Below are positions 1 to 64,000 of a stretch of DNA of 64,000 bases, piece after piece. The stretch lies in assembly GCA_963846575.1 (NCBI GenBank), contig CAWJWJ010000001.1:1120001-1184000 (forward strand). The letters are read 5' to 3'. The notes beneath the pieces are model-generated. The model saw only the letters and a list, made by a program, of their open reading frames with translations. It was not told the origin of the DNA and did not search any database. Source of the stretch: an uncultured Nitrospiraceae bacterium (GTDB lineage Bacteria; Nitrospirota; Nitrospiria; Nitrospirales; Nitrospiraceae). The position numbers and the translations under genes were made by a program. Positions within the stretch are counted from its first letter, which is position 1. The number at the start of each line of letters is the position of its first letter.

Positions 1-55
1 GCTCTGCCTGTCGCAAGCCTGACACAGGCCTGTGAGGGGCTGCGTGCATTGGACC

Positions 56-1444
56 TCAGTAATTGAAGCGAAAGGAGAGGGAACCGACGTGAATCAGGGT
101 ATCGTATCGACCGTTCACGGTCGGGTTCTGATTGCCGGCGACGGTGCGCACTTCGTAGATTCCGGCTTGATAGGACAGGTCGATCGCGAAGAGTTTCGGT
201 TTGAGCGGTCCGACCCCTAAGTCCGCGCAGCGCAGGACTCCTAGCAAAAACCCGTTCGCATGGCAGGCCAGGCCTACTCCAATGGAGGGAACGTGCACGT
301 TGGATGACGGCACCCCAGGGTTGAAGGTACGGTCCGGTATTTGCGCCTGCTGATTCATGTAGCCTCCGCGCAACGCGACCTCCCACTCGGGCATGGCATC
401 CAGGTGGAGCCATTTGTATTCGGTGCCGACCATGAGGGTATAGGTACTCTGCCAATTTTGAGGGAGGGGGATCACGGCCCCGTTCGTCAGCTGGACATCC
501 AGGTTCCGGTTGGATTTCCATCCGGTGTAGTCCAGATCGAGCTCCAGTTTCCATTCACGCTCGCCTGTCCGGACCGGCCAGACTGCAAAACCGCCCGAGA
601 AGATTTGCGGCAACACAAACGTGGCCCTGGTTCCGGCGACCGATGCTCCATTGGCCAGCAGATTGCCGGTGAGATGGAGTGTGGCCTGACTGCGATAGAC
701 CAGGCCGACGTTCACCACCGGTTGCCCGTCACTGTTCCGGAAGGGTGTGTACAGGAGACTGACATTGAACCCTGCCGTGGTATCGCTCCCGTTGAGTTCC
801 ATCAGCGAGCCGGCAGGGATGCCCAGTCCACCGGGCCAGATGGATTTCTGCTCGAGGTGACCCTCTCCGAACAGGCCTGAGAATGTATAAATATCCGCGC
901 CGAGGCCCACCGACAGCTGATCGTTCAGTTTGTAGGCAATGGTGGGTTTGATATCGAGTAATGGCATGGTCGTGAAGGTGAGGGCGGTCCGGAAGGGCCC
1001 GTCGTTCGGATACCGCGTCAGGGACCCGAAGGGATTGTTGAGGCCGATACCCGCGGTCAGATCTCCCAGAGCTGAGAAGCCGAGATCTTTCAGGTTGGCG
1101 ACGAGGTAGAGGTGGCCCGGAGGGGGCCAGGCCACGCTGCCATTGCGATCGCCCGTGACTTGCGCGCCGGTCGGACCGGTAAATCGGGTCGTGCCGCCGA
1201 TCAACGAGGTGCCGAACAGGTTCTGAAATCCATGGAGTTGCGTCATGCCCGCCGGATTGTAATGGAGGGCCGAGGGGTCGTCGGCTTGAGCCGTGAAGGC
1301 ATTGCCCATGGCGGCGGCGGCAGCCCCCTGCCCCTGCAGGCGAGGCGTTTGGCCCCGGGCGTTCGTCGCCATCGTGCAGAGGGCCGCTGCGGCCAGAATC
1401 AGCACCAGACCGCGGGTTCGTTGGCGGCGAGAAAAGACCTGCAT
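56..1444 (-). CDS. FadL/TodX/OmpP1-family outer membrane channel for hydrophobic compounds
   Basis: Signal peptide, N-terminal hatch motif AMGNAFTAQADDPSALHYNPAGM, amphipathic beta strands, C-terminal SFRFNY. Confidence 0.9.
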   Translation of the reverse strand: MQVFSRRQRTRGLVLILAAAALCTMATNARGQTPRLQGQGAAAAAMGNAFTAQADDPSALHYNPAGMTQLHGFQNLFGTSLIGGTTRFTGPTGAQVTGDRNGSVAWPPPGHLYLVANLKDLGFSALGDLTAGIGLNNPFGSLTRYPNDGPFRTALTFTTMPLLDIKPTIAYKLNDQLSVGLGADIYTFSGLFGEGHLEQKSIWPGGLGIPAGSLMELNGSDTTAGFNVSLLYTPFRNSDGQPVVNVGLVYRSQATLHLTGNLLANGASVAGTRATFVLPQIFSGGFAVWPVRTGEREWKLELDLDYTGWKSNRNLDVQLTNGAVIPLPQNWQSTYTLMVGTEYKWLHLDAMPEWEVALRGGYMNQQAQIPDRTFNPGVPSSNVHVPSIGVGLACHANGFLLGVLRCADLGVGPLKPKLFAIDLSYQAGIYEVRTVAGNQNPTVNGRYDTLIHVGSLSFRFNY

Positions 1445-1447
1445 GCG

Positions 1448-4171
1448 TTAACGTCCCGGCGGCGATTCATCGGTTGCCGAATCGTGGCGGCCCTGCGTAA
1501 ACCAACGAGCGACGACGTCTCGCAATCGGACCGAGTCGAACGGCTTGAGCAGGTAGCCTTGTGCGCCGGCCTCCACCGCGGCCATCGCTCGATCCAATGC
1601 CTCCACCGCGGTCATCATGATCACCGGCAGCGTGGCCTGAGTGGTACGGAGCTGACGCAGCACCTCAAAACCATCCAGCTCGGGCAGTGCGATATCGAGC
1701 AGGATTCCATCGACCGGTGAGTCCGCCAGCAGGCGGAGCGCCGTGCGTCCATCGCCAGCCATACGGACTTCGAAGCCGTCCGATTCCAGCCGATCCCGCA
1801 GGAGATCGCGGATGTCTGAGTCGTCATCGACTACCAGGATCCGGGGGCGACCGGTCTGCGACGGTGCGGCGGCGATGGCGTCTCCCGGGTGAAGGGGAAG
1901 CGTAAATGAAAAGGTCGTGCCTTCCTGCAGCGTGCTTTCAACCGCGATGCTGCCTCCGTGCAACTCGACCAGATCCTTGACGATGGCCAGCCCCAGCCCC
2001 AGTCCCTTCGTATGGCTCCGCTCGTGCTGTTGGACGCGGAAAAAAGGATCGAACAGTTTTGGCAGGGCTTCGGGGGGAATGCCTTGACCGGTGTCGCGAA
2101 CGGCGACGTGCGCCATCTCACCGGAACTCGACAAGTCCACTGAGATATGTCCCTCGTCCGAGGTGTACTTGATCGCATTATCGATCAGGTTGGTCACAAT
2201 CTGGCTGAGCCGGTCGTGGTCCGCCCACACCCGCAGCGATGGATCCTGGCCGTTGAGGTCGACCCGCAGGTGTTTGACCGTGGCGAGGGGCCGCAGCTGT
2301 TCAATCACGTCGCTGACGAGGTCGGACAGAAAGACGGAATCGAAGGAGAGCACCATCTTCCCCGCCTCGACCCGCGACAGGTCGAGCAGATCGGTGATCA
2401 TGCGTGCCAGCCTGGTGCTGTTGGCTTTGATGCGGGTGAGATACTGCTCCTGTTTCATGTTGAGCGACCCGACGAGTCCCTCGATCATATTGTCCGCGAA
2501 CCCCACGATACTTGTGAGCGGAGTGCGCAACTCGTGTGAGACATGGGCCAGAAACTGGGATTTGAGGCGGTCCATTTGTTTCAGCCGGGCGTTAGCCGCT
2601 TCCAACTCCGCCGTGCGTTCCTGAACCCGGGCCTCCAGGCCGGCATTCAAGGCGGCAATCTCCCGGTAGGCATGTGCATTATCCAAGGCGATGGCGACCT
2701 GGCTGGCGAGCGTCACCAACACGTCAAGATCGTCTTGCGTGAGCGCCTGGTCGTGCGTGCGATCCACCGAGAGGGACCCGATGACGGCGTCTTGTGTTTT
2801 GAGGGGCACGGTGATGAAGGATTTGACTTGGGCCATGGACACCAGTTTTTGATTGAAGGGATGCAGGCGGTCCCACACCTCGCGAATGTTATTGGTCAGC
2901 ACCGGCTCGCCGCGCAACAGGACCCTCCCTTCGACACTGTCCGGGACGGTCACCGGCACCTCTTGAGTCCGGACTAATTCGGCCACCTCCTTCGGCACCC
3001 CACGGACGCGAAAGTCATGCGATACCTGCCGCACGCGATCGAACTGGGCGATCATGGCCCGATCGTAGTGCAGGTCCCGGACGATGGTATCCAGGACGTT
3101 GGTGAGCAGTTCTTCGCGATCGAAGGTGGAGCTGAACAAAAGTCCCGCGCGATGCAGCGTCGTCAGGTCGTTCACTTTCCGGCGCAGAGTGACGGCCGTG
3201 CTTTGCTGCTCGAGATAGGCCTCTCGCAACTCCTCATGCCGGGCGTCGACGGCTTGCTCCTGATCCTTAATAAGGCGTTGCAGAGGTTTTGCGGCCTGAC
3301 GGATGTACGCGGTGATCATCCACCACAGGAGCGACGCCGGCACGGCCGCGAGGCCGAGGGCCTCCAGCGCCGGCATGTCCGGCTGTCTGAGATGCAGATA
3401 GGTATAGGTGCCACCCGCCACGACTACCCACAGGGTGAGCGGTACCGAAGTGCGGAGCTGCGGCGTCCAGGTGAATTCCCACTCGCAGTACGGATCGCCC
3501 AATGCCGTGCAGGCCAGGTCCCTGACCGTGGCCGCCGGTGTGCCGTGCAGCTGGGTTTGCAGTCGGGCAATGCTGCTCTTACAAGACACGCAGATGACAT
3601 CGACGCATCGTTTGCGGTAGGGGCCGAACTGGACGAGGGCCCGGTCGGTAAAGGTCATTCGTAGGACCGCCGAGCGTCTGGTGACGCGGCCAACCTCGAA
3701 TTCCAACACGCCTCGTACATATTTGCTGCCGAAATGCGGCCACATTCTGTAGAGCTGTTGAGTCGAAAACGGCCGGGTCAGAATCTGAATGAGGGGCGGG
3801 ACCTTTTTTTCAGTTCCCACATGGACGTGAAACTCCGGATCGCCGGACAGCTGTTCGCAGAACTCTCGCAGGTAGCAGACGAACTCGTACGCATAGCTGT
3901 TCCAGGGATTCCTCAGGAAATCGGGCGTGACGTGATAGGTCTTGTCGGGCAGCCGGGCGTTCAACAACTGACAGAGGCGGTCCATGGCCTGCCGCGCGGC
4001 TTCGACGCCTGCGGTGCGGGTGAGGTAATCGCACATGTATTCGACGTTCGACTGGACGACGACCCCCGTGATGTCCGCGATTTTTTCCCCGCGATCGTCG
4101 AGGCCGAAGGGGCGGAATTCCATGAAGGGCCGCTCGAGGATGCTGTGCTCTTTGGACAAGAGTTCAGTCAT
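1448..4171 (-). CDS. Hybrid histidine kinase: V4R-like sensor, 2 hydrophobic segments, GAF, HisKA, HATPase, REC
   Basis: H-box VSHELRTPL, N-box NLIDNAIKY, G-boxes DTGQGI and GLGLGL, receiver ILVVDDD..LLDIALP..KPF; N-terminal CTALGDPYCEWEFTW resembles V4R. Confidence 0.9.
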   Translation of the reverse strand: MTELLSKEHSILERPFMEFRPFGLDDRGEKIADITGVVVQSNVEYMCDYLTRTAGVEAARQAMDRLCQLLNARLPDKTYHVTPDFLRNPWNSYAYEFVCYLREFCEQLSGDPEFHVHVGTEKKVPPLIQILTRPFSTQQLYRMWPHFGSKYVRGVLEFEVGRVTRRSAVLRMTFTDRALVQFGPYRKRCVDVICVSCKSSIARLQTQLHGTPAATVRDLACTALGDPYCEWEFTWTPQLRTSVPLTLWVVVAGGTYTYLHLRQPDMPALEALGLAAVPASLLWWMITAYIRQAAKPLQRLIKDQEQAVDARHEELREAYLEQQSTAVTLRRKVNDLTTLHRAGLLFSSTFDREELLTNVLDTIVRDLHYDRAMIAQFDRVRQVSHDFRVRGVPKEVAELVRTQEVPVTVPDSVEGRVLLRGEPVLTNNIREVWDRLHPFNQKLVSMAQVKSFITVPLKTQDAVIGSLSVDRTHDQALTQDDLDVLVTLASQVAIALDNAHAYREIAALNAGLEARVQERTAELEAANARLKQMDRLKSQFLAHVSHELRTPLTSIVGFADNMIEGLVGSLNMKQEQYLTRIKANSTRLARMITDLLDLSRVEAGKMVLSFDSVFLSDLVSDVIEQLRPLATVKHLRVDLNGQDPSLRVWADHDRLSQIVTNLIDNAIKYTSDEGHISVDLSSSGEMAHVAVRDTGQGIPPEALPKLFDPFFRVQQHERSHTKGLGLGLAIVKDLVELHGGSIAVESTLQEGTTFSFTLPLHPGDAIAAAPSQTGRPRILVVDDDSDIRDLLRDRLESDGFEVRMAGDGRTALRLLADSPVDGILLDIALPELDGFEVLRQLRTTQATLPVIMMTAVEALDRAMAAVEAGAQGYLLKPFDSVRLRDVVARWFTQGRHDSATDESPPGR

Positions 4172-4303
4172 ATGGAATCAACGTCTACGGACGGCTACCG
4201 GGCCTGGCGGGGACGGGCCTGCCGCGCGCGGTTCTTGTCATCCGATTGCACCCGCCGAACGGTGTGCGCTGGGCCGCCGGGTGCTATGCCTGCCGGGGTC
4301 GCG

Positions 4304-6037
4304 TTAATCAAGGTCGTGGCATGCAGGAGCATTACGCAGGACCAGGCGGTCCAAGTCACAAGTCTTCAGATATTCGATGATGGCCCATCGGTCCGCCACC
4401 GGCAATTCACAGCCCAGGGTGCCGTTCACCCTTGCGGCGGCCCCGCAAACCGAGCCTTGGAACTCGTGTCCCTGGTTGCTGTTGCCGGGTAGCTGGGTTT
4501 TGAATTCGAAGCCCGCCAGCGGATCGCGGTACGTCTGAGGCCCTGCACAGTCCGCTACGACAAATCCGACCTTCACCGGGTCAAACTCCATATTCGGGCT
4601 CAAATAGAAACAGCCCGGCCGCTCCTTGGCCGGGGAGAGCAGGGCGTACAGAGTGGGAACCGAGCCATTATGAAGAAACGGCGCGGTGGCCCATACGGCC
4701 AGATGCGGGCGGGCGATGTATCGTGGCTCGTTGCTCCACTTGTTCGTGCGATGATGGTAGTCGGGGTCGTTCTCGACACCGTTCACGGTCATCAATTCCG
4801 TGGTGACCCATTCAGAGGCATCTTTGGCCGACATCCGGCCTCGTCCGAGGCGTGTGAGATCGACCATGCGGTTGGAGAAATTCTCCAGATACAAATTATC
4901 CGTTCCCACTTCCCCCTGAGGAATCATCGTCACGTGGAGACTGGGGCCATCTGGATGAGCCTGTTCGATCGGTTTGGCAACATGGCAGTGGGCACAGAGG
5001 TTGGGAATTCCCTTGGTTTTGTTTCCGTGGTACAGGTCTCTGCCCCTGGCAGCCATGTCACGGTCGATGCGCGGGAAGGTGCCTGGCCATCTGGGCGGAT
5101 GCAGCCGTCTCGCAAGATTCTCCAGGGTCTTCAGCGCAGCGACATCGACCGAGGATCGAAACCTGTCGCTGTTGTCCTGAGGCATGTCCCGCGAGGTTCC
5201 CGTCCAGGCGAAGAGGCCGGCATTGACGCCGATGACCTGGGCGATATTCCTGGCGAGCGGATGTTGGATCGAGCCAGCCCACTGCACCCAGTCATATTCC
5301 CATACGCCCCACAGCGGCGGAATGCTCACCGGCGCGTTGGCGGGCCTGAGATTGTCCGGATTGAGGGGAGCGAAGACGGCATTGCCGCCGCGACCGAGCG
5401 CATCGAATCGTCCGGGGCCCCAGAGTGCCGGGGACGCATCCTTTCCTCCTCGAGTGACCAATTCTCCCACGACCTTGCCGACCTGTTTGGTTAGTCCGTC
5501 GATGTTGTCCTTGGTCGGTTCCTGCCCGCGGATTCTGAGTACCTGAGTCGCGAAGGCCATGAACTTACCGGGTGATTTCAATTCGCCCAGACTTTCCAAC
5601 AGGAGTTGCAGGAAGCGTTGGTTGTATTGCAGCGAGGAACCGCCCTCGATACGGATCTGGTTGCCTCGGTAGGTGAATTGCGTGGTGTGGCAAAAGGCAC
5701 AGGTCAGACCGACCTGCGGCTCTGACACGTTCGGACCTTCGGTTTTCGAAAATCCAATCGGAAGTCTGTCCGGATGGGCCGGGTCAGCCAGGATGCCGGT
5801 GCGGGCGAAACTATTCTTGAGCGGCTCAGTCTCCAGCGCGAGGAACCAATCATAGGGGATCAGTTGCGTACCCGCCGATGTGTGGTACCACTGCGTTCGG
5901 TCTTCCTCCGTCCAGCCTTGGATGACGGACTGGCTCTGTTGCCGGGACACCGGCAGCTCGACCGCCTGGCAATGTACGGTCGATAGCCCGCAGAGCAGTC
6001 CGACACAGGCAAGAACGCGTTGGAAGGTAGAGCGCAT
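4304..6037 (-). CDS. Secreted di-heme cytochrome c peroxidase superfamily protein (RoxA/fatty-acid dioxygenase-like)
   Basis: Signal peptide; two CxxCH (CAFCH, CAHCH); MauG/RoxA-type WATAPFLHNGSVPTL; GPGRFDA and PGNSNQGHEF motifs. Confidence 0.8.
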   Translation of the reverse strand: MRSTFQRVLACVGLLCGLSTVHCQAVELPVSRQQSQSVIQGWTEEDRTQWYHTSAGTQLIPYDWFLALETEPLKNSFARTGILADPAHPDRLPIGFSKTEGPNVSEPQVGLTCAFCHTTQFTYRGNQIRIEGGSSLQYNQRFLQLLLESLGELKSPGKFMAFATQVLRIRGQEPTKDNIDGLTKQVGKVVGELVTRGGKDASPALWGPGRFDALGRGGNAVFAPLNPDNLRPANAPVSIPPLWGVWEYDWVQWAGSIQHPLARNIAQVIGVNAGLFAWTGTSRDMPQDNSDRFRSSVDVAALKTLENLARRLHPPRWPGTFPRIDRDMAARGRDLYHGNKTKGIPNLCAHCHVAKPIEQAHPDGPSLHVTMIPQGEVGTDNLYLENFSNRMVDLTRLGRGRMSAKDASEWVTTELMTVNGVENDPDYHHRTNKWSNEPRYIARPHLAVWATAPFLHNGSVPTLYALLSPAKERPGCFYLSPNMEFDPVKVGFVVADCAGPQTYRDPLAGFEFKTQLPGNSNQGHEFQGSVCGAAARVNGTLGCELPVADRWAIIEYLKTCDLDRLVLRNAPACHDLD

Positions 6038-6401
6038 GGTTCATCTCCTCAGGGTTGGCGAGACAATCCGGGCCTTCAAAGCAGGTCGCTCTGCCGGCCG
6101 GCCATGCAGGGTGCGCAGGAGGTTCATCTCCGTCTTCCCGACGGGAATGAGTTGGAGCGGAGGAAGGAGCAGTGATCCACCACTCACCTGGGGAAGCGGC
6201 CTACCTGCCATCTGCGAGGCGAAGGGTACCTGGATCGGCATGCGAATGCCATCGTTTTTTGAATGCACAGGAGCCCGGGCAAAAGGAACTTCTTCAAAAT
6301 GCCTGCAGAAGTCGGATGATTGCAGCAGCTCGAAGCGGCGGAGACGGAAGGCGGATCTGCGGAAAGAATGAACGGATTGCGCGACGAAGGATGACGGCCG
6401 G

Positions 6402-6917
6402 CTATTGGTGCAGATGTTTCATTGCGGCAGCGCAAAGGATGATAAAAAATCCCATCCACAAGGCCGCGCGCTGAAAGGGGATCGATTCGTAATGTTCGCC
6501 TTCTTCTTCCTCGTCCTGATCGGCTTTGAAAATGACGGTGTAGAGGAACAATGTCAGCAGGCCCAGGACCAGGATGAGCTTAATGGCGAAGATCCACAGA
6601 TACTTGGGATGATGCTGCACCGCCTGACCGGTTTGGGACACGAAGATCTGATTGACGTAATGCAGGTTGATGCCGCCGGTGAACAACAGCACCACCAGCA
6701 GCAGTCCAGCGACTCGCTTGTAGTGCTTGTAGAAAGCATCAGTGATCGGGCGGATGTATTCCTTCGGCAAGGCGCTCTCCCGCAGGCCTGGCGTGACCGC
6801 GAGCACGAGAAAGGCCAGCCCGCCGATCCAGATGACGGCCGACAGGAGGTGGAACCAATGATTGACGATCGGAATCAGCTGATTCAGATCAAGGAAGATG
6901 CTTTGTACGGAGTCCAT
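6402..6917 (-). CDS. CopD-like 4-TM membrane protein
   Basis: HWFHLLSAVIWIGG motif, four hydrophobic segments. Confidence 0.6.
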   Translation of the reverse strand: MDSVQSIFLDLNQLIPIVNHWFHLLSAVIWIGGLAFLVLAVTPGLRESALPKEYIRPITDAFYKHYKRVAGLLLVVLLFTGGINLHYVNQIFVSQTGQAVQHHPKYLWIFAIKLILVLGLLTLFLYTVIFKADQDEEEEGEHYESIPFQRAALWMGFFIILCAAAMKHLHQ

Positions 6918-6988
6918 TATGGTTTGGTCAGGGGCGGACGGCGAACGCAGCTAGCGGCGACCGTAGGCAGTGTGTCTCGCCCGGTTTC

Positions 6989-8389
6989 CTAGTCCTTCCC
7001 TCGCATGTCGAAATTGAAGACCGGGGCATCGTTGCCGAAGCGCTTTTTCCTGAGTTCTTCCATCAGCTCCACGGTCACGAGCGCGATTCCGTTCTCACGG
7101 GCATGACGTTCCACACCCTTCTTGACCATGGCGCGGAGAAAATAGGGAATCCGGCTGAGCCGGAGCGCGGAGGGTTCGTCCCAGGCGATATCGGTTTCTT
7201 CCGGCGTGTTGAAAGCGACTTTGATTTTTTCCCCGCCCTTGGGAGTGTACAGGCACCATTGGTCTTCATCCAGCCAATCGCCATGATCGACATAGGGACG
7301 AGCCCGGCAACCGCCGCAAATGTCGGTGTATTCGCAATCTCCGCATTTCCCTTTGAGCTGGGGATAGCGGAAGGAGTTGAATACATCGGACCGTTCCCAG
7401 AGATCGGCGAAACTCGTCTCGCGAACATTGCCGGCCGACAACGGCATGTAAGGGCAAGGCGTCAGTTCTCCATTAGGAGTGACCCGCGCGTAGTTCGTAC
7501 CGGCCAGACAGCCGCCGCCCATATAACCCGTGGCTTTGGTGAGCGGCGAGTTGGGATCCTTTTCGTAGGCCAGGCGCTTGAAATGCGGCGCGCAGCGAGC
7601 CCGCACCAGCATGTCCTTGTATTGATCCTGACAATCCACGAGGTAACCCAAAACTTCCTCGTATTGCTGGGGCGTGATATCGGTCAGTTCCTCGCCCCGG
7701 CCGGTGCAGACCATGAAGAAGACGTTCAGGACCCGAGCGCCCAGCTTGTGGGCCCATTCCACCACGGCCGGCAGCTCCTGATAATTCATGGGCTGGGCGC
7801 TGAAGTGGACCTGGAATTGGAGGCCATTGCGCTTGCAGGCTTCAATGCCCGCCAAGGCGCTCTCGAACGCGCCCGCTACGCCGCGAAAGTGGTCGTGTTT
7901 CTGAGGATCGAGCGAATCGATGCTGATCCCCACGCCCATGACGCCGATTTCCACCAGCGTCTTGGCCATGCGGTCGTTGATCAGCATTCCGTTGGTGCCG
8001 AAGACCACGATAAAACCAAGCTTCACCGCGTGCCGGGCAATATCCAGAATGTCGGGACGCACGAGGGGCTCACCGCCGGTGATCACCAGCAGGCAGCCCT
8101 TGTTGACTTCCGCAATCTGGTCGATCAGACGGTAGCATTCTTCCGTGTCGAGTTCGTCCGACCCTCCGCCGGCTTTGGTCGTGGCATCGAGATAACAATG
8201 GTCGCACTTGAGATTGCAGCGCTTGGTGAGGTTCAACGCCACCAGGTAGGGCTTGAAGTCATCGACGGTCCGGCCATCGTTGGGTCCTACCGTCCGGCTG
8301 CCAGGGGTAAAGAATTGCGAGATCTGTTGCTGGAGGGATTCCAGCTTCTCCCCGATAGGGAAATTAATGACCGGAAGTGATTTTCCCAT
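6989..8389 (-). CDS. Radical SAM/SPASM protein (AhbD/NirJ-like) with C-terminal PCP_red-like domain
   Basis: CNLKCDHC, TGGEP, GCLAG, TPCPY, CGDC..CGGCRAR; tail WDEPSALRLSRIPYFLRAMVKKGVE. Confidence 0.8.
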   Translation of the reverse strand: MGKSLPVINFPIGEKLESLQQQISQFFTPGSRTVGPNDGRTVDDFKPYLVALNLTKRCNLKCDHCYLDATTKAGGGSDELDTEECYRLIDQIAEVNKGCLLVITGGEPLVRPDILDIARHAVKLGFIVVFGTNGMLINDRMAKTLVEIGVMGVGISIDSLDPQKHDHFRGVAGAFESALAGIEACKRNGLQFQVHFSAQPMNYQELPAVVEWAHKLGARVLNVFFMVCTGRGEELTDITPQQYEEVLGYLVDCQDQYKDMLVRARCAPHFKRLAYEKDPNSPLTKATGYMGGGCLAGTNYARVTPNGELTPCPYMPLSAGNVRETSFADLWERSDVFNSFRYPQLKGKCGDCEYTDICGGCRARPYVDHGDWLDEDQWCLYTPKGGEKIKVAFNTPEETDIAWDEPSALRLSRIPYFLRAMVKKGVERHARENGIALVTVELMEELRKKRFGNDAPVFNFDMRGKD

Positions 8390-10503
8390 CAGTGGCTCGC
8401 CCCGCTCTTGCTGGATGAGCCTGTGAGGTTGGCAATCATATCCTTCAGATTGCCGGTCTTCATCGCATCGGCCATGTAGCCCTTCGCCTGTTCGATCCCC
8501 TCGGTCGCCACTTCCAAGGTGATGACGGTCGTGCTGATCTTGTCGGCATGTTTCTCAATCAACGCCTTGGTGCATTCCCGCATGAACCCTTCCGGTGCAC
8601 GGTCCAACCGGGCCTGTGCATCAGGTGTCCAGGTGTACGGAGACGATGGCGCTTCAGCAGCCGGCGCCGCTTCGGAGCCGTTCCCGTTCAGAGCAGGGGC
8701 TGCCGCTGCCTCATTGGCTTCATCCATCTCGGCTGAAGGCTGGGCTACGGTGCCGGGAGTCTTGTTGGCAAAAATCGGCGTGTAGTCTTCGGAAGCCGCT
8801 TCCTTGATCATGGGGCCGGCATATTCCAGCGTGATCGTCGTCATGCCGAGCTTGCGGGCGCTCTTTTCGATTTTGGCCTTGGCCCGCCGCCGCTGGAATC
8901 CGGCCGGGACGGCGCGGATGGCTTCCTTGGCGTCCTTGGTCCACTGCATCGGAACGTCGTCGTAGGCCAAGTCGGTCTCGAGACCTCCCTCGGTCTTCGC
9001 GGCTGCTTCGAAAATCGTCTTGTCGACCTGCTTGAACCGGTTGCCCTCGGCGCTGCAGACCGGACATTTTACCGGCGTGTCGCCCTTTCCAATGTATCCG
9101 CAACCGTCGCAGACAAAATAGTTCTGGCTCATGCGATCCAGGTAGGCCTGGGTGCCGGGGCTGTTGACCGGTTTTTCCTCGACGACCTGGCTCATCATGT
9201 TGCTGAGGGTGGACCCCATCAGGTCCTGAGCCACGCTTTCATCGGCTTGCATCTTGTCGCGATCGATCCCAGCGGCATCCAGATTCCCGCCCAGGGCCCG
9301 CATCGCATCCATTGCCCCCTTCGGGAGAATGTGGCCGACGGCGGCGTCGACGACGGTGTTGCTGATGATGGTGTGCCCCTTCTCGATGGCATAGCGGTGG
9401 ATGGCTGTTTTGGCCACGCCACGCGCGAAGATCGGAATCCGTTCCATGCGGCGCAGGGCCTCTTCGGTCCAGGCGATCGTGTACTCCGCCTGCGTATCGA
9501 TCGGCGGCACGTACTTGCGATTCGACACGAGAATGTTGCACGAAGCTGCCCGCAGGAGGTTTTCCGTGTTGCTGCCGATGTCCATATCCTCGTCGCTGTG
9601 CACGCCGATCCGTCCGACGATGAGCAGCCAGGGGTTTTCTTTCCGCACGTATTGAATGATTTTTTCGAAGGCTTTTCCGTCCAGCAGGGTCGTTTTCACG
9701 TCCGTCTGTTCGGCCTGGGCGATTTCCCGTGAAATATCCAGGTGGGATTGATAGATCTTGGCCAGTCCGCTATCGATGACTTCCTCGTGCAGTTTTTCCT
9801 GCTCCTTGAAACGGAACACTTTGCCGGCTTCCTCGTTAAGGACGCCGGAAATGCTATGAAACGCCGCATAGTGGAAGTAGGGATCAAAGGCCGAGATCGC
9901 CTCCACCGGCACATTAAAGGCCTTGCCGAGCGCCAGACCCGTCATGAGTCCGCCGAACGAGTAGGGGCTGCCGTCCACCGCGACGACGATCTTGCCGGTA
10001 CCCACGGGGGTCGGTTGCTTGATGATCAGCATGTCGGAGTTGCGCACACGGCGGAGCACCCGTTCCGTATTGCTGCCGATCACGCTGTCTTTGACCGCGC
10101 CGACACCCAAGGCCCCCATAATCACGAGATCGTAGGCGTTGGTATTGATGTCCTCAGCCAGCACCTTCCAGTTGCGGCCTTCCAGGGAACGGCGCTCAAT
10201 GGGAAGGTTCGCCTCGGTGCATTTTTTATCGACGTAGTCGAGGTAGGAGTCGGTGATGATCTGCAGCCCGCGGGTGATCAGCGAATCGTGAATCTGACGC
10301 TGCCGGTCGAGTTCCTTCTCGTCGTGATATTCCTCGGGAAGGCCGGCTTCCATCTGCTTAAACCGTTTATCGTGCATCTTGGCGGCATAGACGTGGCTGC
10401 CAACGATTTTGGACCCATAGGTTTTTGCCAGCTCCACGCCGACATCGACTGCTGTATTGGAATGGTCGGAGTTATCGACCGGGATATAGATGGTCTTGTA
10501 CAT
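8389..10503 (-). CDS. Tandem universal stress protein with rubredoxin-like and three PCP_red-like domains
   Basis: Two USP domains (IYIPVDNS..IGSNTERV; IVVAVDGS..IGSNTENL), CDGC..CPVC, three W(T)xxA..P..F repeats. Confidence 0.8.
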   Translation of the reverse strand: MYKTIYIPVDNSDHSNTAVDVGVELAKTYGSKIVGSHVYAAKMHDKRFKQMEAGLPEEYHDEKELDRQRQIHDSLITRGLQIITDSYLDYVDKKCTEANLPIERRSLEGRNWKVLAEDINTNAYDLVIMGALGVGAVKDSVIGSNTERVLRRVRNSDMLIIKQPTPVGTGKIVVAVDGSPYSFGGLMTGLALGKAFNVPVEAISAFDPYFHYAAFHSISGVLNEEAGKVFRFKEQEKLHEEVIDSGLAKIYQSHLDISREIAQAEQTDVKTTLLDGKAFEKIIQYVRKENPWLLIVGRIGVHSDEDMDIGSNTENLLRAASCNILVSNRKYVPPIDTQAEYTIAWTEEALRRMERIPIFARGVAKTAIHRYAIEKGHTIISNTVVDAAVGHILPKGAMDAMRALGGNLDAAGIDRDKMQADESVAQDLMGSTLSNMMSQVVEEKPVNSPGTQAYLDRMSQNYFVCDGCGYIGKGDTPVKCPVCSAEGNRFKQVDKTIFEAAAKTEGGLETDLAYDDVPMQWTKDAKEAIRAVPAGFQRRRAKAKIEKSARKLGMTTITLEYAGPMIKEAASEDYTPIFANKTPGTVAQPSAEMDEANEAAAAPALNGNGSEAAPAAEAPSSPYTWTPDAQARLDRAPEGFMRECTKALIEKHADKISTTVITLEVATEGIEQAKGYMADAMKTGNLKDMIANLTGSSSKSGASH

Positions 10504-10601
10504 CGAAACGCCTCCTAGGCAAACACTCTATAGGGGGATGAGATCAGAGAACCGCCAGGAAATCAAACGGTTGAATGGGACTTTACCCCAAAAGAAACGG
10601 C

Positions 10602-10631
10602 ATGATAGCACCGTGCTCTCAGCGAATGCAA
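10602..10631 (-). promoter_or_regulatory. Putative sigma70 promoter for USP-rSAM-CopD operon
   Basis: TTGCAT - 18 bp - TATCAT with extended TG, about 100 nt upstream of the 10503 ATG, which has an AGGAGG RBS. Confidence 0.5.
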
Positions 10632-10668
10632 GCAAACCGGGCCTGGAGCAAGGGGCTGTGATTATCGT

Positions 10669-12312
10669 CTAACTCATTGGACTCACAGCAGTCTTTTCAG
10701 TGGTGGCGGCCGGAGGGTGAGCGGGGCGGCGCGAGCGGATGATGTCCTCTAAATTCAGCAGCGCTTCCCGTCCGGAATTGTTTTCGATGCCCCGGATGAG
10801 ATTCGCGTCGGCATAGTGGGCCGTATCCGGCCGCGATTCCGGCGCGGTGGTTTGCGACAGTGATCCCGACCAGGCCCGCGGGTCACGGCTGCCTTGTTTC
10901 TGTTCCCAGGCCGCGAGGCAGGCTTTCGCGATGATTTTGTTGAGCGGCGCAGGGTTATAGAGCAGCTTGCGAATGCTGGTCGGAGTCAGCATGAGTGGAT
11001 TGTACCCCGCCGAGAGGTAGCCCTCCTCCAGCAGCCGGTGTTCGAGGTCGGTGTTGGGTTGGATGCCGAGGAAGAACATCAGGGGGAAGACTCGCTCTTC
11101 TCCGAGAATCGAAGCCACCTTCTTATAGGACTCCACGCTCTGGAGCAGGCTCTCCTCCGTCTCCTTCGGGGAGTTCAGCGAATAATTGAGGATCACCTTG
11201 CCTTTGAAACCGGCCTCAGCCAGATAGCGGCACCCGTCATACAACCGTTCCAGCTTGAAGCCCATGTGCAGGTTGTTCAGGACCTCCTGCGACCCCGAGG
11301 TGATGGCGACTTCCAGGTCACCGACTCCCGAACGTACCATCAATTTGGCGAGTTCCGGCGTGATCAACGAGGTCCGGATGTAGCCGGACCATTCAATCTC
11401 CAGCTTCTCGCTCAAAATACGTTCCAGTATCTCCGTGCACTGGGGGTAGGCTTCCTTGCCCGTAATGAACTGGGCATCCGTAAACCAGAACCGGCGGGCG
11501 CCCCACTGGTGATAGTGTTGGGAGATGTCCCGTACGACCATGTCCGGCGGGCGATACCTCACGCGCTTCCCTTCTATATAGGGGTAGAGGCAGAAGGCGC
11601 AGTCATAAGGACAGCCGCGTTTGGTTTGCACGCCGATGGATTCGTCCATGTAGGCGCCATGTTGCGGAAAAATAGAGGTGAGATAGGGCAGGTCGACGGT
11701 TAACGCGTCGAGCAGCGCCGGCGAACCCTGGTTGCCCTTGCGGGTCTGTTTTCCTTCGCGGATGATGTAGCGCTCGTTGGCGAGTGATTCACCATTGATG
11801 ACTTTGAGGATCGCATCTTCGCCCTCGCCCAGAATGCCGATGGTGCCTTCGGGGAGTTTTTCGATCAACTGATCGGCGAACGCCGTAAACGCCCCGCCGC
11901 CGATCATGATCTGGCTCTTGGGGAATTCCTTGCGGATCAGCCAGGGATAGGAGAGGTTCGCGCGGATGTGACTGTAGTATCGATACAATTGTTTGAGGCC
12001 CGCGAACGAGGCCATCACCCGCTTGACCGGATTTCCGGCAAAATAGAAGTTGAATGCATGCTCCAGTGAGGCATCGCCTTCATGCGGAGAAAAAATCTGG
12101 ATGTCCCGCCACGAAAAGCAGACCAGATCCGGTTTGAAGTCGAGGGCTGCATCCCGGATCGCCTGGCTGCGCTGCCCCTCGGGAAATAGGGACAGGTCCA
12201 GAATCCGCTGCCGCACCTCCGGCTTCCGGCGATGGATGAAGTCGGCCAGATAGGTCACCCCGATGGGATAGACCTTCTTGCAGGGGAGAAAGATGTACAG
12301 AATGGAATTCAT
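10669..12312 (-). CDS. B12-binding radical SAM protein (cyanobacterial Slr0320-like)
   Basis: N-terminal cobalamin-binding-like domain (YPIGVTYLAD, IGGGAF, GEGE), RGCPYDCAFC. Confidence 0.8.
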   Translation of the reverse strand: MNSILYIFLPCKKVYPIGVTYLADFIHRRKPEVRQRILDLSLFPEGQRSQAIRDAALDFKPDLVCFSWRDIQIFSPHEGDASLEHAFNFYFAGNPVKRVMASFAGLKQLYRYYSHIRANLSYPWLIRKEFPKSQIMIGGGAFTAFADQLIEKLPEGTIGILGEGEDAILKVINGESLANERYIIREGKQTRKGNQGSPALLDALTVDLPYLTSIFPQHGAYMDESIGVQTKRGCPYDCAFCLYPYIEGKRVRYRPPDMVVRDISQHYHQWGARRFWFTDAQFITGKEAYPQCTEILERILSEKLEIEWSGYIRTSLITPELAKLMVRSGVGDLEVAITSGSQEVLNNLHMGFKLERLYDGCRYLAEAGFKGKVILNYSLNSPKETEESLLQSVESYKKVASILGEERVFPLMFFLGIQPNTDLEHRLLEEGYLSAGYNPLMLTPTSIRKLLYNPAPLNKIIAKACLAAWEQKQGSRDPRAWSGSLSQTTAPESRPDTAHYADANLIRGIENNSGREALLNLEDIIRSRRPAHPPAATTEKTAVSPMS

Positions 12313-12320
12313 GAATCTTG

Positions 12321-13097
12321 TTACTTCGTGGCCATGTGGATGGCGACAATGCCGCCGCTGAGGTTCCTATACGAGACCTCGCGGAATCCGGCTTCACGCA
12401 GCAGCGTCGCCAGGCGTTCCTGGTCGGGGAACGTGCGGATGGAGGCAGGAAGGTATTCGTAGACCCCCGTTCGATCGCGGGCCACCTTCGTCCCGATCCA
12501 GGGAAGCAGGCGGAAGGAATACCAATCGTAGAGTCCCCGCAGCCAGCGATAGGCCGGCCGTGAAAATTCCAGGCACACGAAGCGCCCGCCCGGACGCAAT
12601 ACCCGTCTGATTTCCGTAATGGCCTGCGAGAGATTGCCCACGTTGCGCATGCAGAAGCCTGTCGTCACGGCATGGAAGGTATCGTCGGGGAATCCCAATT
12701 GCTCCGCATTGGCCTGCAAGCAGGTAATGCGCTCGCGGAGTCCCCGGCCGGCGACCTTGCGTAACCCTTCCGCCAGCATGGCATGGTTGAGATCAGACGC
12801 CACGACATGACCATGCCGGCCCATCTTGGGTTCTATCAACAGGGCGAGGTCTGCCGTGCCGGCTCCGATGTCGAGGGCCCGCCCGTTCGTCACGGCGGGA
12901 ACATAGGAGGCGGTGAGCCGTTTCCAGCGGTGGTGAAGGCCGAAACTCAGCAGCGTGTTGTTGAGATCGTAGACTCGGGCGATCGCCGTGAACATCCGTT
13001 GGACCGCCTGCTCGCGGGCCTGCCCCGACCAGGTCGAAACGGCCTGCGCCGGCCCATCGGCATGTTCGGCGACTGAGGACTTCTCCACTCGTACCAT
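12321..13097 (-). CDS. ubiE: UbiE/MenG/COQ5-family quinone C-methyltransferase
   Basis: MFTAIARVYDLNNTLLSFGLHHRWK, LDIGAGTAD, LRPGGRFVCLEFS, YEYLPASIRTFP; start moved to ATG 13097. Confidence 0.85.
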   Translation of the reverse strand: MVRVEKSSVAEHADGPAQAVSTWSGQAREQAVQRMFTAIARVYDLNNTLLSFGLHHRWKRLTASYVPAVTNGRALDIGAGTADLALLIEPKMGRHGHVVASDLNHAMLAEGLRKVAGRGLRERITCLQANAEQLGFPDDTFHAVTTGFCMRNVGNLSQAITEIRRVLRPGGRFVCLEFSRPAYRWLRGLYDWYSFRLLPWIGTKVARDRTGVYEYLPASIRTFPDQERLATLLREAGFREVSYRNLSGGIVAIHMATK

Positions 13098-13459
13098 TCG
13101 AGCGTGGTAGCACCCGCTTTTGACCTTTGTCAAGATCGCCAGGGCGCCAGCCGAGCCTGATGGTGCATCGATGGAGTCAGAACAGTGACCGGAACCGATC
13201 GGCGGGGCAGGTCTCGGCCTTCTGCTGTGGATTTCTCCGCCTCCACGACGTGCGGACGGATGAACGAGAGCACTGGTGCCGACCGTGAAGAGAACACCTG
13301 CGGCGCCAGGTCGGGCTCGGTCTCATTGCGAGGACCGGCTGAGCGCAGTCCCTCTGCTTCAGGTGTCTCATGCCCTCCGCCGTCACCTCACGTGCCCAGG
13401 GACTTCCGCCGGTGCGGTAGCCGTCGTCGGATGACCGGTCCGTGGTGTGACATCCGGCA

Positions 13460-13468
13460 TGGTATAAT
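13460..13468 (+). promoter_or_regulatory. Extended -10 promoter element of uvrA
   Basis: TGgTATAAT ending 9 nt before the ATG; no SD. Confidence 0.55.
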
Positions 13469-13477
13469 CCGCGGCTT

Positions 13478-15985
<2,508 letters not shown>

Positions 15986-16350
15986 GTGGGCGGGACGGCC
16001 CTCCTCGCGTGCGGAACGCCCACCAGAAACCGGTCCCGTTGGTTTCAGGTGCGCCGGAGTGTAACGAATTGACGACCGCGATCTGCTTTCAGCCTACGTA
16101 ACGCAATTCTTGTCTCGTCTCCGCATGCATCTTCCTTCTTTACCCTCTCGTTGATCCGTCTCCGTTAAACCAGGCTTTTGCCGCGGCCTTCCAGGGTAAT
16201 CCCCAGTACGTAGCCAACTTATGGAGCGTATGCTTCAAGAAGCAGGTTAGCCCGTATCTGTAACAGCAATGAGTTCACTGTCATGGGCCTTCATGATGTA
16301 GGCCATGTAGGCCGGATTTCACCTTTGGAAGAAGGTTAGAGGAGGGTTTT

Positions 16351-16773
16351 ATGAATGTTTCAACACAACGTCGCGGAATCGGTCTCTGTCTGATGGCGCT
16401 CAGCCTGGTCGTCGCCGGCTGCAACACCACCAAAGCCACGGTCGACACCACGGTCAACTTCTTCTCCAGCACCACTCCCAACGATTTGTTTTCAGCCGAT
16501 GGGATGGTGCTGAAAGAGCAGAAGATCAATTTGTTTGCCGGGGTGACCTATGAAAACCTGCGGCAGGAGGCCGCTGCGGGCGGGGGCCAATATGTGAGCG
16601 CCCTGGCTTCGCTGTATGAAATTCCGGCCGATAAACACAATGATTTCGGGCTGGTGCTTCAACGCAAACATGCCGACCTGTTCACGGCTGGCCTGGCAGA
16701 GGACAACAAGGCCCACCTGAAGATGGTCAGCACGCTGAATCGGGAACTGGTGGCGGCGTCGTTGCTGCCATAA
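16351..16773 (+). CDS. DUF3015-like lipoprotein
   Basis: Lipobox VVAGC, ENLRQEAAAGGGQYVSALA motif, strong AGGAGG RBS. Confidence 0.65.
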   Translation: MNVSTQRRGIGLCLMALSLVVAGCNTTKATVDTTVNFFSSTTPNDLFSADGMVLKEQKINLFAGVTYENLRQEAAAGGGQYVSALASLYEIPADKHNDFGLVLQRKHADLFTAGLAEDNKAHLKMVSTLNRELVAASLLP

Positions 16774-16803
16774 GCCACAGACTCAGAGGAGGCAGACTTG
16801 GGA

Positions 16804-16890
16804 ATGATGGGGAAAGGCTTCATCTTGTGGTGGCTGGGAGTCCCGGCAAGCCTTCTGATGCTGTTGTGGTTTTTGGGAATATTGAAATAA
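16804..16890 (+). CDS. Small 28-aa single-TM membrane protein (below ORF-track cutoff)
   Basis: MMGKGFILWWLGVPASLLMLLWFLGILK*, GAGGAGG at 16786-16792; in-frame TTG at 16798 is an alternative start. Confidence 0.7.
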   Translation: MMGKGFILWWLGVPASLLMLLWFLGILK

Positions 16891-16923
16891 CAGTCGACCA
16901 TCGACGCATCTGACGGATGCGAG

Positions 16924-17331
16924 ATGATGATGAATTTGGGAGGAACTATGGCCTTACGATCAATGTTTTTGATGGCTGCGGCTCTGACGATGGCCGGGTT
17001 GCCGGCCTACGCCGCTGATATGGAAATGCATGTCGTCGATAAGAACTGTTTCATCGAGATTTTTGAGGACGACGACTACGATCAGGACGATCCGCATGTC
17101 GTCCTGCAAGGACCGAAGGAATACGCCACCCTCAAGAACCTGGCGGGGAAAGATTGGAGTAATGACATCGAAAGCGTCATCGTCGGCTCCAACGCCACTG
17201 TCCGCGCCTATGAAGATAAAGACTTCAAAGGCACCGAGGTTGCGTTTGCTCCAGGGCAACGGGTACCCAACCTCGGCAAGCTGGATATGGCGAACGATAT
17301 CGAATCGATGAAAATCAGCTGCGGGAAGTAA
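16924..17331 (+). CDS. Secreted beta/gamma-crystallin domain protein
   Basis: Signal peptide, two Greek-key-like repeats IFEDDDY..NDIESV and AYEDKDF..NDIESM; true start may be 16948. Confidence 0.8.
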   Translation: MMMNLGGTMALRSMFLMAAALTMAGLPAYAADMEMHVVDKNCFIEIFEDDDYDQDDPHVVLQGPKEYATLKNLAGKDWSNDIESVIVGSNATVRAYEDKDFKGTEVAFAPGQRVPNLGKLDMANDIESMKISCGK

Positions 17332-17351
17332 TCCCCTGTCTGCCGAACCAT

Positions 17352-17382
17352 GCCTTGCCGGTCCCTCATGGACCGGCAAGGC
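17352..17382. terminator. Perfect 13-bp hairpin between convergent genes, probable bidirectional terminator
   Basis: GCCTTGCCGGTCC-CTCAT-GGACCGGCAAGGC; no strong U-tract. Confidence 0.6.
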
Positions 17383-17391
17383 GTCGTGTCT

Positions 17392-18351
17392 TCACGAGAT
17401 CCATCGATCATAGATGTACAGCACATCGAAGGTGATTCGGGCGCCGAAGGTCGGGCCATAGTCCTTCTGGTTGATGAGATCGTTCCACGTCTCGAAGGTG
17501 ACGGCTGAATAACGGAACGCGAGCGAGACGAATCGTTCTTCCAGCGAGTCTCCACGATGATCGACGAACAGGCCTGAATCGAAGGTTACGGCCACCTCGA
17601 TTTCCCACGGCGTGCGATCCTCCCAACAGCGGTAGTTGCCCAGACCGACCGAAGCCTGACCCAGATAGTATTGCGGAGCGACCTGGCGGAAGGCGGCTCC
17701 GCTATAGGGGCGGCCATATCGTCCCAGGGCTGACAGTCGCAGGTAATCCCGGATCCATGGCACCGAGTCCATGACCGCCAGCCGTCGAAATCCAGCCTGC
17801 AGATAGGGCTCGTAATACAACGACCCTCCGGCCCCGCCGATGCCGGCGAAGAAGGCGTCCTGTGGCCCAAGCAGGCGGAACCATCGGGTCAGACTCCCGC
17901 TCAACATAAAATCGTTGGCCTCCCGTTTGTTGCCGATCGGGACTGGCGTGAAGCCTCGTAATTTATGCACGACATCGTTTTGCAGGAACCGGCTGGGGCC
18001 GTCTCGCGTGGGGCCGCCCCCTGCCGTGACATTGAGATTCCAGCCGGGAAATTCGTCGAGCGGGTGGGTCGCGCTCACGGTGAAGAAGTTCAACCCCATC
18101 GTTTCCCGGATGTCATTGTAACGGTTGCCCGCCCCGTCGAACTCCGTGAAGCGGTCCACCACCGTTGCGCTGAACGTGAGCGTCCGTTCACGGTCCGGGT
18201 AGGCGATCGAACCCCAATGCACGCTCTGGGCCGGAGGTTCCGCCCATGCGCTGTGGACGACTCCGAAGAGCACTCCGCACAACAACAGCAGCCCGCAAAC
18301 AAACGCACCGACCATGGCACGCATGCTGCCTGCGTCGATGAGAATTCGCAA
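17392..18351 (-). CDS. Exported probable outer-membrane beta-barrel protein, possibly LpxR-like; start uncertain
   Basis: Signal peptide ending SAWA, alternating beta strands, GGGP..FLQNDVVH reminiscent of the LpxR Q..H motif. Confidence 0.45.
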   Translation of the reverse strand: MRILIDAGSMRAMVGAFVCGLLLLCGVLFGVVHSAWAEPPAQSVHWGSIAYPDRERTLTFSATVVDRFTEFDGAGNRYNDIRETMGLNFFTVSATHPLDEFPGWNLNVTAGGGPTRDGPSRFLQNDVVHKLRGFTPVPIGNKREANDFMLSGSLTRWFRLLGPQDAFFAGIGGAGGSLYYEPYLQAGFRRLAVMDSVPWIRDYLRLSALGRYGRPYSGAAFRQVAPQYYLGQASVGLGNYRCWEDRTPWEIEVAVTFDSGLFVDHRGDSLEERFVSLAFRYSAVTFETWNDLINQKDYGPTFGARITFDVLYIYDRWIS

Positions 18352-18638
18352 TCAGTTTCGCATGGACGGTGACTGGAGCGCTGGCGGCAGGAAGCATGCT
18401 GGCATCTGTCATCGGATCCCGAGAAAGATTGCCAAGGCGAGGGTGGAATTCATGGACGGACGAGGGGTGCTGCCTGGAGGCCTCCGACCATGGGGCGGTA
18501 GTCCCTGTGAAGGGCCGGTAGCCGGGGCGCAACAGCCACACGTTTCGCGGGAGGTCATGCCACATCGACGCAGGTCGAAACCTGCGTCAGGAGGGGGCGC
18601 GCCAAAGGCAGTCGCAGAGTGAGAGCGTGACTCCGCTG

Positions 18639-19331
18639 CTAGGTGCTTTCGGTTGAGAGTGACGCGATAAACGAATCGGCTTCTTTAATGGACGCGTTCA
18701 GTTCCTTGATCAGCGCGGCGATATTGTTTTCCACCGAACTCAATTCACCCTTTAATGAGGCGATGGTTTGTGCGTTCAGGTTATGTTTCAGAAAGAGCAC
18801 CTGGTCTTTGAACTTCGTCAATACCGGGTCCATTTTGGCTTCCGCCCGTTTCATGGCCTTGATCAATTGGGCATATTGGGAGCGGGTCTGCGTGAGCTGG
18901 GTTTGACTTTTCTTGCGCAGGGAAGAGCTGGAATACTCCTTCAGTTCCCCTTCCCATTCGTCAAACAGGGCTTCCGAGACATTCTCCACCGAGGCGACGC
19001 GATCCCGGACCGCTTGCGCCTTGGCCTGGCTCCGTTCGTATTCGCTGTTGAGCACATCGTATTTTTCCTGTAACTCCCCGCCTTGAATATTCAGGGTTTT
19101 GGTGAAACGCTCCAGGGCCGATGAAAACTGTTCCTTGGCATCCTGCTGGGCGTCACGGGCCTTCTTCACATCGCTTACCATCAGGTCGCGTTTGTGGTAG
19201 CCCAGCTTTTCCATCGTTTCATAATAGGCCGTTTGGCATCCCACGCCGGCGAGACTGAGCATCACGATCGCACCGGTCAGGAAAGAGCGAAATGGGCGGG
19301 AATACTGTTGAGAATCTTGAACGTTGGTCAT
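18639..19331 (-). CDS. DUF2959-family coiled-coil lipoprotein
   Basis: Lipobox GVGC, YYETMEKLGYHKRD, FKDQVLFLKHNLNA. Confidence 0.85.
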   Translation of the reverse strand: MTNVQDSQQYSRPFRSFLTGAIVMLSLAGVGCQTAYYETMEKLGYHKRDLMVSDVKKARDAQQDAKEQFSSALERFTKTLNIQGGELQEKYDVLNSEYERSQAKAQAVRDRVASVENVSEALFDEWEGELKEYSSSSLRKKSQTQLTQTRSQYAQLIKAMKRAEAKMDPVLTKFKDQVLFLKHNLNAQTIASLKGELSSVENNIAALIKELNASIKEADSFIASLSTEST

Positions 19332-19619
19332 GGCATCCTTCCGTGGATAAATGATATCGCTGGCTGAACCGTTGAGGGACTGGTCCTACCCGCTTCCTAG
19401 ACAGCGCCTGATTCAGGTGGCCTGTCATTATCGCCGATACGGGATCCGATAGGGGGAAGTTGTCCCCCTCATCATCACATTTGCCGGACGGCCGGGCAGG
19501 ACAGGTGTTCAACCCCTGTGTTTTCTCCCATCCGCCGTCGCGAGCGGAGGACCGGCAACCGACAAGCGCCACTGGTATGCCGGAACAGACGGCCGGTTTT
19601 CGGAGGCTCGCGGGCCGGT

Positions 19620-20747
19620 TTATTTACCCATAAAATCGCCCGCTGGAGATAACGCCTCTACATGGTCGCAGAAAATCTTGAACGCCACCAGCAGGGGAAC
19701 GGCCAGGAACGCCCCGCCGATGCCCCAGATCCATCCCCAAAGCATGACACCAAGGAGCAGCATGACCGGATTGAGCTCAAGGCGTTGGCCCAGAATCATG
19801 GGTGTCGCGAATGACCCTTCGATGATCGCCAGTCCTACATAGACCCCGCCGACCAGGAACATGTGCCCCACTTCATCAAACGTCAGGGCCGCCACCAGCA
19901 TCACCACGATGACCCCGAAGAGGTGCCCCAGATAGGGAAGGTAGGTCAGCAAGGCCGCCATGGCGCCCCAGAGAATAGGGTTCGGCATGCCGAGGAGGTA
20001 CATGGCGATTCCGACGGCGATCCCCAGACCCATGTTGATGAGGGTCACCGTGGAGAGATAGCGGAACAGTTGCGCTTCGATCTCCCGCACGATCTCCACC
20101 GCCCGCTTCTTGTCCTGCCAGCGAGGAAGGACTTTCACGAGTTTCTGGAGAAACAGATCGCCGGAAGACAGCAGGAAGAACAAAAGGACCAGGGTGGTCG
20201 CGAACCCGATGACGAACTCGCTCGTGATGCTGAAGAGTTTGATCTGCCAGCCTTCGCTCTTCACTTCCACCTGTTGAACCTTCTTTTTCGACTCATCCAG
20301 CGTCGTGGCTTTCGCGAACAGTTCCGTTGCCTTGCTCATTTCCTGCATCGGCTTCTTCAGCACGCGCAGCTTATGCTCAGCCTCGCGCAGGGCGGCGGGC
20401 GCCCTCTCGACCCATTCGGCGGCGGGCTCGGACAGCCGGGACACTCCATATCCGAGCGAGGCAACCAGCAGGACCAGTAGGAGGGCCGCTCCCAGCGGTT
20501 CGGGAACATGGAGCTGTTTCATGCGCCGCAGAAGGGGGGAAAAAAGGACGGTGAACAGCAGCGCGACCGCAATAGGCAGAAAAATCACGCGGCCAAGATG
20601 TAGCGTATAGAGCACGGCCAGCACGAAGAGACCAGCCAGACTCACCGAATGGATGCTGATTTTTGAGTTGACCCCGGTCCCTGCCGGCGGAAGGGGGGCT
20701 TCGGGCGCGGGCCGTTCTGACTGTGCCGGTGGATGGACCATCTTCAC
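19620..20747 (-). CDS. AI-2E family transporter
   Basis: About 8 TM segments, YLPYLG, IEGSFATPMILG, WGWIWGIGGAFLAVP. Confidence 0.9.
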   Translation of the reverse strand: MKMVHPPAQSERPAPEAPLPPAGTGVNSKISIHSVSLAGLFVLAVLYTLHLGRVIFLPIAVALLFTVLFSPLLRRMKQLHVPEPLGAALLLVLLVASLGYGVSRLSEPAAEWVERAPAALREAEHKLRVLKKPMQEMSKATELFAKATTLDESKKKVQQVEVKSEGWQIKLFSITSEFVIGFATTLVLLFFLLSSGDLFLQKLVKVLPRWQDKKRAVEIVREIEAQLFRYLSTVTLINMGLGIAVGIAMYLLGMPNPILWGAMAALLTYLPYLGHLFGVIVVMLVAALTFDEVGHMFLVGGVYVGLAIIEGSFATPMILGQRLELNPVMLLLGVMLWGWIWGIGGAFLAVPLLVAFKIFCDHVEALSPAGDFMGK

Positions 20748-22885
20748 CTGTACCCCTCCTGGGACGACTCCGTCCGTTTTGATGAGACCCGCGCGGCGTT
20801 CAAGGACTGGTTGCGCCTGTCCGGGCGGCCTGTGGCCATGGGACCGGGCAAAGCAGGGTCCGGCGGGATGCGTCCGGCGTTCTTGTGATCCGAATCCACG
20901 CCCAGCAATTGGGAGAGCAGTCGTTCGAAGCGGAGGGAAGGCGGGCTGGCCCTAATCAACGTGCCAAAGCGGGCGGCCTGTTGCCGGTAGGCCGACGTGC
21001 AAAGCAATTGTTGAGAAGTTCGAGTCAGGGCGTCGGCCGACGTGTCGCCGGCCCGCAGGTAGTCTCCCGCGCCGGACTGTCGGACATAGTCCATCATCAG
21101 ATACTGATCGAGATTGTTGGGGATTCCCAGCACGGGCACTCCGGCCGCGATGGCCTGATACACCGTCGCGCTTCCGCCGTTGCAGATGACCAGGTCTGCC
21201 CGTGCGGCAGCCTCGAGCCCGGGCAGGTAACGTGAGACCCAGGTGTGGTTGGGGAGGGAGGCGGGCGGCCTTCTGCCTGCCGTGGAGACCAGGGCCCCCA
21301 CTCCAATCTCCTGTAACGCCCGCAGCACGAGGGGCAGCAGGTCGGCTCGGCCTGAGGTTCCGAGACTCACATAGGCCATGGGATGAATATGGGGAATCGA
21401 ATCCCACCAGGAAGGCCGCGCATCAGGCGACCAGAGCACCGGGCCCAGATAGGCATGGTGGGCCGGGCGGTTGAACGTGGGCACCAGTTCAGGGAGATCG
21501 GCGTAGAGCGTGACATCGGCCTCCGTAAAGACGTGCGTGAGGCTGTACCCGATTGACGGTAATCCATAGTCTTTGCGGACCCGATTGAGCGCCTGCGCCT
21601 GCTGAGCGAATACGGCCGGTCTCATCAAACTGAACAGCGCCTGCCCGAGCCGTGGGCCGAATCGCTCGGTGATGGCCAGTTCGGGCACGACGAACCGTTG
21701 CCTCGCGTAGGGGCTCCAGTGGGCGTTCGTGACAGTCAGGTAGGGAACCGCCGCGAGCCTGGCGCTGACGGAGAGGGAGATCCGGAAGTCGCCGACGACC
21801 GCGTCGGGACTCAACTCGGTCAGCAATCGCAGATCCTGCTCCACGTAGCGGCGCAACTCGGTGGAGGTGTAGAGCGGGCTTCCCGTCAGCAAGCGCTCTT
21901 GAAACTGGTCGCTCCCGATGGAACGGATCGAGTGGATGGTTGCGGGCAGGCACTCAAAGAGATGGAGGTAGCGCCGGTCGCAGGCCAAATGAACGTCGTA
22001 ACGGGCCGGATCCAGGCCCCTCGCGAGGGCGGCTGCCCTCGCGACGTGGGCCAGGGTCACGGCCTCGGCGATGAAGAGAATCCGCTGTCGGCCGGTGGGC
22101 CGGTGAGCGCCGGACAGCCGAAGCGGCGCAGGAGTCTGCGGGGGAGTCTGACTGTGCCGCCGGCTGTTGACCAGCCCCGGCAGATCGAGCCGCCTGGCTA
22201 AGAGTTTTCTCGAGACCATGCGCGTGATGCGAACCACGTCGTGCACCTGCCGGAAATGGCTCTGCCGGAGATGGCGACTGTAGCTGGTGGAGACCGGTAC
22301 CGCTCGTATCGGGACACCCATCCGGCCGGCTTCGATCAGCAGCTCGCTCTCGAAGGCGAACCCGGAAGTTGCGTCGCAGCGGGATGCGGCGAGGGTGATC
22401 ACGGAGGCCGGATAGAGGCGAAATCCGGACTGGCTGTCCTGAATACGGCAGCCGGCGGCCCAGGAGATCCAAAAATTGGCTGTGCGATTGGCGACATAGC
22501 GGAGCCAGGGGATGGACTGGCGTTGATGCAGCCGCGACCCGGTCAGGATGGCCGCAGGATCTCGCCGGTGCAAGGCCATGAGCGCCGGAATGTCATTCGG
22601 TTCATGTTGCCCGTCGCCGTCGAGGGTGATGACGACGGTGGCGCCCTGATTCAGGGCTGCCTGCATGCCGTCCCAGAGCGCGGCCCCTTTGCCAAGATTG
22701 TAAGAGTGTCGAAGCACCGTCACGGGCAGCTCGCGCAACGCCTGCATCGTTCGATCGCAGGAGCCGTCATCCACGACGATCACGCGGTCGGTCCATTTCA
22801 AGGTCCGGGCCGCCACGGCGTGAATCGTCGCGGCCTCGTTGTAGGCCGGGATGACGGCGATGGACAACGGCCTTGATTCGCTCAT
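20744..22885 (-). CDS. Fused glycosyltransferase: GT2 plus GT1 (PGL/p-HBAD rhamnosyltransferase-like)
   Basis: Start at ATG 22885 (ATGA overlap with fabG); IPAYNE, VDDGS, DGDGQH, DSQSGFR; then RILFIAEAVTLAHV, YVSLGTSG, CNGGSAT. Confidence 0.85.
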   Translation of the reverse strand: MSESRPLSIAVIPAYNEAATIHAVAARTLKWTDRVIVVDDGSCDRTMQALRELPVTVLRHSYNLGKGAALWDGMQAALNQGATVVITLDGDGQHEPNDIPALMALHRRDPAAILTGSRLHQRQSIPWLRYVANRTANFWISWAAGCRIQDSQSGFRLYPASVITLAASRCDATSGFAFESELLIEAGRMGVPIRAVPVSTSYSRHLRQSHFRQVHDVVRITRMVSRKLLARRLDLPGLVNSRRHSQTPPQTPAPLRLSGAHRPTGRQRILFIAEAVTLAHVARAAALARGLDPARYDVHLACDRRYLHLFECLPATIHSIRSIGSDQFQERLLTGSPLYTSTELRRYVEQDLRLLTELSPDAVVGDFRISLSVSARLAAVPYLTVTNAHWSPYARQRFVVPELAITERFGPRLGQALFSLMRPAVFAQQAQALNRVRKDYGLPSIGYSLTHVFTEADVTLYADLPELVPTFNRPAHHAYLGPVLWSPDARPSWWDSIPHIHPMAYVSLGTSGRADLLPLVLRALQEIGVGALVSTAGRRPPASLPNHTWVSRYLPGLEAAARADLVICNGGSATVYQAIAAGVPVLGIPNNLDQYLMMDYVRQSGAGDYLRAGDTSADALTRTSQQLLCTSAYRQQAARFGTLIRASPPSLRFERLLSQLLGVDSDHKNAGRIPPDPALPGPMATGRPDRRNQSLNAARVSSKRTESSQEGYR

Positions 22886-23604
22886 GCCTGGGCTCCGTTG
22901 ACGGAGATGATTTGCCCCGAAACGTACGCGGCCGCATCGGAGACCAGATAGGTGACAAGACCGGCGACCTCCTCCACGGTCCCGGCGCGTTTCATCGGCA
23001 CCAGGCGGACGATGGCCTCTGCGTCGAAGACTCGCTCGGTCGCCGGGGAGGAGATGAGGCCGGGGGCCACGGCATTGACCGTAATGTGCCGCGAGGCCAA
23101 CTCGAGCGCGAGGGCTTTCGTGGCTCCGTGCAGTCCGGCCTTGGCAGCCGCGTAATTGACCTGCCCACGGTTGCCGATCACGCCGCTGATCGAGGTGATG
23201 CTGACGATGCGTCCCCAACGGGTGCGGATCATCGGCAGCAATAGCGGCTGGGTGACATTGAAGAAGCCGTTCAAGGACACATCGATTACCCTGCGCCATT
23301 GGTCAGGCGTCATGCCCGCCATGGGTCCGTCGTCATAGATGCCCGCGTTGTTCACCAGCACCTGGATCGGACCGGCCTGGTCCAGTCGTTCAAGCATCTG
23401 CCGGGTTTGCTCAGCGTCCGTGACGTCGAAACAGACGGCTTCAGCTTGCCCGCCCTTGTCGCGAATGGACTGCGCCACCGCTTCTGCCCGGTCCGCATGG
23501 GCATGGCCGTGAACGATCACATCGAAGCCCTGTTCGCCCAGGGCCCGGCAGATGGCCCCGCCGATATCGCCGCTGCCGCCCGTGACCAGCGCGCGCTTTC
23601 TCAT
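22882..23604 (-). CDS. fabG: 3-oxoacyl-ACP reductase (aryl-polyene cluster type)
   Basis: TGGSGDIG, NNAG, YAAAK. Confidence 0.9.
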   Translation of the reverse strand: MRKRALVTGGSGDIGGAICRALGEQGFDVIVHGHAHADRAEAVAQSIRDKGGQAEAVCFDVTDAEQTRQMLERLDQAGPIQVLVNNAGIYDDGPMAGMTPDQWRRVIDVSLNGFFNVTQPLLLPMIRTRWGRIVSITSISGVIGNRGQVNYAAAKAGLHGATKALALELASRHITVNAVAPGLISSPATERVFDAEAIVRLVPMKRAGTVEEVAGLVTYLVSDAAAYVSGQIISVNGAQA

Positions 23605-24077
23605 AAGGCTCCTTCGGTCGAGACGGAAGGAGCCGGCCGCGCCGGATGGCCGGCGACCATCACGGACAGTTGCCCGCTCATCAGCGTCCGGCCCTCGCCG
23701 CTCACCGTGACGTCGTAGATGCTGCCCTGCCCATGGGTGAACAGAAGGCGGGCGTGGATGGTTAAGACTCCGGCCATTGTGTCCAGATGGGACACCCTCG
23801 CGGTGATGTCGCGCACGGATGTGAGCAGGCCCGGCTCCGGGCCCCGTCCATTCGGGCCACCGAGGAGCGCCGCGTGAGCGGCAATGGCCTGGGCGCCATA
23901 TTCGATGCCGCAGAGCGCGCGCAGGCCGCTGTCGTCCCGCAGAGGGTTGTCAAGGCGGCGATGGCTGCTGGCCAGGCAGACGATGTGATCCTCATCCCAC
24001 CGCTCAATACTCTCGAGCAGACACATGGTTCCTCGATGGGGAATCAGTTGGGAAATGTCAGGGCACAGACTGTCCAT
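23601..24077 (-). CDS. Hot-dog fold 3-hydroxyacyl-ACP dehydratase (ApeP-like)
   Basis: LIPHRGTMCLL, IEYGAQAIAAH; cluster context. Confidence 0.8.
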   Translation of the reverse strand: MDSLCPDISQLIPHRGTMCLLESIERWDEDHIVCLASSHRRLDNPLRDDSGLRALCGIEYGAQAIAAHAALLGGPNGRGPEPGLLTSVRDITARVSHLDTMAGVLTIHARLLFTHGQGSIYDVTVSGEGRTLMSGQLSVMVAGHPARPAPSVSTEGAL

Positions 24078-24080
24078 CGC

Positions 24081-24872
24081 TCACGCTCCTGGTTCGCACG
24101 AGACTATCAAGTCGGTTTCGTCGGTATATTCGAATGCCACGGTCCCCGCCGATCCGCCCGCACACAAGGACAGCAACGGGAGGCAGCGGGCTGCCGGGTT
24201 ACTCCGGAAGTGCGCCAACGCTCCATCGGGACCGGCCGTGATGGTCCGGTGCGGATCGAGGCTGATCCGGCAGCGCATCAAGGCGCCGGCGGAACCCCGT
24301 GGAGCAATCAGCAGAGCAGCGGCAAAACTCTCCTCCACCGGGCGCAGGCTGTGCAGCGGAGCGGGAAACGGGAGGTCCGACGCGATGAGCATCACCGGCT
24401 GCTGCTCGACGGTGGCGTGGGCGGCAGCCTCCAGCAGTCCGGCGGCGAACGACACATCGTGGGCACAGACGCTGGTCGACGCCAGTCGAGAGCGGGTAGC
24501 GATGCTCCAATAACCGGCCGGGGCGTTGTATACGGAGTTGTGAAAGGACGTGGGTGACACCTCTCGGGCCGACCTGGCCAAGGCCTCGCAGATCTCCTGC
24601 GTGATGGCCCCGTCCCCGTCGGACGAAGCGAAGACGGTGGCGATCTCCTCACCACCGAAGCTGCTGGTGAGCAGAGCGTCCTGTGCCGCCATGATCGCGA
24701 GGCGCACCGCCTGACTGCTGCGGCGTCGCTCGGCGGCCGACAATAGATCCGGGATCGAACGGGAAAGCGGGGCGGTTCGATACTCCGCCTGGCCGGCGAG
24801 AATGGGTCGGGCAGCCGCCCATCCCTCCAGCCCTGGCCCGGCGATGCCGACGCTCGTAACGATCACTTGCAT
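24081..24872 (-). CDS. Beta-ketoacyl synthase chain-length factor
   Basis: ERRRSS, SPTSFHNSVYNAPAGYWSI; start overlaps the KS stop (TGATG). Confidence 0.85.
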   Translation of the reverse strand: MQVIVTSVGIAGPGLEGWAAARPILAGQAEYRTAPLSRSIPDLLSAAERRRSSQAVRLAIMAAQDALLTSSFGGEEIATVFASSDGDGAITQEICEALARSAREVSPTSFHNSVYNAPAGYWSIATRSRLASTSVCAHDVSFAAGLLEAAAHATVEQQPVMLIASDLPFPAPLHSLRPVEESFAAALLIAPRGSAGALMRCRISLDPHRTITAGPDGALAHFRSNPAARCLPLLSLCAGGSAGTVAFEYTDETDLIVSCEPGA

Positions 24873-26062
24873 CACAGCGGCCTCCCGAAAATCAGGCTGC
24901 AATTATTGCCGCCGAAGCCGAACGAATTGCTGATGACCCGCCGCAAGAGCCGGAATTCGCTCTCCAGCATGATGCAGCTCTGGAGTTGTGGATCGACGCG
25001 GTCGGCATGCAGCGTGCCCGGAATGAAGCCGTGTCGCAGGCAGAGCGCTGCCAGGATAGCCTCGGTCATGCCCGCCGCGCCGAGGGTATGTCCGGTTCGT
25101 CCCTTGGTGGAACTGCAGGGTGTTCTCCCTCCGAATGTCCGCCAGACGGCGCGGTCCTCGGCGAGATCGTTTGCCGGCGTCCCGGTGCCGTGGAGATTGA
25201 TGTAATCGATATCGATCGGCTTCAGTTCCGCACGGGTTAGTGCCCGTTCCATGGCCAGGGCAGCCCCCAACCCTTCCGGATGGGGCGTGGACATGTGGTG
25301 CGCATCGCTGCTTTCGCCGTATCCCAGCAGCTGAAGTTCCCTGCCGGAATTGTCGGCGGGTTCCAGCAGCATGAAACCCGCCGCTTCCCCGATGGAGAGC
25401 CCGTTTCTGTCGGGGTCACAGGGACGACAGGGGCTGTCGGAAAGCAGGCCCAACGAGGCGAAGCCGTAGAGCGTCATGAAGCACAGACTGTCCACGCCCC
25501 CCACGACGACGGCATCGCAGAGTCCCGCGGCGATCCAGCGCGATGCGCTGGCGAAGACCTTGGCGCTGGACGAGCAGGCAGTGGAAATCGAGGCGACCGG
25601 CCCGCGGAGACGCAAGTGGCGGCGGACGACCTCGCTGACCGAAAACAGGTTCTGGGTCTGGCGATAGCGGACGGTCAGGGGCAGCAGTTCGCCGGAGTGG
25701 CTTCGCCGTCGATAGGCCAATTCGGTTTCAAGGATGCCCGAGGTCGTCGTGCCGATCAGCACGCCGATACGATCCGGCCGATAGCGCTGCCTGGCCAAAT
25801 CGACTGCTTCTTCGAAGCCATCCTGCCGTAAGCCCATCAGGGCCAGCCGGTTATTGCGGCAATCGAAGTCGGCGAGGTCGCCGGTGATCGGCTCGGTCTC
25901 GAGTCCTTCGATCCGCCCGATCCACGTCTTCACGTCCGCATCCTCGAAGTCATTCGGTCGCAACCCGTGTCGATCCTGCCGCAGGGCGTCCCACGTGGCT
26001 GCCAGTCCTCGTCCGAGGGGATTGGCGGTGGCCATGGCCGTGATGCTCAAGGCCTCCATCAT
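24872..26062 (-). CDS. Beta-ketoacyl-ACP synthase (aryl-polyene/xanthomonadin type)
   Basis: STACSSS, YINLHGTGT, TGHTLGAAG, SNSFGFGG; intact Cys-His-His. Confidence 0.9.
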   Translation of the reverse strand: MMEALSITAMATANPLGRGLAATWDALRQDRHGLRPNDFEDADVKTWIGRIEGLETEPITGDLADFDCRNNRLALMGLRQDGFEEAVDLARQRYRPDRIGVLIGTTTSGILETELAYRRRSHSGELLPLTVRYRQTQNLFSVSEVVRRHLRLRGPVASISTACSSSAKVFASASRWIAAGLCDAVVVGGVDSLCFMTLYGFASLGLLSDSPCRPCDPDRNGLSIGEAAGFMLLEPADNSGRELQLLGYGESSDAHHMSTPHPEGLGAALAMERALTRAELKPIDIDYINLHGTGTPANDLAEDRAVWRTFGGRTPCSSTKGRTGHTLGAAGMTEAILAALCLRHGFIPGTLHADRVDPQLQSCIMLESEFRLLRRVISNSFGFGGNNCSLIFGRPL

Positions 26063-28389
26063 GGGTTCACCTGTTGCTTGTGTTGCTTGCCGAGCATGGC
26101 CGCGACGATCAGGGAGAGAGCGGCCCCGAGGCCGACGGTCAGGCCGATCGCATGGAGGACGGGGGTGCGCGAAAAAGCGAGCGCGCCGAATGCCGAGAGG
26201 GTAGCGAGAATGCAGACGGTGAGCGAGAGCCAGGTGCGCCGCAGCTCATCCTCATCGGCGAACGGCCGATTAAAGAACAGGGCGTAATTCAAACCGATGC
26301 CCAACACGAGCAGCAGCGACACCAGATGGAACAGCGACAGCCGTTCCCCGATCAGCGTCAGGATGGTTACGACGAAGAGGCCGGCGATCAAGGGCGGAAG
26401 CAAGATCCGTCCTACCATGGACCAGTTGCGTAAGCCCCACCACAACACGCCCGTAATGGCGAGGACCCCGAGCGCCGTGAGTTGCAAAGACTGCCGTCGA
26501 TAGCCGTTCACCAACCGCCCGGCCTCCCCCTTTAGATCCAGGAACATCACGTCCGGACCGGCCTCACGGCTCACGCGATCCGCCAGGGCCTGGGCCGAGT
26601 CGACACCCCGGAGGGGGATCAATCCGTTCCACGCATTCCCGCTGCCCAGCAGGAGCGCGCGGACCTTGAGTGAGAAGGCGGACTGTTGCAGGCTGGTCAG
26701 GGTCATCAACTCACCGAGACGGGCTTCTTCCACGTCTTCCACGAACGGCTCGAAGAGTCCTGGGCGGAACGGCAGCCCCTTCAGGGACTGGGAAAGCGCA
26801 GGAATCAAGGCGTCGGGAGCGGGTAAGGCGGCCTGGCGCCGGCGCTGCGTCTGCTGCGAGGGCAGATAGAGGCTGGGCAGATCGAAACCGGTCAACAACT
26901 GGTCTTCCACCAGCCGGCGAAGCAGGTGCGCGGCGGATTCACTGCGCTGCAAGACGTCTTCCCGACTCGTTCCATCGATGACCAGCAGATAGCGCACGTC
27001 CGGCGCTCCCAGATCTTTTCGCATCTGCTCGTCGAGAGCCTTGGCGGAGGAGGAGATCGGGCTTAGATTGGCCAGATCGTTGTCCCATACGTGTTCATGC
27101 CGGACGGTCAGGGCCGCGATGGCGAGGCAGACCATGACCCACACGATCCAGCGGAAGCGGCCCAGCGAGGCAACACGCGCGATCCAGGCGAGCGGAAGAA
27201 TCTGATGGGGAGCCGTGCGCATGATCCTGGGAGCCAGGGCCGGGAGGATCCAGCGGGTCACGAGGCCGGCGACCAGAACTCCGACAAATGCCAGCATGCC
27301 CAGTTGCGCCAGGCCGGTGATACTTGAGAGCAGCATGCCGAGGGCGCCGAATACGGTGGTCATCACGGCCAGTCTTAAGGTGGGCCATACTCTCGACAAA
27401 GTCTGCTGCAACGCCTCACCCGCTCTGATCTGCGTCAGGACATAGGCTGGATAATCCACCGCTTCCCCGATCAGCGTGGCGCCGAAGCCGAGCGTGATGC
27501 CATGGACGAAGCCGAAGACCAACTGGACTGCGGCCACTCCCGCGAGCAACCCCGTCAGCACCGGGAACAGGCTCAATAAGATGGGGGGCCACGAGCGATA
27601 GACGCTGACCAGTACTCCGGTGACGATCATGCCGGCGATGAGAGACAGCCGCCACGAATCGCGCTGGATCGTCGACCGGGATTCCACCGCAAACACGCCG
27701 GGTCCGCTTAAGAGCAGCCGGCTGTCCTGGGGGAGGCCGGACGAGGCGAATGCAGCGCGAATTGCCCGCACCGCCGCGTCCTGCCGATCGAGATCGAAGC
27801 CCGGCGCCTGCGTTTCAGCCACCAGTTGAGCCCTGGTGCCATCCTGCGCGAACCAGACTCCATGCAACATGGAGGGTTGGGCGGCAGTGGTGAATTCGGA
27901 CAGAATGTGCGCCACTTCGCCGGTGGGATCTCTCGCCAAGGTTGTTTTCACCAGCGCGCCGGCGGGCGACCCGAGCAGTTGAAGCTGTCGTTCGAGCGCG
28001 GTGCGTAGCGCAGGCGCCGAAAAGTGTTCGGGAGTGACGGCTGAGCTCAGGAGATAACGGTGTTGCATGAGGATGTCCCGTTCCACCGTCAAATCGGCGG
28101 GATCGCCGTTATTGACCGAGGTGAAGAGGGCGGTCTCCCTCAGGCCGCGAGTGACCTTCCGGCTGGCTTCAGCCAGGGCTTCCGGTGAGGCGCCTTCGAG
28201 CCCGATCAGGATCAGCCGGGCGGCCACGCCATCGCGCAGTTGCCCTACCAGGAGTTCCTGAGTGCGGTCCGCTGACCGGGGAAGCAAGGCTGTGAGGTCC
28301 GTCGTGACCCTCATCGTGGCCACCACTCCTCCGCTGACGAAGAGGAGAATCATCCAGAGGAGCACCGCCGTGCGGGCCTGCAGCCTCAC
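26059..28389 (-). CDS. MMPL/RND-family exporter
   Basis: Two periplasmic loop plus TM-bundle repeats, GITLGFGATLIGEAVDY, LVLGIGLNY. Confidence 0.85.
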   Translation of the reverse strand: MRLQARTAVLLWMILLFVSGGVVATMRVTTDLTALLPRSADRTQELLVGQLRDGVAARLILIGLEGASPEALAEASRKVTRGLRETALFTSVNNGDPADLTVERDILMQHRYLLSSAVTPEHFSAPALRTALERQLQLLGSPAGALVKTTLARDPTGEVAHILSEFTTAAQPSMLHGVWFAQDGTRAQLVAETQAPGFDLDRQDAAVRAIRAAFASSGLPQDSRLLLSGPGVFAVESRSTIQRDSWRLSLIAGMIVTGVLVSVYRSWPPILLSLFPVLTGLLAGVAAVQLVFGFVHGITLGFGATLIGEAVDYPAYVLTQIRAGEALQQTLSRVWPTLRLAVMTTVFGALGMLLSSITGLAQLGMLAFVGVLVAGLVTRWILPALAPRIMRTAPHQILPLAWIARVASLGRFRWIVWVMVCLAIAALTVRHEHVWDNDLANLSPISSSAKALDEQMRKDLGAPDVRYLLVIDGTSREDVLQRSESAAHLLRRLVEDQLLTGFDLPSLYLPSQQTQRRRQAALPAPDALIPALSQSLKGLPFRPGLFEPFVEDVEEARLGELMTLTSLQQSAFSLKVRALLLGSGNAWNGLIPLRGVDSAQALADRVSREAGPDVMFLDLKGEAGRLVNGYRRQSLQLTALGVLAITGVLWWGLRNWSMVGRILLPPLIAGLFVVTILTLIGERLSLFHLVSLLLVLGIGLNYALFFNRPFADEDELRRTWLSLTVCILATLSAFGALAFSRTPVLHAIGLTVGLGAALSLIVAAMLGKQHKQQVNP

Positions 28390-28985
28390 GACGTCGGCTC
28401 ATGGATCTGCATGAGCGACCGGTCCCCTCCGGTCTCCCGTATGTCGACGGTCGTCACGCGATCGCCGTGGCCGGTGAGTGTGACCGTCGCGAGATACTCC
28501 GCCGCCTGTGCATCCAAGGGGCGTAGCGTAAGTGTCCAATTCTCGAGCGTTCCCTGGAGTTTAATGTGGTACAGGCGCCTCAGGACGGTGGTCTCGCCGG
28601 CAAGGCTGGCCCTGATCGCCTCGATGAACGAACGAATCAACGGGTGACTATCCACGGCGATGTGTTTCGTGCCTTCCGCAGATGAGAGGGTCAGTCGATC
28701 GCCCTGCACGATGAGGTGTTCGGCGTAAGGTGAGGTGACATGTTTTTCGACGCGATTGGGTCGCGCGTAGGCCAGCGTCCCTTTCAGCACCAACGGCTGC
28801 GTCAGAACCCCCACGGTTTTCGTTTCGGTAAAGCGGTCCTCACGAGAAGGCACCTTCGCCATGAGTTCCATGAGTGCCGGTACATCCAGCGGGGCGGTCG
28901 CCGCCTCCTGATCCGCGGCGGCCGAAAGTCCGGACAGCAGACTACAGAGCACTATGAGAGGGACGAGCGTCCTCGATGATGTCAT
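28386..28985 (-). CDS. LolA-like periplasmic lipid carrier
   Basis: Signal peptide from ATG 28985, RFTETK..PLVLKGTL, WTLTLRP; cluster context. Confidence 0.75.
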   Translation of the reverse strand: MTSSRTLVPLIVLCSLLSGLSAAADQEAATAPLDVPALMELMAKVPSREDRFTETKTVGVLTQPLVLKGTLAYARPNRVEKHVTSPYAEHLIVQGDRLTLSSAEGTKHIAVDSHPLIRSFIEAIRASLAGETTVLRRLYHIKLQGTLENWTLTLRPLDAQAAEYLATVTLTGHGDRVTTVDIRETGGDRSLMQIHEPTS

Positions 28986-29856
28986 AAAAGTTGAACCAGT
29001 TGTACGGATACAGGCGACAGTAATGTTCCAACCGACTGACGTAACGCTCAATCCAAGGGCGCAGGGCTTCTGAGCGATGGGCGCGATCCAGATGAATGCT
29101 TTCGGCCAACGGCTCGAAATGGATGTCGTATTGCCGGCCTCCCTGGTACAGACCAAAAAACAGCACGACCGGGACTTGCAGGAGTGCCGCCAGCAGGAAG
29201 GGTCCTTCAGGAAATGTTCTGGGCTTGCCGAGGAAATCGCAGGTCATCCCCTTTTCGTCGCCGAACACGCGGTCGCCAAGAATGCCGACCATTTCACCCC
29301 GGTCCAGTCGCTCCTTCACCGCCAGCATGGTGTCCGGCGTCCCGGGGGGAATGATGCGGTCCCGAATCCCGGGGTGGAGGCTGTGGAGGACGGCATTCAG
29401 ATTAGACGCGGCCGCTTCGTGCATGACTACGGTGATCGGCAACTGTTGATCGAAGAGGCCCTTTGCGCGGAGGACCTCGAAGCTCCCGAGGTGAGAGCCC
29501 AGCAGGATGCAGCCGCGTTTGCGCGCGAGAATGGCCTGCAAGGCCGACGCGCCCTCCATGCGGATATCGAAGTGCCGGTGACGTCCCGAGAGGAGATACA
29601 CCCGGTCATGGATGGTGGAGGCAAAGGCATGGTAGTGCCGGAATACGTCGATCCAGCGAGCGGGCCGCTGGAGAATGCATTGCAGGTAGGCCCGTGAGGT
29701 GCGTTGTGTCCCGCCCGAGAAGAGCAGGAAATAGAGACAAATGGGGTAAAGCAACCCTCGCGCCACGGAGCGGCCCAGCCGGAGCGTCATCCAGGTCAAC
29801 AGCCGGATGAGTCCACGATTGCCCCGTTCGCGTTGGGCGAGCCATCGCGTGCTCAT
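28942..29856 (-). CDS. LpxL/LpxP-like acyltransferase
   Basis: GSHLGSFE, ILGDR, FPEGPF, YPYNWFNFYD. Confidence 0.85.
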   Translation of the reverse strand: MSTRWLAQRERGNRGLIRLLTWMTLRLGRSVARGLLYPICLYFLLFSGGTQRTSRAYLQCILQRPARWIDVFRHYHAFASTIHDRVYLLSGRHRHFDIRMEGASALQAILARKRGCILLGSHLGSFEVLRAKGLFDQQLPITVVMHEAAASNLNAVLHSLHPGIRDRIIPPGTPDTMLAVKERLDRGEMVGILGDRVFGDEKGMTCDFLGKPRTFPEGPFLLAALLQVPVVLFFGLYQGGRQYDIHFEPLAESIHLDRAHRSEALRPWIERYVSRLEHYCRLYPYNWFNFYDIIEDARPSHSAL

Positions 29857-30176
29857 GGTCGATCCTGATCGCCGGCAGGGCGTTCCCGAAGAAGCCGACC
29901 CGCGGCGATTCGAACCTCCTTGCGCAGCACAGCAAACGATACTTCATGGGCGGACAGCTGTTCCAGGCGCAGCATGAACGGCTCGCCGGGACGTAGCGGT
30001 CGCAGGAACTTCGCGGAAGACACCGACACGGGGTCCGGGTCCCAGTCGAGCCAGTCGTCCGTCGCCCGTATAAGCTCAGTGAGAATGACGACGCCAGGGA
30101 CGATGGGACGGCCGGGAAAATGCCCGGCTAAGGACGGATGATCCGGGCTGATGGATCGCTGCACCTCGTATCGCAT
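29853..30176 (-). CDS. FabZ/ApeI-like dehydratase
   Basis: HPSLAGHFPGRPIVPGV, AKFLRP. Confidence 0.85.
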   Translation of the reverse strand: MRYEVQRSISPDHPSLAGHFPGRPIVPGVVILTELIRATDDWLDWDPDPVSVSSAKFLRPLRPGEPFMLRLEQLSAHEVSFAVLRKEVRIAAGRLLRERPAGDQDRP

Positions 30177-30193
30177 GAATGCTCCTTACCCGC

Positions 30194-31600
30194 TCAGCCC
30201 GCATGCCGGACTTGTTCGGCCAGGCTCTCGAGTTGAGCCTGCGGCAACTTCCCCGTGGCGTTTCGAGGCAATGAGTCCACGAGATGTAACGGACGGGGAA
30301 GAAATACCGGATCGATGCGCTGTCGGAGGCCGGCGAGAATCGCGGCACGGCTGACACCTGGAGCCACGACGAAGGCGCTCAACCGGCCGTTGCCTGACCG
30401 GCCCTGATCGGGCCAATAAAAGGTGCCGTCCAGGACCCCCGCCACGCGAGTCAGGGCTGCATTCAGCGCCGCCAGGGAGGCGCGTTTGCCGGCCACCTTC
30501 ACCAGATCGTAATGCGGGCCATGCAGGAGGAATTCACGTCGAGTGCGCGGGGTAATGCGGTCCGTCAATAGGAGCCATTCGCCGACGTGGCCGCCCCTCA
30601 CCCAGGTGTGGCCGTCTTCCTGCCTCATGTGAAGCTGGTGCGCGAGCGTCCAGGCCTCTCGCTCGGTGGTACGGCGGGAAGCGATCATTCCGCCTTCCGT
30701 GCACCCATAGATTTCATGCACCGGCACGCGCCAGAGAGTTTCTGCCTGCTGGGCCACGTTGAGTGCGAGCGGCATGGTAGCGGACATAATGCCTTCGAGC
30801 CCCCGCAGCATCGTGTGTTCACTGAGATAGGCGTTGAGGTGAAAGGGCGTAGTCATCAACCAGGCCGGTGACTCCAGCCCTGCAAGATCGGTTCGAATAT
30901 CTGCCGGCAAGATCGAATTGCCGGCGTGCAGACTCCAGCCGCATTGCAGCGGCAGCATGATGGTCGTTTCCAATCCATACATGTGTTGCGCCGGCACGGT
31001 TCCCACCACGGTCCGCGGGGGAGTGCTCGAAAGATCGAACTGTTGGCCCAAGGCCTGGGCTCCCATCACCAGGGAACCCCAGCGTTTCGCATGCGCCTGA
31101 GGCAATCCGCTGCTCCCCGACGTAAACGCGATGGCGGCGATCTGGTCCGCTGGAATGGAAGGGTTGTCCGACGAGCCCACGCCCCGGCAGACCTGATCGT
31201 TGATGCGGAGGCGGGGAATGCCGCCGCTCACCTCGTCATGGTCCGTCAGGATGTAGGAGTCGGGATAACGTTGGGCGAGTTGTTGCAGCGATTGCTCCGC
31301 TCTGCAGGTAGGTAACAGGCTGATCTGCCGCGCCACCAACCCGGCGGCGAAGCCGATGGCAAACGAGTAGCGATCCTTGCAAAGATTGATCGCATACCGT
31401 TTTTTAGGCAGCCGTGCAGCCAGCGCCCACACCGATCGAAGAAACTCCTGGACGGAGTAGTCCCGCTCGCGCCGCCGGGCTAAAGTGCCGGTGCTGGAAT
31501 GTTGTTTGAGCAGCGCATAACAGGCCGGCGTGGCCACAGGGCGGGCGTAGACTCTCCGCCCATGAGAAGCCGGGGCGATTTGGGCATCGGTCGAACGCAT
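30194..31600 (-). CDS. AMP-dependent acyl/aryl-ACP ligase (XanA2-like)
   Basis: FTSGSSGLP, QHMYG, EIYGCTE, LPRNATGK. Confidence 0.85.
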   Translation of the reverse strand: MRSTDAQIAPASHGRRVYARPVATPACYALLKQHSSTGTLARRRERDYSVQEFLRSVWALAARLPKKRYAINLCKDRYSFAIGFAAGLVARQISLLPTCRAEQSLQQLAQRYPDSYILTDHDEVSGGIPRLRINDQVCRGVGSSDNPSIPADQIAAIAFTSGSSGLPQAHAKRWGSLVMGAQALGQQFDLSSTPPRTVVGTVPAQHMYGLETTIMLPLQCGWSLHAGNSILPADIRTDLAGLESPAWLMTTPFHLNAYLSEHTMLRGLEGIMSATMPLALNVAQQAETLWRVPVHEIYGCTEGGMIASRRTTEREAWTLAHQLHMRQEDGHTWVRGGHVGEWLLLTDRITPRTRREFLLHGPHYDLVKVAGKRASLAALNAALTRVAGVLDGTFYWPDQGRSGNGRLSAFVVAPGVSRAAILAGLRQRIDPVFLPRPLHLVDSLPRNATGKLPQAQLESLAEQVRHAG

Positions 31601-31881
31601 TAGCGAGTCCGGTGTCGGGCGATGTGGGTGGACAAAGCACGTAACGAGGCGAGCGCCTCCCGGTTCTCCGAACGCAACTCGACGCCATAACGTTTGGAGA
31701 TCGCCAGGGCGATTTCCAGCATGTCGATGGAATCCAATCCCAGCCCGTCACCGAAGAGGGCCGCCTCGGGATCGATGTTCTGCGGGAGCATCTCGAGCCT
31801 GAGAGCCTCCACAATGAGGCTGGCTATGTCCGGCTCTAAACCACCTTCTGTTCCGGGACTCGCTTGTATTGGTGCTCCCAT
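31600..31881 (-). CDS. Acyl carrier protein
   Basis: GLGLDSIDMLE phosphopantetheinylation motif. Confidence 0.9.
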   Translation of the reverse strand: MGAPIQASPGTEGGLEPDIASLIVEALRLEMLPQNIDPEAALFGDGLGLDSIDMLEIALAISKRYGVELRSENREALASLRALSTHIARHRTR

Positions 31882-31882
31882 A

Positions 31883-32713
31883 TCATTGTGCCTCTTGGAG
31901 TGTGGCTGCGGGGCGTTCGGTCAAGGAGTAGGGCTGGGTACGCCGGAGAGCGGTTTCCAGGAGTTCCTCCGGATCATCGAAGAATGGTTTGGGATGCAGG
32001 GGAAGGCCCAGGTCCGCCGCCTCGTTGACCAATAGACTCAGATAGTCAGCCAGGTGCTCTGCGGTATAGCTGTTGGTATCGTGAAAGGTCACAATCACCG
32101 GGATGCTGCGATTCACCACGGGTAGCGCCCCGCGCAGGAATTGGCCCCGCAACCCTGCCAGCTGTGAGCGAAAACTCCATCGCCTGAGCAGATGGATGCC
32201 CCAGTTCACTCCGTCGAAGGCCTTCACATCCGACAACAGCATGTGGAGTCGATGGCGGCTGTACCGGTACAGGGTAGACGAATTGAATAACCAGTAGGGC
32301 GGTCTCACCAGCAGAGTGGGGCGGCCCGTGATACGACCGATGTCGTCCTTTCCGTCCAGCAGAGAACGATCCAGATCCGTCACGCCCATGCCGGTATGGC
32401 TGACATGTCCGCGAGGGGTCCCGGTGTGCAGACCCAAGAGATGTCCTTCCGCATGTTCAATGGCCAACATGGCCCGGCCTTCGGTCGAGCCACCACCCTG
32501 CGGGTGCCTGGTCTGGACGAAAAAAATGGCTTTCACATCCTGCTGCAGGGGATTGCGCGCCAGTTGCCGCAACACCTTGCCGGTATTGGCGTGCGGCCCG
32601 TCATCGAACGAGAGCAGGAAGCGCAGGGCGAGCCGCGAGTCGCTCGAACCGGTCGCGACGTCGGTCACCGCTCCGGTTTTGTCCGTCCCCATGAGGGCCG
32701 CATCTGTGTGCAT
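31883..32713 (-). CDS. Polysaccharide deacetylase (CE4/NodB) domain protein
   Basis: SFDDGP, His pair, RPPY, FHD. Confidence 0.8.
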   Translation of the reverse strand: MHTDAALMGTDKTGAVTDVATGSSDSRLALRFLLSFDDGPHANTGKVLRQLARNPLQQDVKAIFFVQTRHPQGGGSTEGRAMLAIEHAEGHLLGLHTGTPRGHVSHTGMGVTDLDRSLLDGKDDIGRITGRPTLLVRPPYWLFNSSTLYRYSRHRLHMLLSDVKAFDGVNWGIHLLRRWSFRSQLAGLRGQFLRGALPVVNRSIPVIVTFHDTNSYTAEHLADYLSLLVNEAADLGLPLHPKPFFDDPEELLETALRRTQPYSLTERPAATLQEAQ

Positions 32714-32735
32714 GGCGCCGTTTCTTCCTTGATCC

Positions 32736-33011
32736 TTATGACCTGCTAGAGACCACTTTGCCCGTGCACATATACGTGTTGGTGTAGATCCAGGCGATCG
32801 GTCCGGAACTGGGCTGCTGCTGCATATCCGTGAGACGCACGTTGACGTTCAAATTTTTCGCGTCTTCTTTCAAATTCTCAATGCAGCCTTGCGGGGAACG
32901 GCCGCTGGAAATGACCTTTTCGATCTCATTCGACTCGAAGTTGGGGATGGTGTAGTGCGGACCGCAGCCCGCGATCAACAGGATGGCTCCAAATGCCCAC
33001 AGACTCTTCAT
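32736..33011 (-). CDS. Small hypothetical lipoprotein
   Basis: Lipobox LIAGC, AAGGGAG RBS; first gene of the cluster. Confidence 0.65.
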   Translation of the reverse strand: MKSLWAFGAILLIAGCGPHYTIPNFESNEIEKVISSGRSPQGCIENLKEDAKNLNVNVRLTDMQQQPSSGPIAWIYTNTYMCTGKVVSSRS

Positions 33012-33236
33012 GACGGCTCTCCCTTGGTTGACGGTAAAAACTAACGCGTACCTCTTAGCCCGAATGTATGAAAGTGAGCCAAGTTTCCATACTGGGAGGA
33101 CCCCTAGTCAGACATTCGGGAACCCCGAGTTCCCCTAGGGCCGTTCAAAAGTGCACCGCTTGCGGACCTCCGGCGCAGACCATACAATGCCCGGCCTATC
33201 CCATCCCGACCTTCATCATCTTGCAGGGAGGAGTCT

Positions 33237-35741
33237 ATGCCCACCAGGAAAAGCCCGTCGCCCGATCCGTCCGTCGGTTCCAGCCGGGGATCAGCGGCGG
33301 AAGATTTTGAGAAGTTGGGCGTCTTTTACCTTGGACGGCCTTATGACCTCGCCGGTAAACGGTCCAAGCCGGGCCTGCTGCTGTATGACTCCAAGGATCT
33401 GGTGACCCATGCAGTCTGTGTCGGCATGACCGGGAGCGGGAAGACCGGGCTCTGCGTCGGTCTCCTGGAAGAAGCCGCGATTGACGGCATCCCGGCCATC
33501 GTCATCGACCCGAAGGGCGATCTGGGCAACCTCCTGCTCACCTTCCCTCAACTGCGCGGAGAGGACTTCGCGCCCTGGATCAATGAGCACGACGCGAGGA
33601 AGAAGGGCCTCTCGCCGGCCGACTATGCGGCCCAGCAGGCTGCACTGTGGCAGAAGGGGTTGGGTGAATGGGGCCAGAGCGGCGAGCGGATTCAAAAATT
33701 GCGCGAGGCGGCAGAGTGTGTCGTGTATACGCCGGGCAGCAACGCGGGCCTGCCGGTGTCGATTTTGAAATCCTTTGCCGCTCCACCGCAGGAAATGAGG
33801 GACGATGAAGAACTCCTGCGCGAGCGTATCAGCACCACGGTGACCAGCGTGCTCGGTCTCGTCGGTGTCCAGGCCGACCCGATCAAGAGTCGTGAGCACA
33901 TTCTCCTCGCGTCGATTCTGGACAGCGCCTGGCGAAGGGGCCTGGACCTCGACTTACCGATGCTGATTCAGCAGATTCAAACCCCTCCGATGACGAAGGT
34001 CGGCGTCCTCGATGTGGACTCTTTTTTCCCCGCGAACGAGCGATTCGCCCTGGCCATGCTGTTGAACAACCTGCTCGCCGCGCCGGGCTTCGGGGCCTGG
34101 ATGGAAGGCGAGGCCCTGGATATCGGACGCCTGCTGTACGGCCCCTCCGGAAAGCCGCGCATCGCAATTTTTTCGATCGCCCATTTGAGCGACGCCGAAC
34201 GGATGTTTTTTGTGGCGCTCCTGTTGAACCAGATGTTGGGATGGGTCCGGGCGCAATCCGGCACGACCAGCCTGCGAGCGCTCCTCTACATGGACGAAAT
34301 TTTCGGTTACTTCCCTCCGGTCGCAAACCCGCCGTCCAAGGCTCCGCTGTTGACGCTGCTCAAACAGGCGCGCGCCTTTGGGGTCGGCATCGTCCTGGCG
34401 ACTCAAAATCCAGTCGACCTCGACTATAAGGGACTGGCTAATACCGGCACCTGGTTCATCGGGCGCCTGCAAACCGAACGCGACAAGGCGCGGGTAATTG
34501 AGGGCCTGGAAGGGGCTGCGGCCGGCAGCGGGACCAGGTTCGATCGCCAACGCATGGAACAGATTCTCGCCGGGCTGGGGAATCGCGTCTTCCTGTTAAA
34601 TAACGTCCATGAAGACGCCCCGGAGGTGTTCCAGACCCGCTGGACCCTCTCGTACTTGCGTGGCCCGCTGACGCGCACCCAGATCAAACGGTTGATGGAA
34701 CCACTCAAGGCTGCAGGGCCGGGTGGTGAATCCACGGGGACGGTAGGGAACGGGGATGCCGGGGTCGACCTAGTGACTGGGAGCAGCGTCTCACGCCCGA
34801 TGCTGCCGCCGGACGTGGGCCAATATTTTATTCCGGTGCGTGGGGCGCCACAGGGCGGCGAGGGAGTGGTCTATCGGCCGATGGTGCTGGGCGCCGCGCA
34901 GGTGCGGTTCGTGGATGGCAAGATGGGTGTGGATACCAATGAGGCCGTGACGTGGGTGGCTCCGATCCGGCAGGGAGCGGTTCCGGTCGAGTGGGACCAG
35001 GCGGCCCCCCTCTCACTGTCCCCGGCGGATCTGGAGCCTGATCCGTTCGGTTCTGCGCGATTCGCCCCGCTACCCGGCCCGGCGAGCAAGGCCAAACAGT
35101 ATGAGACCTGGAAAAGTGAGTTGTCGGGATGGCTCTACCGCACGCAGCATCTCGATCTCTTCCGCAGCCCGAGCACGAAGGAGCTGTCGAGGCCTGGTGA
35201 GTCCGAGCGTGATTTTCGCCTGCGTCTTCAACTGGCTGGCCGGGAACACCGTGACCTTCAGAGCGATGGCCTGCGAAAAAAATACGCACCGAAGATTGCG
35301 ACGCTTCAAGATCGCATCCGCCGGGCCGGGCAGATGGTCGAACGGCAGCAGACGGAATCGCGCAGCAGCCAGGTCCAGGCCGTCATTTCGATCGGTGCGA
35401 CTATTCTGGGAGCGTTCCTGGGACGCAAGGCTATCAGTGCGACCAATATTGGCAAGGCTTCGACCGCAATCCGCGGCGCCGGCCGGGTGATCAAAGAATC
35501 GAAAGACGTGAGTCATGCCGAGGACAATTTGGCGGCGCTTCAGGAGCAATTGGATGGATTGGAGTTCCAGTTCAAGGCTGAAATGAACAGGCTGGCAGTC
35601 GAGACCGACCCGCTAACGGAAAAGCTCGAGCGGCTGTCGTTGAAACCCACCAAGTCCAATATCGTCGTCTCGCTCGTGGCCCTGGCCTGGGCCCCGCATT
35701 GGCAGGACGGCAACGGGATGCTGGTGCCCGCCTGGGAATGA
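33237..35741 (+). CDS. HerA/FtsK-superfamily (DUF87/DUF853-like) ATPase with C-terminal coiled coil
   Basis: GMTGSGKT, IDPKGD, LYMDE, KQARAFG, ATQNP. Confidence 0.8.
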   Translation: MPTRKSPSPDPSVGSSRGSAAEDFEKLGVFYLGRPYDLAGKRSKPGLLLYDSKDLVTHAVCVGMTGSGKTGLCVGLLEEAAIDGIPAIVIDPKGDLGNLLLTFPQLRGEDFAPWINEHDARKKGLSPADYAAQQAALWQKGLGEWGQSGERIQKLREAAECVVYTPGSNAGLPVSILKSFAAPPQEMRDDEELLRERISTTVTSVLGLVGVQADPIKSREHILLASILDSAWRRGLDLDLPMLIQQIQTPPMTKVGVLDVDSFFPANERFALAMLLNNLLAAPGFGAWMEGEALDIGRLLYGPSGKPRIAIFSIAHLSDAERMFFVALLLNQMLGWVRAQSGTTSLRALLYMDEIFGYFPPVANPPSKAPLLTLLKQARAFGVGIVLATQNPVDLDYKGLANTGTWFIGRLQTERDKARVIEGLEGAAAGSGTRFDRQRMEQILAGLGNRVFLLNNVHEDAPEVFQTRWTLSYLRGPLTRTQIKRLMEPLKAAGPGGESTGTVGNGDAGVDLVTGSSVSRPMLPPDVGQYFIPVRGAPQGGEGVVYRPMVLGAAQVRFVDGKMGVDTNEAVTWVAPIRQGAVPVEWDQAAPLSLSPADLEPDPFGSARFAPLPGPASKAKQYETWKSELSGWLYRTQHLDLFRSPSTKELSRPGESERDFRLRLQLAGREHRDLQSDGLRKKYAPKIATLQDRIRRAGQMVERQQTESRSSQVQAVISIGATILGAFLGRKAISATNIGKASTAIRGAGRVIKESKDVSHAEDNLAALQEQLDGLEFQFKAEMNRLAVETDPLTEKLERLSLKPTKSNIVVSLVALAWAPHWQDGNGMLVPAWE

Positions 35742-35841
35742 GCGCCAGGGAGCCACGGTGAACCGGTGCGACGCGCCGCTCGTCAAACACTCCTGCGGGA
35801 ATCACGAGGGACTTCCAAACCGGGACATGTCGACGGGGAGG

Positions 35842-36402
35842 TTAATGCGGCTTGCGGTCTCGTAACATCAGCTTGTCGGTATAGGCCAACAGGATGGCGG
35901 ATCCCAGGAAGGTCATGTGAATGAAGATCTTCCATTTCACGTGCTCGGGATCTTCGTTCGCGATATCGACGAACGACTTGAGGAGATGGATGCTGGAGAT
36001 TCCGACCAGGGACGCAGCCAATTTGATCTTGATGGTGCCCGGGTCCACATGCGTGAGCCATTCAGGGCGATCGGGGTGAGTGTCCAGATCGAGCTTGCTC
36101 ACGAACGTGGCGTATCCGCCGATGATGACCATCGCCAGCAGATTGGCCACCATCGTCACATCGATCAGTCCGAGCACACCCAACATCAATTTGGTCTCTT
36201 CCAGCTGCCTGAAATGGATGGCCATCTCCCAGAGTTCAAGCAGGAACTTGAGGGCATACATCAGTTCGGCAATGATGAGGCCGCCATACAGCGGCGCCTG
36301 AATCCACCGGCTGCCAAAGACCAGGAATTCGAATGCCTGCTCAACGCGGCTGAGGACTGTGGTGGGTGATGGTGCGGGACCGGACGGGGACGGATGACTC
36401 AC
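35842..36402 (-). CDS. UPF0114/YqhA (TIGR00645) membrane protein
   Basis: SRWIQAPLY, LIDVTMVANL, GGYATFVSK, ISSIHLL. Confidence 0.9.
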   Translation of the reverse strand: MSHPSPSGPAPSPTTVLSRVEQAFEFLVFGSRWIQAPLYGGLIIAELMYALKFLLELWEMAIHFRQLEETKLMLGVLGLIDVTMVANLLAMVIIGGYATFVSKLDLDTHPDRPEWLTHVDPGTIKIKLAASLVGISSIHLLKSFVDIANEDPEHVKWKIFIHMTFLGSAILLAYTDKLMLRDRKPH

Positions 36403-36526
36403 GCGTACACTCGCTCTCCTTCGTAAGCGCGTATCCTAGTGCGCGCGCCCTGTTCTGTCAATTGTCGGATGAGTTACGCGCATTCAGAAAGATTGGGGGC
36501 GCAGATCGCGAGATCGGCAGACCCCG

Positions 36527-39500
36527 TTAAGCCGCCGTCTGGTTGCGCTTGGGGAGCCAGGCGTCGAGGATGGTCTGGAGGTCCTTGGGCCGGATCGGTT
36601 TGGCCACATAGTCGTCCATCCCCGCGGCGAGACATTTCTCGCGATCACCCTTCATGGCATTTGCGGTCATGGCGATGATCGGCGTGTGGGCTGAAGCGCC
36701 TTCGATCTTTCTGATCAGGGCCGTGGCTTCGAAGCCGTCCATCTCCGGCATCTGACAGTCCATGAAGATCAATGGATAGGGGGTGCGTTCGTGGGCGGCG
36801 ACGGCTTCCCGTCCGGTGCCCACAATGTCGACCCGACAGCCCAATTTCTCCAGCATCCTGCAGGCGACCTTCTGGTTCACCGGGTTGTCCTCCGCCACCA
36901 GCGCCCGTGTAAGGACCAGTGTCTTGGCTTCGACCGGCGCGCGCTGCGTGACCGGCGGCGGCGCGAGGGTTTGTGCCGATTCACCGATCGGGGCGCCGAC
37001 CAACAGGCAGAGGCAGTCGAGCAGTGGCTTCTGTCGCAGGGGTTTCGTCAGCGAGGCATCAAGACCCGGAAGCTGCCCGGTGCTGGCTTCTCCGCGTCGC
37101 GCGATCGTCGTCAGAGCGACCGTTCGCGTCCTTGCGGTCGCAGGTTCGTTCTTCAGACCGGTGGCTGTGTCGCAGCCCTCCATTCCCGGAAGGCGCAATT
37201 CGATCAACGCGACGTCGTACGGTTGCTGGTTGGCTGCGGCGGTGCGCGCCAGCTCGAGAGCTTCGGTTCCGGTTTCCGCTTCCGTACAGTCCATTCCGTA
37301 GTCAACGAGAAGCTGCCGGACGGCTTGCCTGGTGGTGGCATGGCGGTCCATCACCAGAATGCGGCGTCCACGAAGCTGTGGCCGTGAAATCGCGGCTGAC
37401 GGAAGGGGGAGCGACGCCTCAGGAAGTGTGGCGGTAAACCAGAAGGTGCTGCCCTGGCCTGGCTGGCTCTCGATTCCGATCCGGCCCTGCATTTGGTGAA
37501 CGAGCCGCTGGCAGATGGTCAGGCCGAGGCCCGTCCCGCCGAACCGGCGGGTGGTCGAACTGTCGGCCTGAGTAAACGGTTGGAACAGTCTCGCCTGCAT
37601 GGCCTCGGGGATGCCGATCCCGGTGTCCATCACGGCAAACCTGAACGAGTCCGGTTGCCCACGGGGTTCGGGGGTTACGCGCAGGAATACCTCCCCCTTG
37701 GCGGTGAACTTGATCGCATTGGCGACCAGGTTGACCAGGATTTGACGCAATCGTCCGGGGTCGCCGAGCACGCCGGCGGGAACTGCGGCATCGACCAGTG
37801 AAATCAGCTCAAGGCCTTTGATCTGGGCCTGTTCGGCGAGCAGATCCAGGGTATCTTCTATGGTCGTCCGGAGGTCGAAGGCCAGGGTTTCGAAATGCAG
37901 TTTGCCGGCTTCGATTTTCGAGAAATCGAGGATATCGTTGACCAGGGTCAGGAGGGCGTCGCTGGATCGGCGGACCGTGTCGGCAAACTCACGTTGGTCG
38001 TCGGTGAGCGTGGTATCGAGCAGGAGTCCCGTCATTCCGATGATGGCGTTCATCGGGGTTCTGATTTCGTGGCTCATGGTCGCCAGGAAGTCGGCCTTGA
38101 GCTGAACGGCCTGAAGCGCCTCGTCTCTCGCCTTGGCCAGTTCGATGTTCTTCTGCCCCATGTCGCGCGCCGCTTGCAGCAGAGCCGCTTCAGTCTCCTT
38201 GCGTTCCGTGACATCTTTGCCCAACAGGAGAAATCCGGTGATGATGTCGCCTTCGTTGCGAAGGGCCGTGATGGTCACGAGCACGGTCAAGCGGGTCCCG
38301 TCTTTCCTGACGTAGGTCCATTCCCGTTCGTCATAGGCGTCCCGACGTGCTGGTTCGACGAGGACGTCGAACCCCCCGACAGGGCGTCCACACAAGGTAC
38401 TCAGCTCACGGCCCCGCTGTTCCATTTCGGTGGGAAGGTGCAGCAGGCCGGGTGAATGGTTGCCCACCATCTCCTCGGCCGAATATCCCAGCATCAGTTC
38501 CGCCCCCGTATTGAATGTCGTGATCAGGCCCGTCGTGTCGGTCGCAATGATGGCTACTCGCCTGGCGGCGGACAGGATGCCCATGAGTTGGGAATTGGTC
38601 GACAGGAGGGCCTGTTCCAGATGTTTACGCTCAGTCACATCGGTCGCGATGATCAAAAAAGCATTCTTCCCCTCGAATGGGACCGGCGACGCGGTCACTT
38701 CAACCGTGATCGAGCTTCCGTCGAGCCGGTAGAAATTCTCCTCGATTCTGGGCACAGCCCGCCCCGTCGCGCTCATGGCGGCCAGGCGTGCCTGCACCAG
38801 CGCACGCGAGTCCGGATGAATGAAGTCGAAGACCTGCCGTCCCGTCAGTTCGGCGGGGGTTCGCGCTCCCAGCAGATTCGCGCAGGCTTGATTGGCAAAT
38901 GCCATTCGACCGTCGCAGTTCACGAAGACCGCGGTGGGGGACAACTCCACGAGCGAGCGATACCGCGTCTCGCTGACGCGAACGGCGGTTTCCAACTGTT
39001 TGGCGGCGGTGATGTCGACGGCGATCCCCGCCAGGCGATACACCCTCCCCTCCTGATCCTTGATGGGGAACCCCCGGTCGCGAATCCACCGTACGTGTCC
39101 GTGGGGAGTCAGAATCCGGTACTCCTCGTCATAGGGAAGATAGGATTGACAGGCGGCTGCGAGCGCCACCCGTTCACGGTCTTCCGGGTGCACGCACTCG
39201 AGCCACAGCTGGGGATCTGCATGCAAGGCCTGGAGAGATCGGCCCCAGATCGTTTCGAACGCGCGGTTGATGTAGAGCAGTTGATGCTTGTCGACCGATC
39301 TGAGCCAGAATACGGCATCGATATGCTCAGCGAGCTGCCGGAAGCGTTCCTCGCTTTCTCCCATGGACGCTGGAATGCACGCTCGTCCGGACAGGTCGCG
39401 GAGGATACCGGCATATTTTCGTGAGGAGCCAACCTGCAACTCGGTTATGGATACGTCCAGATCAACCGTGGTGCCGTCCTTCCGTAACGCCGGCACTGCT

Positions 39501-40702
39501 CCGGATGAACAGGGAATCGTTCGTTGCCCGGTTCCGGGATCCGGTGAGAGCAGAAGGTCGTACTGCTTGCGATGGGAGGAAGGCACCAGCAGCGTGAGGT
39601 TCCGGCCCACGAGTTCATGGCCTGCATAGCCGAGGAGTCTGCCGACAGCGGGATTGATGCGTTCGATCCGGCCATGCTCGTCAACGACGATGATGCCGTC
39701 GCTCGTCTGTTCAAAGACCGACCCCATCGTCTCCTCATGGCCCTGCCATGGGGAACCGTTGCCATGGGAATCGGTGCCGTCCGGAACCGTCCCGGCCATG
39801 CAGGAGTCCGACTCCCGGCCGTCGTTGAGTGGATACCGCCCCTCAATAAGGGTCACGGTTCGTTCCTGGAGGTCAAGAAGCCGTTCGAATTGATCGATCC
39901 GTGCTTGGAGCTGGGTGACGGTCGCGTGCTGCGGTGCATGAGCGTCGTGGGCCACGGAGAGGGATGCCGCCGGACCCTGTAGCCACGGGGTCGTTTCGAC
40001 ATACGGGCTTAGGGCGATCTGCGCGCTAATCGCCAGGGGTTTGAACATCTGTGCTGTACGCTCGGGGATGAGATCCCGGCTGAATAGGACGATGGAAAAC
40101 CATTCCTCATCGGGGAGTGGTGCCCCGAATGCCAGCGCGGAACGGATGTCATAGGCGCCGATCCAATCCTCCCGCGCGGGACTGCTGGGGTTTCCCCCGT
40201 CCTGGAGCACATGCACGATGCTGAACGTGTGTGTGTGCGAACCGGATGGCCTTTCAGAGGAAGGGGCGGTGGAATGCGCAATCGCTCCGGCTATGTCATC
40301 GAAGAGTGCGCCGTATGGCGAGGAGTGCTCGAGTGTCTCGCGGCTGCCGACCGGGATGACGCAGCAGGCGCTGTAGCCGGTCGGGTCAGTCCAGCCCGGA
40401 ACGTCGCCGGCCGAAGCCAGGAGGGTCATGCACCTCAGGGAAGGATCGTCAGGAACCTTTCCTAGCCTGGAGGCGGCGGCGCGTCGAAGCTCCGGTGCGA
40501 GACGATGGTACTGTACCGTCTTATATAGTCGAACCAGGGGGCAACGCGGCTCTTCGGACTGACTCAGGTTCAACGACCCGTGCAGGGATCGAACGAGGCG
40601 TTCGGCGACCCTGCCCAGGTCAGTCGCGCCCGTCCCGAGCCTCAGGAGGTCGGTCGCGCAGGCCATCATGTCCCTGAGATGGAACGATCGCAGATGAAAC
40701 AT
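36527..40702 (-). CDS. Soluble hybrid histidine kinase: GAF-like N-terminus, 4 PAS, HisKA, HATPase, 2 REC
   Basis: MSHEIRTPMN, GDPGRLRQIL, GGTGLGL, FMDCQMPEMDG; PAS motifs HPEDR, HPDSR. Confidence 0.9.
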   Translation of the reverse strand: MFHLRSFHLRDMMACATDLLRLGTGATDLGRVAERLVRSLHGSLNLSQSEEPRCPLVRLYKTVQYHRLAPELRRAAASRLGKVPDDPSLRCMTLLASAGDVPGWTDPTGYSACCVIPVGSRETLEHSSPYGALFDDIAGAIAHSTAPSSERPSGSHTHTFSIVHVLQDGGNPSSPAREDWIGAYDIRSALAFGAPLPDEEWFSIVLFSRDLIPERTAQMFKPLAISAQIALSPYVETTPWLQGPAASLSVAHDAHAPQHATVTQLQARIDQFERLLDLQERTVTLIEGRYPLNDGRESDSCMAGTVPDGTDSHGNGSPWQGHEETMGSVFEQTSDGIIVVDEHGRIERINPAVGRLLGYAGHELVGRNLTLLVPSSHRKQYDLLLSPDPGTGQRTIPCSSGAVPALRKDGTTVDLDVSITELQVGSSRKYAGILRDLSGRACIPASMGESEERFRQLAEHIDAVFWLRSVDKHQLLYINRAFETIWGRSLQALHADPQLWLECVHPEDRERVALAAACQSYLPYDEEYRILTPHGHVRWIRDRGFPIKDQEGRVYRLAGIAVDITAAKQLETAVRVSETRYRSLVELSPTAVFVNCDGRMAFANQACANLLGARTPAELTGRQVFDFIHPDSRALVQARLAAMSATGRAVPRIEENFYRLDGSSITVEVTASPVPFEGKNAFLIIATDVTERKHLEQALLSTNSQLMGILSAARRVAIIATDTTGLITTFNTGAELMLGYSAEEMVGNHSPGLLHLPTEMEQRGRELSTLCGRPVGGFDVLVEPARRDAYDEREWTYVRKDGTRLTVLVTITALRNEGDIITGFLLLGKDVTERKETEAALLQAARDMGQKNIELAKARDEALQAVQLKADFLATMSHEIRTPMNAIIGMTGLLLDTTLTDDQREFADTVRRSSDALLTLVNDILDFSKIEAGKLHFETLAFDLRTTIEDTLDLLAEQAQIKGLELISLVDAAVPAGVLGDPGRLRQILVNLVANAIKFTAKGEVFLRVTPEPRGQPDSFRFAVMDTGIGIPEAMQARLFQPFTQADSSTTRRFGGTGLGLTICQRLVHQMQGRIGIESQPGQGSTFWFTATLPEASLPLPSAAISRPQLRGRRILVMDRHATTRQAVRQLLVDYGMDCTEAETGTEALELARTAAANQQPYDVALIELRLPGMEGCDTATGLKNEPATARTRTVALTTIARRGEASTGQLPGLDASLTKPLRQKPLLDCLCLLVGAPIGESAQTLAPPPVTQRAPVEAKTLVLTRALVAEDNPVNQKVACRMLEKLGCRVDIVGTGREAVAAHERTPYPLIFMDCQMPEMDGFEATALIRKIEGASAHTPIIAMTANAMKGDREKCLAAGMDDYVAKPIRPKDLQTILDAWLPKRNQTAA

Positions 40703-40810
40703 CTGCCGAATAAACCCCCGGACCCAGAAAGAGTTTGCCGGATACTCTCTCGGTGCGCCGGAGGAGGAACTTGAGGCCGCGCTCCCGACGATGACGACGC
40801 CTGGCCGCGA

Positions 40811-41632
40811 TCAGGACAAATGGGTCAGATAGAACGCGGCAGCCTGTGATCTCCTGGTGAGGTGCAGTTTCGTATACACATTGGCCAAATAGTTTTTTAC
40901 GGTTTTGTCGCTGAGGCCGAGTTCCGCGGCGATCTCCTTATTGGTTTTTCCCTGCGCAATAAGCGGGAGCAGGCGTTGCTCCTGAGGGGAGAGCAGATTC
41001 CGGCCACGCTCCGGTTCGCGATCTGCCAGCTTGCGAAGATAGGCGAACGTGTGCCGGGTCATCCCCGGGTCGAGATACGATTGCCCCTTGGTCACCGTTC
41101 TCAACGCATGCAGGAGGGTGTCGGTACCGGCATCCTGCAGAACATACCCGTGCGCTCCGGTGGCCACGGCCGACAGGAGGATGGTGTCGTCCAGCGTATC
41201 GGCCAGGAAGAGGATGCGCGTCGACGGGAGTCGTGAGAGCAGGTCCTTGGCCGTGTCGATCCCTTTCCCGTCCTGCACCCGCAAGTCGAGCATCACGATA
41301 TCAGGTTTCAACTGGAGAATGAGCGGCAGCGCATCCTGGCGCGACCCGGCCTCCCCGACCACGGTAAAGTCAGTGACGGATTCGAGGAGGGTCCGGATCC
41401 CCACTCGGACGAGCTCTTGCGGATTGACGATGAACACGTGGGCTGCTTTACCCTGTAGCTGATTCATAGATGTATTCCAAGTTGATGTAGGCGGTGTCTT
41501 GTGAGTACTCACTAGCCGGAGAAGTGATTCAGATTCCTTTTCCAACGCCGCCTGGGGATCGTTGGGCAGCATGGGACCGGCCGGCATGGAACCGATCGAT
41601 CGAGCGGGCTTTTGGTCGCGATGTGTTTCCAT
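40811..41632 (-). CDS. NarL/FixJ-family response regulator (REC plus LuxR HTH)
   Basis: PDIVMLD, LSPQEQRLL..GKTNKEIA..TVKNY; start 41632 has GGAGGGG RBS (alternative 41467). Confidence 0.9.
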   Translation of the reverse strand: METHRDQKPARSIGSMPAGPMLPNDPQAALEKESESLLRLVSTHKTPPTSTWNTSMNQLQGKAAHVFIVNPQELVRVGIRTLLESVTDFTVVGEAGSRQDALPLILQLKPDIVMLDLRVQDGKGIDTAKDLLSRLPSTRILFLADTLDDTILLSAVATGAHGYVLQDAGTDTLLHALRTVTKGQSYLDPGMTRHTFAYLRKLADREPERGRNLLSPQEQRLLPLIAQGKTNKEIAAELGLSDKTVKNYLANVYTKLHLTRRSQAAAFYLTHLS

Positions 41633-41738
41633 GACTCCCCTCCGTGTTTGCAGCCGATGAAGTTCTCTCTTGTGGTCATGCGGCCCCGTCAGGACGAGGC
41701 CGCGCCATTCTGTGGCCTTCGTGAAAAGGGCGCTTCCG

Positions 41739-43052
41739 TCAAGAAACCTCCGCCAGATGATTGAACTTGAGCTGTTCCATGACCGGGAGCGGACCGTGGG
41801 CTCGCACACCGACATCCACCCGTGAGAGGGCCAGCACCACATTCTTACCGCCGAACCCGAAGCTGTTGATCAGGGCCTTGCCGATCCGGGAGGGGCGTCC
41901 TTGCAGCGCGACATAATCCAGATCGCACGAAGGATCCGGGTTGGTCAGATGCAACGTAGGCGGAATAAACTGGTGCTCCATGGCCAGCGCCGTGCCGATG
42001 ACCTGGAACGCGCCGCTGGCGGCGAAGGCGTGTCCCAGGGCGGACTTAAAGGAGCTGACAGGCACGCGGTAGGCGTGGGATCCCAGCGATTCTTTGATGG
42101 CCGTCGTCTCGATACTGTCGAGCTCCATGGTCCCCAAACCGCAGGCGTTCACATACTCGACTTCCTCCGGGAACCAACTGGCAGTGACCAGGGCCCGGTC
42201 GATGGCGCGTTTTTGTTCCTTGCCCGATGCCAGGGGGCGCGCCATGGAATAGGCGTCACAGGTGAAGCCCCATCCTTCCAGCTCCGCATACATCGGCGCT
42301 CCGCGCAAACGCGCGTGATCGTAATCTTCAAGAATGAGACAGCCGGCGCCTTCTCCGAGCACCATGCCGCACCGCGTGCGATCGAAGGGCCGTGGCAGGT
42401 TGCGAATCGTGCCGCCTTGATCCGGCGCGAGGACTCGTCCCGCCTCCATTGCCGAAAAAATCGTCGGATGCAGCGGGGCTTCGGTACCGCCCGCGAGGAT
42501 GATGTCGGAATGGCCCGCGCGAATCATTTCGAACGCGCGGCCGATGGCGTTGGCGGTGGAGGAGCATCCGATGGAGTAGGTTTCGCATTCCCCGTTGATG
42601 CCGAGTGCGATGGCGATTTCCCCCGACACGGCGTTGGGGAAGGTGGAGGCCATCGTGAAGGGGCTGAGGTGTTGATGCCGCAGCATGCTGTCATGCGCGG
42701 CAAAGGCTTCCCGGAGGCCGGCGACGGAGGTGCCGAGGCAGATGGCCATCTCCGAACGGTTTTCATGCTCAATGTCCAGCCTCGCATCCCGCACGGCCAT
42801 GAGGGCCGCTGCGACGGCGAAATGGCTGACGCGGCCCATGCGGCGAACCTGTTTGCGGGGAATAAAATCCTCGGCATCGAAGTCTTTGACTTCACCGGCC
42901 AGGCAGGAGGAAAAGGGGGTGGTGTCGAAGGATGAAAGCGGTGCAATTCCGCTCTGGCCTGTGCTGAGCAAGTGCCAAAACGTCTCGAGATTATTCCCTA
43001 GCGGGGACACGATTCCAAGCCCGGTGATGACCACTCTACGCATCTGTCTCAT
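41739..43052 (-). CDS. FabF-like ketosynthase with atypical active site
   Basis: RRVVITGLG, SIGCSST, RPFD, GEGAG, KSALGH, NSFGFGG; YVNACG in place of YINAHG; GGGAGG RBS before 43052. Confidence 0.85.
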   Translation of the reverse strand: MRQMRRVVITGLGIVSPLGNNLETFWHLLSTGQSGIAPLSSFDTTPFSSCLAGEVKDFDAEDFIPRKQVRRMGRVSHFAVAAALMAVRDARLDIEHENRSEMAICLGTSVAGLREAFAAHDSMLRHQHLSPFTMASTFPNAVSGEIAIALGINGECETYSIGCSSTANAIGRAFEMIRAGHSDIILAGGTEAPLHPTIFSAMEAGRVLAPDQGGTIRNLPRPFDRTRCGMVLGEGAGCLILEDYDHARLRGAPMYAELEGWGFTCDAYSMARPLASGKEQKRAIDRALVTASWFPEEVEYVNACGLGTMELDSIETTAIKESLGSHAYRVPVSSFKSALGHAFAASGAFQVIGTALAMEHQFIPPTLHLTNPDPSCDLDYVALQGRPSRIGKALINSFGFGGKNVVLALSRVDVGVRAHGPLPVMEQLKFNHLAEVS

Positions 43053-43068
43053 GGGTTCAACCTCCCTG

Positions 43069-44367
43069 TTACGATCGTTGACTGTCTCGACATTCTTCAC
43101 CCTCATGCCACGCCATAAGGTGTTCAAGATGGTTCTGTGATACGGCGGACCGCGGGTAGTATGTGTCGTAGAAATTCAGATCCAGATGATGCGCCTGGCA
43201 GGCCACGATGGATTTGAATGCGTCGACGTGGGCGGGAAATCGTCCATAGGTGCGAACGACGTACTCGCAGAAGGCGACGGTGGCGGCGATGCTCTGCTCC
43301 GAGTGTCGCGGGATTTGCGGTTTGATGGCGGGATTGCTCCAGGGCTGGGAGTCCGGTGTGACGTAGAGACCGGAGGCGCCGAACTTGGAATCGATCAGGC
43401 TCAGCACCGCGGCCTCCATGCTTCCGACCATGGGTGGCGTGGGCGCTTCCCAGATCCCGGGAAGTCCGATGGGATTCGGCCGGCGAGGCCCGGTCGTGGG
43501 CATGTGGAATTGAAAACCGAGTCCCGGGACGAGGTGTGGCTCGATGCCCAGAAGGTGACGTCCGCTGCCGACGCTGTGAATCCCACCTCCCAATCCAATG
43601 GCCTGTTCCATGAGAAAAATGTGTTCGGCGACGATCCCCTGCTCCTGGACGGCGGTATCGCTGATGGCGCTGTCGAGATCGCGCAACGTCATCGTGCGGC
43701 GTTTCACCGGATCGTCATGGAGGTGGCCGCCGCGGCTTTTTCTGAACCGGTCAAGTCCGCAGGCCTCGTTGGCATTGTCGGTATCCACGATGAAATAGCC
43801 GTATTCGTCGCTGAGCAGGACGAGGAGGAGGTTGAGATACACGCTCGCGATTTCAGTGACCGGAATGAAGTAGGTGCTGCCCGGCCGGTTGGCGTACCAC
43901 TGATTGAAACTGAGCATGAACGGAAGCTGCCGGGGAATGTCCAACCGCTGCGCGGAGAGTTCCCTCACCTTCGTCATAGCCGGATCTTCCGGAACGGCGG
44001 ACTCGGTGACGAAGTAGGTGCCTGTGTCGTTGGTGAAAAAGAGACGGGTCGTCTGGGCCGCACAGGCGCTGGGCACCGTACGTCCCTGAAGATTCATGAT
44101 CGCCATCCCCTGGCCGTCCTCGGCCTGAGGCCGCGCCGAAAACTGCATGTCCGCCGTGTGAGGGCCGGTCTTTCCCACTCCTGCGAAGATGAGGTGCCGC
44201 TCTTCTTCCGCGCTCAAGGGTAGGGGGGGCAAAGAACTTTTATACTGCAGCGGGCCGGCGGGCAGTTCCATCCCACGGCCGAATCGCCGGGTTTTTCGTT
44301 GCTCCAGCAAGTCAAGCAATGTTCGGACGGATGCGGATCGGGAAACGTGGCACGTTGAATTCTCCAT
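43069..44367 (-). CDS. Hypothetical protein, possible FMN-dependent nitroreductase-like fold
   Basis: Strong AGGAGGAGG RBS; RKTRRF, GRTVPSACA, LMEQAIGLGG resemble nitroreductase motifs. Confidence 0.5.
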   Translation of the reverse strand: MENSTCHVSRSASVRTLLDLLEQRKTRRFGRGMELPAGPLQYKSSLPPLPLSAEEERHLIFAGVGKTGPHTADMQFSARPQAEDGQGMAIMNLQGRTVPSACAAQTTRLFFTNDTGTYFVTESAVPEDPAMTKVRELSAQRLDIPRQLPFMLSFNQWYANRPGSTYFIPVTEIASVYLNLLLVLLSDEYGYFIVDTDNANEACGLDRFRKSRGGHLHDDPVKRRTMTLRDLDSAISDTAVQEQGIVAEHIFLMEQAIGLGGGIHSVGSGRHLLGIEPHLVPGLGFQFHMPTTGPRRPNPIGLPGIWEAPTPPMVGSMEAAVLSLIDSKFGASGLYVTPDSQPWSNPAIKPQIPRHSEQSIAATVAFCEYVVRTYGRFPAHVDAFKSIVACQAHHLDLNFYDTYYPRSAVSQNHLEHLMAWHEGEECRDSQRS

Positions 44368-44462
44368 GTCCTCCTCCTTCTATCGACCGCTGGTTCGTGG
44401 GGCCCGGAAGCCGCTCGTTCGCCGGATGATGGGCCACCCTACTGGAAACATTTGAACAAGGA

Positions 44463-44482
44463 ACCTACCCGGGCGGGTAGGT
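44463..44482. promoter_or_regulatory. lux box-like operator
   Basis: ACCTACCCG-GG-CGGGTAGGT: 20 bp, perfect 9-bp arms, ACCT-N12-AGGT; between divergent genes, 1.7 kb from a LuxR gene. Confidence 0.75.
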
Positions 44483-44619
44483 GTCAAAGATTGGCCGCAG
44501 GCCTATGGTGCGATGGCGACGAGGTGAGCTTCGAGGCGGACTACGTAAAGAGCGACAACGCGCATACTTTTTCCTGTCTCCCCGCAGTCGCAGGGAGGCG
44601 CCAACAAGGAGGCATGCAC

Positions 44620-46176
44620 ATGGCAGAGTCAACTCCTACCGGATGCCCGTACCATTCATCGGCCGGCATGAATTCGAGCGCGACGCGAGTCTCTGCACCA
44701 TCCGGACGCACCCTGGCCGACCTACCCGGCCCTAAAGGACTTCCGATCCTGGGGAATCTCCTGCAACTCGACTTGAAGCATCTGCATAGCGTGCTCGAGC
44801 AATGGGCGCAGGAATATGGCGCGATGTATCAATTCCGGATCGCTCACAAGGCCGTCGTGGCGGTGACTGACAGTGACTTGATCAACGAAGTGTTGCGCAA
44901 GCGGCCGGATGCCTATCGACGTCTCAACGCCATCGAGCCGGTGCTCAAGGAAATGGGCATCAACGGGGTGTTTTCCGCCGAGGGAGATCATTGGTACCGA
45001 CAACGACGGATTGCCATGCAGGCGCTCAACAACGCCCACCTGCGTCAGTTTTTTGAGACCCTCGTGAAAGTGACGGGACGATTAAAGTCCAGGTGGGATC
45101 GGGCCGTCGCGAAGGGCGGCCACGTGGAGGCGCAGAAGGATCTCACCCGCTACACCATCGATGTGACCGCCAATCTGGCGTTCGGGTACGACGTGAATAC
45201 GTTGGAGACGGACGGCGACGATCTCCAAGGCCATCTTGAGCGGATCTTTCCCATGGTCAACCGCCGGATCAATGCGCCGTTTCCCTATTGGCACTTTGTG
45301 AAGCTGCCGGCCGACCGCGCATTGGAAGAGTCCCTGGCCTTCGTGCATAAGGCGATTCGCGGCTACATCGCTCACAGCCGGGCGCGATTGGCGACCGATC
45401 CTGAACTGCTGGCGCATCCCACCAACTTCCTGGAGGCCATGCTGGCCACCCAAGAGGGGGAAGGTTCGGAATTCACCGACGAAGAAATTTCCGGTAACGT
45501 CCTCACGATGCTATTGGGAGGGGAAGACTCCACGGCCGCGACCATGGCCTGGATATTCCATTTCCTTATGGACCATCCCGACATTCAGGCGCGTGTCCAG
45601 ACGGAAGTCGACGAGGTCCTGGGCGGGAGCGAAATGCTCACGAACTATCGCGATCATGAGCGATTGCCCTATGTGGAAGCCGTCGCTTTCGAGACCATGC
45701 GGTTGAAGTCGGTCTTCCCCGTGCTGTTTTTAGGGACCAATCAGGATGTAGAGCTGGGTGGCGTGCGGATTCCGGCAGGCACGGCCATTTTCCTGCTGAC
45801 CCGGCAATGCGGCATGCAGGAGGAATCCTTCGCGTCGCCGCACCAGTTTTTGCCCGAACGGTGGTTGACCCCTCGCACAGGAGTTCAGGAGGGACACAAT
45901 CCGAAAGCGTTCGTGCCCTTCGGGGCCGGTCCGCGTTTTTGTCCGGGAAGAAACCTGGCGCTGCTGGAGATCAAAGCCATCTTGGCGATGCTCTGCCGGA
46001 ATTTTTCGATTTCGAAACCGGTCGATGCCCCACCGGTCGGAGAGCAGTTCGGGTTCCTGATGGCCCCCGCGAATCTGTCCGTGGACATGCACAGACGGCA
46101 CGACGCGCCTGCCTCCAACGGCGAGGAGATTCCGCATGCCGGTCTGGAGCATCCGTTTGCAACCACTGTGTCGTGA
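44620..46176 (+). CDS. Cytochrome P450
   Basis: PGP hinge, I-helix GGEDST, ETMR, PERW, FGAGPRFCPG; AGGAGG RBS (start 44614 or 44620). Confidence 0.95.
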   Translation: MAESTPTGCPYHSSAGMNSSATRVSAPSGRTLADLPGPKGLPILGNLLQLDLKHLHSVLEQWAQEYGAMYQFRIAHKAVVAVTDSDLINEVLRKRPDAYRRLNAIEPVLKEMGINGVFSAEGDHWYRQRRIAMQALNNAHLRQFFETLVKVTGRLKSRWDRAVAKGGHVEAQKDLTRYTIDVTANLAFGYDVNTLETDGDDLQGHLERIFPMVNRRINAPFPYWHFVKLPADRALEESLAFVHKAIRGYIAHSRARLATDPELLAHPTNFLEAMLATQEGEGSEFTDEEISGNVLTMLLGGEDSTAATMAWIFHFLMDHPDIQARVQTEVDEVLGGSEMLTNYRDHERLPYVEAVAFETMRLKSVFPVLFLGTNQDVELGGVRIPAGTAIFLLTRQCGMQEESFASPHQFLPERWLTPRTGVQEGHNPKAFVPFGAGPRFCPGRNLALLEIKAILAMLCRNFSISKPVDAPPVGEQFGFLMAPANLSVDMHRRHDAPASNGEEIPHAGLEHPFATTVS

Positions 46177-46216
46177 GGCCGGGCGAGGGAAATGGCCGTG
46201 CGCGGAGAGACGGACG

Positions 46217-47071
46217 TTACCGTCCGAGCGATGAGGGGCGGAGCCCGTCGCTGCCGCGCGGAGGCATGTCGATGGATGGAGACGATGCGGGTTGCTGCCG
46301 GGGGGAGGGTGGAACGATCAGGCCGGCGGTACTATTCTGCCACTGGGCGACCGCCGCCCAGCGATTCTCCACGCCGCCCAGCTTTTGATACACATTCTTG
46401 AGGTGGAACTTCACCGTGTTGAGGCTGACGTGCAGAATGATCGAGATTTCCCAGTTCGTTTTGCCTTCGGCCACCCATCGCATGATCTCTTCTTCGCGCG
46501 CCGTCAGCACCGCCTGGTGAGCCGGCTGCTGGTCCTCGCCCGGACGGCTCGTCGCGCGGAGATAGGCCAGATGAAAATGTGGCGCGAGGATCTGCATCAT
46601 GGTGCGCAACCGGAGCAAGAGTTTCTGGTCGAAGTTGCTGAAGGCATAATAGGTGCAGAATCCGAGCACCCCGCGCACCCCTACCGTGAGGCAGGTCTTG
46701 ATACCGGCGTCCAGTTTGAGGTTGATGACTTCACGGGGAATCGGCATGTCCAGACAGTCTTCGCTGGATACCGTCCCGATATGGGTTTGTTGAAGAAGCT
46801 GAATCGCGGGATCGGTGACATACCCCTGGGTGGCATACAGATGGGTATGCTCCTCCCCATAGGTCGAATGTCCGATCTGTAATTGTTTTTTCTGAAGATG
46901 GAATGAGCCATTGGCGGAGAATCGATGGGGGACGAGAGAGCCGACAGCCTCCGCGAGGTCGGGAAGCTGGTCCCGATCCTGAATTTTTCGCACCCGCTCC
47001 ATGATTTCTCCCATGTGCTGAAATTCCTTGCGGGAGAGATACTGAAGACTTTCAGGTCCGCGAAAGATCAT
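46217..47071 (-). CDS. LuxR-family regulator with autoinducer-binding-like N-terminal domain (no luxI in window)
   Basis: LYATQGYVTDPAI, LTAREEEIMRWVAEGKTNWEISIIL..TVKFHLKN. Confidence 0.85.
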   Translation of the reverse strand: MIFRGPESLQYLSRKEFQHMGEIMERVRKIQDRDQLPDLAEAVGSLVPHRFSANGSFHLQKKQLQIGHSTYGEEHTHLYATQGYVTDPAIQLLQQTHIGTVSSEDCLDMPIPREVINLKLDAGIKTCLTVGVRGVLGFCTYYAFSNFDQKLLLRLRTMMQILAPHFHLAYLRATSRPGEDQQPAHQAVLTAREEEIMRWVAEGKTNWEISIILHVSLNTVKFHLKNVYQKLGGVENRWAAVAQWQNSTAGLIVPPSPRQQPASSPSIDMPPRGSDGLRPSSLGR

Positions 47072-47467
47072 GGTACGACCTCACTCCCGTGAATCCTGGG
47101 GCCCGGACATCACGTCAAGACGCGTTGCGGATTGGCCGGCCAAATCCTGATTTGAAGACCCTGTCTCACACCACACCATTCGAGCAGGCTGAAACTTATC
47201 TACACGAACATCTGACTGAGGCATAGCGTCCTTCCAATGCGGTGAATTCGTGCACGGAAGTAGAAGCGATGGGAACACGCGGGTTGAAATTGAGAACCTG
47301 GTCCGGCCTCATGCGGTAGTACCCTGGTGGAGCATGCCGATTGTACCCCTCAGCCAGGACATAGCTAGGGTCGTTCGAACCTAGTATAGAGTGCCGGCGA
47401 GCCCAACCGCAATCCAGAAAAGCTCGCGCAGAAAGTCGTGGCTGCACGCCGGATATGCTGACCGTCG

Positions 47468-48451
47468 TCAACGCTGGACCTTCAGCGTGGGGCCGAGGGC
47501 GAGCCACTTTGTCGGGCCGATCGCGGCCATGTGAGGGAGATGGGCGACATACCAGAACACGAGGTCCTGCTCCTGCACGCCTTGATTGTCTTCATCATAG
47601 CCGAGCTGCCCGCGGGCTCCGAATACCCAGGGGATGTCTTCGTCGGGATTGGCCCGGCGGATCGCCACATCGTGGTCGGCGAAATTATCGCGTTCTCCGT
47701 CGTCCTTGAGTGGTGCGTAGCCCTCGCCCGGCAGGATCCAAATGCCATGTCCGGTCGGCTGATCACGGACGAACCAGATTCGATGGGTGCTGAGGTTTTT
47801 GACGTCGTTGCGTTCGTTCACGTATTTTTTCCAGCCCGGTCCCCAGCCCTGATCGGATCCTCCGTCATCGTGGAGGAAGACCTGGTCCATGCCGTTGCCG
47901 TTAATGTCAAAATCAAACCGCCAGTAGGGATGGTGTACGTGGTCGGTGTTACAGGAAAGGCCGCGACTGTGAACAACGGGCCGTAACTCGCCATCGTCTG
48001 AGAGGTGCCAGGATTGATAGATATGGTATTCGCCGATCCTGGCGTAGATGCCGAGTTCCAGCCACTTCACCCCCCCTACGCTGGAGCTCTCGACACAGAC
48101 CTTGTGGTTACCGCAGTTCACAATCGGGACCAGATCCTGCCAGCGCAACCGGTCTTGAAAGGGGCCGCAGCGGCCGCTGTCGGCGCGGGAACCGAACCAG
48201 GTGAAGGGATTCCACCACCGGCGTTCTTTGACGTATTTCACCCGCACGACCGGCATGCTGGCTTTGGCCAGAACCGGTTCACCGCCGTAGACAAGATGTC
48301 GAAGCGCGAGGCCGGTGCTGTCTTTGACTTCGTAGTCGAAACTCCAGCGCCCCCAATCGAGATGTTCCGACAGCTGCTCCGCCGAACCGGGCAGCGGCAG
48401 GGCCAAGGCCAGGGTCCAGAACAGCACGGCAAGCAGTGCAATGCGTGTCAT
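47468..48451 (-). CDS. Secreted copper amine oxidase catalytic-domain-like protein
   Basis: Signal peptide from ATG 48451; WGRWSF, ARIGEYHIY, HVHHPYWRFDFDING, DLVFWYVAH. Confidence 0.6.
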   Translation of the reverse strand: MTRIALLAVLFWTLALALPLPGSAEQLSEHLDWGRWSFDYEVKDSTGLALRHLVYGGEPVLAKASMPVVRVKYVKERRWWNPFTWFGSRADSGRCGPFQDRLRWQDLVPIVNCGNHKVCVESSSVGGVKWLELGIYARIGEYHIYQSWHLSDDGELRPVVHSRGLSCNTDHVHHPYWRFDFDINGNGMDQVFLHDDGGSDQGWGPGWKKYVNERNDVKNLSTHRIWFVRDQPTGHGIWILPGEGYAPLKDDGERDNFADHDVAIRRANPDEDIPWVFGARGQLGYDEDNQGVQEQDLVFWYVAHLPHMAAIGPTKWLALGPTLKVQR

Positions 48452-48470
48452 GCGGTATCCTTTCGCTTGT

Positions 48471-49268
48471 CTATCGGGGCGGTTCATCCCCAGCGTCCAG
48501 CACACGATCATCGGTCAGATCCACCTGCGCCCAATACCTGGGGTCGCCATCCTGTCCCTGGGAGAAGGTAATCCAGATGACCCGGTGTTGATAGCCGGGA
48601 TCGTGCTTGAAGAATCCGCGATCCGGCTGCATGAGGAGCCCGTGTCCCTGCAGAGACCCCACCTTTCCGGCGAGCCGTGCATCGGCGCGGGCTAACTCGA
48701 TCCCCCGCTGAACATCCTGCGGTCCTTCGGGGGGCAGATAGCCTTCCTGTCGCGAGGCCTGCAGCACGGACCGGTCCTTCATGCGCACGAAGATGGCGAC
48801 GTTGTTACTGTAGCTGAAGTAGGTCAATCTGGTGAATCGCGCCTCATTTCGGCAGCAACCGTAGGAGACTTTGCCTTCCGGCGGCAGACGATCCGCATCA
48901 ATAAACGTCCAGCGGGTACCCAGGAGGGCAGTCACCTTGGGATCGCCTTCGGCCGCTTTTCGCATCGCGGTCATCTCCGAGTCCGACAGGACGGCTGCGT
49001 CATTGGGCGACCGCATGACGGCCGCCTCGATGACCGTTCCCGCCATCTTGGGTTTGATGTGCCCGACGGATTCGTCGGCCGTAAATCCCAGGGTGTGTCT
49101 GGTTGGTATGTGAGCCGGAAGCGGCGTTTTGGGAATGGCGGTTTCTGGATCTTCCGGCCCGAACGGCCCACGAGAACCGGCATCGAGGCTGCAGCCGATC
49201 TGGATGATGCAGGGCAGCGAGACGAGGCAGAACGAGATGGCTAGTCGGCGGTTCACGCGGGGCCTCAC
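48471..49268 (-). CDS. Putative lipoprotein resembling copper amine oxidase N2/N3 domains
   Basis: Possible lipobox IQIGC; two helix plus sheet repeats (AAEGDPKV, ELARADARL), ends VDLTDDRV. Confidence 0.45.
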   Translation of the reverse strand: MRPRVNRRLAISFCLVSLPCIIQIGCSLDAGSRGPFGPEDPETAIPKTPLPAHIPTRHTLGFTADESVGHIKPKMAGTVIEAAVMRSPNDAAVLSDSEMTAMRKAAEGDPKVTALLGTRWTFIDADRLPPEGKVSYGCCRNEARFTRLTYFSYSNNVAIFVRMKDRSVLQASRQEGYLPPEGPQDVQRGIELARADARLAGKVGSLQGHGLLMQPDRGFFKHDPGYQHRVIWITFSQGQDGDPRYWAQVDLTDDRVLDAGDEPPR

Positions 49269-49786
49269 ACGACCGCCAGTTTGCCGGCGACGCCGAGCGC
49301 CAATCTGGACAACTGGGCCGCGGCCTTGATGACGGCGGCCCGTTTCTTCCGGGAAGCCCCATCGAGCACGGCCCTGCTCAAGAGATCTTTACACACGGTG
49401 ATGTCGTCGGCTTCAAAGGGAACGATGCGGGCTATCGTGTCGTTGTTGAAGGTATTGGCCAGTTGTACATAGAGATTGGAGATTTCTGCTGCGTAGATCC
49501 CTCGCCGCAGAGGGTCGTTCTTATAGGTTTCAAACTTCTTCCGCAGAGCGGCTACGGCATCCAGCAATGCCGTTTGACGAACTTTGGTCTCATCCTGACG
49601 GCAGACCGCGAATTCTACGGTCCCTAACTGATCGACCAGGCTTTGTGCTTCGTCCCGCGCATGGTCCACACGCGTAGCCAGTTGTTCGATATCAGTGGCG
49701 GCGCTTTCGGCTGTCTCCATCAGTTGCTTGATCAAACTGTCATTGTTTTGGAGATAGGTGACCACTCCCTCGATGCTGCGGTTCAT
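49265..49786 (-). CDS. Hypothetical alpha-helical protein
   Basis: GGGAGG RBS, GTGA overlap with downstream gene, heptad-like composition. Confidence 0.65.
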   Translation of the reverse strand: MNRSIEGVVTYLQNNDSLIKQLMETAESAATDIEQLATRVDHARDEAQSLVDQLGTVEFAVCRQDETKVRQTALLDAVAALRKKFETYKNDPLRRGIYAAEISNLYVQLANTFNNDTIARIVPFEADDITVCKDLLSRAVLDGASRKKRAAVIKAAAQLSRLALGVAGKLAVV

Positions 49787-49797
49787 AGAGGCCTCCC

Positions 49798-50505
49798 TTA
49801 CTGCCCCTCGTCCTTCTTCAGGCGGTCGAGGAGTTCCACCAGGTCGGCGGTGAAGTTCTGTGCCCGCGCCAATCCGCCGACCCGCAGGATACGCGCGCCG
49901 ACGATTTCCTCCAGCGCGTCATTCACCGTGCGTGAGCGATTCAAGACTCCCATGATCTGCTCGGATCGGCCGGGAGCGTGATCCAGGATTGCGCCGACGA
50001 ATTCAGGATCGACGGATGCCAGAGCCGACTGTCTCGCGAAGCGCGTGAGTTGAGCATGGAGGGTCGCCGTCTGCTTCCATGAGTCGTTGAGGGCATTGGC
50101 CGTATCCCGGAGACCGCAGAAATCCTCTTCAAATTGGTCCCAGACTGCCTTCTCCAGTCCCTGTGCATCGGCCATATACATGAGGCTCACGAGATAGGCC
50201 GCGGCATAGGCGGACTCGCCCTTTTTGTTGGTCACGTTCCGGAACGACTCCATAACAAAGCGGTGTTTGGTTTCGAGGGTCTGAAGCGATTTGAAGCTCT
50301 CATGCAGGGAACTGCGGGCATCCTCCAGGAATTTGATTCGGGCTTCTGTCTCTTTCTGGAACAGATCGATGTTGGTCTGCGCGGCATCGATCTTTATGCC
50401 CTCCAACTGGATGAGATCCCGCACGGAGCTGCTGTGGATGGAATGGCAGCCGGTTGCAGCGAGGAGTACCAGAACCATGAATATCGGCGTACGGAGCCGA
50501 ATCAT
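49798..50505 (-). CDS. Hypothetical alpha-helical lipoprotein
   Basis: AAGGAG RBS before 50505, lipobox AATGC. Confidence 0.7.
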   Translation of the reverse strand: MIRLRTPIFMVLVLLAATGCHSIHSSSVRDLIQLEGIKIDAAQTNIDLFQKETEARIKFLEDARSSLHESFKSLQTLETKHRFVMESFRNVTNKKGESAYAAAYLVSLMYMADAQGLEKAVWDQFEEDFCGLRDTANALNDSWKQTATLHAQLTRFARQSALASVDPEFVGAILDHAPGRSEQIMGVLNRSRTVNDALEEIVGARILRVGGLARAQNFTADLVELLDRLKKDEGQ

Positions 50506-50537
50506 GGCCCGCTCCTTCTTCCCGCCGTCCGGCCCGG

Positions 50538-51170
50538 TCATCGGCGCACCTGACGTACCGCATCGGCCAGCGCCTGGGTTTCGGACCGACTGACCGTGAC
50601 ATCAATGTCCAGGTATTGCTTGATGATGGCATTAATCCGGCGAAGGGCTTCGACATTCGTCCGGTACTGATCGAACGCGGTGAGGTCCAGGGTGGAAGTC
50701 GCCTGCGAGTCCGCCGCGACGCGCTGTTCGACGCGTGCAATAAGCTCGGGGAGCTGCTGCACTAGATTGCTCATGTCACCCGAGCCGGCCGAAAAGACCG
50801 GTTGCCCGTTCGGCCCCTTGCGCTCCGGAAGGGAATTCAGACGGATCTGATTCACCACTGCAATGATCTCCGGGCCCAGAAGTGCGGCATCGTCTTCAGT
50901 GATGGCCCCATCCGGAACGCCCGTCAACGTGGGATTGGTCGTCGCCCACTGCAGCGCGAGATTGAGCTTGAGGCGGGTTTGAATGAAGCGATACCACTGG
51001 ACATGTCGGGTGGTGATGTTGCTCACGAGTTCACGGTACTGCTGCATGAGCCTCTGGTGTTCGACATATGCCTGGTCCTTCGCGGCGAGCGCCTGTTTTA
51101 TTTCAGGCGGCGTCGTGCAGGCAGCAAGTAGGGCACACATCACCCAGCTACATAGGCGCGACATTCTCAT
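50538..51170 (-). CDS. Hypothetical alpha-helical lipoprotein
   Basis: GGAGG RBS before 51170, lipobox LAAC. Confidence 0.7.
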   Translation of the reverse strand: MRMSRLCSWVMCALLAACTTPPEIKQALAAKDQAYVEHQRLMQQYRELVSNITTRHVQWYRFIQTRLKLNLALQWATTNPTLTGVPDGAITEDDAALLGPEIIAVVNQIRLNSLPERKGPNGQPVFSAGSGDMSNLVQQLPELIARVEQRVAADSQATSTLDLTAFDQYRTNVEALRRINAIIKQYLDIDVTVSRSETQALADAVRQVRR

Positions 51171-51416
51171 CGGGACGCCTCCCCGTACAAAATCCCGGCG
51201 CAAGACCGCAGTTGGAATAGGCAAACTACATACCTCACCGGGATGAATGAATTGTTGGCCGGAGTATGCGTGGATTGCCTGAGCTACAAGGGAAAATCCG
51301 AACATGTCGCAGATTGCTACATTTTAGGACTTTCGAAATTCTGTACTCATTCAGATACGGCTGTATCGAAGCCAATACAGTGGGGAATACCGGGCTGGAG
51401 ATTGCCTGTAGTTGCC

Positions 51417-53225
51417 CTAGGAAGCCGTGAGGGCTTTGCGGAGGGCGGCGACGGTGGACAGATCGATGCCGGCTGATCGCAACTGCTCGTCGGTGGCCTC
51501 CGCAATTCGTTCGAGGCTGCCGAATTCTCTGAGGAGCCGTTTCCGGCGGATCTCGCCAATGCCTGCGATGAGATCCAGTTCTGACGCGAGCAAGGCCTTG
51601 CCTCTCAGCTTCCGATGGTACGTCACCGCAAATCGATGGGCTTCATCCCGAATGCGTTGGACGAGATGAGTCGCGGGCGAGGTGGGTCTGAGGACGATCG
51701 GATTTTTCCGTCCCGGCAGAAAAATACGCTCCTCCTTTTCGCCGCGGGCCTTGGCCAGGCCGATGATCGGAATCTGTTCCTGTCCGACCTGCTTGAGGCC
51801 TTCGAGCGCGGCGCTCAGCTGTCCCAATCCTCCGTCGATGAGAATCAAATCCGGACGAGCGAGGTCCTCAGTCATGCCGTAGCGGCGCATGACGGCCTCC
51901 TGCATGCTCGCAAAATCATTGGCGCCTTCGACTGTCTTGATGCGGAACTTCCGGTAGTCGGATTTCTTGGCCTGACCATCTTCCCACACGACCAGTGAGG
52001 CGACCGATTGGTTGCCCATGATATTCGAGATGTCGAATCCTTCGATGCGATGCGGCGGCTTGTCGAGCCGTAACAGGCGTTTCAATTCCGCCGTGGCCTG
52101 CCGGTCCAATGCTTCATTTCGAAGGTGGTCGGCAATCGCGGCCCCGGCGTTTTCTTCCGCCAGCCGCACCAGCTGATGTTTGGCGCCACGCTCGGGTGAC
52201 ATCAGTCGAACGGTCTCGCCCCGCTTGTCGCTCAGCCACTGCTCGATCAACGGGGCGTCGTCGAGTTCGGTCGGTACCAGGAGTTCCTTCGGTGGCTGTC
52301 CTTCCTTGTTGTAGAACTGTTCGATGGCGGAGCGGACCAGCTCCTCGTCGCTGGCCTCGCCGGATTGGGCCCAGAAGAAATCCTTTCGTCCGATCAGCAG
52401 GCCTCCGCGCACGAACAGCAGTTGGATGTCGGCTGCGGTTCCCTGCCTGGCCAGCCCCACGACATCCTGATCGCAAGCGCTGATCTGGGTGATCCGTTGT
52501 TTCTCCAACGTGCGCTCCACGTTGAACAGCCGGTCCCGGAGCCGGGCTGCCTCTTCGAACTGCTCCAGTTCGGCCGCCCGCTCCATTTCATCCCGCAGGC
52601 TGTCCAGGAGTTCCCGGTCCCGTCCTTCGAGAAACTGGCGGACCTGTTTGACGATGAGATGATAGTCTTCCCGGGACTGATTACCGATGCAGGGCGCCAT
52701 GCATCGTTTGATCTCGAATTCGATGCAGGCGCGGTCTGCCTTGCCGTTGATGTCGATTTCGCACGTGGCCAGCGGAAACACCTTCCGGATGACCTTCAGC
52801 GTTTCGCGCAACGCGCCTGCCGGAGTATAGGGACCGTAATAGAGCGCACCGTCCTTCTGGACGCGCCGCACGATTGAAAGCCGCGGAAAGTCCTCTTTGA
52901 CGGGCAGGCGCAGGTAGGGATACTGCTTGTCGTCCCGGAGGACGATATTGAATCGGGGGCGATGCCGCTTGATGAGGTTGCTTTCGAGGATCAGCGCTTC
53001 CAGCACGGAGCGGGTGACGATGGTTTCCAGGTCGGTAATCTCGCTGACGAGCAGGGAGGTTTTGGGGGATGGATCGCTGCCCTTTTGAAAATAGGAACGC
53101 ACCCGGTCCGCCAGGACGGCGGCCTTTCCGACGTACAGGATCTCTTTCTTCCCGTTCTTAAAGAGATAACAGCCGGGTTGTTCGGGCAGGTGCGCGAGTT
53201 TGGACTGCAGGAGCTCGGTTGTCAT
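51417..53225 (-). CDS. uvrC: Excinuclease ABC subunit C
   Basis: GIY-YIG (PGCY..YVGKA), FEEAARLRD, IEGFDIS, DGGLGQ, RDEAHRFA, HhH. Confidence 0.97.
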   Translation of the reverse strand: MTTELLQSKLAHLPEQPGCYLFKNGKKEILYVGKAAVLADRVRSYFQKGSDPSPKTSLLVSEITDLETIVTRSVLEALILESNLIKRHRPRFNIVLRDDKQYPYLRLPVKEDFPRLSIVRRVQKDGALYYGPYTPAGALRETLKVIRKVFPLATCEIDINGKADRACIEFEIKRCMAPCIGNQSREDYHLIVKQVRQFLEGRDRELLDSLRDEMERAAELEQFEEAARLRDRLFNVERTLEKQRITQISACDQDVVGLARQGTAADIQLLFVRGGLLIGRKDFFWAQSGEASDEELVRSAIEQFYNKEGQPPKELLVPTELDDAPLIEQWLSDKRGETVRLMSPERGAKHQLVRLAEENAGAAIADHLRNEALDRQATAELKRLLRLDKPPHRIEGFDISNIMGNQSVASLVVWEDGQAKKSDYRKFRIKTVEGANDFASMQEAVMRRYGMTEDLARPDLILIDGGLGQLSAALEGLKQVGQEQIPIIGLAKARGEKEERIFLPGRKNPIVLRPTSPATHLVQRIRDEAHRFAVTYHRKLRGKALLASELDLIAGIGEIRRKRLLREFGSLERIAEATDEQLRSAGIDLSTVAALRKALTAS

Positions 53226-53395
53226 AGGTGAACCATCCTCCCGCAGAATACCAAGAAACCGGCATGCTGAAACAGTCTGTCAGGGTGGCTGCTGCCCTGC
53301 CGAAATCCGGCTCTGCCTCTGGAGCAGGGTCCGCGCCCTGCGGTCGTCCGTGACACCGCTGTGTTCAGCGGCGCGATCGATGGCGGCGGGCCTGC

Positions 53396-54265
53396 TTAAC
53401 GCAGCGTGCGCACAAAGGAGGGGCTGAGGGCGCCTCGGGCAACTTCCGCCACTGGTCCTTTCATGGTCAGGTGGAAATCCCCGGCGACGTCGATGTTGAG
53501 CGTTCCGCCCGGCATCCTGACCGTGACGGGGCTCTTGACCAGGCCTAACCGGACCGCGGCGCTGGCCGCGGCGCAGGAGGAGGAACCGGAGGCTTGCGTT
53601 TCTCCGGCCCCCCGCTCCCAGATGAGAATACAGATCTCCTTGGGGCCGGTCGGCACCGCGAGCTGGACATTGGTGCGTTTTGGAAATGCCGGGTGGTTCT
53701 CCAGCACAGGGCCGAGCGCCAGAAGGTCCTCCCTGGTCCAGGCATCTCCGGCCTTCTTGAAGACCACGCAATGGGGATTGCCGACGCTGACCCCGGTGAA
53801 TTCGAGCGGTCTCCCTGCCGCCTCGATGGGGACTTGGATCAATTCGTTGCCGGAAATGGTGCAGGGAAGGGCTGCGGGGACGAACGACGCCTGACCCATT
53901 TCGACGGTGGCGGCGGCGGCGTCACCGTGACGGTCGAGATGGAGGGTGATGGAGACCTGGCCGCCCTTCGTTTCGACGGTAAACTGTGTTCTCTTGGTCT
54001 TCCCCGTTGCATGCAGGTAACGGGAGAAAATCCGCAATCCATTGCCGGACTTTTCGGCCTCACTCCCATCGGGGTTGAAGATCCGCAGGCCGAAGTCGGC
54101 TTTCTTCGAGGGGACGAGTGCCAGGATGCCGTCACTGCCCAGACCCCAGTGACGATCGCAAATGCCACGAATTTTTCCGGGGGTGAGCTTAAAGGTCAGC
54201 TCTGCGGGGTCCATGACAAGGTAGTCATTGCCGAGTCCGTGGCCGCGAAAAAACCCGTTCTTCAT
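53396..54265 (-). CDS. dapF: Diaminopimelate epimerase-like protein (both catalytic Cys replaced by Ser)
   Basis: HGLGNDY, GLGSDG, FNPDGSEAEKSGNG, GNPH, WERGAGETQASG; AAGGAG RBS before 54265. Confidence 0.8.
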   Translation of the reverse strand: MKNGFFRGHGLGNDYLVMDPAELTFKLTPGKIRGICDRHWGLGSDGILALVPSKKADFGLRIFNPDGSEAEKSGNGLRIFSRYLHATGKTKRTQFTVETKGGQVSITLHLDRHGDAAAATVEMGQASFVPAALPCTISGNELIQVPIEAAGRPLEFTGVSVGNPHCVVFKKAGDAWTREDLLALGPVLENHPAFPKRTNVQLAVPTGPKEICILIWERGAGETQASGSSSCAAASAAVRLGLVKSPVTVRMPGGTLNIDVAGDFHLTMKGPVAEVARGALSPSFVRTLR

Positions 54266-54375
54266 GCCTGGTCTCCTTGAGCGAATCGTGAAAGGTTGTT
54301 GGCCGTGCGTGCGAAGCAGCACAAGGTACAGCGGCGCTTCCTGTATCGTCAATGGGGAGCGGGAGGGGACAGGGC

Positions 54376-54774
54376 TTAGACGAGCGCTGTGCCGGGCGGG
54401 CGTTCGATGAGCTCCACCTCATAGCCGTCCGGTGCGTCGATGAAGATGAAGCGGCTGCCCGATGACGACCGCGTGGGGCCGTCGGTGATGGGGACACCTT
54501 TGGCCTTGAGGGCGTCGACCGTGTGGTCCAGGTTCTCGACCTCGAAGGCAAGATGCACCAGATCTTCCTGTACGGTGACCGGTCCACTGGCGGGAAAACT
54601 GCACAGTTCGATCAGTTCTTCGCTGTTGGGTACCTTGAGGAATGCCAGATGCGAACCGCGTGGTGACACTTTCCGCTCCATGACTTCCAGCCCCAATACA
54701 TCCTGATAGAACCGGATGGTCTGCTCCATATCGCTGACCCGCATGCGGGTGTGGAGGAGTTTGCGAACTTTCAT
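54376..54774 (-). CDS. VOC-family protein, lactoylglutathione lyase-like
   Basis: LLHTRMRV, FYQDVLG, HLAFEV, PDGYEVELIE. Confidence 0.85.
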   Translation of the reverse strand: MKVRKLLHTRMRVSDMEQTIRFYQDVLGLEVMERKVSPRGSHLAFLKVPNSEELIELCSFPASGPVTVQEDLVHLAFEVENLDHTVDALKAKGVPITDGPTRSSSGSRFIFIDAPDGYEVELIERPPGTALV

Positions 54775-54967
54775 GGTCGTTCCCCTTGTCGGATGCTGAG
54801 AATATCGTAGGCTGCGTGCTCAGTCGATCGAACCCCTCAAGGTCACTGCCCGGCACGTTGGGGGTATCCGCCGCTTGTTTCCCCGATCGGGAATGGCGTG
54901 AGCACTCTGTATACTGGTTCGTAGGTCGCCATCCCAGTCAACGGGTGCAGGCGTTCGATCAATTCAC

Positions 54968-55456
54968 TCACTCTTTTGCCGGCCCGGCCGTCTTACGGAG
55001 CAGAATCTCGGCATACCCCGGAATCAGAAAATTCGGCATGGGACCGATTTCCTTGTAGCCCTGCTTGCGGTAGAAGGCGCGTGCGCCGTCGTTGAAGTCC
55101 GAGACGCAGGCGAACAGGTTTTTAGCCTCTGCAAAGGTGAGCGATTCGATATAGGCGAGCAGCCGTTTCCCGTGCCCCTGGCCCGTGACAGCAGGGGCGA
55201 TCCCGAGTAATTCCAGATAGTCGCCGAACAGGAACTTTTTTCGCACGATCGCGATTCCTGCCGCCGCTCCCTCGACCTCCAGGACGAACGTGTCCCTCCC
55301 TTGCGGCATCGGTGCGAAAATCCTGTCCCAATCGCTGGCAGTGAACCCGAGCCGTTTCCAGGGGTCGGAGTCGGCCAGGATCCGGATCACGGCATCCCGA
55401 TCCTCCGGCCGCATGGGGCGGATTATGGCGTGACCGGGGCTGTGGTTTGGTTGCAT
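54968..55456 (-). CDS. GNAT N-acetyltransferase
   Basis: GQGHGKRLL, NDGARAFYRKQGY. Confidence 0.85.
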   Translation of the reverse strand: MQPNHSPGHAIIRPMRPEDRDAVIRILADSDPWKRLGFTASDWDRIFAPMPQGRDTFVLEVEGAAAGIAIVRKKFLFGDYLELLGIAPAVTGQGHGKRLLAYIESLTFAEAKNLFACVSDFNDGARAFYRKQGYKEIGPMPNFLIPGYAEILLRKTAGPAKE

Positions 55457-56145
55457 CGCAAGAGGTCCGACACGGTCATGGGGGTCAGGCCCTTTCCGGG
55501 GAGAAGGGATGAGGTCAGGGCCTCGGTCACTTCCCGAGTGTATTTCCCTTTGCCGTTGGCGTGCAAGACGATCACACTCCCCGGCTTCATTCGCTTTTGT
55601 ACACGGGTGAGGATCGCTTCGGCGCTGATTGCCGGGTCGGGATCTCCGGATTCAATATTCCACAAGATGAACCGCAGGCCCAGGTCCTTCACCGCTTCCA
55701 CCGTCTCGTCATTATATTCGCCATAGGGCGGCCGGAACAGGGTCGTCGAGCGGCCGTATGTCGCCTTGAGGGCTCGTACCGGTCCCATGATTTCCCGCCG
55801 TTGTTCTTCCATCTCGTGCATCGGCAGATGGGCATGGACCTCACCATGGGTCCCCACCTCGAAAAAGGGAACCGCCAGCAATGCTTTCACGTCGGCGTCA
55901 TGTTTGGCCATCCACCGGCCGGACATGAAAAATGTGGCCGGAATCTTATGCTCCACGAGGAAATCGATCAGTTCGCGGTCGAATCCGGAGGCCGTGCGCA
56001 CGGGACAGAGATCGTAGGTCAACGCCACCGCCGGACAGGAGGATGGACCGGCCTTGATCACCTGTCCCTCCGCAGGGTGGCCGGACGCCATCAGCGCTAA
56101 TGCGCAGATCGCCGACAGACCAACTCGCCGCTCTCGTTTTCTCAT
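55423..56145 (-). CDS. Exported polysaccharide deacetylase family protein
   Basis: Signal peptide, ALTYDLC, ATFF, HGEVH, FRPPYG, IVLH. Confidence 0.85.
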   Translation of the reverse strand: MRKRERRVGLSAICALALMASGHPAEGQVIKAGPSSCPAVALTYDLCPVRTASGFDRELIDFLVEHKIPATFFMSGRWMAKHDADVKALLAVPFFEVGTHGEVHAHLPMHEMEEQRREIMGPVRALKATYGRSTTLFRPPYGEYNDETVEAVKDLGLRFILWNIESGDPDPAISAEAILTRVQKRMKPGSVIVLHANGKGKYTREVTEALTSSLLPGKGLTPMTVSDLLRCNQTTAPVTP

Positions 56146-56218
56146 GGACAGGAGTATACCCGATGACAGGAAGCGGCGATAGTTGACGGTTTGTCGGGGT
56201 GGCTGCTACGGTAAAACC

Positions 56219-57391
56219 ATGCAGGGACCAGAGTGGAAAATCGGCCGAGTGTTCGGCATCCCGATTCATATTCACGCCTCGTGGCTCTTCGTGTTTTTCT
56301 TCGTCACCTGGTCGCTCGCCACGGGCTACCTGCCTGACATGCTGCCGGGGCTTTCGCAGCCGCGGTATTGGGGAATGGGCGGTGTGGCGGCGCTGCTCCT
56401 GTTCACCTCGGTGCTGCTGCACGAGCTGGGCCATTCCCTGGTCGCCCTTCGGTATCGTATTCCCATCGCTCAGATCACCCTCTTCATCTTCGGCGGTGTG
56501 GCACAGATGCGGAAGGAGCCGCCGCATCCGCGGGCGGAGTTCTTGATTGCCATTGCGGGCCCGATCGTCAGTTTCCTGCTGGCGGCGTTGTGTATCGGCC
56601 TGGTGGCGCTGCTCGAGTGGATGCCAGCGGGATCTTCCATGCAAGGCCTGATGACCCTCGGGGCGCTGCTCGGATTGGTCAATACGCAGTTGGGCCTCTT
56701 CAACCTGCTGCCGGGGTTTCCGCTGGATGGCGGCCGGGCCCTGCGGGCCGGTCTTTGGGCATGGAACAAGGACTTCTATCGCGCCACAAGCCAGGCAGCC
56801 TTGGTCGGATTGATGTTTGGAATCGGATTCGGTCTGTTCGGCGCCTTCCTGCTGGCCGGTTCACTCACCGGCGTCCTGTCGAGCGCCTTGGCAGGGAGCG
56901 GCGGCTGGATTATCCTGTTGGGCGCGTTTCTCTATTCGGCTGCGCGGGGAAGTCGAAAGCAGGCGGTCATCCGCGCGTCGTTGGCAGCGGTGCCTGTCCG
57001 TGAACTCATGGTCAAGAATGTCGTGGCCCTGTCCCCGGACATCACGCTGGCGGAGGCCGTCAATCAGTATTTCCTTCCCTACGGGTATGGAGGCTTCCCG
57101 GTCGTCGAGGGCGGCAGGCTTCTGGGAATTGTGGCCGTTCGCGACGTGCAGGCCGTGAACAATTCACTCTGGCCGTTTCGCCGCGTGGCCGATGTCATGC
57201 AGACTTCGCAGGATGAGATGGTCGTGTCCCCGGACGTGTCTGCCATAGAGGCGTTGGAAAGAATGATGTCCAGTGGAGCGGAACGGTTGATTGTGGTTCA
57301 AGGAGGGGAATTGCTCGGACTGCTGACGAGAGCCTCGATTGGCAATTTCATCGAGCAGCGTCATCCCTCAGGTATGCAGCGTGGCTCGTGA
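56219..57391 (+). CDS. Site-2 protease (M50) with two CBS domains
   Basis: HELGH, AGP, FNLLPGFPLDGG, C-terminal CBS pair. Confidence 0.92.
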   Translation: MQGPEWKIGRVFGIPIHIHASWLFVFFFVTWSLATGYLPDMLPGLSQPRYWGMGGVAALLLFTSVLLHELGHSLVALRYRIPIAQITLFIFGGVAQMRKEPPHPRAEFLIAIAGPIVSFLLAALCIGLVALLEWMPAGSSMQGLMTLGALLGLVNTQLGLFNLLPGFPLDGGRALRAGLWAWNKDFYRATSQAALVGLMFGIGFGLFGAFLLAGSLTGVLSSALAGSGGWIILLGAFLYSAARGSRKQAVIRASLAAVPVRELMVKNVVALSPDITLAEAVNQYFLPYGYGGFPVVEGGRLLGIVAVRDVQAVNNSLWPFRRVADVMQTSQDEMVVSPDVSAIEALERMMSSGAERLIVVQGGELLGLLTRASIGNFIEQRHPSGMQRGS

Positions 57392-57473
57392 GATCCAGGG
57401 GACGTTCATCGGATCGGACCGGCCGGGTGTACCGACATAAGGCGTCAGTGGAACAGGCCCTGGAGGGAGAGGC

Positions 57474-58325
57474 CTAGTCTCGTCGAACTTCTTCCGTGGA
57501 TGGCGAGGAAGGACCTCTGCCCTGACATTCGTGGGTCACGACCGCGCCCAGGAGGACGAGCGCCGAAGAATAATAGACCCAGAGCAGTAACATCACGACC
57601 TCCAGCAGGGATCCATACAGCTGGGTATACACCGCAGCGTCCTCCAGATACGTCACGAACAGAGCTTTCGCGGACACCCACAACAGACTGAACGTCAAGC
57701 CCCCGATGGTGGCCTCCTTCCAGGTGGGGCGCTGGTGCGGAAGGTATCGGTAGAGACAAGTGACGGATGCAAAGGCGAGGAGGAAGGGGAGGGAATAGGA
57801 CAGGAGGAAATCATGGGCGGTAATTGCGACGAGATCCCGTCCCCACAGGCGCGGCGCATAGGCCGTGAGGAGTTCGATGGCCTGGGTGGCGACGAATGAG
57901 ATGAGCGTCAAAAAGCCTAACATCCAGATCAGTGTGACGGCCACGAGCGTCGAAATGAGCGGGTGCCGCTTGGCCGCAGTGCCGAACACGGTGTTCATGG
58001 CATAGTCCAATTCATAGAACACCAGCGTGCTGAACCAGCCGAACGCGAGAAACACCGCCCACCGGACCTCATCCTGCTCCGCGACCCGTCGAATATCCCG
58101 GGCTAACCGTTCTCCCATGCTGGGAAGGAAGCCCTTCAAGAATCCCAACAGAAACTGATAACCGATTACGTCCTGGCTGACGACGAAGCTGATGCCGTAG
58201 AGCAGGAGGAACACCATGGGAAAAAGGGAGAGCAGGGAGTAGAAGGCCAGTGAGGCGGCCAGACTGGGGCAACCCCGTCGGCGAAAGGTGTTGAGGACGT
58301 TCGAGAGGAAAGTCAATCCGATCAT
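57474..58325 (-). CDS. YihY/BrkB family membrane protein
   Basis: AASLAFYSLLSLFP, YGSL..LLWVYYS. Confidence 0.88.
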   Translation of the reverse strand: MIGLTFLSNVLNTFRRRGCPSLAASLAFYSLLSLFPMVFLLLYGISFVVSQDVIGYQFLLGFLKGFLPSMGERLARDIRRVAEQDEVRWAVFLAFGWFSTLVFYELDYAMNTVFGTAAKRHPLISTLVAVTLIWMLGFLTLISFVATQAIELLTAYAPRLWGRDLVAITAHDFLLSYSLPFLLAFASVTCLYRYLPHQRPTWKEATIGGLTFSLLWVSAKALFVTYLEDAAVYTQLYGSLLEVVMLLLWVYYSSALVLLGAVVTHECQGRGPSSPSTEEVRRD

Positions 58326-58460
58326 GCACGGCCTCTGGTGATCAATGCCGACGGTGCGACGACTGTGGCCGAGTGTGGCCGGCCGCCAGATCCGGATTGT
58401 CGATGTGCCTCAGTCGCATGGGTGAGGTAGGCTGTATGGATCCTGCCCGACGCGCAGCCG

Positions 58461-59936
58461 TTATTTCAGCAACGGCGCCGCATGGGTGGCCAGGGACCAC
58501 AGGCCATTGGGGAACAGTCCCAGGAGTACCACGCCGGCGAGGGCGCAGGCGAGGACGAATGACAATGCCGGCGATGTCTCCAGCCGCGAATGGGTCGCAG
58601 GTAGACCTTCCGGCTCCCGCATGTACATGACCATCACAATCCGCAGGTAATAGAAGGCGGATATGGCGGCGAAGATGACGGCGACCACGGCCAACCAGGC
58701 CATCCCGCCGTTCACGGCGGCCATGAAGATATAGAACTTGCCGATGAAGCCGGCCGTCGGAGGGATACCGGCCAGGGACACCAGAAACACGAGCAGCAAA
58801 AACGCCGCCAGGGGCTCGCGTTTTGCCAACCCTGCGTAATCTTCAATATTGTCGCTCTCCTGCCCTTCCTTGCGCAGCAGGCCCACGAGCGCAAATGCAC
58901 CCAGCGTCATGAAGGAATAGACGGCGAGATAGAGCAGCACACTTGCGAGACCGGTCGACCCGGCCCCGCCGCCCTGACGACCCGCCACGACCACTCCGAT
59001 GAGGGCGTATCCGGCATGGGCGATGCTGGAGTAAGCCAACATGCGTTTAATGTTGGTCTGCACGATTGCGACGAGGTTGCCCAGTGCGAGCGTCACCAGG
59101 CAGATGATCGTAAATAACACCGACCAGTCGGCACTTAGTCCTCCCAGACCTTCCACGAACACCCGCAGGAAGGCGCCGAAACTGGCCGCCTTGGACGCGA
59201 CGGCCATGAACGCCGTGACCGAAGTCGGCGCGCCCTGATAGACGTCCGGGGTCCACATATGAAACGGCACGACGGCCAACTTGAAGCCGAATCCGACCGC
59301 CAGAAGTACGAGGGCCAGGGAGAGGATGGGATTGCCCGCCCCCTGGGTGGCGATGGCCTCGGCGATCACGGTCAGGCGTGTACTGCCGGCCAGGCCGAAT
59401 AGCAGCGAAATGCCGTACAGCAGGATCCCGGAGGAGAAGGCCCCGAGCACGAAATACTTGGCCGAAGCTTCCAGCGAGCGCGCCTCGGTCCGTTTCAGTC
59501 CCGCCATGACGTACAGGGAGAGAGACATCAATTCGGTGCCGAGGTAGATGGTCAGCAGGTCGGCGCCGGAGACCATGACCATCATGCCGGCCAAGGTCAG
59601 CAGGATGAAGCCGTAGTATTCCCCGATATTGAGTCGCTCGGCTTTAAGGTAGGCGAGAGAGAGCAGGACCGTGAGTCCGGTCACGATGTACAGCAGCAGT
59701 TTCCAAAACGCCCCATAGGCATCGATGATGACCATGCCGCTGAAGGCAAATTGACGGTCCGTCATGTGAGACGAAGTCAGGCCCAGGCAAACGGCCAGGG
59801 CTCCCAAGGTCAGCCAGGCGAGGATGTCCTTCTTCGAAGCGGCAAGGACGGGCTCTAAGGCCAGGATGAGGCAGGCTGTGAAGATGACCACGAGTTCCGG
59901 AAGAATGGCGAGGAGATCTTGTAAGGGAATCGTCAT
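58461..59936 (-). CDS. nuoN: NADH-quinone oxidoreductase subunit N
   Basis: FKLAVVPFHMWTPDVYQGAP, KRMLAYSSIAH, SLAGIPP. Confidence 0.97.
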   Translation of the reverse strand: MTIPLQDLLAILPELVVIFTACLILALEPVLAASKKDILAWLTLGALAVCLGLTSSHMTDRQFAFSGMVIIDAYGAFWKLLLYIVTGLTVLLSLAYLKAERLNIGEYYGFILLTLAGMMVMVSGADLLTIYLGTELMSLSLYVMAGLKRTEARSLEASAKYFVLGAFSSGILLYGISLLFGLAGSTRLTVIAEAIATQGAGNPILSLALVLLAVGFGFKLAVVPFHMWTPDVYQGAPTSVTAFMAVASKAASFGAFLRVFVEGLGGLSADWSVLFTIICLVTLALGNLVAIVQTNIKRMLAYSSIAHAGYALIGVVVAGRQGGGAGSTGLASVLLYLAVYSFMTLGAFALVGLLRKEGQESDNIEDYAGLAKREPLAAFLLLVFLVSLAGIPPTAGFIGKFYIFMAAVNGGMAWLAVVAVIFAAISAFYYLRIVMVMYMREPEGLPATHSRLETSPALSFVLACALAGVVLLGLFPNGLWSLATHAAPLLK

Positions 59937-61516
59937 CGGGCTGCTGCCTGTTTAGAAACGGAGTTGGACAATGTCGATCCAATCGGGCCGGTCTGGCCCT
60001 GGTCCTTCAGCGGCAAGGCCGGGGAGTCCACCGCCACGACCGGAGTTTTTGGCGTGGCGAGGAGATGCGTCACACTCACGTGCATGCGGGACAGGAGGGG
60101 GTTCGGGAAAATCCCGATCACGAAGACCAGCACGATCAACGGGACGAGCGTGACAATCTCCCTGCCATTGAGGTCCAGCAGACGCGCACGAAAGTGCGGC
60201 GAGGGCACGCCGAAGATCATGCGTTGCGCCAGCCAGAGCATGTAGGCGGCTGCCAGGATGATCCCCAGGGCGGCCAGGGCTGTCGCGCCTTTGCTCCAGA
60301 GAAACGTGCCGGCCAGGACCAGGAACTCACCGACGAAGCTATTGGTGCCCGGGAGCCCTAGGGAGGACAGGGTGAAAATCATGAAAAAGAGCGCATAGCG
60401 GGGCATCGGCCCTACCAATCCGGCATTGTCGAGGATCTGCCGGCTGTGGGTCCGTTCGTACAGGATTCCCACGCAGAGAAAGAGTCCGCCGGTTGTGATC
60501 CCGTGATTGACCATTTGCATGACCGCTCCTTCGATCCCCTGAATATTGAGGACGAAGATGCCCAGCGTGACGAACCCCATATGGCTGACGCTGGAGTAGG
60601 CGATGAGTTTCTTGAGGTCGGTCTGCGCCAGCGCCATGTAGGCCCCGTAGATGATGGCCACGATCGACAACGCGATCATTGCGGGGGTGAACGTGGCGGT
60701 GGCGTCCGGGAGCATCGGCAAGGTGAAGCGGAGGAAGCCGTAGGTGCCCATCTTCAGCAGTACGCTCGCCAGAATGACGCTGCCTGCCGTCGGAGCTTCG
60801 ACGTGCGCGTCCGGAAGCCAGGTATGGAAGGGGAACATCGGGACCTTCACCGCGAACGCGGCGAAAAATGCGAGAAACAACAACGTTTGCAGCGATGCGC
60901 CGTAAGTCCCGCGGCTCAGCGCGATGATGTCAAAGGTTTGTCCGCCGTGAAAGTAGAGGGCCAGAATCGCGACCAGGAGCAACAGGCTGCCGGCCAGGGT
61001 ATAGAGAAAAAATTTGATCGCGGCGTACAGTCGGTTAGGTCCTCCCCAGACGCCGATGAGCAGATACATCGGGATCAGCATGGCTTCCCAGAATACGTAA
61101 AACAGCACAAAGTCCAGCGCGACAAACACGCCCAGCATCGCCGTTTCCATGACCAGCAACATGGCCATGAATTGCTGGACGCGTGCCTCGATCGAGGTCC
61201 AGGAAACCAGCACGCAAAATGGCATGAGCAAGGTGGTCAGCAACAGGAGCGGGAAACTGATGCCGTCAAGGCCGAGGCTGTACTGGATCGGGGGGGAGGT
61301 AATCCACGTGGCCCGCTCCACGAACTGCATCTCCGCCGTGGACGGATCGAAGAGCCACCAGAGCGGGAGCGAGCAGAGGAAATCAGCCACGGTCACGCCG
61401 AGCGCCAGCCAGCGGGCCGATTCAGACTTGATCAGCAGGCAGAGCACGGCCCCGATCAGCGGCAGAAAAACGATCAGGGTGAGCCAGGGGAATGAATGAG
61501 TCATGAATGTGTACAC
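59933..61516 (-). CDS. nuoM: NADH-quinone oxidoreductase subunit M (start may be 61504)
   Basis: FWEAMLIP, HTWLPDAHVEAP, LLKMGTYG, IAYSSVSHMG. Confidence 0.97.
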   Translation of the reverse strand: MYTFMTHSFPWLTLIVFLPLIGAVLCLLIKSESARWLALGVTVADFLCSLPLWWLFDPSTAEMQFVERATWITSPPIQYSLGLDGISFPLLLLTTLLMPFCVLVSWTSIEARVQQFMAMLLVMETAMLGVFVALDFVLFYVFWEAMLIPMYLLIGVWGGPNRLYAAIKFFLYTLAGSLLLLVAILALYFHGGQTFDIIALSRGTYGASLQTLLFLAFFAAFAVKVPMFPFHTWLPDAHVEAPTAGSVILASVLLKMGTYGFLRFTLPMLPDATATFTPAMIALSIVAIIYGAYMALAQTDLKKLIAYSSVSHMGFVTLGIFVLNIQGIEGAVMQMVNHGITTGGLFLCVGILYERTHSRQILDNAGLVGPMPRYALFFMIFTLSSLGLPGTNSFVGEFLVLAGTFLWSKGATALAALGIILAAAYMLWLAQRMIFGVPSPHFRARLLDLNGREIVTLVPLIVLVFVIGIFPNPLLSRMHVSVTHLLATPKTPVVAVDSPALPLKDQGQTGPIGSTLSNSVSKQAAAR

Positions 61517-61598
61517 AAGAGCCGATGGCGACGGACGCAGGAGATGGAGGCTATTCCTGATGACCGAGGACCACAGACCATTGATACCCTTTCCCCAT

Positions 61599-63497
61599 CT
61601 AGAAGAGCAGATACACCGTGAGAATGACGACAGCCCCCAGCGTCATGCCGAGTGCGTAATGTTGCGTTTGCCCGCTTTGCGTCAGACGAACGAGCCAGCC
61701 TCCCCAGGCAATGGCGCGTGCCACTCCGTTGACGGCGCCGTCGATGACCGAGACATCGACATGTTTCCACAGACCGTTCGCCGCCGAGATGGTCGGACGG
61801 ACAAATGAGCGGTCATAGGCTTCATCGACATACCACTTGTTGAGCGACAGCTCATAGGCCGTGCGCCACTGCCGCGCGAGCCGGTCCGGCAAGCCGGGAT
61901 TCAGGACATACAGATAGTAGGCTGCGCCGATTCCTGTGAATCCCATCAAGGTCGCGACTGCCATAATCGCAGAGGCTGCCGGGCTCTCATGCGGCGCGGA
62001 TCCTGTCCCGCCGTGGAAGACCGGCTCCAGAAACGCGGGGATGCCCAGATATCCGGCGACAATGCTGAGGACCGCCAGGATCATGAGCGGAACGGTCATC
62101 GTCGTGGAGGGTTCGTGGACGTGCCCGGCATGATGGGGATCGACATGGGACGGACCCCAGAAGGTCACGAACACCAGCCGGAAACTGTAGAAGGCCGTGA
62201 GTCCTGCCGTCAGCAGTCCGCACACCGTCAGGACCTCTCCTAACGGACCGGCCGACCAGGAGGAGATCAGGAGATCGTCCTTGCTGAAAAAGCCCGCCGT
62301 AAGGGGGAAACCTGCCAGCGCGAGGGACCCGACGAGAAACGTCCAGTAGGTGATCGGAAGTTTGTCCTTCAGGCCGCCCATGTGACGCATATCCTGCTCA
62401 TGGTGCAACGCGATGATGACGGATCCGCATCCCAGGAACAGTAGCGCCTTGAATGCGCCATGCGTCAGCAGGTGGTACATGCCGGCGCCGTACGCTCCCA
62501 GCCCGCAGGCCATCACCATGTAGCCCAGTTGGCTCATGGTCGAATAGGCCACGACGCGTTTGATATCGGTTTGGGTCAGGGCGATGGTCGCGCCGAGTAA
62601 CATGGTGAGGCCGCCCACCAGGGCGACCACGGTCATGGCCGCCGGCGACAGGTTATAGAGCGGCGCGAATCGCGCGACCATGAAGACGCCGGCCGTGACC
62701 ATCGTGGCGGCATGGATCAACGCGGAGATCGGCGTGGGTCCCTCCATGGCGTCGGGAAGCCAGACATGGAGGGGTACCTGCGCCGATTTGCCGATCGCGC
62801 CGATGAAGAGCAGGAGGCAGATCAGGGTCATCACTGAGACATCCCAGGTTCCACCGAACGGCGCCAGCATGTTCAGCGATTGCTGGGCCAGATCCGGAGC
62901 CTTCGCGAAGATGGGTGCGTAGTCGAGCGTGCCGAAGGAGTACCAGACGAGGAACAGGCCGAGGATGAAGCCGAAGTCTCCGACGCGATTGACCAGGAAG
63001 GCTTTCGTTGCCGCGGCGCAGGCGCTGGGCCGCTCATACCAATGCCCGATCAGCAGATACGAACACAGTCCCACCGCTTCCCAGAATACGAACAGTTGCA
63101 GCAGGTTGTCGGCCATCACCAACATCAACATGGAGAAGGTAAAGAGGGCGATGTAGGCGAAGAAACGGGCGTACCCCGGTTCTCCCCGCATGTAGCCGAT
63201 GGTGTAGATATGCACCAGCGTACTGACCGTGGTGACGAGTACCAGCATGACGGCGGTGAGGCGATCGATGGAGATCGCGATGTGAATATCCAGGTTGCCC
63301 GAGGTCAACCAGGTATAGAGGGGCACGTTGATCAGATGACCGGTGGCCACGTCATAGAGCGCGAGGAGCGACAGTACGAAGGAGCCGACCATGGCCGGGA
63401 CCGCCACCAGGTGGGCACGGTCCTTGATCCATTGTCCGCCGATGCCGACGATGAGGAAGGCGAACAAGGGGAGAAATGGAATCAGCGCGTAGAGCAT
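61599..63497 (-). CDS. nuoL: NADH-quinone oxidoreductase subunit L
   Basis: NRVGD, GKSAQVPLHVWLPDAMEGPTP, THGAFKALLFL. Confidence 0.97.
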   Translation of the reverse strand: MLYALIPFLPLFAFLIVGIGGQWIKDRAHLVAVPAMVGSFVLSLLALYDVATGHLINVPLYTWLTSGNLDIHIAISIDRLTAVMLVLVTTVSTLVHIYTIGYMRGEPGYARFFAYIALFTFSMLMLVMADNLLQLFVFWEAVGLCSYLLIGHWYERPSACAAATKAFLVNRVGDFGFILGLFLVWYSFGTLDYAPIFAKAPDLAQQSLNMLAPFGGTWDVSVMTLICLLLFIGAIGKSAQVPLHVWLPDAMEGPTPISALIHAATMVTAGVFMVARFAPLYNLSPAAMTVVALVGGLTMLLGATIALTQTDIKRVVAYSTMSQLGYMVMACGLGAYGAGMYHLLTHGAFKALLFLGCGSVIIALHHEQDMRHMGGLKDKLPITYWTFLVGSLALAGFPLTAGFFSKDDLLISSWSAGPLGEVLTVCGLLTAGLTAFYSFRLVFVTFWGPSHVDPHHAGHVHEPSTTMTVPLMILAVLSIVAGYLGIPAFLEPVFHGGTGSAPHESPAASAIMAVATLMGFTGIGAAYYLYVLNPGLPDRLARQWRTAYELSLNKWYVDEAYDRSFVRPTISAANGLWKHVDVSVIDGAVNGVARAIAWGGWLVRLTQSGQTQHYALGMTLGAVVILTVYLLF

Positions 63498-63512
63498 TTC
63501 AATACAGTCCGG

Positions 63513-63818
63513 CTATCGTTTCAGCAGGTTCAGGTCGTCGACATAAATGGACGAATTCGCGCGGTGAAGGGCGATGATGATCGCCAGACCGACCGCGACC
63601 TCAGCGGCTGCCACGGTCAGGGCAAAAAAGACAAACACCTGTCCCGCGACCTGGTGAAAGTGTTCAGAGAATGCCACAAAGTTGATATTCGTGGCATTCA
63701 ACATCAGTTCGACCGACAGCAGAATCGCGATGATGTTGCGTCGGATCAAGACCCCCACCACGCCGGTGAGAAAGACGAATCCGCTCAAGATCAAATAGTA
63801 GGATAGGGGGACAGCCAT
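63513..63818 (-). CDS. nuoK: NADH-quinone oxidoreductase subunit K
   Basis: SVELMLNA, VAAAEVAVGLA. Confidence 0.97.
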   Translation of the reverse strand: MAVPLSYYLILSGFVFLTGVVGVLIRRNIIAILLSVELMLNATNINFVAFSEHFHQVAGQVFVFFALTVAAAEVAVGLAIIIALHRANSSIYVDDLNLLKR

Positions 63819-63829
63819 GGCGTTACCGA

Positions 63830-64000
63830 TTACTCCGGGGCCCCTTCATTGAGGTCTTTTTTTGCCAGAATGATCGCCCCGATCATGGCCACCAGTAGAA
63901 TCAGGGATGCGACCTCGAATGGAAACAAATAGGTGGAATAGAGAGCCTCGCCTATGGTTTCGGTATTGCCGGCGTCCGCTACCGCCGCTGCGGGGAGGGC
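63830..64000 (-). CDS. nuoJ: NADH-quinone oxidoreductase subunit J, 3' part (runs off window)
   Basis: Hand translation [40 protein letters not shown]. Confidence 0.93.

Follow-up and report, generated by a model that had tools for sequence, protein, structure and literature searches.

A LuxR-family regulator is encoded in the window analysed here, a stretch of 64,000 nucleotides from an uncultured Nitrospiraceae bacterium, close to a palindrome and several enzyme genes. Which ligand would such a receptor sense, and could the neighbouring enzymes make it? An earlier note on this DNA had proposed that three enzymes, a cytochrome P450, a nitroreductase-like protein and an atypical ketosynthase, make, or make and inactivate, an oxidised fatty-acyl signal sensed by the LuxR protein in a feedback loop. 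Every open reading frame named for the locus is present in the window, and the features on which the proposal was built (LuxR, P450, a 432-aa frame, a 16-nt gap, a regulator and a kinase) were all recovered. Sequence comparison between genomes defines a conserved core composed of the LuxR solo, a 20-bp box, a nitroreductase-fold enzyme and a FabF-like ketosynthase.

The LuxR protein (284 aa, 46217..47071, minus strand) matches the GerE helix-turn-helix of Pfam above cut-off (66.8 bits) and Autoind_bind below it (20.9 bits, cut-off 23), and the genome-wide Pfam search for autoinducer-binding domains did not report it. The top Foldseek matches of its predicted fold are CviR, SdiA and RhlR, ligand-domain-only structures among them; with a predicted autoinducer-binding fold and a GerE domain, it belongs to the quorum-sensing LuxR family. 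Its best NCBIfam model, at 94 bits over nearly the full length, is that of the EpsA-like LuxR regulators (TIGR03020), although it falls under the 170-bit cut-off; EpsA-like regulators are also among its nearest Atlas clusters. No exosortase context stood out among the neighbours at the module loci. The protein shares about 28% identity with the AHL receptor.

At the positions of TraR W57-Y61-D70-P71-W85-G113 the pocket reads H-Y-D-P-S-C, the W85 and G113 columns being taken from an alignment with RhlR. Y61, D70 and P71 are invariant in the 32 aligned orthologs (31 for the W57 column), whereas every ortholog replaces W57 (F/H/L/M), W85 (S/T) and G113 (C), giving the motif (F/H/L/M)YDP(S/T)C. 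The altered pocket described earlier is thus a property of the whole ortholog group, which keeps three of the six residues conserved in AHL sensing; the invariant Y61, D70 and P71 leave an amide-type ligand, AHLs included, conceivable for this receptor.

The earlier report of no luxI in the window extends to the genome: Pfam found none in either, a search that also gave no match in control genomes but was positive in 37 of 121 genomes of the family, and tblastn with 14 Nitrospira LuxI proteins gave no match in the genome at E 0.01. As the genome is 99.93% complete and encodes no luxI, the LuxR protein is a solo.

The box (44463..44482, no strand) consists of arms CCTACCC and GGGTAGG around a free 4-nt centre. 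It is palindromic at 18 of 20 bases, more than any other of the 48 ACCT-N12-AGGT sites of this genome; scored with a matrix derived from orthologous boxes, it reaches 31 bits, against 14.9 for the next genomic site. The genome therefore holds a single strong copy; all other matrix sites stay below 15 bits, giving no sign of a wider regulon, and one-mismatch sites are rarer than those of a reversed-pattern control. A one-box regulon is normal in these genomes, since the AHL box itself is single-copy in 10 of the 12 genomes that have it.

On the enzyme side, 54/54 loci carry a -10 hexamer at 21-22 nt from the box, against a background of 0.5% per position. In the window, the putative promoter facing the flavoenzyme-ketosynthase operon carries TAGGGT (44436..44441, minus strand) 21 nt from the box, and a second putative promoter, facing the P450, carries TATGGT (44504..44509, plus strand) 21 nt from its other end. 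A -10 in this second position is found at all 18 loci with this P450, versus 7/36 without it. The box promoters escaped a scan for the sigma-70 consensus, which is what one would expect of promoters in which the box stands in for the -35 element. Furthermore, the three loci lacking the standard box share a variant box with a -10 at equal spacing. The helix motif of the LuxR solo, VSLNTVKFH, has a variant form in both variant-box loci with LuxR on the contig and in 0/52 others, and this paired change of box and helix is probably one event. As a palindrome of about 20 bp, at activator distance from a -10 and tied to its cognate LuxR, the element has the features of a lux box, the name given to it in the earlier note, and is best described as a conserved putative operator facing the enzyme operon.

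The first gene of this operon encodes the 432-aa protein (43069..44367, minus strand), which alone gave no match in Pfam, NCBIfam and PDB single-sequence searches; 32 of 90 relatives match PF00881 weakly (E up to 0.1). Its model (pLDDT 93.6) resembles 8cqs (Z 15.4, 178 aligned, rmsd 2.7), 3hj9 (14.8), BmdC (13.6) and ThcOx (13.2), and thus has a predicted nitroreductase fold. N-terminal arginines and an RTxPS motif, which we take to have a role in FMN binding, are conserved. The fold is common to the azoline oxidases (BmdC, ThcOx, McbC) and to stand-alone BT_0217 and Reut_A1228, but identity to these is 11-17%, the protein is about twice the single-domain length, and it has no Pfam match. Azoline oxidases (SagB/ThcOx) act on heterocycles made by a cyclodehydratase or an NRPS, and neither partner was identified in the module loci.

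The ketosynthase (437 aa, 41739..43052, minus strand) has a start with a ribosome-binding site at 43052, which leaves a gap of 16 nt to the 432-aa frame. It scores above the cut-off of the subfamily model beta-ketoacyl-ACP synthase II (424 vs 387 bits) and below that of the FabF equivalog (421 vs 494). Residues C163, K336, H341 and the GFGG gate are kept, while the first catalytic histidine is replaced by cysteine (C304), so that the triad is Cys-Cys-His; for the elongating KAS II FabF, PMC7138838 gives Cys163-His303-His340. The replacement occurs in 117 of 120 close homologs, none of which has histidine, and this ketosynthase type forms its own clade on a long stem; a normal FabF is encoded elsewhere in the genome. 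PMC4661987 describes loss of the first histidine as the mark of KS0 domains, for which no elongation is expected, although the present enzyme stands alone and not within a PKS. Lacking this histidine, it probably does not perform decarboxylative elongation. No gene for an acyl carrier was identified among those of the module; the acyl donors have to be supplied by general metabolism.

The P450 (518 aa, 44620..46176, plus strand; Pfam p450, E 1.5e-95) lies between luxR and the box. It occurs in only 5 of the 31 module genomes and was rejected as a core member; the supposed set of three enzymes is thus reduced to two. An unrelated P450 lies downstream at 11/62 loci, and 33/62 have neither. The window's P450 is accessory, yet its promoter geometry would place it under the same box. 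Two other candidates were discarded: an upstream five-gene operon, present at only 16/32 loci and without a box, and a nearby Ape-like lipid cluster, whose genes are absent among the recurring neighbours.

Among 121 Nitrospiraceae genomes, LuxR and flavoenzyme orthologs occur in an identical set of 31, which answers the co-occurrence check proposed in the earlier note, and the exact box is found in 30 of these 31 versus 1 of the remaining 90. From the other direction, 62 loci with this ketosynthase type have the flavoenzyme at 59 and LuxR at 55, and the box at 54 of the 57 with room for it; at 18 canonical FabF loci, flavoenzyme, LuxR, box and -10 are all absent. Kinship among the genomes and overlap between the two locus sets mean that these counts are not independent. 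Between the three gene trees, approximately one quarter to one third of the splits with support conflict. By this comparison, the LuxR solo, box, flavoenzyme and ketosynthase are one inherited unit.

The module of the window sits in the slot between uvrC and UPF0114, as does the AHL pair luxR/luxI, which adjoins uvrC at 17 of 19 fetched luxI loci; all 19 have a sister 8-4-8 box that precedes luxI. The published AHL systems NspR1/NspI (PMC8553950) and NjpR/NjpI (PMC5767232) share with the module the LuxR fold, this slot, a 20-bp box with ACCT/AGGT ends and a free 4-nt centre, roughly one box per genome, and one box serving two divergent genes. They differ from it in having LuxI, in the pocket, where the module replaces three of six residues, in the inner box arms, and in the helix (SERT/TERT, against SLNT in the module). 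In addition, just 1/24 luxI loci has TAnnnT 19-23 nt from the box in the direction of luxI, so the two promoter geometries are not identical. According to supplement 1 of PMC8553950, NspR1 with C8-HSL did not induce a promoter whose listed box begins like the module box (1.06-fold, against 197 and 14 for the promoters compared with it). That paper also describes the Nitrospira AHL box as driving its own synthase.

Inherited together and often placed in the AHL slot, a LuxR, a putative operator and two enzymes may form a second signalling system. We favour, at a probability of roughly 55%, an autoinducing non-AHL LuxR circuit of the Nitrospiraceae, in which the two-enzyme operon is the counterpart of luxI and makes the ligand. 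Of what the earlier note put forward, the altered pocket, the missing luxI, the putative operator and the co-occurrence of the genes are borne out, and its three-enzyme set is not. Ligand-bound LuxR would bind the box and recruit RNA polymerase to the enzyme operon and, where the second -10 exists, to the P450. The ketosynthase would load an acyl chain on Cys163 and pass it to a different nucleophile, which could be a beta-ketoacyl unit, an amine or a thiol; the flavoenzyme would then dehydrogenate or aromatise the product into the ligand, closing a positive loop. Interchangeable P450s could tailor or inactivate this ligand.

Output would pass through the co-oriented signalling gene past the operon, in some genomes an AHL receptor or a pocket-less derivative. 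At all 60 loci with room, searched with a limited set of queries, the first hit past the operon is such a gene. At 12 of the 60 the first downstream gene is a LuxR without the AHL-binding core, followed by an AHL-type box in 10 of these 12. In the window, the first gene past the ketosynthase encodes a NarL-type response regulator (40811..41467, minus strand; about 218 aa, the start inferred from ortholog length), a candidate output via read-through, followed by a hybrid PAS histidine kinase (36527..40702, minus strand). The two-component pair reported earlier is thus in place, but the kinase lies in a signalling-rich slot and the pair is not a fixed part of the module, as the gene after the ketosynthase differs between genomes. 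The read-through argument is weakened because signalling genes abound in the slot even where the module is absent and because uvrC or UPF0114 lies within the fetched stretch at only 19/32 module loci.

More tentatively still, the module might represent a LuxI-independent class of autoinducer, for which a nitroreductase-fold oxidase and a FabF derivative with the Cys-Cys-His triad would be the synthases. The system might be the sole LuxR-type signalling in luxI-less Nitrospira such as N. defluvii, while in N. moscoviensis it would stand upstream of the AHL system; in some lineages it might have replaced the AHL input through a pocket-less copy of the AHL receptor. Two unrelated P450s would have been exchanged to alter or remove the signal.

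The operon could instead be the output: the LuxR solo would sense a molecule made elsewhere, a neighbour's or one of its own metabolism, and induce enzymes whose product would be another small molecule or a modified lipid. We consider this less likely, though it is the most serious alternative, as the box, promoter and co-occurrence evidence fits it equally well. It has a precedent in Photorhabdus (PMC7154725, PMC4414361), which the earlier note had taken as a model for signal synthesis. The analogy stands for a LuxR solo that has the pocket Tyr and Asp and senses a non-AHL ligand, as described for PluR and PauR in PMC4414361 (photopyrones for PluR/PpyS, dialkylresorcinols for PauR/DarABC). 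It cuts the other way for the operon, since in Photorhabdus, the best-known non-AHL case, the operon adjacent to the LuxR solo is output: according to PMC7154725, pcfABCDEF, adjoining pluR, is the target, and PpyS came to light independently, through deletion of stand-alone ketosynthases. The triad of PpyS, moreover, is Cys-His-Asn and the enzyme seems to derive from FabH (PMC4578411), the PluR and PauR pockets read TYDQCS or TYDQYI, and the module differs further in the nitroreductase fold of its partner enzyme and in having no identified carrier gene. DarB with the aromatase DarA would nevertheless parallel the condensing and oxidising or aromatising enzymes of the module. Distant flavoenzyme relatives also fit an output role: they lack an adjacent ketosynthase, two adjoin divergent HTH regulators, and their context looks like an inducible redox response. 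Four observations argue against it. Slot and box architecture are common to the module and luxR/luxI; an AHL receptor or pocket-less derivative follows the module at 16/60 loci; luxI is present in 3 of the 31 genomes with the module and in 34 of the 90 without it, kin not being independent; and the second KAS III gene of the genome, whose neighbour is presumably phosphate-regulator-like, resembles ordinary FabH. Even if the operon is output, the ketosynthase triad and the flavoenzyme family represent uncharacterised chemistry.

Eavesdropping on AHLs, in which the solo would bind AHLs or analogues of neighbouring nitrifiers and induce enzymes that oxidise, transacylate or quench them, is improbable. 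The invariant Tyr, Asp and Pro are consistent with it, as is the retention of the module in a genus without luxI (0/11 genomes), and some P450s oxidise AHL side chains. On the other hand, W57, W85 and G113 are replaced throughout, Tyr and Asp accompany non-AHL ligands in PluR and PauR, a ketosynthase with a dehydrogenase-like fold suggests synthesis over hydrolysis, and the P450 is missing from most module genomes. Finally, that the palindrome is the hairpin of a terminator following luxR, a binding site of the NarL-type regulator or chance among mere neighbours is very improbable: a consensus scan does list it as terminator-like on the minus strand, and luxR lies directly upstream on the same strand in most genomes, but at least five T follow it in only 8/54, its arms show no compensatory changes (which the search pattern partly presupposes, although an unbiased palindrome search found the same sequence), it persists where the P450 separates it from luxR, its distance to the -10 hexamers is fixed, and its variant form goes together with the LuxR helix variant, while the regulator gene downstream is not constant.

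Nitrospira, which form microcolonies, rank among the main nitrite oxidisers of soils and wastewater plants. Their lineage I genomes, those of N. defluvii and ND1 for example, are reported without luxI (PMC5767232), and we likewise find none in N. defluvii and one in N. moscoviensis. In both cultured species (L158 and L115, respectively) the module supplies a receptor, a putative operator and a candidate synthase pair. As a reporter set-up in E. coli has already been published and functions for the sister AHL system, the ligand of this long-listed orphan LuxR is directly testable. A literature search covering few subscription journals found no title describing this LuxR/ketosynthase/nitroreductase operon in Nitrospira. 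Scans for the Sulfurirhabdus-type ketosynthase returned just two metagenome loci, both canonical FabF, and no viral loci, and the GTDB scan did not return the Sulfurirhabdus genome. In Sulfurirhabdus autotrophica, the enzyme pair is also adjacent, judging by the consecutive accessions TCV85830 and TCV85831.

The module in the window is a real, tightly conserved LuxR-solo unit, comprising a LuxR solo (46217-47071, - strand), a 20-bp box (44463-44482), a 432-aa flavoenzyme (43069-44367, -) and a FabF-like ketosynthase (41739-43052, -). It behaves as a small-molecule operon under LuxR control; the most likely reading is a LuxI-independent autoinduction loop, to which we assign a probability of about 0.55. 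The five genes and the palindrome described in the earlier note were all found where it had placed them. The host belongs to Nitrospira, judging by the names of its homologs. Its remark that no such system had been described also stands, in that no account of the module was found in the literature covered, which excludes most subscription journals.

Across a sample of 121 family genomes, LuxR orthologs (E at or below 5e-70) and orthologs of the 432-aa protein (at least 58% identity) occur in an identical set of 31. The 32 loci fetched for these genomes carry the LuxR, 432-aa and ketosynthase genes in collinear order; the ketosynthase is present in 30, and the two remaining contigs stop within the 432-aa gene. 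The co-occurrence anticipated by the earlier note holds for these three genes and fails for the P450 (44620-46176, +), which it had counted among its three enzymes and which is accessory, its ortholog being found in only 5/121 genomes, each time at the module. A GTDB scan returned 253 ketosynthase relatives, the best 80 of which comprise 62 of module type and 18 canonical FabF. The 62 loci, which overlap the 121-genome set so that the two counts are not independent, include the flavoenzyme in 59 cases and the LuxR in 55, the misses being due to contig ends or a sequence gap; flavoenzyme, LuxR and box are all absent from the 18 FabF loci. Records of these 62, among them N. moscoviensis and N. 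defluvii, are titled Nitrospira, Nitrospiraceae or Nitrospirota with two exceptions (one "uncultured bacterium", one Nitrosospira). A flavoenzyme-ketosynthase pair with consecutive accessions, read from the accessions and not from DNA, occurs in the betaproteobacterium Sulfurirhabdus autotrophica. The gene trees conflict in 6-9 of 23-32 supported splits, which was counted as contrary evidence. One genome (G382) contains two module copies, on contigs C54 and C57 (loci L088 and L089), each with its own box, and one of them has a partial luxI beside it where the contig stops.

Of the 48 ACCT-N12-AGGT sites that the 4.2-Mb genome contains, the box has the strongest palindrome. Searched without bias for palindromes, the region 5' of the flavoenzyme gene yielded these arms in almost all module loci and in none of four paralog loci lacking LuxR. 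The box conservation that had been proposed as a check was confirmed, the exact 18-mer pattern being present in 30/31 module genomes, with one copy per module, versus 1/90 others, a genome 70% complete. A terminator reading of the palindrome was rejected, as there is no compensatory change and a T-run follows in only 8/54 loci. In 54/54 loci the enzyme side of the box has a TAnnnT hexamer at a distance of 21-22 nt, and a second one is present on the far side in 18/18 loci with the divergent P450 versus 7/36 without, counts that include kin and are therefore not independent, so that the p-value computed for them is overstated. Three loci with room but without the standard box share one variant box with unchanged hexamer spacing; the two that include LuxR both have a variant helix motif, seen in 0/52 others (one further locus was unreadable). 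This pairing, probably a single evolutionary event, ties the box to the module LuxR and not to the downstream regulator. The variant loci (L120, L126 and L128, upstream of the flavoenzyme) provide a natural specificity variant of box and helix motif. What the analysis proves is a regulator-operator-operon unit, in which the operon is a candidate maker of the ligand.

The fold of the LuxR solo resembles those of CviR, SdiA and RhlR. Among the TraR-numbered pocket positions, Y61, D70 and P71 are invariant over the 32 LuxR orthologs, and W57, W85 and G113 are replaced in all. Judged by defining residues, the module LuxR is predicted to be neither an AHL receptor nor a PluR/PauR family member. The N. 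defluvii solo D8PAV3 is tabulated with the matching pattern F-Y-D-P-gap-C, its ligand left open in that table (PMC4338825), and two sludge LuxR solos are listed with F-D-P-S-C (PMC8553950 supplement). The absence of luxI from the window, as first noted, is borne out and extends to the genome (99.93% complete), where none was found by Pfam search or by tblastn with 14 Nitrospira LuxI proteins. Because the control of this genome's Pfam search was blank as well, the absence rests on tblastn and on the same Pfam search over the family, positive in 37/121 genomes and in 0/10 of the same genus. By genome, luxI is found in 3/31 module genomes versus 34/90 others.

Of the 37 luxI loci, 19 were fetched, from module-free genomes with longer contigs; 17 adjoin uvrC and 18 adjoin uvrC or UPF0114. 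The module occupies this uvrC/UPF0114 slot in the window and in 19/32 module loci, the other 13 being on short contigs (5), beside genes that we take to be flagellar (6) or elsewhere (2). A sister box stands upstream of luxI in 19/19 luxI loci and in 5/5 module loci with luxI; its ends are like those of the module box but the inner arms differ. The AHL-type box, like the module box, is nearly single-copy, and a module-like -10 spacing on the luxI side in only 1/24 luxI boxes was counted as contrary evidence. As reported in PMC8553950, the AHL box binds NspR1 and drives nspI and a divergent gene. Supplement 1 of that paper lists Nspbox68, cloned from the nspI scaffold upstream of a hypothetical protein, which gave 1.06-fold with NspR1 and C8-HSL, versus 197 and 14. 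The listed first 15 bases of Nspbox68 match the module box, and the hypothetical protein may be the flavoenzyme.

According to PMC7154725 and PMC4414361, the Photorhabdus operon beside pluR is output and PpyS is found elsewhere, a precedent that counts against the module operon as ligand maker. The 432-aa protein is modelled (pLDDT 93.6) with a nitroreductase fold, and its top structural matches are two stand-alone putative nitroreductases and the azoline oxidases BmdC and ThcOx (Z 13.2-15.4). Dehydrogenation may be its reaction, a common fold in itself being no proof of function. Distant flavoenzyme relatives have no adjoining ketosynthase, which likewise was counted as contrary evidence. Two loci, L037:2198-10815 and L038:2652-6785, carry flavoenzyme paralogs (33-37% identity) in the vicinity of ArsM-like and ArsS arsenosugar genes, the L038 neighbourhood being read through similarity to L037. 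A plasmid-borne relative lies near an arsenic-resistance cluster. The C-terminal half of P0261, an 863-aa protein with no NCBIfam match, is also related to the flavoenzyme (40% identity).

The ketosynthase retains the nucleophilic Cys, Lys, second His and GFGG gate; the His303 position is Cys in 117/120 close homologs (one Ser, two not read). Module ketosynthases form one side of a long, fully supported branch versus 13 others, and an ordinary FabF is present elsewhere in the genome. By the residues that define the FabF family, this protein does not belong to it. Loss of the first His marks non-elongating KS0 domains (PMC4661987), so by analogy the enzyme would transfer an acyl group or condense without decarboxylation.

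An unrelated P450 (24-26% identity) lies downstream of the ketosynthase in 11/62 loci; the two types alternate among close relatives and never share a locus (0/62). The pattern points to a step, recruited twice, that tailors or clears the module product.

In all 60 loci with room, the first match 3' of the operon is a co-oriented signalling gene, which is a response regulator in 31, a kinase in 13, a canonical-type LuxR match in 4 and a short LuxR in 12. The short LuxRs (~180 aa, AHL-receptor derivatives; L105, L106, L117, L120, L122-L126, L128, L130 and L136) sit directly 3' of the ketosynthase or second P450, and keep the first helices and AHL-type DNA-binding domain while having lost the AHL-binding core. 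An AHL-type box follows 10/12, and luxI is absent from these loci and from the whole genomes of G140, G092 and G380, which have a short LuxR after the operon. The arrangement fits the module taking over AHL output via putative read-through, and a short LuxR could possibly be a ligand-independent activator or repressor.

Between uvrC and the LuxR solo lies a five-gene operon (47468-51305, -) with a copper-amine-oxidase-like gene and four unknowns; it has no box, and is found in 16/32 module loci versus 0/19 luxI-only loci. The window also contains an Ape-like lipid cluster (20747-32713, -) that is no recurring neighbour of the module, comprising glycosyltransferase, ApeP-/ApeI-like dehydratase, ketosynthase pair, MMPL, LolA-like, acyltransferase, AMP-ligase, ACP and polysaccharide deacetylase genes. 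Radical SAM/SPASM, USP and B12-radical SAM genes with repeated PCP_red domains are located at 6992-12312 (-).
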